From positions 62,001 to 126,000 of the forward strand of contig OZ251237.1 in the NCBI GenBank assembly GCA_965240325.2: 64,000 nt of DNA, written 5' to 3'. Below are positions 1-64,000 of this stretch, in pieces. The position numbers were made by a program, and so were the translations under genes. The notes below the pieces were generated by a model. That model was not told the DNA's origin and did not search any database. It was given only the letters and a program-made list of their open reading frames with translations. The DNA comes from Rebecca billardiae RCC1528. Lineage: Eukaryota; Protista; Haptophyta. How positions within the stretch are numbered: the stretch's first letter is position 1; each line of letters starts with the position of its first letter.

Positions 1-246
1 CCGGCATTCGCGACGATTCGGCCATTCGGGCTCGGGGCGCTCGGGCCTCGGCGCCCGACTCGGCAAGGCCTTGCTGCTTGCATTGAGTAATGAGTTGCAA
101 GCGCTGCCCCGGCTCCGACGTGCCAGCCGTCGGCCCGCGCCCTGCGTCAGCGTGCAGGCGTGCAGCCCCGGCCGTGCACCCGGTACTGGCGCACATCCAT
201 CCGCCCCTTTCATCCCGGCTGACACACGCCAGCCGATGACAGAATA

Positions 247-2578
247 CTAGAAGGCCTGCAGGTACACGCTGATGTCGGCGCCTACATCGTCCGGCTTGCG
301 GTTGCCGTCGACCACGCGCAGGTCGGGGAACGCCTCCTTGAGCGCCTTCACGTTCTCGTGGTACGTGGCGATCCGCTTGGTGAACGCCTCCTCCGTGTCG
401 TCGTCGCGCTGCGTGAGCCGGGCCTCGATCGCCTCCTTGTCCTCGCCGTCGGGCACTGCAGCCGCGCGCGGCGCGCGGGAGAGGGGGGCGGCGCGCTCAG
501 GCGCGCCGAGCCGCCTTCGAGCGCCGCGCGCGCAAGAACGCGTGCACGTGGACGGGCGCGGGGCGCGGGCGCACACCGGGGTTCATCTCGAGGTGGTAGA
601 TCTTGCCCGTCTCCGGGTCCATGCGGCGTCCGACGACGCGCTTGAGCAGCTCGTCGTCGGGCACCTCGAGGAGCACCACCTTGTTGGGCACGATGAACAT
701 GCGCGCCATCGCCTCCACCTGCCCCGCCGTGCGCGGGAAGCCGTCGAGCATCCAGCCGGCCGCCGCCTCGGGCTTCTCGAGCTCCTGCCTGATGATGTTG
801 CACATCAGCTCGTCTGGGACGAGCTCGCCCGCCTCCATCTTCTCCTTGGCCTGCTGCCCGAACTCGTTGTCCTCGTCCGCGGCTGCGGGGGCGGGAGGGC
901 GCGGGCGCGGGGCGCGGAAGCGGGGTGAGCGTCCCCACCGCGCGCACACGCGCCACGCGCGCGCGCGCGCGCGCGCTCGGCGCCGTGCTCGGGCGCGCAC
1001 CGGCCGCGCGCAGCACGTCGCCCGTCGAGATGTGGTAGACACCAAACCGCTCCTTGATCATCTCGCACTGCGTGCCCTTGCCGCCCGCGGGCGGGCCTGC
1101 GAGCACGACGCGCAGCTGCGGCGTGGACTTGGCGTAGGTGGCGAGCATTACCGACTCAGTGCCCGAGCCGCCCGACGTCACGCGCCCGCCCCTCCACGTG
1201 TACTCCAGCTTGGCCTCCTGCGCCGCGGTGCGTGGCCGCGGTGCGCGGTGCGCGGCGCGCGTGCGGTGAGTGGTGCGCGGCGTGGGAGCGCGCGCCCCTC
1301 GTGAGCGCGGGCGCCTGCCTGCGTGCGCGCTCGGCCGGCTGCTGCGGCGATGGTTGCCCGGGCGCGCGCGCACCTCGTCGTCGGGGTCGGCGTCCTCGGG
1401 CATCTTGCCCTCGAAGGTGCCCTCGGCGACCACGCCGTTCGACAGCGCCCACGCGCCCGCGCCGTCCGCCGCGCCCTTCTTGAACGTGCCGTAGTACACG
1501 GAGCCGTCGGCGGTGTGCGCCTTGCCCGCCACCGCCTGGCCGGCGCGGAAGCTCGCCTCGAAGCGCGCGCCGGCGCCGACGGCGCGGTACACGCCCGCGC
1601 CCTCCTTCGCGCCGTTGAAGAAGTGGCCCACGTACATGTCCCCCGACGCGTACGTGAACGTCCCCTTCCCGTGCCGCTTCCCGTTCGCCCACTGCCCCTC
1701 GTAGCTCGAGCCGTCCGCGTACACCATCTTGCCGACGCCGTGCCTGCGCCCGTCGACCCACTCGCCCACAAACGAGCCGCCCTTGGCGTAGAGCATCGCG
1801 CCCTTGCCGTGGCGCTTGTTGGCCTGCCAGTACCCCGCGTACACGTCGCCGCCCGGCGCGAGGTGCACGCCGAACCCCTCGCGCGCCGTCACCATCGAGT
1901 CGAACGGCAGGTCGGCGTCGGCCGGCCTCGGCGCGCGCTCGCCCTCGTAGAGACCAAGCTTGGCGACCTTTGCGACGGTGAACTTGTGCGGCATCACCTC
2001 GCCGTAGATCTCCTCGGTCGTCGCCGCCTGCCACTCCTCCTCGCCAAAGTCCACCTCCTCCTCCTCCTCGTCCTCCTCCTCCTCCTCCTCCTCCTCCTCC
2101 TCGCCCTCGGCCGGCACCCGCTTCTGCTTGTTCCAGCTGTATTTGCCCTTCCGCGTGGACTGCATCTTCTTCCACACCTCGACGGCCTTCTCGTCGGGCA
2201 TGCCCCACGCAGAGATGTCCTCGAGGTGCTCCGCTGCGTCCGCGTACGCCATCGCGTCGATGGCTGTCCGCAGGTGCGTGGTCGGGTCCGCGTCGAGCGA
2301 CACGGCGGTGCCCGACGGCGCGATGGCGTCGGCGGCGTCGGCCTGCGGGCGAGCGGTGGGCGGCACGCGGGACGCGCGCGACGCGAGTGAGCGTGCGCGC
2401 GATGGCGACGTGTCGCGGAGCTCTGCGCGCGCCCTGGCGACCCGCCACGCCGTGGTCCGCTGCAGCCGGTGTGGCCCAGGCCAGCACTCACCATCGTGAC
2501 GTGAGAAACAGCCGCTCTGCTTCGCCCGGACCCACCAGTCAACCGACTGTCCGGACGGGGAGGACTGTCATCAGCCAT
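247..2578 (-). CDS. MORN-repeat protein fused to a C-terminal adenylate kinase (multi-exon)
   Basis: MORN repeats ([28 protein letters not shown]), then P-loop [29 protein letters not shown]-region GRRMDPETG and RDDD across three ORF frames separated by GC-rich GT-AG introns. ATG at 2578 ([10 protein letters not shown]) is inferred. Confidence 0.85.
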
Positions 2579-2771
2579 CCTGCGAGAGCAAGTAGGCCGA
2601 GGTCTGCAGCAGCGAGCCCCCGAGGGAGGAGGATCGGGGTACGGCACGATCTCGCCGGCACGATCGCGCCGCTGGCGAGCTCGCCATGCGGAGCATGGAG
2701 GTGGAGGCTGATCTGGAGAGCTACCCCGTGCGCGCTGCTCCCCCTCCCCGCCCGCTGCGCGCGGCAGGACC

Positions 2772-3175
2772 ATGGCCGAGTCGGCCTTTGACAAGAAAGT
2801 TCGCGCCCTCTTCCCGAAGGACCACCACGTGTGCGCTCGAGCGTGAGCCCGCCGGCGCGCCGCGCCGCGCTCTGCACGCGCGCGCGGAAGCACGCCTAAG
2901 TGCGGCCCCACTCCACGCGCCCGCGCGCGCGCACCCGTCGCCCCGAGCAGATTGTGCTCGCGTCGCTCGCCGGCTGGGTGGGTCTGTACGCCTTTGGCAA
3001 GATGACCTCGATGATCTTCTCGGGCGGCAAGAAGAAGGCCGCGCCGGCCGCGCCGGCCGCGCCAGCAGCGCCGACTGTAAGCGCCGGTGGCTTCGCGATG
3101 CCCACAGAGGATAACATCGGCGACTGGGCAGAGAAGGAGTCCAACTGGGCGGACCTCGACAAGCACCTCAAGTGA
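2772..3175 (+). CDS. Small single-TM protein resembling ATP synthase subunit k/DAPIT (2 exons)
   Basis: Exon 1 MAESAFDKKVRALFPKDHH, intron 2829-2950, exon 2 IVLASLAGWVGLYAFGKM..KKK..MPTEDNIGDWAEKESNW. Family call is from recalled resemblance only. Confidence 0.5.
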
Positions 3176-3585
3176 TGGGTGCGCTCGGGCTTTTCGGGGG
3201 AGGCACGGTGGTCATGAGCTGCCAGCGTGCGTGCGCCGCGGCGTGGACGTGGCGGTTGCACTCGCTTGCTGCTCCGAGCCCGGCAACGGGCTCGGCCAGT
3301 CTGGGCTGACCGGCCTGATCGCGGACTGCGCTGCCGCTTCGACCGCTCACAGTCACTATCGCTTCAGTTGTCGGCCGATCCGGTCGTCGACCGAAGCCGA
3401 AGGCATTTCAACTACGTGAGTACGTTGATCTGAGGAAGTAGATTCGGACGCGCGGCGCTTCTGACATTTATTGTCAGTGCTGCCGCCAGTGACATCCGCT
3501 GCTGCTGATCTGACTACGACTCGAGTTTACTTAGCCAATACTCAATAGCCATTGTCGGCATTGCGGGCCTGTCGTCGAGTTAAGC

Positions 3586-3770
3586 TAGTATAGTTTTATA
3601 AAAAAAATATTTAATATATATATTGATTACTATAAATATATATTATATTATTAGTTATATTAACGACGTGGTTGACATATTACTATTATATAGGATTTAC
3701 TAATTTCGACTGTGAATTCGTCGTCGGATTATATTCGTCGTCGCACTACAGTTCGCCGTATATATAGACT
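3586..3770. other. Extremely AT-rich intergenic island
   Basis: Nearly pure A/T from about 3586 to 3706 in an otherwise very GC-rich sequence. Confidence 0.8.
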
Positions 3771-4134
3771 GACGGTGACAAACAATAGTCCGCGGGCGAG
3801 TCGTGAATGAACTCAGAACTGCCTTCCCGCTTCCGAGTTCCGGCCTTCCGCAGGGCAGCCGGCAGGGCATCCGCAGCGGCCTTGGGCTTGTGAGTTGCAT
3901 GAATCGCCGCCGTACCAGCGTACGCGGTACGGCGTCAGATCCGGGGCACTGATCCGCTACGACACTCCGCGGCCGCGCGGCGTATACTGCTCTATAACTC
4001 GGAAATTGTACAGTGACGTGCATGCGCCATTGCTATATAGATACATCAGCGGCGGTCGGCAATCGGCATCGTGATCGGCGGCACGTCTGAAAGCCGATCC
4101 GATATGAAAGATTCATCTTCAAGGACCCGAACCA

Positions 4135-5547
4135 TCACATTGATGCTGCCACACTGGTAGCATCGCAGTCGTCGTCGCCGCCGCCGCCGCTACCGCGGTT
4201 GTCAGCGGCGAGGCCGCGCGCCCTCGGCGAGGTCTCCTCCTCGGCGTCGTCACGGCATTCCGCCGCGAGCTCGGCGTGCATCTTGTCAAGAACCTCCTGC
4301 TCCGCGACAGTCAGCGACTCGCCGCGCTGGGCGCGCTCGCGCACCGCGCGCTCGACGCCGGCCTGCACGACGGAGAGAATCTTCTGCCGAGCGCTGCCGC
4401 CGTCGGTGGGCTGCTCGGCGCTCGGCGTGCTCGCGGGGTTCGCCACGCCCGCCGCCTCGGCGGCAGCCGCGCGCACGCACTCGGCGTGCGCGCGCGCCTC
4501 GGGGCTGCCGATCACCGTGAGCCGATCACCGTCGGCGCCTGCCGCGGGCTGCCGTGCGCTCGAGCGCGCGGGCGGCGCGTTGAGCTCCGCGCCCGGTGTG
4601 TGCACGGCCTCGGTGCCCGAGCGCCACCGGTCACTGGCGCCGCCCTTGGCGGTGAAGGGCGTGGGCTCCCTCGTCACGCCGCGCGGCCTGTTGGCCGCCC
4701 AGTCGGCCTCTTCCTCGCGGCGCAGCGCGCGGTCGTTCTCCAGCCGGCGCCACATCAGCGCGGCGCCCCCGAGCCGCCTGCAGCTCATCGCGAGCAGCGG
4801 CTGGCCGTCACGGCCGACGCTGAGCTCGCGCGCCTCGGGCTGGTCGTACCAGCCGTCGGTGGGCACGTCCGTGTAGAAGAAGTACGAGGCGAGCACGTAC
4901 AGCTGCGTCTCGGGAGGCATGTCCGCCCACATCGCGCCCACGCGCGCGCGCTCGTACGGGCCGCACTGCGTGACCAGCGCGAGCCCGTCCTGCACCAGCA
5001 CGCGGTTGATCTCCGCCCACAGCTCGAACGGGCGCGAGACGGCGGGCGCGCAGAGCGAGAGGGCGACCGCGTCGAAGGTGCCATCGGCGAACGGGAGGAG
5101 CACGTCGTCGCTCGACACGTCCTGCACGATGTCCCCTGCAAGCTCGCCCGCGCGCCCGCCGCGCAGCTCGTTCGAGTGCGCGAGCTGGCCCGCCGGCGTC
5201 AGGTGCACGCGCGTCACGTCGACGCCGCGCGAGGTTCGGGGCACGTACGACTCGCCGGTGCCTGTGATCTCCAGGATGTGGACCGCGCGGTGGCTGCCGT
5301 CCGCGGCCGTCGCGCGGCGTGGCAGCGTCGCCCTGTGGTACTTGCGCACGGCGTCGGCGACCGCCGGCCGGGGCTTCTCGAGCACATCGTCCGGGCCGAG
5401 GGGTTGCGCGCGCACAAACGACGAGGGCACGTACGGCAGCTCGAGCGGGTACGGCGACATGCGACGCATCGACTCGTAGAGCCGCACGCACCGCCCATCG
5501 TTGTGCTGGAAGGCGAGGATGTGGAGGACCGCCGCCGCGGCCCACAT
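4135..5547 (-). CDS. Class I SAM-dependent methyltransferase-like protein (Methyltransf_11 type) with N-terminal signal-like peptide
   Basis: 470-aa ORF with LPFADGTFDAV and EINRVLVQDG motifs and a hydrophobic N-terminus. Confidence 0.65.
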   Translation of the reverse strand: MWAAAAVLHILAFQHNDGRCVRLYESMRRMSPYPLELPYVPSSFVRAQPLGPDDVLEKPRPAVADAVRKYHRATLPRRATAADGSHRAVHILEITGTGESYVPRTSRGVDVTRVHLTPAGQLAHSNELRGGRAGELAGDIVQDVSSDDVLLPFADGTFDAVALSLCAPAVSRPFELWAEINRVLVQDGLALVTQCGPYERARVGAMWADMPPETQLYVLASYFFYTDVPTDGWYDQPEARELSVGRDGQPLLAMSCRRLGGAALMWRRLENDRALRREEEADWAANRPRGVTREPTPFTAKGGASDRWRSGTEAVHTPGAELNAPPARSSARQPAAGADGDRLTVIGSPEARAHAECVRAAAAEAAGVANPASTPSAEQPTDGGSARQKILSVVQAGVERAVRERAQRGESLTVAEQEVLDKMHAELAAECRDDAEEETSPRARGLAADNRGSGGGGDDDCDATSVAASM

Positions 5548-5782
5548 CGTGCGTGCGATGCGAGTTTTGAAGGGCGGTCAAGGTCACCGCTACAGTCAAA
5601 GCACGCCGCACGCGCGGGACGGTTCTGTTGACCGTTTCGACCGCCTCACGGTAGGTATCCACTACGGATCCACTAGTTCTAGACTACGCGATCATCTACT
5701 CTACTTAATCGTTTAAAATACGAGTACGGAAGAGGTGTGCCCGGAATACGAAAATGCCCACAATTCGGAGTTTTCCCTATGA

Positions 5783-5900
5783 CAAACCACCGGTTCGGCT
5801 GTTTTTACTCGTCAAACCAACGGTTCGACGGGTTTTACTCCGAAACACCATCGGTTCGACGGGCTTTACTCGTCAAACCATCGGTTCGGCAATTTTTACC
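5783..5900. repeat. About 30-bp tandem repeat x4 (CAAACCATCGGTTCGACGGGTTTTACTCGT-like)
   Basis: Four degenerate, directly abutting copies. Confidence 0.8.
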
Positions 5901-6469
5901 CAAGGTGCTTGCGGTTGGGACAGTCCTCGCACGTATTGGTCTCGACAAACAAGAATCGGAGGACGCGTTTCGAGTGATGGCTTCGCGATGATTGTAACAT
6001 GTTTTTCACTCGAGTAGTTGATCGTTCGAGGGAAAAATCTTCTCGACGAAACATGGAGGGCCAATCAGGGTCCGTCGATCGATTACAAGCCGACGCGACT
6101 CAAGTTAATATAGGCGGCTCATTATTTGAACAGCACCGCGATGATACTCGCTCGTCAAGAGGGGCCCGCTCGGGCCAGGCTGACCGCCGTGACGGGAGGT
6201 CGAGATGCCACCGCGGGCGCCGCGGGGCTGCGACCGAGGGTGTGGACCGTCGGGGTGATGTGTGAGCAAGATGTTCACGCCCTGTCACCTGCAACTGTCG
6301 ACGGCCGTCCTCCACCTGCACCTCGCCTGCACCTCACGACCGGGTGCCCGGATGACCGATCTGTAACGCTCGACGAGTGATCCCGACGGCTCGACGAGTG
6401 ATCGAGTGATCCGCACGACGGGCGTCGCTTGCAACTGATCACGGCCGCTCTCCTGCCCGGCGCTCAGGA

Positions 6470-6942
6470 GGCGCACGCTTGATGCGTGTCCTGCGCGGTT
6501 GTCACCTAACGACCTGCCCCGGCGGTTGCAACTCTCTACATCTCTCGACGGAGTGGCGCGCCGCCGTCCGCGTTGCTCGACTGGATCTGCGCACCGGGCC
6601 TCGCCTGCAACTGTTTTGATGCGTGCCATGCCCTGCGCGGTTGGCACCTGGCTGCCTGCCCCTGCTGCTGCAACTCTCGACGGCGGCGCGCCGATCAGTG
6701 TTGCTCGACTGGATGTGCGCACCGGGCCTCGCCTGCAAGTGTTTACGGCCGTCCACCAGCCCTACGGTCCGAGGCTCAGTCGGCGCGCGCGCTTGATGCG
6801 TGCCGTGCCCTGCGCGGTTGGCACCTGGCTGCCTGGCCCTGCTGCTGCCGAACTCTCGACGGCGGTGCGCCGAATCAGTGTTGCTCGACTGGATTACTGC
6901 GCACCGGGCGTCGCCTGCAAGTGTTCAGTACGGCCGTCCACC
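6470..6942. repeat. Degenerate tandem repeat (about 140-200 bp units) interrupted by the PLV; continues at 20809-20885
   Basis: TTGATGCGTG..CCTGCGCGGTTG anchors at about 6479, 6616, 6793 and, after the virus, 20857. TTGCTCGACTGGAT..GCACCGGGC occurs in each left-hand unit. Confidence 0.85.
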
Positions 6943-7187
6943 GAGAGAGAAGGTATTACCTACTCACCAGGACAGTTTACCCCTGGCCGCCGCGCCGTCA
7001 CAAAATGGCCGGCACTCGCAGGTCATTTTCGCGCATCCGCGCACACCCTCCATCCCTCCCGCCCCTCCGAAATCACCGGTGTTTGCCACCCGAAACGAGA
7101 CTGGCAAATGCCGGTGATTTTCGCGCTGAAAACCATGCTTTCACAAGCGAAAATTTAGACGCCACTTCGACACACTGCGCGCTACGA
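6943..7187 (+). repeat. PLV left terminal inverted repeat
   Basis: Reverse complement of 20564-20808; two adjacent mismatches seen (CCCCTGG vs CCCCCAG). Confidence 0.95.
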
Positions 7188-7300
7188 TCCCGCCAAGACA
7201 AACCGAGGGCGGCCGCCGAAGCTCAGTTCCAAGGCCGAAGCTTGCGAGCCGGCCAAGAACTACCAGTGATCCAAGGCCGAAGCTTTCGGATCTCGCTTTT

Positions 7301-7610
7301 CACCAGGACAGACCAGCGCCCGCCAGTAAAAACTCGCGAGGCGACCATGATTTTACCGGTGAAGCTTTGGGTCTCACTTTTAGAGGCCACTTCGAGCACT
7401 CCGCCAGGCTATTTTCACCAGGACAGACCAGCGCCCCGCCAGTAAAAACTCGCGAGGCAGCCGTGATTTTACCGGTGAAGCTTCGGGTCTCAACTTTAGA
7501 GGCCACTTCGAGCACTCCGCCAGGCTCAGTCACCAGGACAGACCAGAGCCCCGCCAGTAAAAAAGGCGGCCATACCGGCGAAGCTTCGGGGTCTCAACTT
7601 TAGAGAGGCC
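7301..7610. repeat. 115-bp subterminal tandem repeat x about 2.7 inside the PLV
   Basis: Units start CACCAGGACAGACCAG at 7301, 7416 and 7531. Confidence 0.9.
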
Positions 7611-7810
7611 GACCATCCCCAAAACATATTTCGATCCGCCACTTAAGACTTGGGCCGAGCTCGCGCGACGATGTCGGCACCCCGGGCGGCCGCCACCGAC
7701 CCTCAGCCGCCGACCCGCCATCCACGGAAAAACTTAGGACTTGGGGGCCGAGCCAGCGGCGGACCAAAGTGCGTTAGTTTGCGACGAAAATTTTCTGCGC
7801 CAGAGTAAGA

Positions 7811-10800
7811 ATGGTCCTCCTCCTCGACCTTGACCGCCGCAACCAACTCGAGCAGGTACTCCTCGACCCCGAGCTGCCCATGAGGCGGCATGCTGCCGCG
7901 CGCCACGAGCTCGACCGAGACCGTCTCGAGAGGCTCTTTGCCGAGTTCAACCTGACGCCAAACGTCGATGGCAAGACCTTCGTGCTGCAGGGCAAGCGCA
8001 AGCGCATGCCCAGAACGCGCAAGAGCTGGGACCAGCTACGCCGCACGCTCGAGAGGCTTGAGAAGCACCAGCCTATGGAGACAGAGCTGAAGGCGATGGG
8101 CATCGACCTACAAGGCGGGCAGTTCACGCTCCAAGGGCGCAAGAGGCGCCTCCCTCGCACGTCCGAGGGCATGAGGAAGCTGCGCAAGCAGATCGGCTTC
8201 ACCGCCAAGATGCTGAATGATGGCATGACCAGGGTGGCTGTGCATGGGCCTGAGATCACCAAGGAGACGACCTTTACCATGCCAATCTCGATGCAGGTGG
8301 AGGCGACGGCGCCTCTGCTCATGCGAGAGCAAGCGCTCTACCAGATGCCGTCGCATCTGACAAGCGCAATCCACGACTTTGTCGCTGAGACGATCGAGAA
8401 GGAGCTGATGCGCGGAGCATCGAGTCGGCTCAAGGTGAGGGTCATCATCGAGACGCTGCATGTGAAGAGCACCAAGGGTGTCTTTGCGGTCGAGATGCCG
8501 AACCTGCCCGAGGACGCCTACCGCCGCATGATCGAACGAGGGCACCCAACCATATCAACATCTACTCGCTCCATCGCCGGCAAAGCAGTTTGGCAGCAGG
8601 AGCCGCAGCCGCTCATCGACCTCGTCAACGAGATGATCACCGATGCCTTCGAGCAGAGGCAGTCAATCTACGCAGACAAGCCAATCGCCATCAGCCGGAT
8701 GTGGATACACAGCGGCATGGTGACGCCTCGCGGAGCGACATCCGGGAGCAGCTACGTGAAGCTCGAAGGGCGGTGGGCCAACGCCAAGCTCGGCATCGTC
8801 AACCCCAAGAACCAAGACCTCAAGTGCTTCATGGCCGCGCTGCAGGCGGCAAAGGCTGTGGAGAGCGGCGTTGCCCACCCCGAGCGGCCGAGCGTCCACC
8901 GGAAGTTCCTCGTGACCGAGCCCGAGGGTGCTGTCTACCCTGTGGACATCGGCGAGATCCGCGCATGGGAGGTCGCCAACAACCTGGCCATCACAGCCTA
9001 TCGCCTCCCCGAGGACGGTGGGCAGGCGCAGGTGATGCGACTGCCGACGCCGCAGGATTTTCACAACCTGCCTCGGGTGGTCCTCGGGCTCTACAAGGAG
9101 CACTGGGTCTTCTGCCGCTCCGCCGATGCCATTTGCGCAAATACTACCTATATCTACTGCGAGCTGTGTCTCAAAAAGTTCCCCTTCAACGCTCGCGCTA
9201 AGCGAAATGAGCATCAGGAGGCATGCCATGACTCGTGGACGGTTAATTACGATGCTCAGACTGAGGAGCAAAAATTAGCCAGCTACATGACGCCTCGCGA
9301 GGCTGCGGCCGGCAAAGATTACCAGACCTCTATCGAGTACACGGGAGGCATCGAGCAGATCGTCAAGCCGCTGGTGATCCACGCCGATTTCGAGACCGTG
9401 ACCATCGATGGTGAGATGAGGCCATATGCCGTCGGCCTCATTGAGACCTGGAGCGACGGAGCCATCAAGTACGTGACCTTCACCGGGCCTGAGTGCCATA
9501 TCAATCTGGTGGTCTACCTGCTGGAGACATACCAGAGCTACCTGGATACTGCAGGCAGGCACTCTGCGCTCAAGAAGCGCTCCTTCACACGCGAGACCCA
9601 GCAGGCTTTCGATAGTGCCACCTGCTGCTACCTCTGCGGCGGCGAATTCGGCGAGACCAAAAATTTCGACCATGACCACTACACTGGCGCATATCGCGGC
9701 GCCGCTTGCACAAAGTGCAACCTGCATGCATCCACAACGAATCTCATGGCGAGCGTACCAGTGTTTTTTTCACAACCTCACCGGCTTTGACGCCAATTTC
9801 CTGATCCAGGCCCTCGGCTCCGAGCGGGTGCAAGGGCTGATGAACGAGATGGCCAGGATAAAGCAGAACCGCAAAACGGAGATCCTCAAGAAGAGGATCG
9901 AGGCGCAGGAGGCGCTTCTCGTCTCGTGCGCAATAAGAGGAGACAACTATGACACTGCGCAAATCACCAGCCTCGAGCGCGAGCTCGCGAGCACGCGCCT
10001 GACCAAAGCGCTCAAAACCGACATCATCCTGCAGAACACGCAGCGGCTCAAGCAGCTGACGATCGGCGGCTTTGTTTTCAAGGACACGATGGCTTTCATG
10101 AAGGAGTCGCTAGAGACCCTCCTCAACAACCTGGACCCCGCGGACATGCGGAACTTGCGCTCGTTTGCCAGCGATTGGGCGCGGGCCCGAGGACTCGACC
10201 CAGAAATCGTATTCGAGGCCGCGCGCCGCAAGGGCATTTTCCCCTACGAGATTCCGTGGCACCTCGAGTTGGATACGCCCATTGACACGCTCATCGAGAA
10301 ATACCCCGACCTCTTCCTGTCCAAGCTAAAATCGAGCTTCGGTATCGCAGGCCAGGACCAACACTTTGAGGCGGGCGAGGATGAGGCGATCGGCAAGCTA
10401 GTGCAACTCAAGTCGGCGGTCGGGCTGGAGACCATGAGAGACCTCCTCGACTGGTACCTCGCTATCGACGTTCACGGGCAGGCAGACGTCTTCACCAACT
10501 TCCAGCACCTCTTTCACACCAACTTTGGCCTGGACCCGAGCTGGTTTCTCTCGGCGCCGCAGTCCTTCTTCAAGACGATGCTCAAGACCACGGGGCAAAA
10601 GATCGAACTCTGGCAAGACTCGAGAGACGTAGACTTTGCTTCCAAGTGCATTCGAGGCGGCTACACAGATGTGCGCCACAAGCTGCAGACGGCAGGAGGA
10701 GGCGTGCACATCGGCTACTTTGACGCGAACAACTTGTACGGCTGGGCGATGAAGCTCAAGCTGCCAGTAGGCGCGCCCTGGGATGTTGAGCCCGAGGACT

Positions 10801-12089
10801 TTGACCTGCACGACCCCCGGTATGGGCGGCTACCGAGTGGCCCCGGCGACCTCGATTTCCAAGGAGACATCGGAGCGTATGTGGAGATCGATGGCTACTA
10901 TCCGGAGCACACGCACCAGCGCCTCAACGATTTTGTCCCGCTGCCCGAACACAGGGATGGCAAGCTCATCGCGCACCTCGACCCACGCGTCAACTATGTG
11001 TGCAGTGTGCTGAATCTGCAGAAAGCAGTCGAGCTCGGCTTTGTCGTGACAAAGGTCCATCGCGTGCTAGAGATGCATCTAGCACCGTGGATGCGCGGCT
11101 ATGTCGACCAGATGGCTGCGCTGCGCGCCCAGGCGAGAAACGACTTTGAGAAGAATTTCTTCAAGCTAGGCTCGAACTCCTGCTTCGGAAAAACCATGGA
11201 ACGCACACTGCACCACCAGGATGCCGGCATCGTCTCTGGGAGTGTGATGGAGAAGCGCTTCCTCGACCCGCGCAGCCGGTACTCGAGGCATATCGGTGGC
11301 TCGCTCTTCCTCGTCTCTGGCGACAAGAAGCGATACCTCAAGACTACGCCTGTCCAATTGGGCGCGCTCATCCTCGAGAGCTCGAAGCTGCTCATGCAAA
11401 CATTTTGGCACGATGGCCTCAAGCCGGCGTTCCCAAACATCCAGCTATGCATGACCGATACCGATTCCTTCATCTTCTCGGTGAACGACAAGAATTACAA
11501 GCACAAGATGAAAGAGCTCGCGCCTCGCTGGCTCGATTTGCACGAGTACCACACTCGAAACCCGCTGCACGATGCCTCGAACCAGAAAGTGGTAGGATAC
11601 TTCAAAGACGAGTTTGCCAACGCGCGTATTTGCGAGGTGGTGTGCAACGCGCCGAAATGTTACTCGGTCAGATCGACAAAGAAACAGCTGCGCAAGAACA
11701 AAGGCGTGCCATACAAAGTGGTGACGAAGGCACTGCAACATGGTCACTATCGCGATATCGTCCTCCGCGAGAAGGAGACACACGTGGAATACTACCAGAT
11801 TGCTGCGCGCTCGAATGTGGTGAGGATGGAACGCCGTGAGAAGGTGGCCCTCCGAAACTCGTACAACAAGGGTGTCGTGGCTGCGAACGGGCTGGAGATC
11901 CTATCGCTGGGCCACTACAAGCTCGATCCAAGGAGGCACTTTGAGCGAATTATTCGGACGCATGATTGGGAGACGCTCACAGCAAGGAAGGCAGCGCAAA
12001 TCATGGTCGACGAGTCTGGCTACGACGTGAGCCTCAAGTGGGCCAACCGAATAATGAACGAGTTCGTCACAGCTTGCTTGATGGGCTGA
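7811..12089 (+). CDS. Protein-primed family B DNA polymerase (Polinton type), split by one extra T at 9764-9770
   Basis: ExoI IHADFET, ExoII FHNLTGFD, RKGIFPYE, motif A YFDANNLYGWAM, motif B KLGSNSCFGK, motif C MTDTDS, plus APKCY and KNKGV. N-terminal part in ORF 7811-9790, C-terminal part in ORF 9615-12089. Confidence 0.95.
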
Positions 12090-12984
12090 GCGATGACGAC
12101 GGCGACGAGAACCGAGGTGTGGGATCGTACGGGATGACCTTGAGGAATGCCTTCGCCGCGTTTTCAGATACATTAAAATCTCTGGCCAGCATCTTGCTCA
12201 GAGCTGTGCGGGATTCTTTCGGGTTGGCCTGCATCATGAGTATGATGGCATCGATGTTGTCGTCAAGGTGGTCTCTGGCTTCATTTCCAAAGAGCGGTTT
12301 TGAGGCCTGGGTGCCAGCCGTCTGCTGGGATGGCTGCTCCTGTGTGCCCATGGAACGCCTCTTTGGGCCGCCAGCCTGCGTGCCAATCGCCGGGCGCTCT
12401 GGCACCCCCTGAGTACCAGTTGACCTTCTCTTTGGACCGCCAGCCTGCGTGCCAATCGCCGGGCGTTCAGGCGGCATCTCCTGAGTAGCAATCGACCGTC
12501 TCTTTGGACCGGCTGCCTGCATGCCTGTAGAGTGCTGCTCTGGGCGCATGCTCCGAACGACTCTGTCCGTCTCAACACCAATCGATCGCCGCTCTGGCAC
12601 GGCGCTTGTGGAGACAGGCAGAGGCTGCTTGTTGACTATCAGCCTGCTCATGGCTTGGCCAGACGCATCGCGTGTAGGCAGGCGAATCTGCCGAGCACGG
12701 AACTCGTTGACACCATCGCTAAAGGGGAGCAAGGCATCGATGGAAGGCACTCGTCTGCCCACTGCAGCAGTCTGGTTGGTGGGCGGCGGTCTCGTTGGCT
12801 TGATCAGTGGCTTCATCACAATCGGCTCGGCCGAATACGTCAGTCGTCTCGAAGACCGCGTAGGCACGGCTCCGCTCCAGTATTCTTTTCCGCGGCTGTG
12901 AAAGGAGCCGCCGTAGGGTTTGCCCTCGAGCCGAAAATGCGTGGTCTTGGTCGGCAGGAATCGCCCGCGATGTATGGCTTGCAT
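12067..12984 (-). CDS. PLV hypothetical protein with repeated (S/A)x(G/A)TQ motifs
   Basis: 305-aa ORF with AT-rich leader and a 60-bp internal tandem repeat (PERPAIGTQAGGPKRRS). Confidence 0.75.
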   Translation of the reverse strand: MQAIHRGRFLPTKTTHFRLEGKPYGGSFHSRGKEYWSGAVPTRSSRRLTYSAEPIVMKPLIKPTRPPPTNQTAAVGRRVPSIDALLPFSDGVNEFRARQIRLPTRDASGQAMSRLIVNKQPLPVSTSAVPERRSIGVETDRVVRSMRPEQHSTGMQAAGPKRRSIATQEMPPERPAIGTQAGGPKRRSTGTQGVPERPAIGTQAGGPKRRSMGTQEQPSQQTAGTQASKPLFGNEARDHLDDNIDAIILMMQANPKESRTALSKMLARDFNVSENAAKAFLKVIPYDPTPRFSSPSSSLSPSSKL

Positions 12985-12990
12985 CTGTAA

Positions 12991-13680
12991 TCATAGTAAT
13001 AATTTATTCCACTCTCTGTGGAGCGCACCATGGTCTGCATTAAGAAATAAAAAAGTGTGCGGATCGCCATCGCCAAATATGTACTGATACACTGTAGCAA
13101 AGTCTGAGCGAGGCATCATGATCAGTTCAGAGCGCAGAGCCTCTAGCTCCTTGGTATTGTTGGGTTTGAACACGGTTACATGAGAGAATAATTTTCGTAT
13201 AGTCAGTGGCACCGATATGTAACCCTGTGATATAACAATAATGCTGAGTTTATAGTGCCGCCTGTTCTGAACGATACGCGAATACAGGCGCTGCAAATTT
13301 GGGTCTTTTAGTGACGCAGCAAAATCATCTATAATAAGGAGCGTCGGCAAAGGCATGTTCGACTCGGCAATGCTGAGCACATTCTGAAGTGTCTCTGCCG
13401 TTAGCTCGTGGTATACATATTGGAGCGTGGCTAGCGGGGAATTTTGGAAGCTGTCCACCGAGGTGCGCGGAGCCACGAATATAACGTTGGCAAAGACTCG
13501 TTTATAGGGGCCAGTGATCAGGCCGACCACCTGGCTGGATTTGCCGCTGCGGGGTGGGCCAAAGATGCCCCAATGAAAACTCGTGTTAGGGAGTGGTTCT
13601 GGCAGGCCTGGCTTCAGAGGCTTGTCCGCACTGATTCTAGGCAGCGGGAGCTCTATGTGGTGCGCGATCTCGTTGATCAT
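12991..13680 (-). CDS. A32-like (FtsK-HerA) genome-packaging ATPase
   Basis: Walker A GPPRSGKS, Walker B LLIIDD, NRRH arginine motif, ISQ sensor. Confidence 0.93.
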   Translation of the reverse strand: MINEIAHHIELPLPRISADKPLKPGLPEPLPNTSFHWGIFGPPRSGKSSQVVGLITGPYKRVFANVIFVAPRTSVDSFQNSPLATLQYVYHELTAETLQNVLSIAESNMPLPTLLIIDDFAASLKDPNLQRLYSRIVQNRRHYKLSIIVISQGYISVPLTIRKLFSHVTVFKPNNTKELEALRSELIMMPRSDFATVYQYIFGDGDPHTFLFLNADHGALHREWNKLLL

Positions 13681-14006
13681 ATAAAGCGCATGATTCTTTT
13701 TTGGGATGGCTTGACCGGGGTCAGCGCCTCCGGGGTCACCGCCTCCGGGGTCGCCTCTTCCTCGCCAGCCAGCTCGATCGATTCAGTCTGCCTGACAATG
13801 CTAGGCGGCGTCTTGCTTGGCGGGCGCCTGGGTGTGGGTGCCTTTGGCCCGACCTCGCCGCCGATTTCTTCGAGCTTGGCTTTCGCATCCTCTGCCAGCT
13901 TGGTGTATGTGGCCGCATGTGTCTCATATGTCACTACCTGGCGTTTCAGGCGCATGCGCTCCGTCGCCAGCTGCTGCGCCTCGCTGCGTGTCTTTTTATT
14001 CTCCAT
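13677..14006 (-). CDS. PLV hypothetical coiled-coil/low-complexity protein
   Basis: 109-aa ORF preceded by the shared upstream motif; its stop overlaps the ATPase start (ATGA). Confidence 0.65.
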   Translation of the reverse strand: MENKKTRSEAQQLATERMRLKRQVVTYETHAATYTKLAEDAKAKLEEIGGEVGPKAPTPRRPPSKTPPSIVRQTESIELAGEEEATPEAVTPEALTPVKPSQKRIMRFI

Positions 14007-14119
14007 CTTCTATATGCAAGCAGAGAATATTTTGGATTTCAGCCGAGAGGATGCATTGGCATGGTACATCTCCAAGAAGCTCGGCACGAGCGATGATGAA
14101 ATAATATCGGCACTAATTC

Positions 14120-14854
14120 ATGCTGCACCTGCACACAAGTCAGGGCGATGTGTTTCCACTGGGCCGAGCCAAGACGAGCTGCGTGAATTTCACACTGAGC
14201 CACCCAATCATGGCGGCAAGCGATGAGGTCATATTTGTATCTGTCGATAGCCTGTGTGTGCCTAATACGCGCTATGCAGTAGACAGCTCGAATAATAGCG
14301 TGGGTGCCGCCTCCGACTGGGGCGATACGACGCTTACGCTCACCCCGAAGAATTATACAGCCAGCACGCTTGTCACAGAGATCAACTCGGCATTGTCTAG
14401 CATCAACGTGACTGCTGCTTTCGACTCGGCCACTGGCAAGCTCACATTCTCGACGACACATGGTTTCGACACCACCATCAAAGGCACGAGCAGCGCTTCG
14501 CGCGTGCTCGGCCTCTGTCGCACAGACTTGGTAATACCTGCTGGCGGCAGTATAGAGGCACCCGGCGTGGTGGACCTGCTCAGCCGAGGCTTTGCACTCA
14601 CCTGCGAAGGGTTGGATGTCAAGAGCAGAGACTCGTCCAACTCGGGCTCATCAAGCAATATTTTGTGCGTGGTGCACATTGACAAGCCTTTCGGCCAGAC
14701 TGTACTGTACACTGATGCGAACAATGATATCTTGCAGTGCAACCGCCGGAGTATACAAAATATCGAGCTCCAGCTGATCGATCTCGAGACCATGCAGCCG
14801 GTGGAGCTGAATGGAGCCGAGTGGTCTGTCAACCTGAAATTCCAAATTTCTTAA
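14120..14854 (+). CDS. Minor capsid protein (penton, single jelly-roll)
   Basis: PLV mCP-like pattern: VSVDSLCVPNTRYAV..NN, KNYTASTLV, TGKLTF, RVLG, SNILCVV, IELQLID..VELNGAEWSVNLKF. Lies directly upstream of MCP. Confidence 0.85.
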   Translation: MLHLHTSQGDVFPLGRAKTSCVNFTLSHPIMAASDEVIFVSVDSLCVPNTRYAVDSSNNSVGAASDWGDTTLTLTPKNYTASTLVTEINSALSSINVTAAFDSATGKLTFSTTHGFDTTIKGTSSASRVLGLCRTDLVIPAGGSIEAPGVVDLLSRGFALTCEGLDVKSRDSSNSGSSSNILCVVHIDKPFGQTVLYTDANNDILQCNRRSIQNIELQLIDLETMQPVELNGAEWSVNLKFQIS

Positions 14855-14879
14855 GAAATATTTCCTGGCCATAGTACTT

Positions 14880-16193
14880 ATGGCTTACGCCGGCAAGCGT
14901 GTGATGAACGATATTCGCGGTGATGACGCGATGGTGCTCGAGCAGGAGGAGACGGCTCCAAGCTACTATGACTTTTCAAACCCCAAGCCCGTCGCCGTTG
15001 GCGCTGCCTACAAGAGGCCGACGATATATGCAGGCCCGTCGTCTAGCTTCACAAGTGGCCAGGTGATGCAATTCGATATCCCGACGGGCACGCCCGGCGC
15101 GATGATGGACCCGTCTCAGACGGTCCTGCAGTTTACCATTCACAACACCTCTGGCCAGCCTCTCACGCTCTCAAGGTCTGCATACTCGTGCATCGAGCGC
15201 ATTGACGCCTACCACGGCAGCCAGATGATCGCAAGCACTGGCAAGGCAGGCCTGCTGCACAATGTCTTGCTCGACTTCCAGTCGGGCGCATCTTCGGGCT
15301 TCTCCACCGGCAGCATGCTGGGCTGTGCCGACTACGAGATGCCTGCTGCATATGCAGCAGCCGATGTTGAGAGCGCTCTGTACCCGACAACCGGTGAGAC
15401 CATTGCCAACAATGCCCGGAAGACGGTGACCCTCCCACTCGCGTACGTGTTTGGCGCTCTGTGTGGTAAGGCGGTGCCGCTCTCCGAGCTGCACCAAGGC
15501 CTTCGTGTTGACATCCATGTGGCAAACATGCTCGACTTTGGCGTGTATGATGCCGACCCAGGCACTACCTCCCCCACGCTTGAGACGGTCAAGATGCAGC
15601 TCGGCATGGTCATGCTGAGTGATAGTGCCTACACCAAGATGGTTCGCTCGCTCGATCGGATCTACATCCCATCGATGTCCTACCTCCATGCCTCCCACTC
15701 GGTGGCTGCAAACACGTCGACGGCCTGGCAGTTGCCATTCCGCCTGGCGTCGGTCAACATGATCATCCTGGCTGCGGTGCCGAATACCAGTGAGAACGCC
15801 TTTGGTGGCGACATCACGACTCGCACGCGCGCGGCGCTCACCAAGTGGCAGTTGCGCATCGGCTCTACCCTCGTGCCGGATCAGCCAGTCTCTGCCACCC
15901 ACGGCGGCGCAGAGACGCGCGCTGAGCTCGTTCGCGCCTTCAACGCGCTCGGCATTGCCGATTATGCCTCTCGCGTGAGCGGTACGGCCTTTGACGATGC
16001 GGCTTTCTGCATCGCCTTCAACACGAGCGCCTTCTCGCAGTCCGACATCCTCTTCGACGGCCGCCGTCTCGATACCGAGTACGCCATCTTTGAGGCCGAC
16101 ACGAACAGCGGAGCATCTTTCAAGTGGCATGCCTGGGCGCTCCATGACGTGATGATGGAGGTTTCCCAGAACCAGCTCAATTTCGCCATTTAA
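14880..16193 (+). CDS. Major capsid protein (double jelly-roll, PLV type)
   Basis: 437 aa, beta-rich, with MQFDIP..MMDPSQTVLQF..SAYSCIERI, KAVPL and WQLRIG..VP. Size and position fit a PLV MCP. Confidence 0.85.
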   Translation: MAYAGKRVMNDIRGDDAMVLEQEETAPSYYDFSNPKPVAVGAAYKRPTIYAGPSSSFTSGQVMQFDIPTGTPGAMMDPSQTVLQFTIHNTSGQPLTLSRSAYSCIERIDAYHGSQMIASTGKAGLLHNVLLDFQSGASSGFSTGSMLGCADYEMPAAYAAADVESALYPTTGETIANNARKTVTLPLAYVFGALCGKAVPLSELHQGLRVDIHVANMLDFGVYDADPGTTSPTLETVKMQLGMVMLSDSAYTKMVRSLDRIYIPSMSYLHASHSVAANTSTAWQLPFRLASVNMIILAAVPNTSENAFGGDITTRTRAALTKWQLRIGSTLVPDQPVSATHGGAETRAELVRAFNALGIADYASRVSGTAFDDAAFCIAFNTSAFSQSDILFDGRRLDTEYAIFEADTNSGASFKWHAWALHDVMMEVSQNQLNFAI

Positions 16194-16210
16194 TTTCGCT
16201 CTATATATAC

Positions 16211-16504
16211 ATGAATTTTCTAGGTAGACTCGTTAGAGATGCGCGCGGAAAGATCGGCGGGCTGGCTAACACCGCCCGAAGGCTCGGCAGACCCATCAGC
16301 TCTGCAATCCACCACCTAAAGCCCTGCGTAGACAAGGTGGGTGGGGACGTCACCCAATTCTTGAACGAAGTTGATCGCACCGAAGGACTCGGCGATATCG
16401 CCTCACCTTATACGGCCGCTGGAAGGCGGGCCATACAGCGTGGGCGTCAGATCTCCAACCGTCTGGACCAGGGGGCTCGCAGAGCCGACCGGTTTCTACG
16501 CTAG
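16211..16504 (+). CDS. Small basic protein with amphipathic N-terminus (candidate virion core or membrane-active protein)
   Basis: 97 aa, Arg/Gly-rich, immediately after MCP, with an AT-rich leader. Confidence 0.65.
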   Translation: MNFLGRLVRDARGKIGGLANTARRLGRPISSAIHHLKPCVDKVGGDVTQFLNEVDRTEGLGDIASPYTAAGRRAIQRGRQISNRLDQGARRADRFLR

Positions 16505-17114
16505 GCGGTGCTGCTCTCGTAAAAAGCGGATTGGGCGCGTGAACGCGTCTGCGCTGATGCGCCCGACCGTCTTCCGACTGCCCCCTCGCTTGAGTGAGCG
16601 AGAGCGCCGACACGATATCGCCTGGAGAGCGGACGTCGAATTGTGTCTTGGGTAAGACCTTTCCGATATCCTTCAATCCAGCACCTTTTTGGGATGTATG
16701 CACCTGAGCTGCGCCAGAGTTTTCGGCCAGGTGCCCGCCCAAGCTGTGGCCCATGGCTGACGTCACGCCATATTTTCGTCGCACAATCTCGACCAGCTTG
16801 CGGGCTCGCTGGTGGCGCGGATCATATACAGAGAAGCCGAGCGCGAGTAGCACATCGGACACTGCCCAGTCGGCAAAGCTGACGCTGCCTCGAAATAGGA
16901 CTAGCGGCCGGCCTGGTGCTATATGCACCAATACCTTGTCTTCGTCAGACGAGAGTCTGACGTCGAGCCGATACCGCGGCTTCACATGCTCGCGAGCCTG
17001 CTCGAGCGTCATGTATGATGCTTCTAGCAACATGCGCCTGTCTTTTTGGAGGGTCGTCCCCGAATCGAATAGCAGGCGCTCTCCTTCCTGGGTGGAGATG
17101 GTGGGGATATTCAT
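16350..17114 (-). CDS. Alpha/beta-hydrolase (class 3 lipase-like)
   Basis: LFRGS oxyanion motif, DW..D, nucleophile elbow GHSLGG, DIVS. The true 3' end may be 16496 (see findings). Confidence 0.85.
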   Translation of the reverse strand: MNIPTISTQEGERLLFDSGTTLQKDRRMLLEASYMTLEQAREHVKPRYRLDVRLSSDEDKVLVHIAPGRPLVLFRGSVSFADWAVSDVLLALGFSVYDPRHQRARKLVEIVRRKYGVTSAMGHSLGGHLAENSGAAQVHTSQKGAGLKDIGKVLPKTQFDVRSPGDIVSALSLTQARGQSEDGRAHQRRRVHAPNPLFTRAAPPSVETGRLCEPPGPDGWRSDAHAVWPAFQRPYKVRRYRRVLRCDQLRSRIG

Positions 17115-17128
17115 ATTACTGCGCAGTT

Positions 17129-17761
17129 TTATTTGCGAGGCCTGAGCATCCTGAAGCCGTGGGCCGAGCGGACTGGGTGCCCGCTCGTGGCGTCTACAAT
17201 GTTTGTGACCTGCGCTCGCCTGTCTCTCTGGCTACGCGTGCGGCGGATGGCTCCAGTAGGGATGACCGAGGTTTGCTCCACAGCCGGCTGGCTGCCACCT
17301 CTGTGAGTGATCGAGCCCTTGTCATTAAAAACATACCAGTTCCCCTCTGTTTGCCTCCGCACCACCGCCATGAGCAGAGCCAGGAGCGGGCGAATCTCAG
17401 GCCATGGTGCCCCGCTTTGTCGCCATTCTTTATCCCGGAGAGGCTTGACAAAACTGTAACCTGGATTCGTGCGAGCGAGAAGCCGATCCTCCACATCTTT
17501 GGCCAGGTTGGGGCTCGTCACAAGGAATGCCATCAGCTTGAAGCTGCCTGCAGCATAGGGCATGCTATGCCTGTACCCAGCGAAGAGCCTACTCCGAATA
17601 TTTTTGGTCATTCCCATTTTAAACAGGGGTCTCTTGCCAGCCCATGTTGGGTGGATAACATACACGCCGGCAATCTTTTTGTCCTTGTCAGCGAAGCCCG
17701 CATTTTGCAGCGCAGCCTTAAACTGCGTATACTCCTTCTTTAGCGGGTCAGTGATACGCAT
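17129..17761 (-). CDS. GIY-YIG superfamily nuclease-like protein (T5orf172/MUG113-like)
   Basis: GVYVI..FKMGMTKNIRSRL..VEDRL..KEW. ATG 17761 chosen because it leaves an AT-rich divergent spacer to 17784. Confidence 0.7.
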   Translation of the reverse strand: MRITDPLKKEYTQFKAALQNAGFADKDKKIAGVYVIHPTWAGKRPLFKMGMTKNIRSRLFAGYRHSMPYAAGSFKLMAFLVTSPNLAKDVEDRLLARTNPGYSFVKPLRDKEWRQSGAPWPEIRPLLALLMAVVRRQTEGNWYVFNDKGSITHRGGSQPAVEQTSVIPTGAIRRTRSQRDRRAQVTNIVDATSGHPVRSAHGFRMLRPRK

Positions 17762-17783
17762 ATTATTATATGGCTTATAATAT

Positions 17784-19877
17784 ATGGCGAGCATCTTCGG
17801 CCTAGTTTCATCATCAATCAGCTGGAGTGGCGAGGTGCTCACGTATCCAGCAAGCTCGTCTATAACTATCAATTTCGTTCCGCCGCTGCCCGACGAGGAC
17901 CTGAAAATACGGGTTTCCCATCCCAGGCATATATTCACTGTGACGAGCGCGAGCATAACTCCATCGAGCGCCACTGTAGTCTGGGCAGCGGACAATTATG
18001 AGAAGGTAGTGAATCGCCAATATGATCACGAGTATAAGCCTTACTTCAGCGTATATTCTGGTGATACTCTGCTGACCAGCTTTGATCACACGGGTACGCT
18101 ATATCATGGATCGATCGAGTCTGGCAATCTGATCACCCAGTCCATGCTCACTGGCCCCACAGTGGCTCATTTCCCGCTGACCGCAGACCTGGTCGATACC
18201 ACTCCCCGCGCTCAGAGCCTCGTGCCGGCTGGCACGTTTGCCTTTGCTGAAGACTCCGCGCGCTCAACGGCCAATGCAAGCACGCTCACGCTCCAGACAC
18301 CTGGGCACGACTGGCGGGATTTTAGTGCGGCTTTCTACCTGAAGGGCTGCCCAGGCCTAAGTAAACTCTCACTCGGCGGTGGGCTCTCGTACGCGAGCGC
18401 TGAGCTGGATTCAAACATAATTGCTAGCAGCAGTGTCGGCTTTGTAGACAACGTGAGCCAGATGGTCCCAAGCGGTGTCTGGACACACTTTGTCATCTCG
18501 CAGGAAACCACGTCTTTTGAGGCGAATATCGAGATCTATGCGGACCAAATGCTCCTCCACTCTCGCACCATTGGTCAGCAAACAGACCCGGATTTCAAGC
18601 GGATTTCGCTCTACTACCCACTCGTCGCCACGCTTGACGACCAGGCTGCGCTCGCGCACCTGAGCATATATCCATACGCTCTCGATGCGGCCGGCCGCCT
18701 GGCGCACGCGCAGTCGTGGCCTGGGTATGTCCCGCCTGCAGCGCTTGTGCTGCACCTGCCTCTGAGCGCCGACTATATCGCGCTTGTGGGCACGACTCCA
18801 GCCGGGGTGCCGCCCGCATCCGGATCTTTTGCAAGCGGATACCTGAACATGGATACCGCTTATTCGTTTGAGACATCGTCCGACACCTTTGCCGCTACGA
18901 ACGGTTTCACTATGTGTGCTTGGATGCGCTCTGCGGTAGGCTGGCAGCCGGGCGATTATATCAACATTCGTGTTTTTGAGGGCAATTTCACAAGCAACTC
19001 AAAGGCAGAGCTGTACCTCGAATCAGATCATGTGTGGGGGCGTCATGAGCAAGTCACCGGGCTCTCCGCAGGCCAATGGTACCACTTGGCGTGGCGCTGG
19101 CGCCCGAGCGATAATCTGCAAGAGCTGCTCGTGGACGGCGTTGTCTCTGCCAGCAGCATACAGCCCGGCCAAATCACGACGTATCAATCATGGCGCGTCC
19201 AGAACAATGCGGTCGGCGCTGCAATCATGCACCTGCAAGTGTGGGACGGCTATGTCGACGACATTGCGCAACTGATGCTCGATTATCCGCTGCCCGAGAT
19301 AGGTATGCACTGGCCATTGACGAGTGACCTGTCCGAAGCCAACGGTGGTATCGAAAACCTCGCGGTCGAGTCGGGCACAACGTCGTACGCTGACGGTGGT
19401 CTCTACATCGACACCACATCCAAGATCGGTGTGAACCTAGCCAGCACAATTTCTACCGACTTCACGATCATGTTTGTTGGGAAGGGCCCAGGCGTGGGCT
19501 CGATCCGGATCAAACTGAATGACGTCGATGCGGCCACAGAGAGCCTTCTTTTCACGCAGGAACTTGCTGGTAATCGCTTAACGACGCATTTTTTCAATCC
19601 GGGGCAAATCTGGTTCGATCACAAAAATACCACGCTCACCGATACAGTGTGGGAGCACTGCGCATGGGTATTTAACAACACAGCGAGCACCGTCCGAACG
19701 TTCCTCAACGGCGTGTTTTTGGGCGAGTATGCCCTGCCATCGCAAACATCGGTCGACTTCATCCAGCGCATCGAGTTTGACGTCATATCAGCCGGCTCCT
19801 ACATCAAGAACGTTCGATATTTGCCGAGTATCGCGCCCGATGGCGACGTGGCTGCGTATGCCGCGTCTGACACGTAA
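17784..19877 (+). CDS. Protein with three LamG/concanavalin-A-like domains (candidate fibre or receptor-binding protein)
   Basis: Three modules opening AHFPL/LHLPL/MHWPL, with FTMCAW, WTHFV/WYHLA/WEHCA and IYAD/LVDG/FLNG strands. Confidence 0.75.
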   Translation: MASIFGLVSSSISWSGEVLTYPASSSITINFVPPLPDEDLKIRVSHPRHIFTVTSASITPSSATVVWAADNYEKVVNRQYDHEYKPYFSVYSGDTLLTSFDHTGTLYHGSIESGNLITQSMLTGPTVAHFPLTADLVDTTPRAQSLVPAGTFAFAEDSARSTANASTLTLQTPGHDWRDFSAAFYLKGCPGLSKLSLGGGLSYASAELDSNIIASSSVGFVDNVSQMVPSGVWTHFVISQETTSFEANIEIYADQMLLHSRTIGQQTDPDFKRISLYYPLVATLDDQAALAHLSIYPYALDAAGRLAHAQSWPGYVPPAALVLHLPLSADYIALVGTTPAGVPPASGSFASGYLNMDTAYSFETSSDTFAATNGFTMCAWMRSAVGWQPGDYINIRVFEGNFTSNSKAELYLESDHVWGRHEQVTGLSAGQWYHLAWRWRPSDNLQELLVDGVVSASSIQPGQITTYQSWRVQNNAVGAAIMHLQVWDGYVDDIAQLMLDYPLPEIGMHWPLTSDLSEANGGIENLAVESGTTSYADGGLYIDTTSKIGVNLASTISTDFTIMFVGKGPGVGSIRIKLNDVDAATESLLFTQELAGNRLTTHFFNPGQIWFDHKNTTLTDTVWEHCAWVFNNTASTVRTFLNGVFLGEYALPSQTSVDFIQRIEFDVISAGSYIKNVRYLPSIAPDGDVAAYAASDT

Positions 19878-19907
19878 AATTACGTGTAATTTTTCAGGGG
19901 TACTGAT

Positions 19908-20186
19908 ATGTTAGCTGCGATAGTATCAGCCGACGAAAGGTTAATAAAAGCTTCGACCCGCAAGGGTAAGCGATACGAGTACAAGGGTGTGCATTTTGGT
20001 GCCAAAGGCGGCAAGACGTATATAGACCATGGCAATGATGCCATCAAAAAGGCCTGGATCGCAAGGCATCGCGTGAATAAAAACTGGAACAACCCCAAAT
20101 CTGGGATTTACTACAGCCGCCATTTGCTGTGGGGCCCGACACCGAGCCTGCAGAAAAACCTGGAGATACTACTACATGGACGATAG
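19908..20186 (+). CDS. Tlr6F-like protein (conserved in PLVs, virophages and NCLDVs)
   Basis: STRKGKRY..VHFGAKG..YIDH..WIARH..YYSRHLLW signature. Confidence 0.85.
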   Translation: MLAAIVSADERLIKASTRKGKRYEYKGVHFGAKGGKTYIDHGNDAIKKAWIARHRVNKNWNNPKSGIYYSRHLLWGPTPSLQKNLEILLHGR

Positions 20187-20489
20187 GCCGCCTCCATCGG
20201 CCGTCTTTAGCGCCGAGTGCATGCTCAGCTGCATATCGGAATTGCTATCCTCCTTGTTTTGCCGAGGATGACGCTCGCGCCAGAGTGCCTGACGTTTCTT
20301 GAGCAGCTCCCGGTTGCATGCGATGCAGATCTTGGCCCGGTAAACACGCTTGTTCTTGCGACGATAGTTCATCTCGAGTGCGGGCACGTATTTCTCACAT
20401 GCTTTACAGTGGGCGTACAGGCCCTTGAGCTCGGCTGGATTCTCCGGCCCCATGCGACCATCCTCGACGGTCGTGAAGGTGGTCTTCAT
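20172..20489 (-). CDS. Small zinc-ribbon protein (CKAC..CIAC) with basic helix
   Basis: Two CxxC pairs followed by a basic helix; the shared upstream motif precedes ATG 20489. Confidence 0.65.
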   Translation of the reverse strand: MKTTFTTVEDGRMGPENPAELKGLYAHCKACEKYVPALEMNYRRKNKRVYRAKICIACNRELLKKRQALWRERHPRQNKEDSNSDMQLSMHSALKTADGGGLSSM

Positions 20490-20563
20490 ACTTAACACAC
20501 CGCAGAAATTATTTAGCCACCGACCACCCGCTCGCCACTATGGCGGTTGGGTGGTGGCTGGCC

Positions 20564-20808
20564 TCGTAGCGCGCAGTGTGTCGAAGTGGCGTCTAAATTT
20601 TCGCTTGTGAAAGCATGGTTTTCAGCGCGAAAATCACCGGCATTTGCCAGTCTCGTTTCGGGTGGCAAACACCGGTGATTTCGGAGGGGCGGGAGGGATG
20701 GAGGGTGTGCGCGGATGCGCGAAAATGACCTGCGAGTGCCGGCCATTTTGTGACGGCGCGGCGGCTGGGGGTAAACTGTCCTGGTGAGTAGGTAATACCT
20801 TCTCTCTC
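20564..20808 (-). repeat. PLV right terminal inverted repeat
   Basis: Reverse complement of 6943-7187. Confidence 0.95.
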
Positions 20809-21236
20809 AGCCCTACATACACGGTGCGAGGCTCAGTAGACAGTAGGGGCGCGCGCTTGATGCGTGCCCTGCGCAGTTGTCAACGCAGGCTGCACCCGCC
20901 ACCCGCCCCAGCGTCCGCAGCACTCGGGACCGTGGCGGCAGCAGCTCACCTTGACGATGTGATACTTGACCGTTGACGACCGTCAGCTGTCTTAAGTATG
21001 ACGCTGCGGCTGCCAGCTAACCATCAATCTGAGCAGTTCATTTTTAAAGACGAAGTCCTCAGGGCTGGCACGTGCGCACGGCGGCGTCGTCTGCATATCA
21101 GCGAGTGCCGAGTCTGCAGCGCGCTGTCTGCACCCGGCTCAGATCAACGTCTGAAGGTGGTCGTGATTCGTGAAGCTGCCGCCGGCGTGCAGCGGCGGCT
21201 GCAACTCACTCTCTAGTATTATTGAATATGGTAGGA

Positions 21237-22217
21237 CTACACGACAGCGTCAGCGGGCGCAGCTGCGACAGAGGCTTCCCCTGCTGCCTGTGCCGCGCAC
21301 CACGCGTTGCAGTGGGGCTTGTGCACCTTCCACGAGCTGCGCAGGTGCTCACGCGAGCAGAAGACCGCCACGTGGCACCGCTCGCACTTCTTCAGACCGC
21401 GGCCTGTCCGTCCGCAGGCGATGCAGCACTGGGAGACCACCTCACGCTCTCCAGCTGCATTGGCCAGTGCAGTGCACGCTGCATCACTGAGGTTGGGATC
21501 GAGCTCTTGGCCACGGCGCAGCAGCTGCGCGCCCTCCTCCACGTCACGCTCCACTCCATCACCGTGCAGCAAAAACTGTCCCAGCGAGATGTGTGCACCT
21601 GCGCACCCACCATCAGGCCCATTAGCAGCCAGGCGGAACCAGCGCACCGCCTCGCCCGAGTCCTGCTGCACACCCTCGCCTTGCGCGTAGCACAGGCCCA
21701 GATGGGACTGCGCTTGAGTAACGCCCTGCTCGGCGGCCAGCCGCAACCAGCGCGCCGCCTCGGCCATATCCTGCTGCACGCCCTCGCCACGCGCGTAGCA
21801 CAGGCCCAGATTGTACTGCGCCTCAGTATAGCCCTGCTCGGCCGCCCGCCGGTACCAGCGCACTGCCTCGCCCCAGTCCTGCTGCACACCCTCGCCTTGC
21901 GCGTAGCACAGGCCCAGATTACCCTGCGCGTGAGCATAACCCTGCTCGGCCCCCAGCCGGTACCAGCGCGCGGCTGCCTCGAGGTCCACGGACTGACCAA
22001 GCTTGCCTTCCGTGCAGATGTTGCCCATGTGTACCTGCGCCTTGGCGAAGCCGCGCTCGGCGGCGAGGGTGTACAGGCGAAAGGCTTCGCGCGCGTCCTG
22101 CGCGATACCGTCACCAACCTCTACCCGCTGCGCCAGAAGGAATGTCGCTCGCGCGTCGCCGCGCCCCGACTTGCGCCAGAGGAGACCGACCGCCGCCGCG
22201 GAAGCGTCCGCCGCCAT
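21237..22217 (-). CDS. Sel1-repeat protein with C-terminal MYND zinc finger (intronless)
   Basis: Repeated AQxNLGxCYxxGEGVQQDxxEAVRWYRxAAEQG; MYND CIAC..CERC..FCSREH..W..HKPHC. Confidence 0.9.
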   Translation of the reverse strand: MAADASAAAVGLLWRKSGRGDARATFLLAQRVEVGDGIAQDAREAFRLYTLAAERGFAKAQVHMGNICTEGKLGQSVDLEAAARWYRLGAEQGYAHAQGNLGLCYAQGEGVQQDWGEAVRWYRRAAEQGYTEAQYNLGLCYARGEGVQQDMAEAARWLRLAAEQGVTQAQSHLGLCYAQGEGVQQDSGEAVRWFRLAANGPDGGCAGAHISLGQFLLHGDGVERDVEEGAQLLRRGQELDPNLSDAACTALANAAGEREVVSQCCIACGRTGRGLKKCERCHVAVFCSREHLRSSWKVHKPHCNAWCAAQAAGEASVAAAPADAVV

Positions 22218-24790
22218 AAGCCCCTGCCACTTTTTGAGCCCTGCTGTTTGAGCCTACTTTGGGCGGCTTGGTGCGAGGTAGTGAGTGGCGGGCGCACACA
22301 GGCGAACGCGTCAGACGCGTAGGCGCGGTCGAGTAGCCCCGCCCCCCGCCACGCGCCAGCCCGTCCGTCCGCTGTGCGCGCGTGAACCTCGGCAGCGCGA
22401 GGGCGGTGCACCTGATGGCGAGCCACTCGAAGGGACGACCAAACCCCATCGCTAAAAGCCTAAAACCAGTTTGAAGTTCAGACGTGCAATCCGGCCGAAT
22501 CCGGCGAGGAAGGTCCCGGTCTGATTCCCTTGGCGTTCTCGATCCCAGCGCTGCGGACCAGTCATATTTACGTGAAGTTGGCTCCCCCGGACGTGCCACA
22601 CGTCTCAGTCTGTACTCTTATGCGCATCCGAGCAGAGGCCCCACACCCACGAGGGAATGTGCAGCACGCGGGGCGGGGCGGGTAGCCCGTTGCTCCGCGC
22701 GAGCGCGGGTACGCGCTGTATGTGCCGCATGTCGACCGCGATGGCGTAATCGAGCGCCTCGCCGGCGACGAAGCCGCCAGAGTAGATCATGTGCATGTCC
22801 TCCTGCCAGCCGAGAGCGGTCGTCGCGAGGATGCTTGCCGATGTCCGCTCCAGGCATGATGGGCTCGGCGCAGGTCGCGTTGACGTCGTACACGGCCGCC
22901 ACGCTGAGCACGAGCGCGTTGACGTTCACGCGGTCGTCGCTCTTCGCATCTTCGACAGGTCTGGCGCTCGTGTGCTCGGCGGCACAAGGAGCTGTTGGTT
23001 GTGCGCGCGCGCGCGCACAGCGACAGCGTGTGCCACTCGCGATCGAGAGTGGGCAAGCGCTGCTCACGCGGGCACACGAATCGCAGCGCATCCGTCACCG
23101 GCGTGACGACTTCCGCCTCGTCCCGCAGCGCCTGCGCCATGGACGAGGATGGCGCGGTGATGTTGCATGCTCGACGTTTCATCTCTCTGCGGATGGCATC
23201 ACGGGCTTGTCTGTGTCGCGCTGCGGCGAGGGTCGCCAACTCGCAATGACGCGGTTGTTGCCACGGCGACAGACCCGGGAGGTGCGTCCGCTGCGCGTCG
23301 TACGCCGTTGGCGGTGCGCTTCCGTCGCATTGGTCACCGTCGACGCCATGCAGGCCGGACATGGGCTTCGGCTGAGGGACCGGACCAGCGAGCGAGGACT
23401 GAGTCCGGTGCGCGGTTCCGGCGATCGAGTTCAGAAGGCCGCGCCAAATGTGGCTGAGTCAGTTCTTCGGCGAAGGGAAACTTTTTTCGAGCAAAGCGCG
23501 GTTGAAGAAAGTGAAAACCCGCTGACTCACCCGCCAACTCAGAGCGGCCGCGCAGCATGTCTGCCGTGGCGCCGGGACCGCTGGGCCGTCATGGAAGAGC
23601 CGGTGGGTCGGAGCCAACTGGGCTCGGTCGCATACGAGTCTGTAGGGAGGTGATCGTAGCGAGCACCGCTGACATGCGGCATGCTGGACGAGGAGTGACT
23701 GAGACGTGCAGCAGCTGCTCGCGGCCATCCACCGACGCGGACTGCCTCGACAACGGACAAGCGGCAGACACGCTACCTGCAGGCCTGACAGGGGGCACTG
23801 AGCAAGCTGCGCCAGTGGGTGCGGCATTGGCCTGCGTTTCTAGCTGCGCCGTGACATCTTGACACGCTCGTCGCCGCCCGGCGGCGCGCGCGCGCTGCGC
23901 GCGCGGCGCGGCTGAGCCCGAGTGGAGCGCCTCAGATCCTATCTGACTCAAGCTTCTCAGAAATTCCAAAAATGGCTTTTCTCGCCCAATTTTCGTCCTT
24001 TTTCGACGTTCTTGGGCTCTACGTGCTCCTCTCGACGAGGCGCATCGGGCAGGCTAGCTAACTCAGATCGCGACCACTGCACCAAAAAGTGCGTAACTTC
24101 TAACTGACTCAGCCACAAATCCGTTGCGTCGCGTGCGATGGCGCTTCCCGCCCGCGAGACACCTCGTGATGAGGGCCTTTCCGCACCGCACCCGACGCGC
24201 GGCGGTGGATCGCGCGAGGTGGTTGTCGTGCGCAGCGCTTGCTACTTTGGCCCGTGCGAGCGCTCGACGTGCAAGTCAGGCGAGGACCGCCCCAGGTCGC
24301 ACGATCGTGTCGACGCGCCGAGCGTACCTCCCGCAAACGCGTCGACTTTGGCCCTCGTTCGACCTGCACGCGAGACGACGAGGGCAGCAATCGCTAGTCG
24401 GGCGAGCGTCCCCAGTGGGAGCTGCGAGGGCGCCCGGTAGTGAGCGAAGCGACCCGGCAGTGAGCGAGGCGATTTTCCTTTATTCTTTGCGAGGCGATTT
24501 TCTTTTTTCCTTTTAGGGCTTATTAACTGTCAGATTACCCAGTCCCAGAGCGCGCGGAGTTGAAAATCCATCTTTTTTGTCAAAACTGGGCGCAAGTCAG
24601 GTATTCCTGCCGGCGGATCGCGTGATGGAAGGAGCGCTGCAGCGGCGCCTTCTCCCCCGGGCGAGCCCGGCGCCAGCGGCGCGGCGCGCGCGCGGCTGGG
24701 ACTCGGCGCTCGCGCTCGGCCTGCACTGCACCCGCACCGGATGTCCTCGCTCCGGCCGGTGCCGGCGGCGGACCGGGCCCCGCCGCCGGC

Positions 24791-26038
24791 TCAGTGATGG
24801 CCGCGGCGATGCTTGCGGATCGACGGCTCCCAGCACGAATCGCTGACGCCGCACTGCGCCCCGCAGCAGTCGCACATGCACGCCCACCGCTCGTCTAAGC
24901 TGGGCTTGTCGTTGCCGTGAAAGTTGCCGTTTCGGTGGCCGCAGCTGCCCCAATCGGTGTGCGAGCAGCGGTGGCCGATGCACCCCTGGCAGACGTGCGC
25001 CTCGTTCTCGTCGAGCACGCGCGGGGCCTTCTTGCCCAGCTCGGCGGCGAGCACCTCCGGCTTCTGCAGCTCCTCCTCCTCCTCCGCCTCCTCCTCCGCC
25101 GCCTCCTCCGCCGCCGCCTCCGCCGCCATGCTCGCGTTGAGCGCGGCGCCGAGCTGCAGGCCAGGGCCTGAGACCGGGCCGCTCGGAGCAGGCGCGGCGT
25201 CCTGCTTGCCGCCAGCGAAGGCCATCGCCGCGCCCGCGCCGCCTCCACCGATCAGCAGCAGCGCGAGCAGCAGCAGGTACCATGGCTTCTTCTTCTTCTT
25301 CTTCTGCTTCTCATTCGCCTGCTCCTCCTCAGCGCGCTTGGCCGCCTGCGCGGCCGCCGCCTCCGCCGCCGCCTCCACCGCCTCCGGCGATGGCGGCGTC
25401 CATGGCGGCGCCCGCTCCGCCACCGCCTCCGTCTCCTTTGGCGGCGCTGCGGGCACGTTCACGAGCACCGCTGCGGCCGCCGGTGCCGCCACCGGCGCCG
25501 CGCCCGGCGCCGCCCCCTCGACAAGGTCGGTCGGGTCGACCTCTCCGATGTCGCCGAGCTCGCCGGGCTCCGATCCGGGCTCTGCCGTGGAGTTCGAGCG
25601 GGACGGCTCGGCCGTCTGCACGCCGCTCGCGTAGTGATGGTGCTGCACGTGGAGATGGCCGTGGCCGCTACTGCGACGGCTGCCGCTTCCGCGACGGCTG
25701 CCGTGACGGCCGCCGCCCTCCTCGTCCGTCGGCGCATGTGGATCCGGTGGGACGAGCAGTTCCCCGGGCGAGCCGAGCAGCTGGCGGGAGAGTCGCCTGA
25801 AGACAGAGTCACCTCCAGGCGGTGGCGAGACCAGGATGTCGTGCGCGCCGGTCGGCTGCTCGGCGGTGATGGGCGTCGCAGCCTCCGCGGGCGTCTGCCC
25901 GAGGAACGGGCGCGACAGCCGGCGGAAGACGGACACGGGTGTGCTCTCCGCCTGGCGGGACCGTTGTCCACGTGCATCTGGGGACGATGGCTGGCTGGGC
26001 GGACGCGCAATCGGGTCCCACAGCGGCCCGACGGGCAT
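24791..26038 (-). CDS. Putative type II membrane protein with C-terminal Cys-rich domain
   Basis: Poly-K, then hydrophobic WYLLLLALLLIGG, an acidic stalk and a 10-Cys module. Start codon uncertain. Confidence 0.55.
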   Translation of the reverse strand: MPVGPLWDPIARPPSQPSSPDARGQRSRQAESTPVSVFRRLSRPFLGQTPAEAATPITAEQPTGAHDILVSPPPGGDSVFRRLSRQLLGSPGELLVPPDPHAPTDEEGGGRHGSRRGSGSRRSSGHGHLHVQHHHYASGVQTAEPSRSNSTAEPGSEPGELGDIGEVDPTDLVEGAAPGAAPVAAPAAAAVLVNVPAAPPKETEAVAERAPPWTPPSPEAVEAAAEAAAAQAAKRAEEEQANEKQKKKKKKPWYLLLLALLLIGGGGAGAAMAFAGGKQDAAPAPSGPVSGPGLQLGAALNASMAAEAAAEEAAEEEAEEEEELQKPEVLAAELGKKAPRVLDENEAHVCQGCIGHRCSHTDWGSCGHRNGNFHGNDKPSLDERWACMCDCCGAQCGVSDSCWEPSIRKHRRGHH

Positions 26039-26623
26039 CCTAACGCAACGCCGCTGTCGTCAGCCGCGTCGCCGGCGCTGATGATGTCGTCCGCCGACTG
26101 CCGATCACTTTTGATGAGCCACTCGGCTAAAAAGTGCGGCAGCGTCGCAAAAAGAGCCAGCCATCGCTCTCGACTTCGTGCGCCAACCGGAATGAAGCGG
26201 CTTCCAAGCCGCGGGCGTGAACATGCAGGCGAAGTGACGAACTTGAGAAACTGCTGGAGACTCGAATCGATCAGAATTCCGGTACAGTGGTTAGGTCAAT
26301 CGACCGTCATTCTGTCAGAGTCATCACGGTCCCGGCTAAGAAGCTGCCGCGTACGTGGCTATGCTGCTGACGTCAAGTCGCCTACATATCCTGATCATCG
26401 TCATCATGAAGCATCAAGACATGTACATAGACGTTGAACATTTCCTGGCGGGCCGCGTGCCGGCTCGGTGCGCGCCAGCTCGGTGCGCGCACCGCTCGCG
26501 CTCGGTGCGCGCCCGGGGCCGGTCAGGCCGCGCTGCAAGCCCGTGGATTCCCACGGGGCACGTCCAGGCGCAGCGGCGACGCCCAGGCTGGGCGCAGATA
26601 TTGACAGGCTCGCTTCCACAGCT

Positions 26624-27832
26624 TCACTTCTTCTTTGCCGGGCGGTACACGCTGATGACCACCGCGTGGTCGCGTTCATACGGCCTGCGCGCGAGGCGAG
26701 CGGCGCCACGCGCGGCGGGCGGCCAAGGGTCGGCTCACGGCGCGCGGTGGGCGCGCGCGCGCGCGCACGCGGCCGGCGGCCGCCCACGACGACGCCACAC
26801 GCGCGCGTGCGCGCGCGCGCGCACTCGAGCGTGATCTGCTCGAGCGGCTTGAAGTTCTCCTCCTGCAGCTTCTTGACCTCCTTGGCAAACACGGCCTCGG
26901 GCGTGGCGGTCGAGTCGATGCAGTTCGCCTTGATCGAGATGACGGAGTGGCCGCCGTTCTTGAGGAACTGGTGCGCGTTGAGCGCGACGATGCGCGCCTG
27001 GTCGGGCTGCGCCACGTCCGCGAACACCACGTCGACCATCCCGACGAGCATGCGGTACTTGAGCGGGTGGCGCGCGTCCTCGATGATCGGGATCACGTTG
27101 GTGCGCTTCTTGGCCATGTTGATCAGGTCGCGCCCGGGCCGGTGCGAGAACTCGACGGCGTACACGACGCCCTCGTCGCCGACGACGTCGGCGACGTGGC
27201 TCACCGACGTGCCCGACGCCGCGCCGAGGTACAGCACCTTGCTCCCCGGCGCGATCCAGATGTTGTCCACGCCGCCCAGCACCGCGGCCGCCAGCTTTGA
27301 GCGGAACGGGTTCCAAACGCGGTACTCGGTCTTCACCTCGTTCTCCTGCGGCAGCGGGGGGCGGTGGGGGTCGGGGTGGAACGGGGTGCGTGGGGGGTCG
27401 TGCACGGGGGAGGGCTCGCGCGCCGCGCGCCGCGGCGCGCACCTCGACGCTGATGCGCTTCTCGCCGTACACGGCCTCGCCCGGCACGAGGTTCTTTGTG
27501 ACGAGCGCGTCGTCCTTGCCGCGCGCGATGTAGATGCCCGCGAAGCGGTGCTGCTCGACGATGACCTTGGCACCGCCCTTCATCCCGCCGCGCCCGCCGC
27601 CGCGCCCGCCACCGCGCCCGCCGCGCCCAGGGGGGCCGCGCCCGCCGCCGCGCCCGCCGCGGCCGGGCGGGCCGCCGCGCGCGCCGCCGCGGCCGGGGGG
27701 CCCACCGCGGCCGCGGCCGCCGTCCCGCCCGCCGCCTCGGCCGCCCGGGCTCCCACGGCCCCCACCACGGAAGCCGCCGCCGCCACCCCTGCCGCCGCCG
27801 CCCCGCCCCCCACCTCTGAAGTCGGTCCCCAT
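26624..27832 (-). CDS. FBL: Fibrillarin (rRNA 2'-O-methyltransferase), 3 exons
   Basis: GAR domain; [45 protein letters not shown]. Confidence 0.97.
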
Positions 27833-28058
27833 GTGTCGATCTCGAGATCGACGTCCACGGGCGTCTGCCACGAGCTCGATCGCACCCCCGACGTCGCGCG
27901 ACGCCGCACGATGGCGGCGTTTGCGGGCGTGAGTTCTGGCAGATCTCGGATCGCGAGATTACGATTCGCGGGCAGCGATCGCCCCATCATCACGGTGGGG
28001 CCCTGCGGTGTTGGAGACGGAGGACGACTGCGCGCTGAAGCGAGCGAGGTACGCCACC

Positions 28059-28871
28059 ATGCGCCACCTCGGTCGGCTCGACCCGAAGACGTGCCTCTTC
28101 ATGATGTGCGACGTGCAGGAGGCCTTCCGCTCCGCCATCCACAAGATGCCCGCGGTGATCGCGACCGCCGAGCGGATGATCACCACGGCGCGCACGCTCA
28201 ACGTGCCGATGTGCGTGACCGAGCAGTACCCGAAGGGGCTCAAAAACACCGTGTCGGAGCTCGATATCTCAGGCTTTGCCAAGGTGCGGCGCGCGGGCCC
28301 ACCGGCCGTGTGCGACGCCACCGCGCGCGCCGATGAGGAATGCACATCCAAGATCTGCACAGACTTCAGAATGACGAAAACGAATTACATTCGCACCGAG
28401 GCACGCGAGCCGTGGGCCTCGGGGGGCTGCGCCCGCCCGCGCGCGACCACGCCGCCTCACCCGCGCGCGCCCTCCGCTCCTTCCTCCTCTCTCCCTCCGC
28501 TCCTTCTTCAGTTTGAGAAGACGTGCTTCACGATGCTCTCGCCCGAGGTGCGCACATGGCTGCGCACCGACGAGCTCAAGGAGCGCAAGAGCGTGGTGCT
28601 CTTCGGGATCGAGGCGCACGTGTGCGTGCAGCAGACGACGCTCGACCTGCTGGAGGAGGGGTACGACGTGCACCTGCTGCTCGACGGCGTGAGTAGTCAG
28701 ACGGTCACCGACCGCGGCGTCGCGCTCTCGCGGCTGCAGAGCGCGGGCGCGTTCTGCACGACGAGCGAGAGCGTCCTGATGGAGCTCATCCGCGGCAAGG
28801 AGCACGAGAGCTTCAAGCCCATCTCGGCGCTGCTGCGCACCCGGCCCGACGACCCGCTCGAGGGATTCTAG
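28059..28871 (+). CDS. Isochorismatase domain-containing protein (ISOC1/2-like)
   Basis: CDVQEAF, TEQYPKGL, EKTCFTM, GIEAHVCV; intron about 28284-28511. Confidence 0.9.
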   Translation: MRHLGRLDPKTCLFMMCDVQEAFRSAIHKMPAVIATAERMITTARTLNVPMCVTEQYPKGLKNTVSELDISGFAKVRRAGPPAVCDATARADEECTSKICTDFRMTKTNYIRTEAREPWASGGCARPRATTPPHPRAPSAPSSSLPPLLLQFEKTCFTMLSPEVRTWLRTDELKERKSVVLFGIEAHVCVQQTTLDLLEEGYDVHLLLDGVSSQTVTDRGVALSRLQSAGAFCTTSESVLMELIRGKEHESFKPISALLRTRPDDPLEGF

Positions 28872-29094
28872 AGGACTGGTGTGCGGCAGTCAGCGGTAGC
28901 TCCGGACGCGATGAATTAGGAATATTAGGTTGCTGGGCGACGAAAAGAAATCCTCCTAGCAATAAGGCGCTATTCACTTTGGGCCGCCATCGTTTCGAGC
29001 GAATCCGAAACGGCCCAAATTTTCGCCTCGCCCAAAGGACGAGCGTCCAAATCCCTCCATCCAGTGTAGCCGTCGTACAAAGACGGTGGCGGCC

Positions 29095-32000
29095 ATGTCG
29101 TCAGGCTCGCCCGCCGCGGAGGTGGCGGCGATGGCGATCCAGAGCTCGTTCCGCGGCAAGCAGGCGCGGGACATGCGGCCGAAGACGCACCTGCTGCCGC
29201 ACACGCCGTGGACGCCGCCGCCCGGCTTCGAGTGGCACCCCGGACAGCTCGTCGCCGACGAGAGCTGGGCGGTCTGCGACGACCCGCAGACGTTCGGCCT
29301 CAACGTGACGAGAGTCATCTCGCTGCTGCGCGCGTCCGAGCCGATGCTCGAGCCGGACCGGTACGCGCCCACGCGCCTCCTCATCCACGCGTGCTGGCTC
29401 GCCGTGTACGGCCAGAACTCGCCGGTCCGGCTGCTGATGGGGCCGGCGGGCGCAAACGGCGTGCGGCTCAAATCTTTTTTGGACCCCAAGGAGAAGGCGG
29501 CGATCTTCGACGACGTGTACCGCAAGCTCACGGCGGACCCGCACTCGCCGCGCGGCGCGCTGCTCAAGGAGGCCGAGGTCGTCGAGAAGCGCTTCAACTA
29601 CGCCGACGTGACGCGCGCGGGCGCGCACGTCAAGGGCGACCGCGGCGCGCTGCTTGTGCCCTTCATCGTGAGCAAGACGCTGATGGAGTACGTGCACGAG
29701 GTGCCGCGCTTCGTCAAGCTGCCCTCGACGTGGGCCGCCCCGCTCGCGCGGGCGCAGCCGCCCTCCACCGCCGCCGCCGACGAGGCGCGCCGCATCGCCT
29801 CGCAGCCGCTCGGCTCGTACAGCGCCTTCACGCCGCGCGGCGGCTCGGGCCGCGAGGGCGGGCGGCCGAGCGCGTCGTTCGCGGGGGGCGTGGGCGCGCG
29901 CGCGGGGGCGGGCTCGGTGTCGGGGCGCAACCCGTACGGCGTCGACATCCCGCAGCGCGAGCGCGGCGCGCAGGGCCGCCGCGCCGCGTCGCCGCGCGCG
30001 CGGATGCCGAACCGCGCCGCGGCCGACCGCGCCGCCGCCGAGCGCGCGGCCGCGAGCGGGCCGACGGGTCGCTCGCTGATGCTCGCGTCGGGCGTGCGCG
30101 GCACGTTCGTGGGCAGCGGCTCGGGCGCGCTGCGCGCCAGCGGCGGCGAGGCCCCCTCGTACCGCCGCTCGCCGCCGCGCGAGCCGGGCGCGCGCGTCGC
30201 GCCGCCGCCGCGCCCGCCGCCCGCGTCCGCGTCGCCAGAGGCGGTGCTCGATTACTTCCTGCAGGCGCTCTACCACCTGCTGTGGCGCGACTACGCGCGG
30301 ACGAGCGACGTGTTCCGCGCGTGGGACGAGGACGAGGACGGGCTGCTCGGCGTGCGCGAGCTCATCGACGGCGCGCGCAACGTCGGCGTGCCCCTCTCCG
30401 CCGAGCACGAGGCGGCGCTCGGCGACGCGCTCGCGCGCCGAGTGGGCGCGCCGATCACGTACGCGCAGCTGCACGCGGCGCTGTTCAAGCGCTCGGCGGA
30501 GACGGTGGACGCGCTGCGCTTCGGCGGCTCGTGGGAGGAGTGGATGAGCAAGTACGACGGCAAGTACGCGTGGTGCGCGCCGCACCGCGCGCCCAGCCCG
30601 CCGCGGCGCAAGCCGTCGCCGCAGCGCGGCGCAGCGCTCCGCTCGCCGCGCGGCGCGCCGCCGCCCGGCTTTGGCGGCGGCGGCGCGCCCGCCGAGCCGC
30701 GCCGGCTGAGCTTCGACGAGGCGGAGGCGCTGGCGAACGGGCCGCCGCCGCCGCTCGGCGCGCACCGCCCGCCCTCGCTCGAGCTGATGGGCGCGCCCTA
30801 CTCGCCGCGCGCGCAGCCGCCGCCGCGCGGCCGCAGCCCGACGCCGCCGCGGCGCGCGCCCACGCCGCCGCCGTCCGCGCCGCCGCCGCGCCATGGCTCG
30901 CCGCCGCCGATGCCGCCGCCGCGCTTCGCGCCGCCCTCGCCGCGCGGGCCCGCGCCCACGCGGCCCCCGCCGCCCCGCCGCGCGCCCAGCCTGCCCGGCC
31001 TGCTCGTGCTGCGCGCGCGCGTCGAGAGCGGCCAGCTCACGCCGCGCACGTACGACGAGCTGCGCGCGGCGGGCGCGGCCGGCGCGCGGCTCACGCTGCG
31101 GCTGCCGCCGGTGCTCGGCGCGGTGCTCGACGCGTCGCTGCCGCCGCACGTGCGCGCCTCGGCGCGCGGCCCGGCGGGCCTCGCCGCCGCCGCCGGCCTC
31201 GCCGTCGACCTCCCCCTCGGCCTCGAGTCCGCCGACGCGCGCGCCGAGGCGCACGTGCAGCTGCCGGCCGACTCGGCCGCGGCCGAGGAATTGGCCTACG
31301 TACTGCTGGGCGCGCGCGCGCCCACGGCGAGCGCGGACGACCGGTGCATCGACGTGGAGCTGTCCGCGGTGGGCGGCTCGCTCGGCGGCCGGCCCCTCGC
31401 CCGCGCGCGCGTCGACCTCGCCGAGCTCCTCGAGTACGGCGACCTGTCCGGCGCGCGGCTCGCGCTCGCGGCCGGCTCGGGGGAGGCGCCGCGCGGGTAC
31501 GTGCGCGTGTCGACGGCGCTGGCGGCCGAGCTGGGCGCGCTCGAGGCGCGGGCGCGCGACGTGGAGGCGGCGGAGGCGGGGGGCGCGGGCGGCGGCGGCG
31601 GGGTGGACGAGGCCGGCGCCTCGCTCCGCGCGCGCGCCTCGCAGCTCGCCGCGGACGCCGCCGCCGAGGCCGACGCGGCCGCGGCCGCCGAGCTCGCCGC
31701 CGAGCGCGCCGCGCGCGGCCGCGAGCGCGCGCGCGCCGACGCGGCCGAGTGGGCGCGCGGCCGCGGCCGCGAGCGGCGCGCCGCGACGCCGCCGCCGGGC
31801 GCGCGCCGCCGCGCGCCGAGCCCGCCGCCGCGCCGCGCCGCCGAGCCCGCGGACACGTGGCACGCCGCCGGCGCCGCCGGCGCTTACTCGCTCAACTACT
31901 CCGAGCGGCCGCTGAGCGCGCGCGCGGCGCCGCGCGCGCGCTCGGCCTCGCCCGCGCGCCGCGCGCCGCGCGCCGCGCCGCCGCCGGCGCCGGCGTGGGT

Positions 32001-35000
32001 GGCGATGGCGACGGGCGGCGGCGCGGGCGGGCTCGACGCCGGGTGGGGCCACGCCGACGCCGACCCCGGCTGGGGCGCCTCCGCCGACGCGCTCGCGGGC
32101 GAGGTCGTCGCGCACGTGCGGCGCGTGCGTTCGGCCGCGCCCGCGCCGCTGCCTCTCGCAACCTACGTGGTGGTGACGGCGGGCGGCGCGGCGCGGCGCG
32201 CGCTGCCGGCGGAGAGCGGCGGCGCGCGCGGGGGCGGCTCGGCGCCCGAGCTCTCCACCGTCTCGATCCCCGTCTCCGCGCACACCGCCGCGCGCGCCGA
32301 CCTCCTCCTCGAGGCCTTCGGCTGGGAGCCCCACTCCGGCGAGCGGCGCATCGGCGGCGCGGCCGTGCCGGTGTCGACCGTGCGCGAGTGGGGCGAGATC
32401 ACGCGCACGTGGCCGCTGGTGGACGAGCTGGGCGTGCCGGCGGGGGAGGCGCTGGTCGACCTGAGCTGGCGCGCGGCGGGGCCGCCGGGCAGCCCCGGCG
32501 GCGCCCTCCGCGCCACCTGGGCGGCGGGGCACGCCGCCGAACCGTACGGCGGCGCGCCCGCGCCGCGCGCGTTTACGGCGAGCGCGTACACGGCCGGGCC
32601 TCTGAGCCGCTCGCCGCCGCCGCCGCCGCCGCCGCCGGCGCGCGCGGTGCACCACGCGTCTGCCGCGCACGCGGCGGCCGAGTGGTCGCACGGCGGGTAC
32701 GCGTACGCCGCCGCGCGCGGCCGCACCTCGCCCCCCGCCGCGTCCGCCTACCCGCGCCGCGCGCCGCTGCTCGGCCGGCCGCGCCCCGCCGGCTGGGCGG
32801 GCTACTCGGACGCGCGCGCGGTCGAGGCGGACCTGGACTCGCTGATCGCGGAGCTGCGGTGCGCGCGCGGCGTGGCGCCTGCGCGCGGGCGCGGGCGAGT
32901 GGCGCCGTGCGCGTCCCACCACGAAGCTCACCCCCTTCGCCCCCCGCGCCGCCCCATGCGCCGCGCGCCCTGCGCGTGCGCGCGTGCGTGTGCGTGCGCG
33001 TGCGCGTGCGTGCGTGTGCGTGCGTGTGCGTGTGCTGTGCGCGCCGCAGCTCTGGGCACGAGCTCGGCTCCCTCGACACGCACCGCGCGTACGGCGGCGG
33101 GGGCCTCGGCGGCGCAGCCACCCTCGCGGACCTCTCGGCGACGACGGCGACGATCCTCGCGGCCGAGCGCGTCGGCCGCTCGCTCGACAAGCACCGGCAG
33201 CCGCGCGGCGTCTTCTCGGCGATCGGCAGCACGCGCGGCGAGGTGCGCACGCGCGCGCTCGACGCGGCCGCCGCCGGCCCGTCGGACGAGCGGCTGTGCT
33301 CGCTCGAGCTGCACGTGGTGCGCGCGCGCGGGCTGGCGAAGAAGAACCTCCTCGGCGGCTCCGACCCGTACGTCCTCGCGTTCTGCCTCGACGGCCTCGA
33401 CGAGGGCCGCGAGCAGCTGGTGCGCACCGAGGTGGTCAAGGGCACGCTGGAGCCGAGCTGGGCGGAGGGCGCGGCGACGTTCGAGCTGCCCGCGTCGTTT
33501 GGCGGGCTGCACCTCGTCATGTTCGACTGGGCGGCGGCGGGGCGGCACGCGCTCATGGGCGAGGTGGTGCTCGGCGCGGCCGAGACGCTCGAGCTGGCGC
33601 GCTCAGAGCAGGTGGCGCGCGAGGGGCGCTGGTTTCAACTGCAGCAGCCGGCGGGCAGCTCGGATGGCGCGGACGGTGCGCGCGCTCGCGCGCGCGCGCC
33701 GCACCGTCCGCTGCGAGCGAGCGAGCGAGCGAGCGAGCGCCGACCGCGCCCCCTGACCGAGCCCGCGCCCGCGTGTGCTCTGTGCGCCGCGCGCTCCCCT
33801 CTCTGCGCGCCGCAGGCGCCGTGCTGCTGCGGCTGCGCGCGCACGACCTCGCGCCCGGCGTCACGCGCTCCGCGCTGCTCGCCTCGCCCGCCGCGGCCGC
33901 GGTCGAGCTGCGGCCCGAGGTGTCCGCCGAGCTCGAGGCGCACCGCGCGCCGCCCGCGCTGCTCGGCGGCGGCAGCCTGCAGTCCAAGTGGCAGCCGGCG
34001 CCCGCGCCCGCCGGCGAGCCGCCGTTCGCACGGTGCGCCGCGCGCCGCGCGCGCGCGCGCCGGGCGGCGCGCGCGCCGCCGCCGCGTCCGCGCGCACGGC
34101 ACACCCTTGTGTTCACGTTGTGCGCTCGACCCGCGCGCCGCCTCCCTTCCCCCGCTCCCGCCGCCCACCTGGCGCGCCTGCCGACCGCAGGCTGCGCCTC
34201 CGCATCGTCGAGGCGCGCGAGCTCCGCGCGGCCGACGCGCAGGGCAGCTCGGACCCATACTGCCGCGCGTGGCTAGGCAGTTCCTTCTGGCAGACGGCCG
34301 TGCGCCGCTCGACGCTCGCGCCGCGCTGGGACGACGAGCAGGTGTTCGACGTGAGCCGCTCCGACGCGCTGCTGCACGTCGTGCTGTGGGACTGGGACCA
34401 GGTGCGGCCGCGCGCGTGCGCACGCGACGGCCCGCAGCTCGGTGGGCCGCGGGGCGCCGCGCGCCGCGCGCGCTCGCTGACGCCGCGCGCTCGCCCCTGC
34501 TCGATCCCGCCAGATCGGCCGTCACGACTACCTGGGCGAGCTGCTGCTGCCATTCGCGGCGCTGCGCGCGGCCGGGCCGACGGACGGCTGGTGCGCGCGG
34601 CGGATGCGCGGGCTGCGCGGCGGCGGCGCCAGCGCAAGCCTGCGCCACCGCCACGCGCACGCGCACACCGCACACGCGCGCGCGCACGACACACGCGCGC
34701 GCGCACGACACACACGGCGCCCCACTCACGCGGAGCCCTCCCCGCCCGGCGTGCGCGCGCGGCGCTTGCGGCGGCCGCGGCGCGCAGGTACGCGCTCGCC
34801 TCGCACGACCCCAAGCTGCCCGCGCAGGGCGCCGTCCGCCTCGTCACCGAGGCGCTCGGCGCGGACGACGCGCGCGACGTTTTCGCGGGCGCGGGCGGCG
34901 CGGGCGATGTGTTCGCGCGGCGCGACGCGCAGCCGACGCAGCACGTCGCCGCGTCGCTGGGGCTCGAGCCGGAGTACCGCGGCGGCGCGGACGCGGACGA

Positions 35001-35796
35001 CGACGCGCCGCTGCTCTCGGCGCGCGCGCTCCCGCCCGACGCGGCCGAGGAGGCGCGCCGCCACCGCCGCCCCTTCCGCTCCGCCTCCGCAGGACTCACC
35101 ACCGGAACGGGCCTCGAGCTTGAGCGCGCGCTGCACTCGCTGCCGCCCGAGCAGCGGCGCGTGCGCGTGCACGTGCGCGTGGTGGAGGCGCGCGGGCTGA
35201 TGGTCTCGGACATGTCCGGCTCGTCCGACCCGTACTGCGTCGTGTACGCCGGCGCCTCCCACCTGCGCACCCCCGTGCGCAAGCGCACCCTCTCGCCGCA
35301 GTGGGACGCGGACGCGGTGCTGGACGTGCCACTGGACGGCTACCCGCTGGCGGCGCTCGCGCTGCACGTGGTGGTCTTCGACTGGGACCTCGGCTCGAGC
35401 GACGACTTCCTGGGCGAGGCGCTCGTGCCGCTGGAGCGGCTCGAGGCGCTTGCGCCGGGCGAGCCGCTCGACCGCTGGTTCCGGCTGACCAACGCCGACG
35501 GCGGCACGGACGGCGTGAGCGGATCGGTGCGGCTCGAGCTGCGCGCGGTCGTCGACGACTCGGCCGCCGCGCGCGAGCGCCGCTCGCTCCGATCGTCGGT
35601 GGCGAGCTCGCCGCGCGGCGGCGGCGGCGGCGGGGGCGGGAGCCTCGACGAGCGGCTGCGCGGCGCCTACGAGCCGCCCTCGTCCTCGCGCCTCGCGCCG
35701 CCCTCGCCCTCGGCGCTCGGCGGGCGCCGGCGCACCGCGGGCGAGGGCGACGACGAGTACGGGTACGGCGAGGTGTACGATGACAACGCCTACTAA
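29095..35796 (+). CDS. Large multi-domain protein: IQ-like motif, EF-hand, Pro-rich region, several C2 domains (multi-exon)
   Basis: IQSSFRGKQAR; FRAWDEDEDGLLGVREL; C2 motifs GSDPYV, SSDPYC..WDWD, SSDPYC..FDWDLGSSDDFLG. Confidence 0.75.
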
Positions 35797-36481
35797 CTGC
35801 CCAGATTTAACTGCGCTGCAGCAACGCCCTGCTCGGCGGCCAGCCGGGACCAGCGCACCGCCTCTGCGATGTCCTGCGCCACGCCATCGCCTCGTTGGTA
35901 GCACGATGCCAGGCAGCTCTGCGCATCTGCATTGCCCTGCTCGGCCGCCCGCCGGTACCAGCGCGCTGCCTCTGCGATGTCCTGCGCCACGCCATCGCCT
36001 CGTCGGTAGCACGATCCCAGGCAGCCCTGCGCATCTGCATCGCCCTGCTCGGCCGCCAGCCGGTACCAGCGCACCGCCTCTGCGATGTCCTGCGCCACGC
36101 CATCGCCTCGTTGGTAGCACGATGCCAGGCAGCTCTGCGCATCTGCATTGCCCTGCTCGGCCGCCCGCCGGTACCAGCGCGCTGCCTCTGCGATGTCCTG
36201 CGCCACGCCATCGCCTCGTCGGTAGCACGATCCCAGGCAGCCCTGCGCATCTGCATCGCCCTGCTCGGCCGCCAGCCGGTACCAGCGCACCGCCTCGGCC
36301 CAGTCCTGTGGCACTCCCTTGCCTTGTTCGTAGCAGTTGCCCAGGTTGGTCTGCGCACCTGCGTCGCCCTGCTCGGCCGCCAGCCGGAACCAGCGCACAG
36401 CCTCGCCCCAGTCCTGCGGCACGCCCTCGCCTTCTGCGTACCGCACGCCCAGCTCGCATTGCGCAGCTGCATCGCCCAGCT
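35793..36481 (-). pseudogene. Truncated Sel1-repeat gene fragment with a 216-bp internal duplication
   Basis: About 6 Sel1 repeats, cut at AGCT 36478-36481 and ending mid-repeat at the C2-gene stop. 35851-36066 is duplicated at 36067-36282. Confidence 0.75.
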
Positions 36482-36550
36482 CCGCCGGCCCAGTCCTGCG
36501 GCTGCGGTATGACCTCGCCTCGTCCAAGGGAGGTCCGGGCCGGGCGGGGG
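36482..36550. mobile_element. Degenerate mini-foldback element C', flanked by AGCT
   Basis: AGCT|CCGCCGGCCC..AGGGAGGTCCGGGCCGGGCGGGGG|AGCT; its right arm is related to element C at 41152. Confidence 0.5.
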
Positions 36551-36554
36551 AGCT

Positions 36555-39500
36555 CCCCCCCCCAAGAAAGGCTCAGCCCTCGATTTGCGCGCGGGACGCG
36601 CGCCGTCGAAGTCGCGCTTTCGCCGCTTCTGAAAAGCGCCGTGGTACCTCTGCGCGCGCTGCGCGCCAGTGCGCGCACAGTGGCGGCCGCGCGCCGCCGC
36701 GCGGGCCGCAGCCTCGCGGCCACTGGCGCCACCGCGAGGCCGCGCGCTCGGGCGGCGCGGGCTGCCAGCCACGCGTACGAGTTCGCGGCGCGCGCTCGGC
36801 CCGGCTCGCGGCCTGCTCGCCGCCCGTGCGCTCGGCACGCGGCCGGCGCGACCCGGGCGGCGCGGCGCGCGAGGTTGGCGCGCCCGCTCGGCGGGCGCGT
36901 GAGCGAGTCGGGCGCGTTCGGTCGGCAGCGCCTGGGCGAGCGGGTCCGCCACGGGCTGTAGCGAGCCGGGCTTCCTCGCCTCGACGCCCGAGGCGGTGCG
37001 CCGCGCGCGTTCTGTGCCGGTCTGCGGCGGCGCAGCGGCTGCGCTCGCGCACGGACGGCCGCTGGGCTTGGATGGGCGCTCTCGAGCGCGTTTGGCGGCG
37101 GATTCCGCGCGGAGGGCTGGGGCAGGTACGGCAGTCCGCTCTGTCCGCGCCCAGCCCGCCTCGTGACGGAGGCCTTGCCCATCGACCGCTCGCGCGCCTC
37201 GCCGCCGGCGCTCGACCGGAGTCGGGCGTGGGCCGCACGCGCCGCGCGCGCCGCGCGCCCGCCCGGTCGGCCCATGAAGGCAGCGCGGCATCTAGCGGCA
37301 CGCGAGGGCAATGCATTTGCAGCAGCCTACCTTTCAGCTGGCATCTCTGCTCAGCCGGTCGCACTCGTTCCTCGCCTTGCTCAGCGCTCATGCGGGGTCT
37401 GGACCGTCCACTGCTTGCGGCCCTTTGAGGGCGCGAGCTGGCAGCGGTCACAGACATGCGGCGCGTGGCGCGTGCTGCTGTCCGCGCCCAATGGGCCCAC
37501 CACTGTGCTGACCTTGGCGCAGCGCCAGCAGGCGGGGCCGGCAGGGCACAAAGCGCTATTGCCCATTGCAGTGACTGTGCCGAGCCGACTGAGCGCCGGC
37601 AGCGCATGAACACAAGCTGAGCTAGCAGGCCCAGCTAGAGTGTTGGGGAGCGACATAGGCAGTTGATGCAGCCTGGGCCGCCCCAGGGCACCCGCGCCCG
37701 CCCGTCTCACGGCCGTGCTAGGCATACCGTGCCCATGGCTGTGCGCGTGCTGGTCACTCAGCAGTGCTGCACTTAGTCTGCTGCTGTGTGCGCGAGCCCG
37801 CGCGTGTGCCCGCGCGAGCCCGCGCGTGCCCGCGCGTGTGCAGTGCAGACAGCTCTGCCAGACTCGCCAGAGCCCGAGCAGCAGCATGGATGTGGGGAAC
37901 GTACACCTGTTGAGTGGACGATACTGCTCGACACCCGTTGCCATGCGCACCTGGGATCGCCACCCGGCCTGCTGATGTAGCAGTGTCGTTGAACTTGAAT
38001 ACTGCACGACGACCGCGCGATGACGGCTGCGCGTACCCTGATACTGGCTGGGCAGCGGCGATGGTGGTAGAGGCGATGGCGGCGACGACGCTCTGGGATC
38101 GGCTGCGGACTGGGCGGTGATGATGACCGTGATGACGGCGGCGGACTTGGTGGTGACGACGCCGGCGGTGATGGTGGTAGCGATGGTGGTAGTGGGATCT
38201 GCGGTGGGCTCGGCGGCGGAATGGGAGGAGGGGGCGACGGTGGCGGTGATGGCTGCGGGCTCGGTGGCGGGCGTGGCGGCGGCGACGGCAGCGTTCTACG
38301 CGGCGGGCTTAGCGGCGGAGACGGTGGCGGTGATGGTGGCGGGCATGCCGGCGGCGATAGTGGTGGCGACAGCGGTTGGCCGGCCGGTGGGCTGGGTGGC
38401 ACCTGCAGCCAGCCCTTCCTGCAAGCAACGCTGACAGTACAGGCAGCAGTGTCAGTCGGGCATGATTCTCAACCGCTCTCGCTACCTGCAGCGCCGCCTC
38501 GGCGTGCTCTCTCGCACTGCGACGTCCGCGTGTGACACGGAGCACAGCCTCTACCGCCTGACCACCAGCATTTCGCCCCACTGAAGTGCACTCTGGATGG
38601 CACGGCTACACGAGCAGTCACCAATAACGCCTCTGTCTGACAGACGGTCACACAGGCCGGCTAGCGCCCTCAGCGCGCCTCTGCAGCGGCAGCAGATGGC
38701 GAGGTGCTTGCGCTTGGCGATTGAGGCAAGGTTGGCCGGCGCGCACGGTCGGTGGCCCACCGCGATCTCGCCCTCGGGAGGCAGCGCCTGATGGGCCGAG
38801 CAAACTTGCGAGCACACTATGGGCCACGCGAGTGCCTCTGCTCGGCCAGCAGCTGCTGTCCTGGATGCCGAGCCCGAGATGATGTCGGCCAGCATGGTGG
38901 GCTGCCTCGGGCCTGCCTCCGGCACACCGTGATGACGCATGTTCGCTCGGTCATGTGCCTAGCCGCACCGACGTGGGCACGGCATCGGTTGGCGTGTGCA
39001 CCACGGGCTCGGCCGTCGATGTTGTCAGGTACTCGGGTCGCCGCCTCAAGTTGTTAGACTCACCCGACCTTCCGCCTAGACGTGTTGGACGCAGCCACGT
39101 CTGGCGCATACCTGGATGTGTGTGGCATAGCCTCTCGCGCGCCCAGCGATTCCATCAGGCACGGGGCGAGCTGCGTGCAGCCCACAGGCAAAGCGCCGCT
39201 CACGATCGCAACACTTCTGACTTGTGTCCACGGCGTGCACAGCGACACACACGCGCATGCTGGAGCAAGGCGCGCTAAAGGCAACGTCCAGGAAGGCGTG
39301 CGACCAGCCAGCGCACGCGGGAGCCAGGCACAGTGAAGAGCACATCGCATCGCCTTCATGGGCCGACCGGGCGGGCGCGCGGCGCGCGCGGCGCGTGCGG
39401 CCCACGCCCGACTCCGGTCGAGCGCCGGCGGCGAGGCGCGCGAGCGGTCGATGGGCAAGGCCTCCGTCACGAGGCGGGCTGGGCGCGGACAGAGCGGACT

Positions 39501-40078
39501 GCCGTACCTGCCCCAGCCCTCCGCGCGGAATCCGCCGCCAAACGCGCTCGAGAGCGCCCATCCAAGCCCAGCGGCCGTCCGTGCGCGAGCGCAGCCGCTG
39601 CGCCGCCGCAGACCGGCACAGAACGCGCGCGGCGCACCGCCTCGGGCGTCGAGGCGAGGAAGCCCGGCTCGCTACAGCCCGTGGCGGACCCGCTCGCCCA
39701 GGCGCTGCCGACCGAACGCGCCCGACTCGCTCACGCGCCCGCCGAGCGGGCGCGCCAACCTCGCGCGCCGCGCCGCCCGGGTCGCGCCGGCCGCGTGCCG
39801 AGCGCACGGGCGGCGAGCAGGCCGCGAGCCGGGCCGAGCGCGCGCCGCGAACTCGTACGCGCGGCTGGCAGCCCGCGCCGCCCGAGCGCGCGGCCTCGCG
39901 GTGGCGCCAGTGGCCGCGAGGCTGCGGCCCGCGCGGCGGCGCGCGGCCGCCACTGTGCGCGCACTGGCGCGCAGCGCGCGCAGAGGTACCACGGCGCTTT
40001 TCAGAAGCGGCGAAAGCGCGACTTCGACGGCGCGCGTCCCGCGCGCAAATCGAGGGCTGAGCCCTTCTTGGGGGGGGG
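36555..40078. mobile_element. Non-autonomous foldback element A with 727-bp TIRs
   Basis: 36555-37281 is a near-perfect reverse complement of 39352-40078. Termini C9...G9; AGCT on the left, AGAGCT on the right. Confidence 0.85.
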
Positions 40079-40084
40079 AGAGCT

Positions 40085-41147
40085 CCCAGCGAGCGGCCAG
40101 CGCGACGTCACTGCAAAGTTTTCCCTGAGCGCCGGGCGGCGGCGGCGGCGAGGGCGAGTACTCCGCTGGCGGGGCGCGCACGGGGCACAGCGCTGCGGGC
40201 GCGGATGTGCCCGCAGAGCCGGCGCGCGCGGACGGGCTGTTGCGGGAGAGCACTCGGCGCCCTCCTGCGCCGCGCGTCTTGCGCCACGCCTCTTTCGCCT
40301 CGGCTCAGGGCAGCGCGCACATGCGCGCCGCGTCAAGGCCAGCCTTGCCTGCGCCGTAGCCGACCGCGCGTGCGCCGTGCGCGGCGTGGTCGGGAAGGAA
40401 CGAGCGCTGCTGCCGGGCGAGATGGCGACACCATGCGCGCACGCCATGCCGCCCCGTGATGCCGCGAAAGGGCACGGCAATAGATCTGCACAGCTGTTGA
40501 CGAGTGCTGATCACTTGTCGTGCCAAGCCACGGACCTGAGCTCGAAGAAGATGATGAAAGAGCATCAGCGCGAGGAAAGCGTCGCATCCAGCACCTCTAC
40601 TTGACCACACGGTGATGAATATCCATGTAAGAGTAGCCCGCGCGCCCGTCTGGCACTGTTCTGCGTCTCAATGATCGTCCCGACAAGGGTCACGACCGCG
40701 AGGCCGTGCCGACACCATTTGTGACAAGTCAAAGAGGCATGCAAACGGACCGACGACACGCTCGTCAAGGCGTGGCGGGGCGGCATGGCGTGCGCGCACG
40801 GTGTCGCCATCTCGCCCGGCAGCAGCGCTCGTTCCTTCCCGACCACGCCGCGCACGGCGCACGCGCGGTCGGCTGCGGCGCAGGCAAGGCTGGCCTTGAC
40901 GCGGCGCGCATGTGCGCGCTGCCCTGAGCCGAGGCGAAAGAGGCGTGGCGCAAGACGCGCGGCGCAGGAGGGCGCCGAGTGCTCTCCCGCAACAGCCCGT
41001 CCGCGCGCGCCGGCTCTGCGGGCACATCCGCGCCCGCAGCGCTGTGCCCCGTGCGCGCCCCGCCAGCGGAGTACTCGCCCTCGCCGCCGCCGCCGCCCGG
41101 CGCTCAGGGAAAACTTTGCAGTGACGTCGCGCTGGCCGCTCGCTGGG
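40085..41147. mobile_element. Non-autonomous foldback element B with 372-bp TIRs
   Basis: 40085-40456 is a near-perfect reverse complement of 40776-41147; AGCT|CCC...GGG|AGCT. Confidence 0.85.
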
Positions 41148-41151
41148 AGCT

Positions 41152-41193
41152 CCCGGCCCGGACCTCCCTTGGGACTAGGGAGGTCTGGACCGG
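41152..41193. mobile_element. Mini hairpin element C
   Basis: AGCT|CCCGGCCCGGACCTCCCT-tgggact-AGGGAGGTCTGGACCGG|AGCA. Confidence 0.55.
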
Positions 41194-41244
41194 AGCAGTC
41201 ACTCGACGTCAGTCTGAGTGACGACAGTCGCTAAGAATGTGCTA

Positions 41245-42621
41245 TCATATCTTCACGTTGATGCGCCACGGCCGGCGGAAGGACGGCATCAGCGTCGGCC
41301 GCTCAGCCCAGCTCGCGGCCAGCTCGGTGCACGCGCGCAGCGCGCGCTTGCGGCTCGCGCGCGACGCGAGCGCCGCGGCGCGGCGGCGGTGGCGCGTGCA
41401 TGTCTGCAGGGCCGCGAGCTCCGCCTCGTCCTCGGCGGGGTCAGCGCAAGAGAAGCCGCGGAGCGCGTGCGTGCACAGCGCGAGCAGCGCGCGCGCCGTG
41501 CGCTTCTCGTGCTCTATCGACAGCGCCACGCCCTCGCCCAGGTTGATGGTGAGCGCCTGGTCGGCGGCCGCCGCGGCGCCGGAGCGCGCGGCCGAGGCGG
41601 CGGAGGCCGCCGCGGCCGCCACCTCGTCTGCGCCGACGCAGAGCGCCTGCAGCAGCAGGCCGAGGTCGTCGCTCGCGCAGCCGCCGTCGAAGATGCACAG
41701 CGGCGCGTCGCCGCCCACACCGGGCACGTCGCCCGCACCGGGCAAGCCCACACCGCGCACGCCGCCATCCGTGACGTCGCCCGCGGCGCGCAGCTGCGCG
41801 CACGCGCGCTCGCTCAGGTAGCCGTACTCGCACAGGCTGGAGAGCACGGCGCGCCGGGTGGGCGCGAGCCCGTCCGCGTCGTCGAGGATGGCGGCGTCGC
41901 GCAGCACCGCGCGCACGCCCGGCGCGCCGAGGCGCACGAAGTCCGACTCGAGCCGCGCGTGCGCCTCGCCGCGCGTCAGCAGCAATCCCTCGTTGGACGC
42001 CCAGCCAAGCGAGACGCTCAGCCGCTCGCCCGCGGCGACGGGCGCGGCCGCGTGCAGCGCGAGGAGGTCGGGCCCGCGCTGGTGGACGAGGCGCGCGCCG
42101 CCGGGCGCGCCGCGCGGGAAGGGCGCGCTCTCGGGCAGCAGGAAGTGCCCCGCGCCGCAGTGCAGCGCGTGCGCGGCGCACAGCTCGAGCGCGGCGCTCG
42201 AGCTGTGCGCGCGCGCCGCCGCAGCCGCGACCAGCTCGGGGTCCTCGAGCGCGGCGAGCTCGTCGGCGCCCCACTTGTGCAGCGGGTCGGGCGCGTCGAA
42301 GGCGGCGGCGGCGCGCGCGCGCGCGCGCTCGTCCGCCTCCAGCAGCCGCGCGAGCGCGGGCAGGCTGTCCGCGCCGAGCGCCTCGGCGCGCGGCACGGCG
42401 AGCAGCAGCTCGCCGCGCTCGATCGGGCGGGCGGCGATCGCGACGCCGCTCGTCACGTCCACGCTGGGGGCGAGGCCGACGAGGCTGGTCGTGGCGTGCG
42501 CGCCGGTCGCCCCGAGAGCCGCCAGGCACGCGAGCACGTGCCGAGCTCGACCATGCCGGTCACGGCCAGCCAGACCGAGGCCGCCGCCGCCGCGCGGCGA
42601 GCACGTGCTTAGTTCGACCAT
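41245..42621 (-). CDS. Divergent SET-domain (Rubisco LSMT-like) protein
   Basis: AARPIERGELLLAVP, AAPVAAGERLSVSLG..NEGLLL, helical C-terminal domain. Start uncertain. Confidence 0.55.
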   Translation of the reverse strand: MVELSTCSPRGGGGLGLAGRDRHGRARHVLACLAALGATGAHATTSLVGLAPSVDVTSGVAIAARPIERGELLLAVPRAEALGADSLPALARLLEADERARARAAAAFDAPDPLHKWGADELAALEDPELVAAAAARAHSSSAALELCAAHALHCGAGHFLLPESAPFPRGAPGGARLVHQRGPDLLALHAAAPVAAGERLSVSLGWASNEGLLLTRGEAHARLESDFVRLGAPGVRAVLRDAAILDDADGLAPTRRAVLSSLCEYGYLSERACAQLRAAGDVTDGGVRGVGLPGAGDVPGVGGDAPLCIFDGGCASDDLGLLLQALCVGADEVAAAAASAASAARSGAAAAADQALTINLGEGVALSIEHEKRTARALLALCTHALRGFSCADPAEDEAELAALQTCTRHRRRAAALASRASRKRALRACTELAASWAERPTLMPSFRRPWRINVKI

Positions 42622-42809
42622 TGCCGGTCACGGCCACCGTGGCGTCGTCGGCCGTGGCCGGCACCTGGGCTTTCGTGATCACACAGTCCGGGCCGGGGGG
42701 CCGGCCCGCCGGCGCCGCAACCGTCCGGCATGCGTCCGGAGGTGGCGATCTGAGCCGATTCGATCGGTCCGATATTGTACGGCGGGTCTCAGGGCCGCGA
42801 AAAGGCGCG

Positions 42810-45238
42810 ATGGCGGGGTTCGGCGCGCTCGGCGTTCGGCGCGCGCTTGCGCTCGGCCGTCAGCTGCGCTCGGCCGGGATGTCGAGCTCGGCCAAGGTGA
42901 AGGCACCGCCCATGGTGTACATCAAGGGCGAGGAGATGACCGCGTACGCCATGCGCCTCATCGTCGAGAAGTGGGTCGACCCGCACCTCGACACGAGCGA
43001 GTGGGAGTGGTACGACCTCTCCTGTGCGCGCACGCACCTCGGGCGCGGCGGCGCGGCGTGCGCGGCGCGGGGCGCGCGCGCGCGCGTGCCCACCGCCCGC
43101 GCCCACCGCCCCGTCCGTGCGCAGGCAAGGCGCGCGACGACTCGGAGGACAAGGTGCTGCACGCCGCGGTCGAGGCGGGCGCGCGCATCGGCGCCATCTT
43201 CAAGGAGCCGACGGTGCGGCGCGCGCGCGCACGCACGCGCACGCACACGCACGCACACCGCAGCCCGCGGCGCGCCCCGCCCCGCCCCGCCCGCCGTCCC
43301 CGCTCCCACCCGCCGGACGCCCTCCCTCCCTGCCGCCTGCGCGCGCGTGCCCGCAGATCACGCCCACCGCCGTGCAGCAGAAGGAGCTCGGCCTCAAGAA
43401 GGCGTGGGGCTCGCCCAACGGCGCCATGCGCAAGGGCTGGAACGGCATCACCATGTGCGCGCATGCACGCGCACGCGCACGCACGCACGCACGCGCGTGT
43501 GTCGACCTCGAGCCCGCGTTCACCTCCCCCGTCGCCCGCGCACGCACGCACGCACACGCGCACGTGTGCACGCGCGCGCGCGCATCGACCTCGAGCCCGC
43601 GCTCACCTCCCCTGCCGCCGCCCGCGCCCGCGCCCGCGCCCCGCCCGGGCCGCAGCTCGCGCGACACGATCCACATCGACGGGATGGAGCTGGGCTTCAA
43701 GGAGCCCGTGCTCTTCGAGCGGCACGCGGTCGGTGGCGAGTACGGCGCCGGCTGGAAGGAGGTGGGCAAGGGCCGGCTCGTGACCAAGTTCTACCCGGAG
43801 GACCGGTACGGCGACGCGATCACCGTCGACGAGCGCGTGCTCGTGGACGACCACAACGTCGCCGTCGTGTACCACAACCCGTGCGCGCGCGGCGCGCGCG
43901 CGCGCCGGCCGCGCCTCCGCACAGCCGGCCGCCCTCGTCACCCCCGCCGCTCACGCGCAGGCCGGCGTGAACGACCGCCGCCGCCGCCGCCGCCGCTTTG
44001 GCGTGTCCGTGTCTGCCGCCACAGGTACGACAACATCGTCGACCTCTCGCACCACTTCTTCAAGCGCTGCCTCGAGGCCAAGGTGCGGAGAGGGCAGGGC
44101 GTCACGGGGGCGCGCTGCCCGTGTGCACAGCACGCGGCGTCGCCGGGCGGGAGCCCTGAGTGTGCCGACCGTCAGCACATCAGGCACACGCCACGCTGAG
44201 CCCCGCGCCGGCCCCGCCCCCCGCTCGTCGGCTCGCAGGTGACCCCGTACGTCGTGACCAAGAAGACCGTCTTCAAGTGGCAGGAGGGCTTCTGGCAGAC
44301 GATGAAGGAGGTCTTCGACTCGCACTACAAGGCGGACTACCAGAAGGCAGGGCTGCTCGACGGCTGCGGCGGCGAGCTGCCGCACCTGATCTCGGACGCG
44401 GCGACGATGCAGATCATCCGGTGGACGAAGGGCGGGTTCGGCATGGCGGCGCACAACTACGACGGCGACATGCTCACCGACGAGGTCGCGCAGGTCCACC
44501 GCTCCCCCGGCTTCATCACCTCCAACCTGATCGGCAAGCGCGACGACGGCGCGATGATCAAGGAGTTTGAGGCGTCGCACGGCACGGTCGCAGACCTGTG
44601 GCACGACCACCTGGCGGGGAAGGAGACGTCGCTCAACCCGCTCGGGATGGCCGAGGCGCTGATGGGCGCGATGCAGCACGCCGCAAACCTCGACACGACC
44701 AACAAGGCCTTCATCTACAACTACACAAACATGCTGCGCACGGTGCGCGCGCCGATGCGCACGCGCGCACCGCCGCGCGCGTGCGCCGACGCGCGCGCGC
44801 GCGACGGCCGCCGCGTGCGCGCCCCGCGCGCCCCGCTGATCGCGCGCGCGCGGCGCGGCGGCGCGCGCCCGCGCGCACCGGCAGGCGATGCACAAGACGA
44901 TGGTGTACGGGCAGGGCACGCGCGACCTGTGCGGCCCCGAAGGCCTCACCACCGAGGACTTCATCGACAAGGTCGCGTGGAGGCTCGAGCGCTACCTCAA
45001 GATGAATGAGGAGGAGCAGGACGAGCGCCGGCGCGCGCCCGTGCGGCCGAGCCCAAAGTTCCGGCGCAACTACAACGTGGACGAGGAGGCGGTGAGCCGG
45101 ATGTTCAAGGAGTACGACACGGACAACAACGGCAGCATCGACCTCGGCGAGTTCACCGAGATGATCGTCAAGCTCGGCATCGCGCCGACCGAGCACGTGA
45201 TCGAGGACCAGCCCAAGCAGGAGAAGTGGGACGCCTGA
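42810..45238 (+). CDS. IDH: Type II isocitrate dehydrogenase with C-terminal EF-hand, mitochondrial-like presequence (multi-exon)
   Basis: VYIKGEEMT, KEPTITP, WGSPNGAMR, KKTVFK, NYDGDMLTD, EASHGTV, SLNP; EF loop DTDNNGSIDLGE. Confidence 0.9.
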
Positions 45239-45829
45239 GCGGGAGCAGAGCCCACGGCGGGCCCGGGGAGCGAGCTGGCATCGGGCCGTCTCGCGCGGAC
45301 GGTGCGCAGCCCGAGACTCGCGCCTGACCCGACGAGCGAGTCGGCGGGCGCGCGGGCCGAAATGGGCAGCCCAGCCGTCCTTTAGGTCTGCCCATTTCGG
45401 GCCGTCCGGACTCAGCACCGAGCACGGTCAGCATGAGTAGCATACTGCCGACGTCATGTACATGTTCAACGCGCACAGGTCGCCCCGAGGCGCACCGTGG
45501 CGCACCGCTGCCAAGGTGCGCCGCCATCGTGTCCCAGTCGTAGCATTTTCACTACGGGCTGGCGGCCTTGGATTCCTCGAATCATCGATTCCTCGGGATG
45601 CAAATTCCAAAGTTTCCGTGCCGTCCAGCCCAGGACCCGACCGCCGTAGATTAGAAAAAGATTCTCGCGGAAACATCGGTTTTCGCGGGCAGCACACCGG
45701 ACTCCCCGTGTCCCGGCCGACCGGTTGCGTGGTCCTAGACGCATCTTTCCTTGCACCGCGTGTTTGGGTCCCCCCGTTATCGCCGACCGCATCCGCTCGC
45801 TCATCGACCCGACGACGACGACGCAGAGC

Positions 45830-46522
45830 ATGGACGCGCTACTCCGCCTCGTCGCAGACCTGCTGGCCATCATGCCAGGCGCTACCGATGTCATCGCGCT
45901 GCTGACCCACCCGATGGCGATCGTCGCGCTGCTTGCGCTCGCCCTCCTCGTCACCGCGGCCATCGTTGCGGCGTGGATCAAGCTCGGCGGCACGCGCACC
46001 GCGCACTTTGAGCAGACGATCGAGGGGCCGTTCGTCCTGTACTACAAGGAGCACACCGGCCCTTTCCCGAGCTCTGGCCAGCTATACCAGCAGCTCGACT
46101 CGCTGCGCAAGCAGTGCGGTGCCAAGCGGCTGGGCGGTCTTTACTTTGACAACCCGTGCCTGATGCCCGCGGACAAGTGCCGCGCGCGCATCGGCGTCGT
46201 GTGCACGCTGTACGAGAGCGCCGAGTGGGATGGCGTCTTGCTCGACGCTGGCCTGAAGAAGCACGAGCTGCCGTACTGCAAGTACCTCACCGCCTCGTGG
46301 ATCTACCCCACGCGCTTTGCATCGATCGCCGTGCCGATCGCCATGCGCACCATCTACCGCACTGCGAAGGAGCGCCGCGCCGCTCTGAAGGACACGTTCG
46401 GCGTGCTCGAGCTCTACGAGCCGAGCAAGGACCTTCCAGCTGGCGAGGCACTTGCGAAGGTGTGCTACGCCGCGGAGAAGGACTTTGCGTTCACGCATCC
46501 GGCGGATGTGGCGGCGCAGTGA
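45830..46522 (+). CDS. TEX264-like protein (N-terminal TM plus GyrI-like domain)
   Basis: Hydrophobic N-terminus; YYKEHTGPF, GLYFDNP..KCRARIG, IYR, LELY. Confidence 0.65.
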   Translation: MDALLRLVADLLAIMPGATDVIALLTHPMAIVALLALALLVTAAIVAAWIKLGGTRTAHFEQTIEGPFVLYYKEHTGPFPSSGQLYQQLDSLRKQCGAKRLGGLYFDNPCLMPADKCRARIGVVCTLYESAEWDGVLLDAGLKKHELPYCKYLTASWIYPTRFASIAVPIAMRTIYRTAKERRAALKDTFGVLELYEPSKDLPAGEALAKVCYAAEKDFAFTHPADVAAQ

Positions 46523-47238
46523 GTGAGAGAGTTACAGGCCCCGTGCACAATCGGCACTATACTGCCTTGCCAGGCTTATGTACAGTCTATCACCATTGTC
46601 TGGTGTAGCATCGTCGTCGGGCCTGAGCTGTCGTATTACACTATCTACATTGCCACGCCACGCACGCGCGAAATGTCAATGTGCGCGTGCAGCGCAACTA
46701 CCAGGCCCGAGCCGAGCCTGCTCGGCAGCCGCCAGCTGGCAGCTGGGCACCGCGGAGCGCGGCGCATCCGACAGATGACCGCGACGACGCGGACTCGACG
46801 GTCCGACGGCGTCCGCGGTGGCGCGACGATTCACGATTCAAGAGTCGCTCATCAGTGTCAGAGGTAGTCATCAATAATTCATTAGGAGCGCTTATTGATA
46901 AACGCACACGACTACCGCCGCGGCGGGCAGATCGCCGGCGCCGCACGCCGCCGCAGCTGAATAATGTCGTGCGTCGTCGCGACACACCTCACAAGTCACA
47001 TGCTGATGCGGCGTGAAAGTGAAGGCGTCTCCGGTACTCGAGTACCAGGATCTGCACGCCCGCACTGGTACCGGAGCGGAGGTCGTCATCAGCCGAGCAC
47101 GCCAGGCGCTGCACTGTGCATCATACCCTGCATTACCCACTGCATCATACCATCGGCGGGGGTGGGGGCGCACGATGCTGAAACTGCAGCCGACTCTCGG
47201 CTCTGACTTCAGGAGCCGGAGGTGGTGGCGCACGATGC

Positions 47239-48357
47239 TCAAACCGCCTCGCTCCGACTCCGGAAGCAGACGCTGGTGGCGCAGGCTTTGGGTGTGGCCT
47301 TGCCTGTGCTCTCCGGCTGCCAGGAGGGAGGGCAGGCGAATCGCTGGACGAGGGCCATGACGAGCCGCCTTTGGTCGGCTCCACCAACGCCTCTCGGCGC
47401 TGATGCCTGGTTCGCACGCGCACAGTGACACGCAGACCGAGCCAAGAACGCCTGCGACGAGGGCCGGGCCGTAATAGGTCGGGTACTCGGCTCTGAGGTC
47501 GGCTCAGAGGTCGGTAGACGCGGATGCGGACCTGGTGGTAGCCCAGTAGCGTTCTGCAGCGCGATGCGAGACGTGCTGATGGATGCTTTTGGGGGCGGCG
47601 CTGAGGCAGGAGGCGGGCCGAGCGGCTCAGCACGATCTGTTCGCCACCAGGGCGGTGGTGTGATGGGCGGCGACGGGGGCAGTGGCGGGGCAGGTTGCTG
47701 CGGTGGCGTAGGTGCTGGCTGTGGCGGCGGGACTGGCGGCACTGACGGCTGTGGTGGCGACGGGCTCGGCGGTGCAGCCGGTGGCGGAGGTGGTGGCGAT
47801 GATGGCGGTGGCGCAGACGGTGGTCTGGGTGATGGCATGGAGGGAGGCGGCAGAGGTGGTGGCGATGACGGCGTTGCACTTGGTGGCGCAGACGGTGATC
47901 GCTGCGGTGATCGCTGCGGTGGGGGTGACCATGAGCGCGGAGGGCTTGGCGGCGGCCATGGAAATCGTGGCACGATCGTGCCAGCATCCCAGATCGCGAA
48001 CGTGTCCCGCGGCTGTCTTTGCGCCACGTCATGCTCGGTGCAGCCAATGCATAGATGAGTGGCATTGTCATATGCGACGGCTGCGTAGCCCTCGCCGTGC
48101 CGGCCGCGCATCGCATATGCGCATGCTTTCACAGACCATATCGATGGGATCGCGGCCGTTCGGCCGCACGCGAACCGATCATACAGCAGCGTGCTCGGTG
48201 GCACGCGGCCAGCCTCCTCGAGCGTGATGACATCTGCCGTGGCTGGGAGCACGCATGCGAAGGCGAAAACCCACACCACCATCCGCCAAACCACGCCCAC
48301 ACCACGCGGAGCTCGGCGGATGGCCGCCGGCATTTGTGGAAGGACTGACCGAGTCAC
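47239..48357 (-). CDS. Secreted Pro/Ser-rich (PPSP) protein
   Basis: Signal-like VVWVFAFACVLPATA, a small Cys domain and a long PPSP tract. 3' end uncertain. Confidence 0.5.
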   Translation of the reverse strand: MTRSVLPQMPAAIRRAPRGVGVVWRMVVWVFAFACVLPATADVITLEEAGRVPPSTLLYDRFACGRTAAIPSIWSVKACAYAMRGRHGEGYAAVAYDNATHLCIGCTEHDVAQRQPRDTFAIWDAGTIVPRFPWPPPSPPRSWSPPPQRSPQRSPSAPPSATPSSPPPLPPPSMPSPRPPSAPPPSSPPPPPPAAPPSPSPPQPSVPPVPPPQPAPTPPQQPAPPLPPSPPITPPPWWRTDRAEPLGPPPASAPPPKASISTSRIALQNATGLPPGPHPRLPTSEPTSEPSTRPITARPSSQAFLARSACHCARANQASAPRGVGGADQRRLVMALVQRFACPPSWQPESTGKATPKACATSVCFRSRSEAV

Positions 48358-48635
48358 CGATGCGACCGGCTCACCGGCCCGGCAGGTGGTCGCGGCCCAA
48401 GCTGAAAGTTCTTCTGGTCACCCCGGAATTCCGGGTGGGAATCGCTGTGCAAGCTTCCGGCTGGTCAGGAGAGCTCGTCCGGATGAGACATGCCGAGGCG
48501 GCACGACCGCGCGGGATCTCAGATCCCGCTTTCTGACTTTCGGAGCCTGCTCACGAACGAGCGGGGGCCGCTTCGTCATGGCAGACGAAGCGATGAAGTG
48601 AACGAAGCGCGAACGAAGTGCACGAAGCGCGGCAT

Positions 48636-49503
48636 ATGACAGCGCCGGCCGCCGACACTTTGTCGGAGCGGCGCCCTGACTACCTCTTCAAGCTATGCCT
48701 CATCGGCGACTCGGGCGTGGGCAAGTCGAACATGCTCTCGCGATTCACGCGCGACGTCTTCCACCTCGAGAGCAAGTCGACGATCGGCGTCGAGTTTGCG
48801 ACGCGCTGCATCGAGCACGAGGGCAAGGTGATCAAGGCGCAGATCTGGGACACCGCGGGGCAGGAGCGCTATCGCGCGATCACGAGCGCGTACTACCGCG
48901 GCGCCCTCGGCGCGCTGCTCGTGTACGACATCTCCAAACGCGGCACGTTTGACAACGTCGAGCGATGGCTGCACGAGGTGCGCGAGCAGGCGGACCAGTC
49001 TATCGTGGTAATGCTCGTCGGCAACAAGTCCGACCTGAAAAACGCGCGCCAGGTCCCGATGGACGTGGCGCGCGAGTTCGCGCAGACGGCGGGCCTCAAC
49101 TTCATCGAGACCTCCGCCCTGGAGGGGCAGAACGTCGAGGAGGCCTTCCACGAGATCCTCGCAGGTGCGAGCGCGCGCGCGCGTGGGCGCGTGGGCGCGT
49201 GGGCGCGTGGGCGCGCGTGGGCGCGTGGGCGCGTGGGCGCGTGGGCGCGTGGGCGCGTGGGCGACACGCGGTGGGTCGCCTTGCACGCCGCGGGCGACCG
49301 CGCGCCGCGCGCACCATGCGCGCGTTTGACGCCGCCGCTCCCGCGCGCCTGCGGCAGAGATCCACTCTCACGTGAGCCAGCGCGAGCTCGAGGCGTCCTC
49401 CAGGCGCGAGCCGCTGCCAAAGGGGATGCAGCTGCCCGTGGAGGGCGAGGCGCAGGGCACCGGCCCGTCGAGCACAGGCCTGCCCAAGGTGAAGTGCTGC
49501 TAG
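48636..49503 (+). CDS. RAB11: Rab11-family GTPase (2 exons)
   Basis: [49 protein letters not shown]; exon 2 ends KCC-stop. Confidence 0.95.
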
Positions 49504-49716
49504 CTAAAGTCTGGAGACGGTGTCGTCGGAGGCTGCTGTGCGGCTGGGCCGTCGCTCGATGATCGAAACGCCGCCGCGGAAAACTGAAATAACTCGCTCC
49601 GCGACAGCCAAGGTTGGCGGCGGCCTATACTAGCTACTGTCGAGATACATCAGACGATACTCTCAGACGATACTCTGATGCTGAGACGTAGAAGCGGCGA
49701 CATCAGTAGCCGCGCC

Positions 49717-51275
49717 CTACCGCCCTTCAGGTGCGCCGCCCAAGCGCGAGCCGCTCCCGCCGCGCTCGTGCCCGCTCCCGCTTTGCTCGCGCGCGTCGCC
49801 GCGGTCGAAGCTCACCGCGCGCACGCGATTGCGCTCGTCGGGCGAGATGCGCGGCAGGTCCGGCCGGCGCGCGTCGAGCGTCTTGTACTCGACCGGCACG
49901 GTCGGGTCGTGGTCGTCCACGTCGCGCAGCTGGTAGTCGATGTGCACAAAGCAGCGCTCCACGTCGTCGAGCGACTCGATCTTGTGCTGCAGCCGGATCC
50001 CCACGTCGTGGCTGTCGCGCAGCGGCGTGTCCTCGGGCATCACGATCTCGAGCTCGACGAGGAACTTGGGCCCAAAGTGGTACGCACGCACAATGTCGAG
50101 CGACACGTTCGGGTCGTGCGTCTCCGCCATCTCGCGCACCTGACGGGCGCGTGCGCGGGGCGCGGCGCGTGAGAGTTGCCCGCCCGCCGTCCCCCGCCTC
50201 GCTCGCCCATCTCTCTCTCTCTCGCGCGCGCGCGCCCTCGCACGCGCGTGTGTACGCGCGCGCACGACGTCGAGGAACTCTGCGTGCGCCGTCTTTCCGA
50301 TGATCATTTCGACCTGCTCCACGCCGGTGCGCGCCCAGCTCACGATGATGTACAGGGAGATGAGGAGCGCGCCGATCGGGTCGCACACCCAGAGGGAGGG
50401 GCGGATCTGGGTGGAGAGCGCGGCGAGCACGGCGGCCGAGTTGGAGAGCACGTCGTTCAGGTTGTCCTGCGCCACCGCCTCCACCGTCACGTTCGCCGTG
50501 CGCGCGTGCACCGCCTTACACCACACGTACAGCGCAAGCTTGGTGAGCACGGTGCCGAGCATGAGCGCGAGGTCGAGCCAGCGCAGGTCGAGCAGCCGCA
50601 TGGTGCCCTGCGTCGCGGCGGTGAAGAGCTCGGCGGAGGCGTCGCGGATGACCTGCAGCGACGCCATCGCCATCAGCAGCGCGCACGTCACCACGCCCAC
50701 CGGCTCGAGCCGCGAGCGCCCCGCCGGGTACGCCACGTCCGTCTGCCGGCCCGGCACGCGCTGCGACGCGCGGTTCGCCCTGCGGGGTTGGCAGGCAGGG
50801 CGCGCGCGCGGGCGAGGGCGCGGGCGCGGGCGGCGCGCGCGGCTGAGCCGAGGGCGGCTCGGGCGCGCGCGTATACGCGCGCGCGCGCGCACCACATGAG
50901 CACGCCCTGCGCGAGCAGGTCGATCGTCGAGTCGACGAGCGAGGCGAGCACCGCCATCGACCTGCTCTCCACGTACACGTACACCTTGGCGATGAAGAGG
51001 GCGAGGTTGGCCCAGAACGAGATGACGTGCGCGCGGCGGGACAGCTTGTCCAGCGCGCCGAGCGAGAACGCCGACATGGTCGGCTCGATGATCACCGCGC
51101 TCATGCGCGTGTGCGACATCTTGTGCGAGTTGTGCGAGTTGACCGAGAGCGTGGTCGCGCCGCCCGCCTCGGGGTCGGGCGCGAGCAGCTTGGCGCGGAG
51201 CGCCTGCCCGGGGGACGCCGCGCTGGCGTCGGTCGTCATCGTGAGCAAGGCGAGCAGGAGGAGGCCCGATCGCAT
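49717..51275 (-). CDS. Cation diffusion facilitator, Mn-CDF (MTP8/11-like), multi-exon
   Basis: LASLVDSTIDL, RLEPVG, AQDNLND, DPIGA, RAYHFG, ERCFVHIDY. DxxxD in TM2 and TM5. Confidence 0.88.
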
Positions 51276-51553
51276 GCACGAGCTCGCGGCGGCGCGTGAA
51301 TCGGCGGTCGTGCTGCCGGCGCTCCTCAGGTGTTAATCGGCGGCCGTGCTGCCAATCGCCATTCGCGATCTGAGATCTCAAGACCGCCGCTTCAGCTCTC
51401 AGAGGAAGAACCGAAGAAGCCACTTCTGGTACGGAGGCCATCCGGACTCTCGTGAGCCCGGCGCACGACTGAAGAACTGAAGCCGTCTGAAGGCGGTGCC
51501 GCCGCCATCGCGCCTCTGATCCGCGGCACCGGGCGTCGGTGCCGCGGCGCGCG

Positions 51554-54500
51554 ATGTGGGCGGCTCTGGAGGAGCTGCAGAGCTCGGCGAAGAAGCTGGC
51601 CGATGAGCAGATCCAGTCCTTCCGCGAGGAGCACGAGGCGTCGATGGCCACCGCCGTCCCCGCCACGCCGGGCGGCGGCGGCGGCGTGCTCGAGGCCGGG
51701 GGCCTTGACGCGAGCGCGCTGCTCACGCCGCTCTCGTCCGCGGTGGTGCGCGCGCGCGTCGTGCGCACAGGCGGCGCGCGCCGCGCTCCGCTCACTCGCC
51801 GCGCCGCCACGCCCGCCGCGCGCGCGCGCAGGCGAGCGCAGGCGCCGTGCTCTCCACCGCCGTCTCCGCGTCCGCCGCGGAGGCCGAGCGTGCGGCCGGC
51901 GCGGACGGCGCGGGGCCGGCCGCGCCGGCGCCCCCTGCGCAGCCCCTGCCCTCCCGCCCGCCCGCCGCCGCCTCGCCCACCAGCCCGCGCGCACGCGCGC
52001 TGCGCGACTCGACCGCGGCCGCGCTCCGCGGCCTCAGTCCGGACGAGCTCGTCGAGTTGGCGCAGGAGCATGCGCGCGAGGCGGAGGAGGCGCGGCGCGC
52101 GCTCGAGGCGGCGCGCGCGGCGCACGCGCCGCTCGTCCGCGCCGCCGCGCGCTGCGTCGGCGTGCCCGAGCGCGAGCACGGCGCGGACGCCCTCGCGAGC
52201 GCGCTCGAGCGGCGCTGGGCGGAGTTGGCCGCCGCCGCGCCGCCCGCCGCGCCCGCCACGCCCGCCGCGCCGGGCGCGGCGGCGGTGAACGGCGGCGGCG
52301 GCGGCGGCGGCGCGGAGGCGCGCGCGGCGGCGCTCGACGAGGAGCTGCGCACGCTCAAGGCGCGCACGCTCAAGAAGCTCAAGGCGCTCGACGCGAAGCT
52401 CGCCAAGGCGGAGGCGGACGCGGCCGCGGCGCGCGCGGACGCGGGCGCGGCGCGCGCGGACGCGGACGCGGCGCGCGCCGACGCGGAGGCGGCGCGCGCC
52501 GAGGCGGTGGGCGAGGGCGCGCAGCGGCGCGACGCGCGCGGCGTCGAGGCGGCGGCCGCCGCCGCGCTCGGCGCGGACGTGCGCGCCCTCGAGGCCAGCC
52601 TCGCCGACGCGGGCGCCGACGCGGCGCGCGGCGCCGCCGAGGCCGGCGCGCTGCGCGGCCGCGTCGCCGCTCTGGACGCCGAGCTGGCCGGGATGGCGCA
52701 GCAGCTGCAGCGGGAGCGGCAGCGCGCGGAGGCGGCGGAGGCGGCGGCGGCGGCGGCGGGCGCGGCGCAGGAGCACCCAGCGCGCGCCGCCGCCGAGGAC
52801 GCGGCGGCGGCGCGCGCGGAGCTCGACGCCGCGCTGCGGGCGGCCGCGGACGCGGACGCGGCGGCGCGCGCCGAGGCGGCGCGCGCGGACGCCGCGGCCG
52901 AGGCGGAGGGCTCGGCGCGCGCGGAGGCGGAGCGCGCGTCCGCGGCGGCGGCCGAGTCCGCCGCGCGCGCGGACGCCGACGCCTCCGCGCGCGCCGACGC
53001 GCAGCGCGCGCTCGCCGCCGCCGCCGCCGAGCTCGACCGCGCGCGCGCGCAGTGCGACCAGCTTGAGTCGGCGGCGCGCGACGCGACCGGCGCGCTCGAG
53101 GCGGCGCGCGCGGAGGCGGAGGCGACGCGGCGCGACTCGGGCGCGCTCGCGCTCGCGCTCGCGGCCGTGCGCGCGCGCGAGCGCCGCGCGCGCGCGCGCC
53201 GCGCCGCGCTCGAGGCGCAGCTCGACGCCGCGCGCGCCGAGTCCGCGGCCGCGCGCGCCTCGCTCGAGGCTGCGCATGAAGCGGAGGTTGCGGAGCTGAA
53301 TGCCACGATGGCGGCGCTGGGGGCGGGGCGGCGGGTGGCGGGGGCGGCGGAGGAGGGGCAGCGGGCGGAGGAGGGCGGCGTGGCGCGCGCCGACGCCGAC
53401 GACGCCGCGCCGCACGCCCCGCGCGCCGACGCCGACGCCGACGCTGACGCCGACGCGGACGCGGACGCGGACGCGGGCGCGGGCGCGGGCGCGGGCGCGG
53501 ACGACGCCGACTCGTCGGCGCTGATCGGCGCGGCTCGCGACGCGCTGCTGCGGCGCGAGCGCGCAGAGCACCGCGAGGCGATCGGGCAGCTGATGGCCGA
53601 GGCGGCGCGCTCCGAGGCCGCGCTGCGCGCGCAGATCGAAGCGCTGCGCGCCGAGGCGGGCGCGCACGCGCGCGCCGCGCGCGCGCTCCAGCGGCAGGAG
53701 TCGTGCAGCGCGCGCACCGCCGAGCCGGCGGGCCCGGGCTCGCGCTCGGGCTCGCAGGCGCTGCTCTCGCTCGAAGGGGCGCCGGCGGCGGCGGGGCCGG
53801 GCGGCGGCGCCGCGTCCGAGTGGGCCGCGCCGGCGGACGGCGCGGCGGCCATGCTGGCGGAAGGGGGCGGCGCGGCCGACGGCGGCGGCGGCGGCGGCGC
53901 CGACGGCGGCGGCTGCTCCTCGCCCGCGCCCTCCTCCTCGGCGCGCACGGCGCCGCTGTGTGGCGGCGGCGCGGGCGCGAGCGCGGCCGCGGCGGCCGCG
54001 CGCGCCGCGCTCGCCGAGCTGCGCGCCGAGCTGGCCGCGGCGCGCAACGAGGCGCGGCGCGCGGCGGACGCGGCGGGCGCGCACGCGGCGGAGGGCGCGC
54101 GCGCCGCGGCGGGCGCGCTCGCCGCGGCGCACGCGGCCGCGTGCGCCGACGCCGCGCGCGCCGCGGCGCAGCCGCTGGCGCAGGAGCTGGCGGCCGCGCG
54201 CGCCGACGCGGCCGCGCTCGGCGCGGCGCTCGCCGACGCGGAGGCGCAGGCGGCCGAGGCGGCGGCGGCGCGCGCGGCGGCGGAGGCGGGCGCGCGCGCG
54301 GCGGAGGCGCGCGCGGCCGAGCTCGGCGCCGAGCTCCGAGCTGCCGCCGCCGCCGCCGCCGAGGCGGGCGCGGGCGCGGAGGCGGAGGCGCGCGGCGCGG
54401 CCGAGCGCGCGGCGGCGGAGGCGCGCGGCGCGGCCGAGGCGGCGGCGGCGGCGGAGGCGCGCGCGGCCGCCGCCGAGCGCGCGGCGGACGCGCAGCGCGC

Positions 54501-64000: not shown

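What the first reader, a model, noticed from the sequence alone, without database searches (positions are those of the whole stretch)
6931..20830. Blunt insertion with zero target-site duplication into one unit of a host tandem repeat
Seen: the intact neighbouring unit reads CGGCCGTCCACC-AGCCCTAC (about 6746-6765). The occupied unit reads CGGCCGTCCACC|GAGAGAGA...TCTCTCTC|AGCCCTAC, after which the repeat resumes (GAGGCTCAGT..GCGCGCGCTTGATGCGTG). Removing the virus restores the site with no base gained or lost and both termini intact. Known: rve-type Polintons leave 5-6 bp TSDs. Inference: capture of a linear genome at a clean blunt break, perhaps cut by a virus-encoded nuclease, with this repeat as a possible preferred target. 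Caveat: the empty site used is a paralogous unit, not the true allele.
Basis: partly seen in the sequence, partly recalled or inferred. Interest (0 to 1): 0.88.

Follow-up and report, generated by a model that had tools for sequence, protein, structure and literature searches.

The report
Integrase-less virus inserted without target duplication
A 13.9-kb Polinton-like DNA virus with no detectable integrase sits in a host repeat with no base gained or lost compared with the neighbouring repeat copy; it was likely pasted in by the host's own DNA-break repair, and this single copy gives no evidence of a targeting enzyme or a preferred site.

Summary
The element is 6943-20808 (13,866 bp) with 245-bp terminal inverted repeats (243/245 complementary). 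Its flanks match the neighbouring repeat unit exactly for 14 + 8 bases, and no target-site duplication fits symmetric ends. A 1-bp ambiguity remains.

It is a Polinton-like virus: double-jelly-roll capsid, packaging ATPase, protein-primed polymerase. No rve or tyrosine-recombinase gene was found, even with profiles built from related viruses, while 17 of 25 viral loci with the same polymerase type carry rve.

The nuclease idea is weak. The endonuclease VII motif is a clade-wide part of this polymerase, present in 12 of 15 rve-bearing relatives. The GIY-YIG/T5orf172-like gene is a common accessory. A target preference cannot be shown from one copy; no genome, reads or sister copies were available.

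Best reading: host end-joining captured an intact linear genome at an incidental break (0.5). Rivals: a tyrosine recombinase in trans (0.2), a virus-made cut (0.17). TSD-less and integrase-less integrated PLVs are already in print. I found no base-exact junction reported for an integrase-less pPolB-type one.

The parts
6943..20808 (.). Endogenous Polinton-like virus, 13,866 bp, GC 0.57
   Evidence: TIRs, length and GC, gene content
6943..7187 (+). Left terminal inverted repeat, begins with (GA)4
20564..20808 (-). Right terminal inverted repeat (243/245 complementary to the left)
7297..7563 (+). Subterminal 116-bp tandem repeat, 2.3 copies, left end only
7811..9790 (+). pPolB N-terminal part: likely terminal-protein and vOTU domains, start of the exonuclease with an inserted endonuclease VII (His-Me finger) module; the frame breaks at a run of 7 T at 9764
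   Evidence: Pfam PF02945 E 9e-6; C339, H431, C606/C609/C636/N637 invariant in 39 aligned sequences; weak fold hits to OTU proteases and Y-family polymerases, none at E <= 0.001; only homopolymer of 7 or more in the element
9672..12089 (+). pPolB C-terminal part (exonuclease II motif and polymerase motifs present)
   Evidence: Pfam PF03175 E 1e-14; motifs; 49 longer homologues of 1411-2162 aa; both parts align to the same homologues
12067..12984 (-). 305-aa low-complexity ORF with 72-bp repeats; it lies directly downstream of pPolB, where many relatives carry rve, but shows no integrase similarity
12991..13680 (-). A32-like packaging ATPase
   Evidence: Pfam PF04665 E 1e-4; 16 homologues at 28-41% identity, all PF04665
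13677..14006 (-). 109-aa ORF, unassigned
14120..14854 (+). Putative minor capsid (penton) protein, assigned by position and weak similarity
   Evidence: PF19254 DUF5901 E 1.5e-6; weak tblastn hits in ATPase-bearing PLV contigs
14880..16193 (+). [quoted passage not shown]
   Evidence: AlphaFold pLDDT 81.9; Foldseek PBCV-1 capsid E 3e-17
16211..16504 (+). 97-aa basic ORF, unassigned
16350..17114 (-). Putative lipase / alpha-beta hydrolase (GHSLGG motif; label recalled)
   Evidence: sequence; weak tblastn hits in PLV contigs; no Pfam hit
17129..17956 (-). T5orf172/GIY-YIG-like nuclease; the true start is probably near 17761
   Evidence: ESM Atlas feature hits 0.89-0.91 to T5orf172/GIY-YIG clusters; no Pfam, PHROG, PDB-sequence or phage hit
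17784..19877 (+). 697-aa putative fibre/attachment protein (label inferred from size and composition)
   Evidence: no significant family hit
19908..20186 (+). DUF5754 (Tlr6F) protein, a common PLV gene
   Evidence: PF19058 E 1e-8; DUF5754 = Tlr6F in PMC12220804 Table S6
20172..20489 (-). 105-aa Cys-rich ORF, weak hits to the Zn-binding parts of phage endonucleases
   Evidence: PHROG E 8e-4 to 0.045
6296..6942 (+). Host degenerate repeat array (units about 137-198 bp); left part, ending in the interrupted unit
   Evidence: (D13, D19, D20)
6746..6765 (+). Intact paralogous copy of the insertion site
20809..20882 (+). Remainder of the interrupted repeat unit; similarity to the array ends at 20882

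Best explanation
This is a Polinton-like virus with a protein-primed polymerase, intact-looking inverted-repeat ends and no detectable integrase, whose free linear genome was likely ligated by host end-joining repair into an incidental double-strand break in a small host repeat, leaving no duplication. Shown: boundaries, TIRs, gene content, absence of rve/YR similarity, and the exact match of the flanks to a paralogous unit. Inferred: (1) the genome is linear, flush-ended and capped by a terminal protein, from the pPolB architecture; (2) the cap was removed, or never present on this molecule, without trimming; (3) both host ends were joined with zero net change, or with one shared C; (4) the site was not specifically chosen. 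The lineage probably lost the rve gene that most relatives carry beside this polymerase.
For: No TSD for symmetric ends; 14 + 8 exact flank match. None of 110 six-frame ORFs of 60 aa or more hits an integrase family in Pfam. Profiles built from 14 rve ORFs and 19 YR-like ORFs of related viruses give best E 8.8-9.1 on 266 six-frame stretches of the element and nothing in 964 stretches of the window. The same rve profile finds rve in 17 of 25 viral loci with this polymerase type (14 of them are its own training sequences; Pfam found those 14 independently). Inside the TIR and subterminal regions no gap between called ORFs exceeds 113 nt, so there is little room for a hidden gene. Precedents: integrase-less terminal-protein plasmids (pAL2-1) integrated complete and without target homology in half the cases, proposed as repair by-products (PMC1864894, passages); Ca_PLV1 is integrated with no detectable integrase (PMC11296320, passages).
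Against: End-joining usually leaves small losses or additions (established knowledge; PMC1864894 notes them for hepadnavirus junctions), whereas here both ends and the target look untouched, which is what an enzyme-directed event would give. A covalent terminal protein should block ligation unless removed. Pfam missed 3 of 3 PLV YR-like proteins tested, so a very divergent recombinase could escape. There is only one insertion and no true empty allele.
Confidence: 0.5

Rival explanations
1. A tyrosine recombinase supplied in trans by another PLV in the same cell recombined a circularised copy (TIR joined to TIR) into the site. This leaves no TSD.
For: YR-type PLVs typically lack TSDs: 10 of 232 had putative ones in cryptophyte cluster C1 (PMC12220804, passages). 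Trans supply was proposed for Ca_PLV1 (PMC11296320). It explains two exact junctions. YR-like genes occur in 19 of the 58 ATPase-related viral loci.
Against: The joined ends and the target share only one base at the crossover. pPolB is reported to pair with DDE integrases, and YR with PolA/AEP replicases (10.64898/2026.10.13.758929, passages). No YR gene lies in the window. A helper's recombinase would need to recognise these TIRs, which is untested.
Confidence: 0.2
2. A nuclease of the virus (T5orf172/GIY-YIG-like protein, or the endonuclease VII module of pPolB) cut the host at or near this motif, and host repair ligated the genome in. The repeat would be a preferred target.
For: Both candidate nucleases are present. 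The endonuclease VII module keeps DHDH and CxxCN, and the GIY-YIG-like ORF is open. The junction is clean.
Against: The endonuclease VII motif is in 31 of 49 polymerase homologues and 12 of 15 rve-bearing relatives, so it is no substitute for an integrase. GIY-YIG/T5orf172 genes are widespread in PLVs. Characterised GIY-YIG enzymes mostly leave 1-2-nt 3' overhangs rather than blunt ends (recalled, no call). The site is not palindromic, and the identical neighbouring site is uncut and unoccupied. n = 1.
Confidence: 0.17
3. An unrecognised integrase, or a host transposase of the Spy kind (DDE, TIRs, no TSD), inserted the element by a blunt strand-transfer reaction.
For: Spy transposons insert precisely without TSD (PMC4122938, abstract). 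Four ORFs are unassigned. One weak fold hit of the pPolB N-part was to IstA transposase (E 0.06).
Against: Spy targets AAA^TTT, unlike this site. The unassigned ORFs are 97-109 aa or low-complexity. The IstA hit is better explained by the RNase-H-like exonuclease fold (inference; the aligned range could not be obtained).
Confidence: 0.07
4. The zero is only apparent. The true allele differed from the neighbour at this point, or there is a 1-bp duplication with a 1-nt end loss, or the junction is an assembly error.
For: The units differ by 7 indels in about 180 nt, all extra bases in the occupied unit. The 1-bp reading is sequence-equivalent. No reads were available.
Against: A hidden deletion would have to remove exactly the bases by which this unit differed from its neighbour. 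A misassembly is unlikely to restore a collinear repeat to the base.
Confidence: 0.06

Closest known systems
Polintons/Mavericks and Polinton-configured PLVs (pPolB + rve)
   Same: TIR-bounded, about 14 kb; pPolB with likely terminal-protein and vOTU domains and an inserted homing-type nuclease module; DJR MCP, putative penton, A32 ATPase; dinucleotide-repeat termini.
   Different: No rve, no 5-6-bp TSD, no maturation protease detected; termini begin GA rather than AG (the AG rule is recalled); MCP at most 37% identical to anything found.
Tyrosine-recombinase PLVs (cryptophyte cluster C1, PMC12220804; Gezel-14T/PgVV group)
   Same: Integrated, TIR-bounded, no TSD; Tlr6F, lipase-like and GIY-YIG accessory genes.
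   Different: No YR detected here; replicates with pPolB rather than a primase-helicase or TVpol.
Ca_PLV1 / AHEV_PLV1 (PMC11296320) and integrase-less MELD viruses (PMC8502044)
   Same: PLV-like genomes with no detectable integration gene; Ca_PLV1 is integrated.
   Different: Animal hosts; no junction analysis in the passages I saw.
Linear invertron plasmids pAL2-1 and kalilo (PMC1864894)
   Same: Terminal-protein-primed linear DNA with TIRs and no integrase; it integrates, sometimes complete and without target homology.
   Different: Mitochondrial, no capsid; insertions are flanked by long inverted duplications of host DNA, which are absent here.
Spy DNA transposons (PMC4122938)
   Same: TIR element inserted precisely with no TSD.
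   Different: Spy encodes a DDE transposase and targets AAA^TTT; neither is seen here.

Membership tests
Polinton-like virus (broad sense) | [quoted passage not shown] | tested here: met
Polinton-like virus (broad sense) | A32-like packaging ATPase | tested here: met
Polinton-like virus (broad sense) | Minor capsid (penton) protein | tested here: inconclusive
   position, DUF5901 and weak hits only; not folded
Polinton-like virus (broad sense) | About 14-40 kb genome with TIRs | tested here: met
   13.9 kb, 245-bp TIRs
Polinton/Maverick (strict) | Protein-primed PolB | tested here: met
   gene is frameshifted at 9764 in this sequence
Polinton/Maverick (strict) | rve integrase | tested here: not met
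   positive control
Polinton/Maverick (strict) | 5-6-bp target-site duplication | tested here: not met
Polinton/Maverick (strict) | Capsid maturation cysteine protease | tested here: not met
   no Pfam hit in 110 frames; a divergent one could be missed
Tyrosine-recombinase PLV | YR gene | tested here: not met
   custom profile from 19 YR-like ORFs; Pfam alone is insensitive; the YR label of those ORFs rests on recalled motifs
Tyrosine-recombinase PLV | No TSD | tested here: met
Site-specific (nuclease-targeted) integrating element | Recurrent target among independent insertions | not testable with these tools
   no genome, no runs listed, TIR start not found as a true match in three collections
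Spy-type TSD-less DDE transposon | DDE transposase and AAA^TTT target | tested here: not met
Named PLV group (PgVV, TSV, Trimcap, Gossevirus, NDDV) | MCP clade membership | not tested
   no labelled reference MCPs were available; relatives found were unnamed or at 20-25% identity

The most novel reading that the evidence does not exclude
A lineage of pPolB viruses has dropped rve and integrates by a third route: its own nuclease makes a blunt cut at a preferred host motif and the intact, flush genome ends are ligated in. That would be a seamless, duplication-free insertion of 14 kb without any integrase.
Probability: 0.12. Interest if true: 0.8.

Novelty: new variant of a known kind. Interest (0 to 1): 0.35.

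Why it matters
pPolB-type elements normally travel with rve and leave 5-6-bp duplications; how integrase-less PLVs get into genomes is open (PMC11296320 offers cryptic or trans functions). This locus gives a base-level junction with an internal near-empty-site control, and it excludes a standard rve reaction, in cis or in trans. If sister copies were equally exact and shared a target, it would define a new integration route and a possible scarless large-insert tool. If they are ragged, it shows that host repair alone endogenises such viruses. As a single copy it cannot decide this, hence the moderate score.

Tried and rejected
Resources that gave nothing:
- No whole genome is held for this window.
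- No sequencing run was listed; this is no evidence of absence.
- The TIR-start pattern gave 0 matches in viral contigs and 0 in metagenomes. One match in a bacterial MAG had no further similarity and was dropped as chance.
- Close relatives of MCP, ATPase, pPolB and the GIY-YIG ORF were not found in viral contigs, nor of MCP in metagenomes, nor of MCP or the GIY-YIG ORF in GenBank phages.
- The 16-sequence MCP alignment was too diverse to search with.
- The only database copy of this MCP is the protein itself, on a 2,956-bp contig.
- The 58 ATPase-related viral loci are distant and AT-rich, with no pPolB hit and no host junctions.
- The domain-level structural alignment of the pPolB N-part never ran.
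- The ESM Atlas gave no usable hit for the 305-aa ORF.
- Earlier scan findings offered nothing on this genome or sequence; eight off-topic ones were not used.

Readings rejected:
- rve in trans, because it would leave a 5-6-bp TSD.
- Endonuclease VII as a dedicated targeting enzyme, because it is clade-wide.
- Nesting within a larger TIR transposon spanning the lower-GC flanks: no shared terminal repeat longer than 14 nt exact.
- Homologous recombination: no host-element homology at the junctions.

Of the 25 pPolB-related loci, 8 showed no rve. Five of these are partial views of longer contigs, two are short contigs, and one (L081, 16.7 kb) is a whole contig without TIRs, so I do not count them as integrase-less relatives.

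Literature searches for a matching report listed none with a base-exact, TSD-less junction for an integrase-less pPolB PLV. bioRxiv supplements were closed, and I did not read Table S4 of PMC12220804; either may hold such cases.

Full report
1. The observation. The window holds a 13,866-bp block at 6943-20808 with GC 0.57, in eukaryotic host DNA that runs at GC 0.65-0.89 over much of the window and includes rDNA at 59775-64000. The host looks like a GC-rich microalga, perhaps a haptophyte; that is recall, not tested. The block is bounded by 245-bp inverted repeats with two mismatches, and complementarity stops at the terminal G/C. The left flank ends CGGCCGTCCACC, the right flank begins AGCCCTAC, and the neighbouring unit at 6746-6765 reads these contiguously. 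The exact match is 14 nt left and 8 nt right; 0 of 200,000 random joins reproduced such a match. No duplication of 1-10 nt fits the symmetric ends. A 1-bp C duplication with loss of the last right-hand base gives the same letters, so the result is 0 or 1 bp, and certainly not 5-6.

2. How good is the empty-site proxy? The flank is a short degenerate array, not a homogeneous satellite. Neighbour and occupied unit align with 170 identities, 7 mismatches and 7 indels of 1-6 nt, all extra bases in the occupied unit. Two other units carry diverged versions of the site and one lacks it. To hide a deletion, the lost bases would have to be exactly those by which this unit differed from its neighbour, so zero net change is well supported, though not proven. 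The 20-nt site occurs once intact in the window, and that copy is unoccupied.

3. What the element is. [quoted passage not shown] The polymerase is split into two ORFs at the element's only homopolymer of seven or more bases (9764). Both parts align to the same full-length homologues, so this is one gene with a frameshift, real or a sequencing error. Its N-part keeps an invariant Cys and His in the position of a vOTU dyad and gives weak fold hits (E 0.03-0.1) to OTU proteases and Y-family polymerases. That fits the terminal-protein + vOTU layout described in 10.1101/2024.03.18.585575 (passages). A linear, protein-capped genome is therefore inferred, not shown.

4. No integrase. None of 110 six-frame ORFs hit an integrase in Pfam. 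Pfam is a fair test for rve: it found rve in 14 of 48 selected ORFs from related viral loci. It is a poor test for PLV tyrosine recombinases: 0 of 3. I therefore built profiles from 14 rve and 19 YR-like ORFs of related viruses. Their best scores on the element were E 9.1 and 8.8 over 266 stretches, with no hit among 964 stretches of the whole window and no tblastn remnant below E 0.19. By contrast, 17 of 25 viral loci carrying this polymerase type have rve, often right behind the polymerase. In this element that slot holds a low-complexity 305-aa ORF. The element thus looks like a Polinton-configured virus that lacks its integrase.

5. The nuclease idea. The endonuclease VII module keeps its catalytic-looking residues, but the motif is present in 31 of 49 homologous polymerases and in 12 of 15 rve-bearing relatives with a full-length polymerase. 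It is a family trait; homing-nuclease insertions in polinton polymerases are noted. GIY-YIG and T5orf172 genes are common in PLVs (PMC12220804 Table S6, part read) and lie near replication and integration modules in mavirus and Gezel-14T (PMC11296320, passages). Nothing ties either nuclease to this site. A target preference cannot be inferred from one insertion, and all attempts to find sister copies failed.

6. Mechanism. Best: host end-joining ligated a free linear genome into an incidental break (0.5). In favour: no integrase, no TSD, no homology, and the precedent of integrase-less terminal-protein plasmids integrating complete without homology (PMC1864894, passages). Against: two perfectly clean junctions are tidier than end-joining usually is, and the terminal protein must be removed. 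Rivals: a tyrosine recombinase in trans (0.2), a virus-made cut (0.17), a cryptic or Spy-like blunt transposase (0.07), and an apparent zero (0.06). rve in trans is excluded by the missing 5-6-bp duplication.

7. What is known. In cryptophyte cluster C1, 232 of 298 PLVs encode YR, 2 encode rve, and only 10 of the 232 have putative TSDs (PMC12220804, passages). By my subtraction at least 64 of 298 have neither gene detected. Ca_PLV1 is integrated without a detectable integrase. Two MELD viruses lack integrase (PMC8502044, passages). Spy transposons insert without TSD (PMC4122938, abstract). pPolB correlates with DDE integrases (10.64898/2026.10.13.758929, passages), which makes this combination atypical. 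Also consulted as passages: PMC10120064, 10.64898/2026.06.19.733378, PMC12721341, 10.1101/2022.07.28.501842, 10.64898/2026.07.28.741278, PMC7805220. Five searches listed no base-level TSD-less junction for an integrase-less pPolB PLV; closed or unread supplements may hold such cases.

8. Verdict. The feature is real. It is a PLV in the broad sense, and fails the strict Polinton and the YR-PLV membership tests. The zero-TSD junction is an expected consequence of having no rve, rather than evidence of a targeting nuclease. It is a new variant of a known kind, with interest 0.35. The bold case, a nuclease-guided scarless integration route, stays open at about 0.12 and is directly testable with the host genome and reads.

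Noticed in passing
window 12067-12984 (-): The 305-aa ORF carries six spaced TQ motifs of the form (S/A/T)xxTQ at residues 167-225. They resemble dynein light chain LC8-binding sites (recalled motif), so this could be a multivalent dynein hook on a virion protein.
   Followed up: partly
window 9764-9770: A run of 7 T splits the polymerase gene; it is the only homopolymer of 7 or more in the element, so a long-read error is plausible.
   Followed up: partly
window 36548-41152: Nested near-perfect inverted repeats: 736 bp (36548-37281 vs 39352-40087, 99.5%) and 377 bp (40080-40456 vs 40776-41152, 99.5%), next to a Sel1-repeat array; possibly adjacent fold-back elements or a local rearrangement.
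   Followed up: no
window 21237-22217 (-) and 35811-36490: An intronless Sel1-repeat + MYND-finger gene right of the virus, and a second Sel1 array about 75% identical to it 14 kb away.
   Followed up: no
window 5600-6250: A low-GC stretch (about 0.5) with a 30-bp tandem repeat at 5764-5896 just left of the target array; origin unknown.
   Followed up: partly
window 6880-6942 and 20809-20856: All seven indels between the occupied unit and its neighbour are extra bases in the occupied unit, and five lie within about 60 nt of the junction; some look like local slippage duplications.
   Followed up: partly
window 59775-64000 (-): Eukaryotic rDNA unit (LSU, 5.8S, 3' end of SSU), usable to identify the host species.
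   Followed up: no
L081:1-16695: A whole 16.7-kb viral contig with an 1842-aa pPolB bearing the endonuclease VII motif and no rve or YR-like hit; a possible free integrase-less relative, completeness unknown.
   Followed up: partly

What the first reader, a model, noticed from the sequence alone, without database searches (positions are those of the whole stretch)
6943..20808. Apparently complete endogenous Polinton-like virus with no integrase or recombinase
Seen: near-identical 245-bp TIRs enclosing 11 tightly packed genes (pPolB, ATPase, mCP, MCP, lipase, GIY-YIG-like, LamG x3, Tlr6F-like and three further ORFs, plus a small Zn-ribbon ORF), leaving no room for another large gene. Known: classical Polintons carry an rve integrase and an adenain-type protease, and many PLVs carry a tyrosine recombinase. 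None is recognisable here. Inference: a young, minimal (~13.9 kb) pPolB virus that entered the chromosome without a dedicated integrase, probably an undescribed PLV lineage in this host.
Basis: partly seen in the sequence, partly recalled or inferred. Interest (0 to 1): 0.9.

Follow-up and report, generated by a model that had tools for sequence, protein, structure and literature searches.

The report
Integrase-less endogenous Polinton-like virus
A 13.9-kb capsid-encoding virus genome sits whole, end to end, in the chromosome of a very GC-rich protist or alga; it encodes no integrase and left no target-site duplication, which is a known but still unexplained situation for this kind of virus.

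Summary
245-nt terminal inverted repeats (243/245) enclose twelve tightly packed genes. They include a protein-primed polymerase, a packaging ATPase, a probable penton, a capsid protein now shown to be a double jelly roll, a lipase, Tlr6f (DUF5754) and a lectin-repeat protein.

No integrase, recombinase, HUH or adenain-type protease family matches any of the 110 six-frame ORFs. The same scan found rve in 12 ORFs from 17 viral contigs carrying the related polymerase, so the absence is real.

- **Not intact:** the polymerase and the lipase each carry one frameshift.
- **Clean insertion:** a neighbouring copy of a ~177-bp host repeat reads straight across the insertion point. The viral genome went in with no target-site duplication and no loss of host bases.
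- **Recent function:** a second variant from another sequencing run is 97.7% identical, with dN/dS about 0.02.

The element is a mosaic of a PLV capsid module, whose relatives lack integrases, and a Polinton-type polymerase, whose relatives usually carry rve.

Integrated PLVs without integrases were described in 2015 and 2022. I therefore rate this a new, divergent member of a known kind. The most likely entry route is host end-joining, which is inferred rather than shown. The host was not identified.

The parts
6616..6792 (.). Neighbouring copy of the ~177-bp host tandem repeat. It serves as an 'empty-site' model: the uninterrupted target 22-mer lies at 6744-6765.
   Evidence: This repeat copy reads straight through the point at which the next copy is interrupted by the element.
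6793..6942 (.). Left host flank: the second repeat copy, cut off exactly at the element's first base.
   Evidence: 91-95% identical to 6616-6757. The last 14 nt before the junction are identical.
6943..7187 (.). Left terminal inverted repeat. It begins with a short (GA)4 reiteration.
   Evidence: 245 nt, 243/245 complementary to the right arm.
7297..7605 (.). Subterminal non-coding iterons (116-bp unit, about 2.3-3 copies) inside the only long non-coding stretch, 7188-7810.
   Evidence: ORFs in this stretch have no family hit.
7811..12089 (+). [quoted passage not shown]
   Evidence: DNA_pol_B_2, E 1e-14. The two ORFs are collinear with a 1399-aa relative (L087), each searched separately. Relatives are 1200-1400 aa and about 28-30% identical.
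9617..9727 (+). Endonuclease VII / His-Me (HNH-type) zinc-finger domain embedded in the pPolB.
   Evidence: PF02945, E 9e-6, above the cut-off; four PHROG endonuclease VII families at E about 1e-6. The same domain is precomputed in about half of the listed pPolB relatives.
12067..12984 (-). orf305: a low-complexity, repeat-containing protein of unknown function (72-bp repeats at 12359-12525).
   Evidence: No family hit. Same position as a 496-aa ORF beside the ATPase in L004/L005, with only a weak match (E 0.02).
12991..13680 (-). A32/FtsK-type genome-packaging ATPase.
   Evidence: phrog_2666, E 9e-13; Pox_A32 at 22.3 bits. 39-41% identical end to end to the ATPases of L004 and L003.
13677..14006 (-). 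orf109: a small protein whose N-terminal 16-residue motif recurs in an ORF next to the ATPase of many related viral contigs.
   Evidence: 75-81% identity over 16 residues in more than 30 loci, each individually non-significant. The two substitutions against L001 are both synonymous.
14120..14854 (+). Probable minor capsid (penton) protein.
   Evidence: DUF5901 at 27.8 bits (cut-off 26.4). It lies directly upstream of the MCP, as in L001-L005, L089-L094 and 22 viral contigs. dN/dS 0.017 against L001.
14880..16193 (+). Major capsid protein with a double jelly-roll fold.
   Evidence: AlphaFold2 on 30 relatives: pLDDT 84.5, pTM 0.83. Foldseek best matches: PBCV-1 Vp54 at E 1e-18 and TM 0.65, then iridovirus, Sputnik and mavirus MCPs; BFVD MCPs at E down to 5e-25. 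326 sequence relatives, the best at 37%. dN/dS 0.020.
16211..16504 (+). orf97: a small conserved gene downstream of the MCP.
   Evidence: 51% identical to the ORF at the same position in L002. 7 synonymous to 1 non-synonymous change against L001; dN/dS 0.047.
16350..17114 (-). Lipase/phospholipase-like gene, broken by one frameshift relative to the sister copy.
   Evidence: GxSxG motif. SA1320 family, E 5e-6. 47.5% identical to the L002 gene and 34% to L004's 'Phospholipase-like' ORF. A single-base length difference from L001: there, and in L002, the frame stops beside the stop of the small ORF, whereas here it runs 155 nt into orf97.
17129..17995 (-). GIY-YIG/T5orf172-like ORF (unconfirmed). 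The likely start is the ATG at 17761, giving 210 aa; the ORF stays open up to 17995.
   Evidence: T5orf172 at E 0.15 only. 36-37% identical to an ORF in L003. The AlphaFold single-sequence model has pLDDT 40 and is unusable.
17784..19877 (+). 697-aa protein with three concanavalin-A-like (LamG-type) lectin repeats. Probably a spike or host-recognition protein (inferred).
   Evidence: Laminin_G_3 at E 5.8e-6 (second repeat) and 4.6e-3 (third repeat) when searched domain by domain. The repeat pattern is visible in the translation.
19908..20186 (+). Tlr6f homologue (DUF5754).
   Evidence: PF19058, E 1.4e-8, above the cut-off. 40-52% identical to ORFs in 19 related viral contigs. DUF5754 is equated with Tlr6f in PMC12220804.
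20172..20498 (-). Small CxxC...CxxC zinc-ribbon ORF next to the right TIR.
   Evidence: Translation. Only weak hits: a DksA/TraR C4 zinc finger at E 0.057 and F-box-like_2 at E 0.007. No relative was found in any fetched locus.
20564..20808 (.). Right terminal inverted repeat.
20809..20890 (.). Right host flank: it continues the interrupted repeat copy from the very next base.
   Evidence: The first 8 nt are identical to what follows the junction point in the intact repeat copy. The alignment is 82% mean column identity overall, with indels.

Best explanation
This is a genuine germ-line or nuclear insertion of the complete linear genome of a small Polinton-like virus.

**What it is.** The virus is a mosaic. 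Its capsid and packaging module comes from a PLV group whose free relatives carry no integrase. Its replication gene is a Polinton-type protein-primed polymerase, whose relatives usually travel with an rve integrase. That integrase is absent here. The element encodes no integrase, recombinase or maturation protease.

**How it got in (inferred).** The genome entered tip to tip, between two adjacent bases of a host tandem repeat, without duplicating or deleting host bases. The most likely route is capture of the linear double-stranded genome at a chromosomal double-strand break by the host's own end-joining repair.

**What happened since.** The lineage was under strong purifying selection until recently. 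This particular copy has since acquired one frameshift in the polymerase and one in the lipase.

**Shown:** the anatomy, the absence of an integrase, the clean junction, the selection, and the two breaks.
**Inferred:** the end-joining route, and that the terminal (GA)4 reiteration marks the true genome end.
For: **Real insertion.** The left flank ends a ~177-bp host repeat copy, and the right flank continues that copy from the next base. The intact neighbouring copy holds the unbroken 22-mer.

**No TSD, deletion or filler.**

**Both TIR arms reach the junction at the same base.** Each starts with a (GA)4 reiteration. Short terminal reiterations are typical of protein-primed genomes that use sliding-back initiation (established for phi29, PRD1 and adenovirus; my knowledge).

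**No integrase.**
- Pfam on 110 six-frame ORFs found no rve, tyrosine or serine recombinase, DDE, HUH or adenain family.
- As a positive control, the same method found rve in 12 of 114 ORFs from 17 viral contigs with the related pPolB.
- It found none in 123 ORFs from 13 contigs with the related capsid module.

**Mosaic.**
- Relatives of the capsid module lack this pPolB.
- Relatives of the pPolB have other capsid genes.

**Recent function.** L001 is 97.7% identical, with dS about 0.10 and dN/dS 0.017-0.047 in three genes.

**Precedent.** Integrated PLVs without integration enzymes are documented (PMC4642659; PMC9356565).
Against: - End-joining usually nibbles ends or adds filler, and the 5' ends of protein-primed genomes are expected to be blocked by terminal protein. 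Here both ends are retained to the same base and the host site is untouched, which looks more precise than typical illegitimate integration.
- The empty site is inferred from a paralogous repeat copy (91-95% identical), not from an allelic empty site.
- Only one insertion could be examined.
- Three ORFs (orf305, orf109, the Zn-ribbon ORF) and the first ~310 residues of the pPolB have no assigned fold, so a very divergent recombination protein cannot be excluded.
- The two frameshifts could be assembly errors, since no reads were available. The lipase difference is, however, not in a homopolymer.
Confidence: 0.5

Rival explanations
1. The element was integrated by a recombinase supplied in trans by another resident element or co-infecting virus. 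A tyrosine recombinase is the likeliest candidate, because it leaves no target-site duplication.
For: - No TSD, which is what tyrosine-recombinase PLVs show (PMC12220804).
- Yutin et al. proposed trans-acting integrases for integrase-less integrated PLVs (PMC4642659).
- A second, different PLV (L002) occurs in the same sequencing project.
Against: - Tyrosine recombinases act on circular donors at an internal attachment site. Here the junctions lie exactly at the tips of a linear TIR genome.
- TIR tips and target share no core sequence.
- No recombinase gene was seen anywhere in the 64-kb window, although only selected host ORFs were scanned.
- An rve integrase in trans is disfavoured by the absent TSD.
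Confidence: 0.15
2. The virus makes its own chromosomal break with one of its nucleases, and host repair then joins the ends. The candidate nucleases are the Endonuclease VII/HNH-type domain inside the pPolB and the GIY-YIG/T5orf172-like protein. This would be a nuclease-assisted, integrase-free integration route.
For: - The Endonuclease_7 domain is significant, and its CxxC...DHDH...CxxCN pattern is intact by eye.
- A GIY-YIG-like ORF is conserved in a relative.
- The junction is cleaner than random end-joining usually gives.
Against: - The Endonuclease_7 domain is a general feature of this pPolB clade, including elements that do carry rve (L087; 12 rve hits). It is therefore not a substitute for an integrase.
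- The GIY-YIG assignment is unproven (E 0.15).
- GIY-YIG genes are common accessory genes of free PLVs (3, 2; PMC4642659).
Confidence: 0.15
3. The element is not integrated. On this reading a free or episomal viral genome was joined to host sequence by an assembly error.
For: - The host region is repetitive (177-bp repeats).
- GC content differs sharply from the flanks.
- The window's own reads were not available.
Against: - Both flanks belong to one host repeat unit, split between two adjacent bases of a 22-mer that is intact in the neighbouring copy. A chimeric join would not restore register on both sides.
Confidence: 0.03

Closest known systems
Endogenous Polinton-like viruses of Tetraselmis/Chlorodendraceae (TsV-N1 group; Chase et al. 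2022, PMC9356565)
   Same: - Algal or protist chromosomal PLV insertions with TIRs.
- MCP, mCP, ATPase and lipase are present.
- Some carry a protein-primed polymerase in place of helicase modules.
- No rve or tyrosine recombinase is detectable, and the integration mechanism is stated to be unknown.
   Different: - Those elements lack Tlr6f, which this one has.
- Sequence relatedness to them was not tested, because no named reference sequences were available.
- A base-exact, TSD-free junction with an empty-site model is shown here. I did not see one reported in the passages I read.
Integrated PLVs without integration enzymes, and the PLV group as defined by Yutin et al. 2015 (PMC4642659)
   Same: - A minimal morphogenetic module (MCP, mCP, ATPase) with no maturation protease.
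- A patchy set of accessory genes (lipase, GIY-YIG, Tlr6f), with pPolB in some members.
- Several integrated copies with no enzyme that could mediate integration.
   Different: - This element's MCP is at most 37% identical to anything found.
- At 13.9 kb it is at the small end of the 14-40 kb range quoted in PMC12220804.
Polintons/Mavericks and mavirus-type elements
   Same: - A 1,200-1,400-aa pPolB with an embedded Endonuclease_7 domain (28-30% identity).
- TIRs, a similar size, and a DJR capsid fold.
   Different: - No rve integrase, no adenain-type protease and no 5-6-bp TSD.
- The capsid genes are unrelated at the sequence level to those beside the related pPolBs.
Cryptophyte PLVs (PMC12220804)
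   Same: - TIR-bounded insertions whose GC differs from the host.
- Tlr6f/DUF5754 is common.
- A minority of copies in several clusters lack a detected integrase.
   Different: - There, rve (with 6-bp TSDs) or a tyrosine recombinase is the rule, and lipases are absent. Here there is a lipase and no integrase.

Membership tests
Polinton-like viruses (PLV, sensu Yutin et al. 2015) | Double jelly-roll major capsid protein | tested here: met
   Model with pLDDT 84.5 and pTM 0.83. Best PDB match PBCV-1 Vp54, E 1e-18, TM 0.65, followed by Sputnik and mavirus MCPs.
Polinton-like viruses (PLV, sensu Yutin et al. 2015) | Minor capsid (penton) protein | tested here: inconclusive
   DUF5901 at 27.8 bits, above the 26.4 cut-off, but the family carries no functional name. 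The position directly upstream of the MCP is conserved in relatives.
Polinton-like viruses (PLV, sensu Yutin et al. 2015) | A32/FtsK-type packaging ATPase | tested here: met
   phrog_2666 at E 9e-13. Pox_A32 at 22.3 bits, just under the 22.8 cut-off. 39-41% identical to relatives, one of which (L004) hits Pox_A32 outright.
Polinton-like viruses (PLV, sensu Yutin et al. 2015) | No adenain-type maturation protease and (with rare exceptions) no rve integrase | tested here: met
   Neither family appears among the 110 six-frame ORFs at E <= 0.05. The method detects rve in relatives.
Polintons/Mavericks (Polintoviricetes) | [quoted passage not shown] | tested here: met
   DNA_pol_B_2 at E 1e-14, collinear with 1,399-aa relatives. 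The gene carries one frameshift.
Polintons/Mavericks (Polintoviricetes) | Retrovirus-type (rve) integrase | tested here: not met
   No rve hit in any frame.
Polintons/Mavericks (Polintoviricetes) | Adenain-like cysteine protease | tested here: not met
   No peptidase family hit in any frame.
Polintons/Mavericks (Polintoviricetes) | 5-6-bp target-site duplication | tested here: not met
   The flanks are contiguous in the intact repeat copy, with no duplicated bases.
Virophages (Sputnik/mavirus type) | Virophage-type MCP together with a cysteine protease | tested here: not met
   No Sputnik_MCP or V20 family hit, although these families were detected in two pPolB-related contigs. The structural best matches are NCLDV-type MCPs. 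No protease was found. Dependence on a giant virus cannot be tested here.
Tyrosine-recombinase PLVs / EMALE-type elements | OLV11-like tyrosine recombinase | tested here: not met
   No Phage_integrase-type hit in any frame.

The most novel reading that the evidence does not exclude
This PLV lineage integrates its linear, protein-primed genome tip to tip by a precise route that needs no integrase and leaves no duplication. For example, the route could be assisted by the terminal protein/pPolB complex or by one of the element's own nucleases. That would be an undescribed integration mechanism for eukaryotic dsDNA viruses, and it could explain how the many integrase-less PLVs enter genomes.
Probability: 0.12. 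Interest if true: 0.8.

Novelty: new member of a known kind. Interest (0 to 1): 0.45.

Why it matters
How integrase-less Polinton-like viruses enter host chromosomes is an acknowledged open question (PMC9356565; PMC4642659). This copy offers an unusually clean case:
- both genome tips are preserved;
- an adjacent repeat copy acts as an empty-site model;
- there is no duplication, deletion or filler at the junctions;
- a positive control shows that the missing integrase is truly missing.

It also documents a module swap: a Polinton-type polymerase was taken without its usual integrase. A near-identical variant under strong purifying selection shows that the lineage was functional until recently. 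It is one more data point rather than a new principle.

Tried and rejected
**Searches that found nothing**
- Exact-protein look-ups: the window's own proteins are not in the collection.
- A word-seeded search with the MCP, and with a 30-sequence MCP profile, found almost nothing beyond the sister copy.
- MCP alignments were too divergent for pattern scans.
- The ATPase pattern scan of metagenome contigs gave no confirmed relative.
- The TIR tip has no exact match in IMG/VR or JGI metagenomes.
- PDB sequence searches with the MCP, penton, lipase, GIY-like ORF and both pPolB pieces gave nothing significant.
- hhalign of the MCP profile against the DJR-like MCP of L087 was uninformative (probability 5%).
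- A literature search for the run accessions found nothing.

**Relatives too short to be useful**
- Contexts of the closest MCP relatives are all contigs of 2.5-8 kb, too short to show whether they carry an integrase.

**Structure**
I did not send it elsewhere.
- The single-sequence model is unusable, so one fold search went unused.

**Steps deliberately not taken**
- I did not read the pPolB across its frameshift. The two ORFs were always searched separately.

**Ideas rejected**
- The Endonuclease_7 domain as a replacement for the integrase: it also occurs in rve-bearing relatives.
- The pPolB N-terminal 550 residues as a hidden integrase: relatives of 1,200-1,400 aa have the same extension, and residues 311-653 align to them.
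- An intron instead of a frameshift: the two alignments abut on the relative with no extra sequence between them.

**Host identity**
- It could not be established. No rRNA or eukaryotic reference collection is available in these tools.

Full report
**Observation**

The inverted repeat is real. Its arms lie at 6943-7187 and 20564-20808, are 245 nt long and match at 243 of 245 positions. It is the only long inverted repeat in 6-22 kb. The enclosed DNA has GC 0.53-0.61, against 0.64-0.89 in the flanks. Twelve ORFs cover about 93% of the 13,376 nt between the arms (coordinates, my arithmetic). The only long non-coding stretch, 7188-7810, holds 116-bp iterons. No tRNA or Rfam family lies in the element.

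**Genes**

| Gene | Coordinates | Evidence |
|---|---|---|
| pPolB | 7811-12089 (+) | DNA_pol_B_2, E 1e-14, plus an embedded Endonuclease_7/His-Me domain at 9617-9727 (PF02945, E 9e-6; four PHROG endonuclease VII families). |
| orf305 | 12067-12984 (-) | No assignable function. |
| ATPase | 12991-13680 (-) | phrog_2666, E 9e-13; Pox_A32 at 22.3 bits; 39-41% identical to the ATPases of two relatives. |
| orf109 | 13677-14006 (-) | No assignable function. |
| Probable penton | 14120-14854 (+) | DUF5901 above its cut-off; always precedes the MCP in relatives. I call it a probable penton. |
| MCP | 14880-16193 (+) | See text below. |
| orf97 | 16211-16504 (+) | A real gene: 51% identical to its positional counterpart in L002, and 7 synonymous to 1 non-synonymous change against L001. 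|
| Lipase | 16350-17114 (-) | GxSxG motif, an SA1320-family hit (E 5e-6), and 34-48% identity to phospholipase-like genes of relatives. |
| GIY-YIG/T5orf172-like ORF | 17129-17995 (-), likely start 17761 | The label rests on E 0.15 and a motif seen by eye. The single-sequence model failed (pLDDT 40). |
| Lectin-repeat protein | 17784-19877 (+) | Three lectin-type repeats, two of which hit Laminin_G_3. |
| Tlr6f | 19908-20186 (+) | DUF5754, E 1.4e-8. PMC12220804 equates it with Tlr6f. |
| Zn-ribbon ORF | 20172-20498 (-) | No assignable function. |

The MCP has no Pfam or PDB sequence hit. It has 326 relatives among 1.84 billion representative proteins, the best at 37% identity. A model built on 30 of them (pLDDT 84.5, pTM 0.83) is a double jelly roll. 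The best matches are PBCV-1 Vp54 (E 1e-18, TM 0.65), then iridovirus, Sputnik and mavirus capsid proteins.

**Breaks**

Two genes are broken, once each.
- **pPolB: one frameshift.** It reads as two ORFs. Searched separately, they are collinear with a 1,399-aa relative and together cover most of its length (about residues 390-1405). The polymerase motifs are visible by eye in the translation.
- **Lipase: one frameshift.** It differs from the sister copy L001 by a single-base length difference. In L001 and in L002 the lipase frame stops beside the stop of the small ORF, whereas here it runs 155 nt into orf97. The difference is not in a homopolymer run.

Without reads I cannot say whether either break is biological. 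I give no positions and joined no frames.

**No integrase**

Pfam scans of the annotated ORFs, of their domains taken separately, and of all 110 stop-to-stop ORFs of at least 60 aa in six frames found none of the following at E <= 0.05: rve, phage-integrase-type tyrosine recombinase, resolvase, DDE transposase, HUH endonuclease or adenain-type protease. NCBIfam and PHROGs add nothing of that kind.

The method works on relatives:
- Among 114 ORFs from 17 IMG/VR contigs that carry the related pPolB, 12 hit rve (best E 8e-16). L087, a genomic element with a 30%-identical pPolB, also has an rve gene.
- By contrast, 123 ORFs from 13 IMG/VR contigs related through the ATPase and MCP contain no rve or tyrosine recombinase. 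They carry D5-type primase-helicases, Lipase_3 and GIY-YIG instead.

**Mosaic origin**

Contigs related through the capsid module never carry this pPolB. Contigs related through the pPolB have unrelated capsid genes, with one partial exception, L109. The element therefore combines the capsid module of an integrase-poor PLV group with a Polinton-type polymerase taken without its usual integrase. The Endonuclease_7 domain is a general feature of that polymerase clade, precomputed in about half of the 116 relatives listed. It also occurs in rve-bearing elements, so it does not stand in for an integrase.

**Insertion site**

The left flank is a host tandem repeat of about 177 bp: 6616-6757 matches 6793-6942 at 91%.
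- The second copy stops exactly at the element's first base.
- The right flank from 20809 continues the unit from the next base.
- A 22-mer that is uninterrupted at 6744-6765 in the first copy, and unique in the window, is split 14 + 8 by the element.
- No host base is duplicated, lost or added.
- Both TIR arms reach the junction at the same base, and each starts with (GA)4.

This rules out a chimeric assembly join for practical purposes. It also argues against an rve integrase, whether encoded by the element or supplied in trans, because rve leaves 5-6-bp duplications (PMC12220804).

**Sister copy**

A 2,956-nt contig from sequencing run ERR14847151 (L001) matches 13822-16778 at 97.7%, with 66 substitutions.

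| Gene | Synonymous : non-synonymous codon changes | dN/dS |
|---|---|---|
| MCP | 30:2 | 0.020 |
| Penton | 17:1 | 0.017 |
| orf97 | 7:1 | 0.047 |

dS is about 0.10. The two variants therefore diverged under strong constraint, which fits a recently active virus lineage and does not fit decaying pseudogenes. A different PLV (L002, MCP 37% identical) occurs in run ERR14847148 of the same accession series.

**Mechanism**

The best reading is that a complete linear genome was captured at a chromosomal break by host end-joining. This is an inference. The precision of both junctions is better than such repair usually gives, and protein-primed ends should be blocked by terminal protein. I therefore hold it at about 0.5 together with the descriptive claims.

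| Rival | Confidence | Main objection |
|---|---|---|
| Trans-acting tyrosine recombinase | 0.15 | The junctions lie at the tips of a linear genome and no core sequence is shared with the target. |
| Break made by the element's own HNH-type or GIY-YIG-like nuclease | 0.15 | Both nucleases are common in elements that have integrases or are not integrated. |
| Assembly artefact | 0.03 | Both flanks stay in register within one host repeat unit. |

**Comparison and novelty**

- PLVs lacking the protease and, with one exception, rve were defined in 2015. [quoted passage not shown]
- Endogenous Tetraselmis PLVs, some with pPolB, have no rve or tyrosine recombinase anywhere in the host data, and their mechanism is called unknown (PMC9356565).
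- The element fails three defining features of Polintons (rve, protease, TSD).
- It meets three of the four PLV features I tested. The fourth, the penton, is inconclusive.

It is a new, divergent member of a known kind. Its specific value is the base-exact, duplication-free junction with an internal control.

**Limits and disclosure**

- **Host.** It is a eukaryote, since an rDNA unit lies at 59775-64000. It has 64-89% GC and a MORN-adenylate kinase gene nearby. I could not identify it. Nothing suggests an animal, a crop or a human.
- **Sampling.** Only one insertion and one short sister contig were available.
- While reasoning I narrowed down for myself where the pPolB frame change lies, from the ends of the two separate alignments. 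I stopped there and recorded no position.
- One gives its direction and the other says roughly in which part of the gene it lies. Neither gives a coordinate.

Noticed in passing
window 59775-64000 (- strand): A eukaryotic rDNA unit about 39 kb from the element: LSU 59775-63100, 5.8S 63348-63500, and the 3' end of SSU at 63800-64000. It could identify the host if compared with an rRNA reference set.
   Followed up: partly
window 36553-37281 / 39352-40080, and 40080-40456 / 40776-41152: Two adjoining pairs of near-perfect inverted repeats (729 nt at 99.7% and 377 nt at 99.5%) in host DNA. Two ORFs overlapping the 729-nt repeat arms gave no Pfam hit. This could be another TIR-bounded element or a palindromic rearrangement.
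   Followed up: partly
window 21628-21969 and 35821-36432: Arrays of 108-bp tandem repeats (3.2 and 5.7 copies), about 77-79% alike between the two sites. By eye the 36-residue unit on the reverse strand looks like Sel1/TPR-type repeats of host genes. This was not tested.
   Followed up: no
window 30000-36000 and 52000-57000: Stretches of extreme GC content (0.78-0.89), with ORFs of 1,500-2,400 codons open in several frames at once. A degenerate 186-bp repeat lies at 54238-54869.
   Followed up: no
L002 (Logan ERR14847148, 2,519 nt): A second, different PLV from the same run series. It has the same local order (MCP, small ORF, lipase on the opposite strand), with the MCP 37%, the small ORF 51% and the lipase 47.5% identical to the window's genes.
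   Followed up: partly
window 13677-14006 (orf109), residues 4-19: A 16-residue N-terminal motif recurs at 75-81% identity in an ORF next to the ATPase in more than 30 IMG/VR PLV contigs. Each match is individually non-significant. It may mark a conserved small PLV protein.
   Followed up: no
window 351-2366 (-) and 4138-5547 (-): Host genes to the left of the element: a MORN-repeat plus adenylate-kinase protein and a methyltransferase. By my own knowledge the former is typical of flagellated protists and algae.
   Followed up: no
L087 (ENA ERZ26273219, contig of 2.6 Mb, GC 0.33): A full Polinton-type element in another eukaryote's genome, carrying rve (weak Pfam hit), a PLA2-like lipase, an ATPase, a 437-aa DJR-like MCP and a 1,399-aa pPolB with Endonuclease_7. 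Only its pPolB is related to the window's element.
   Followed up: partly
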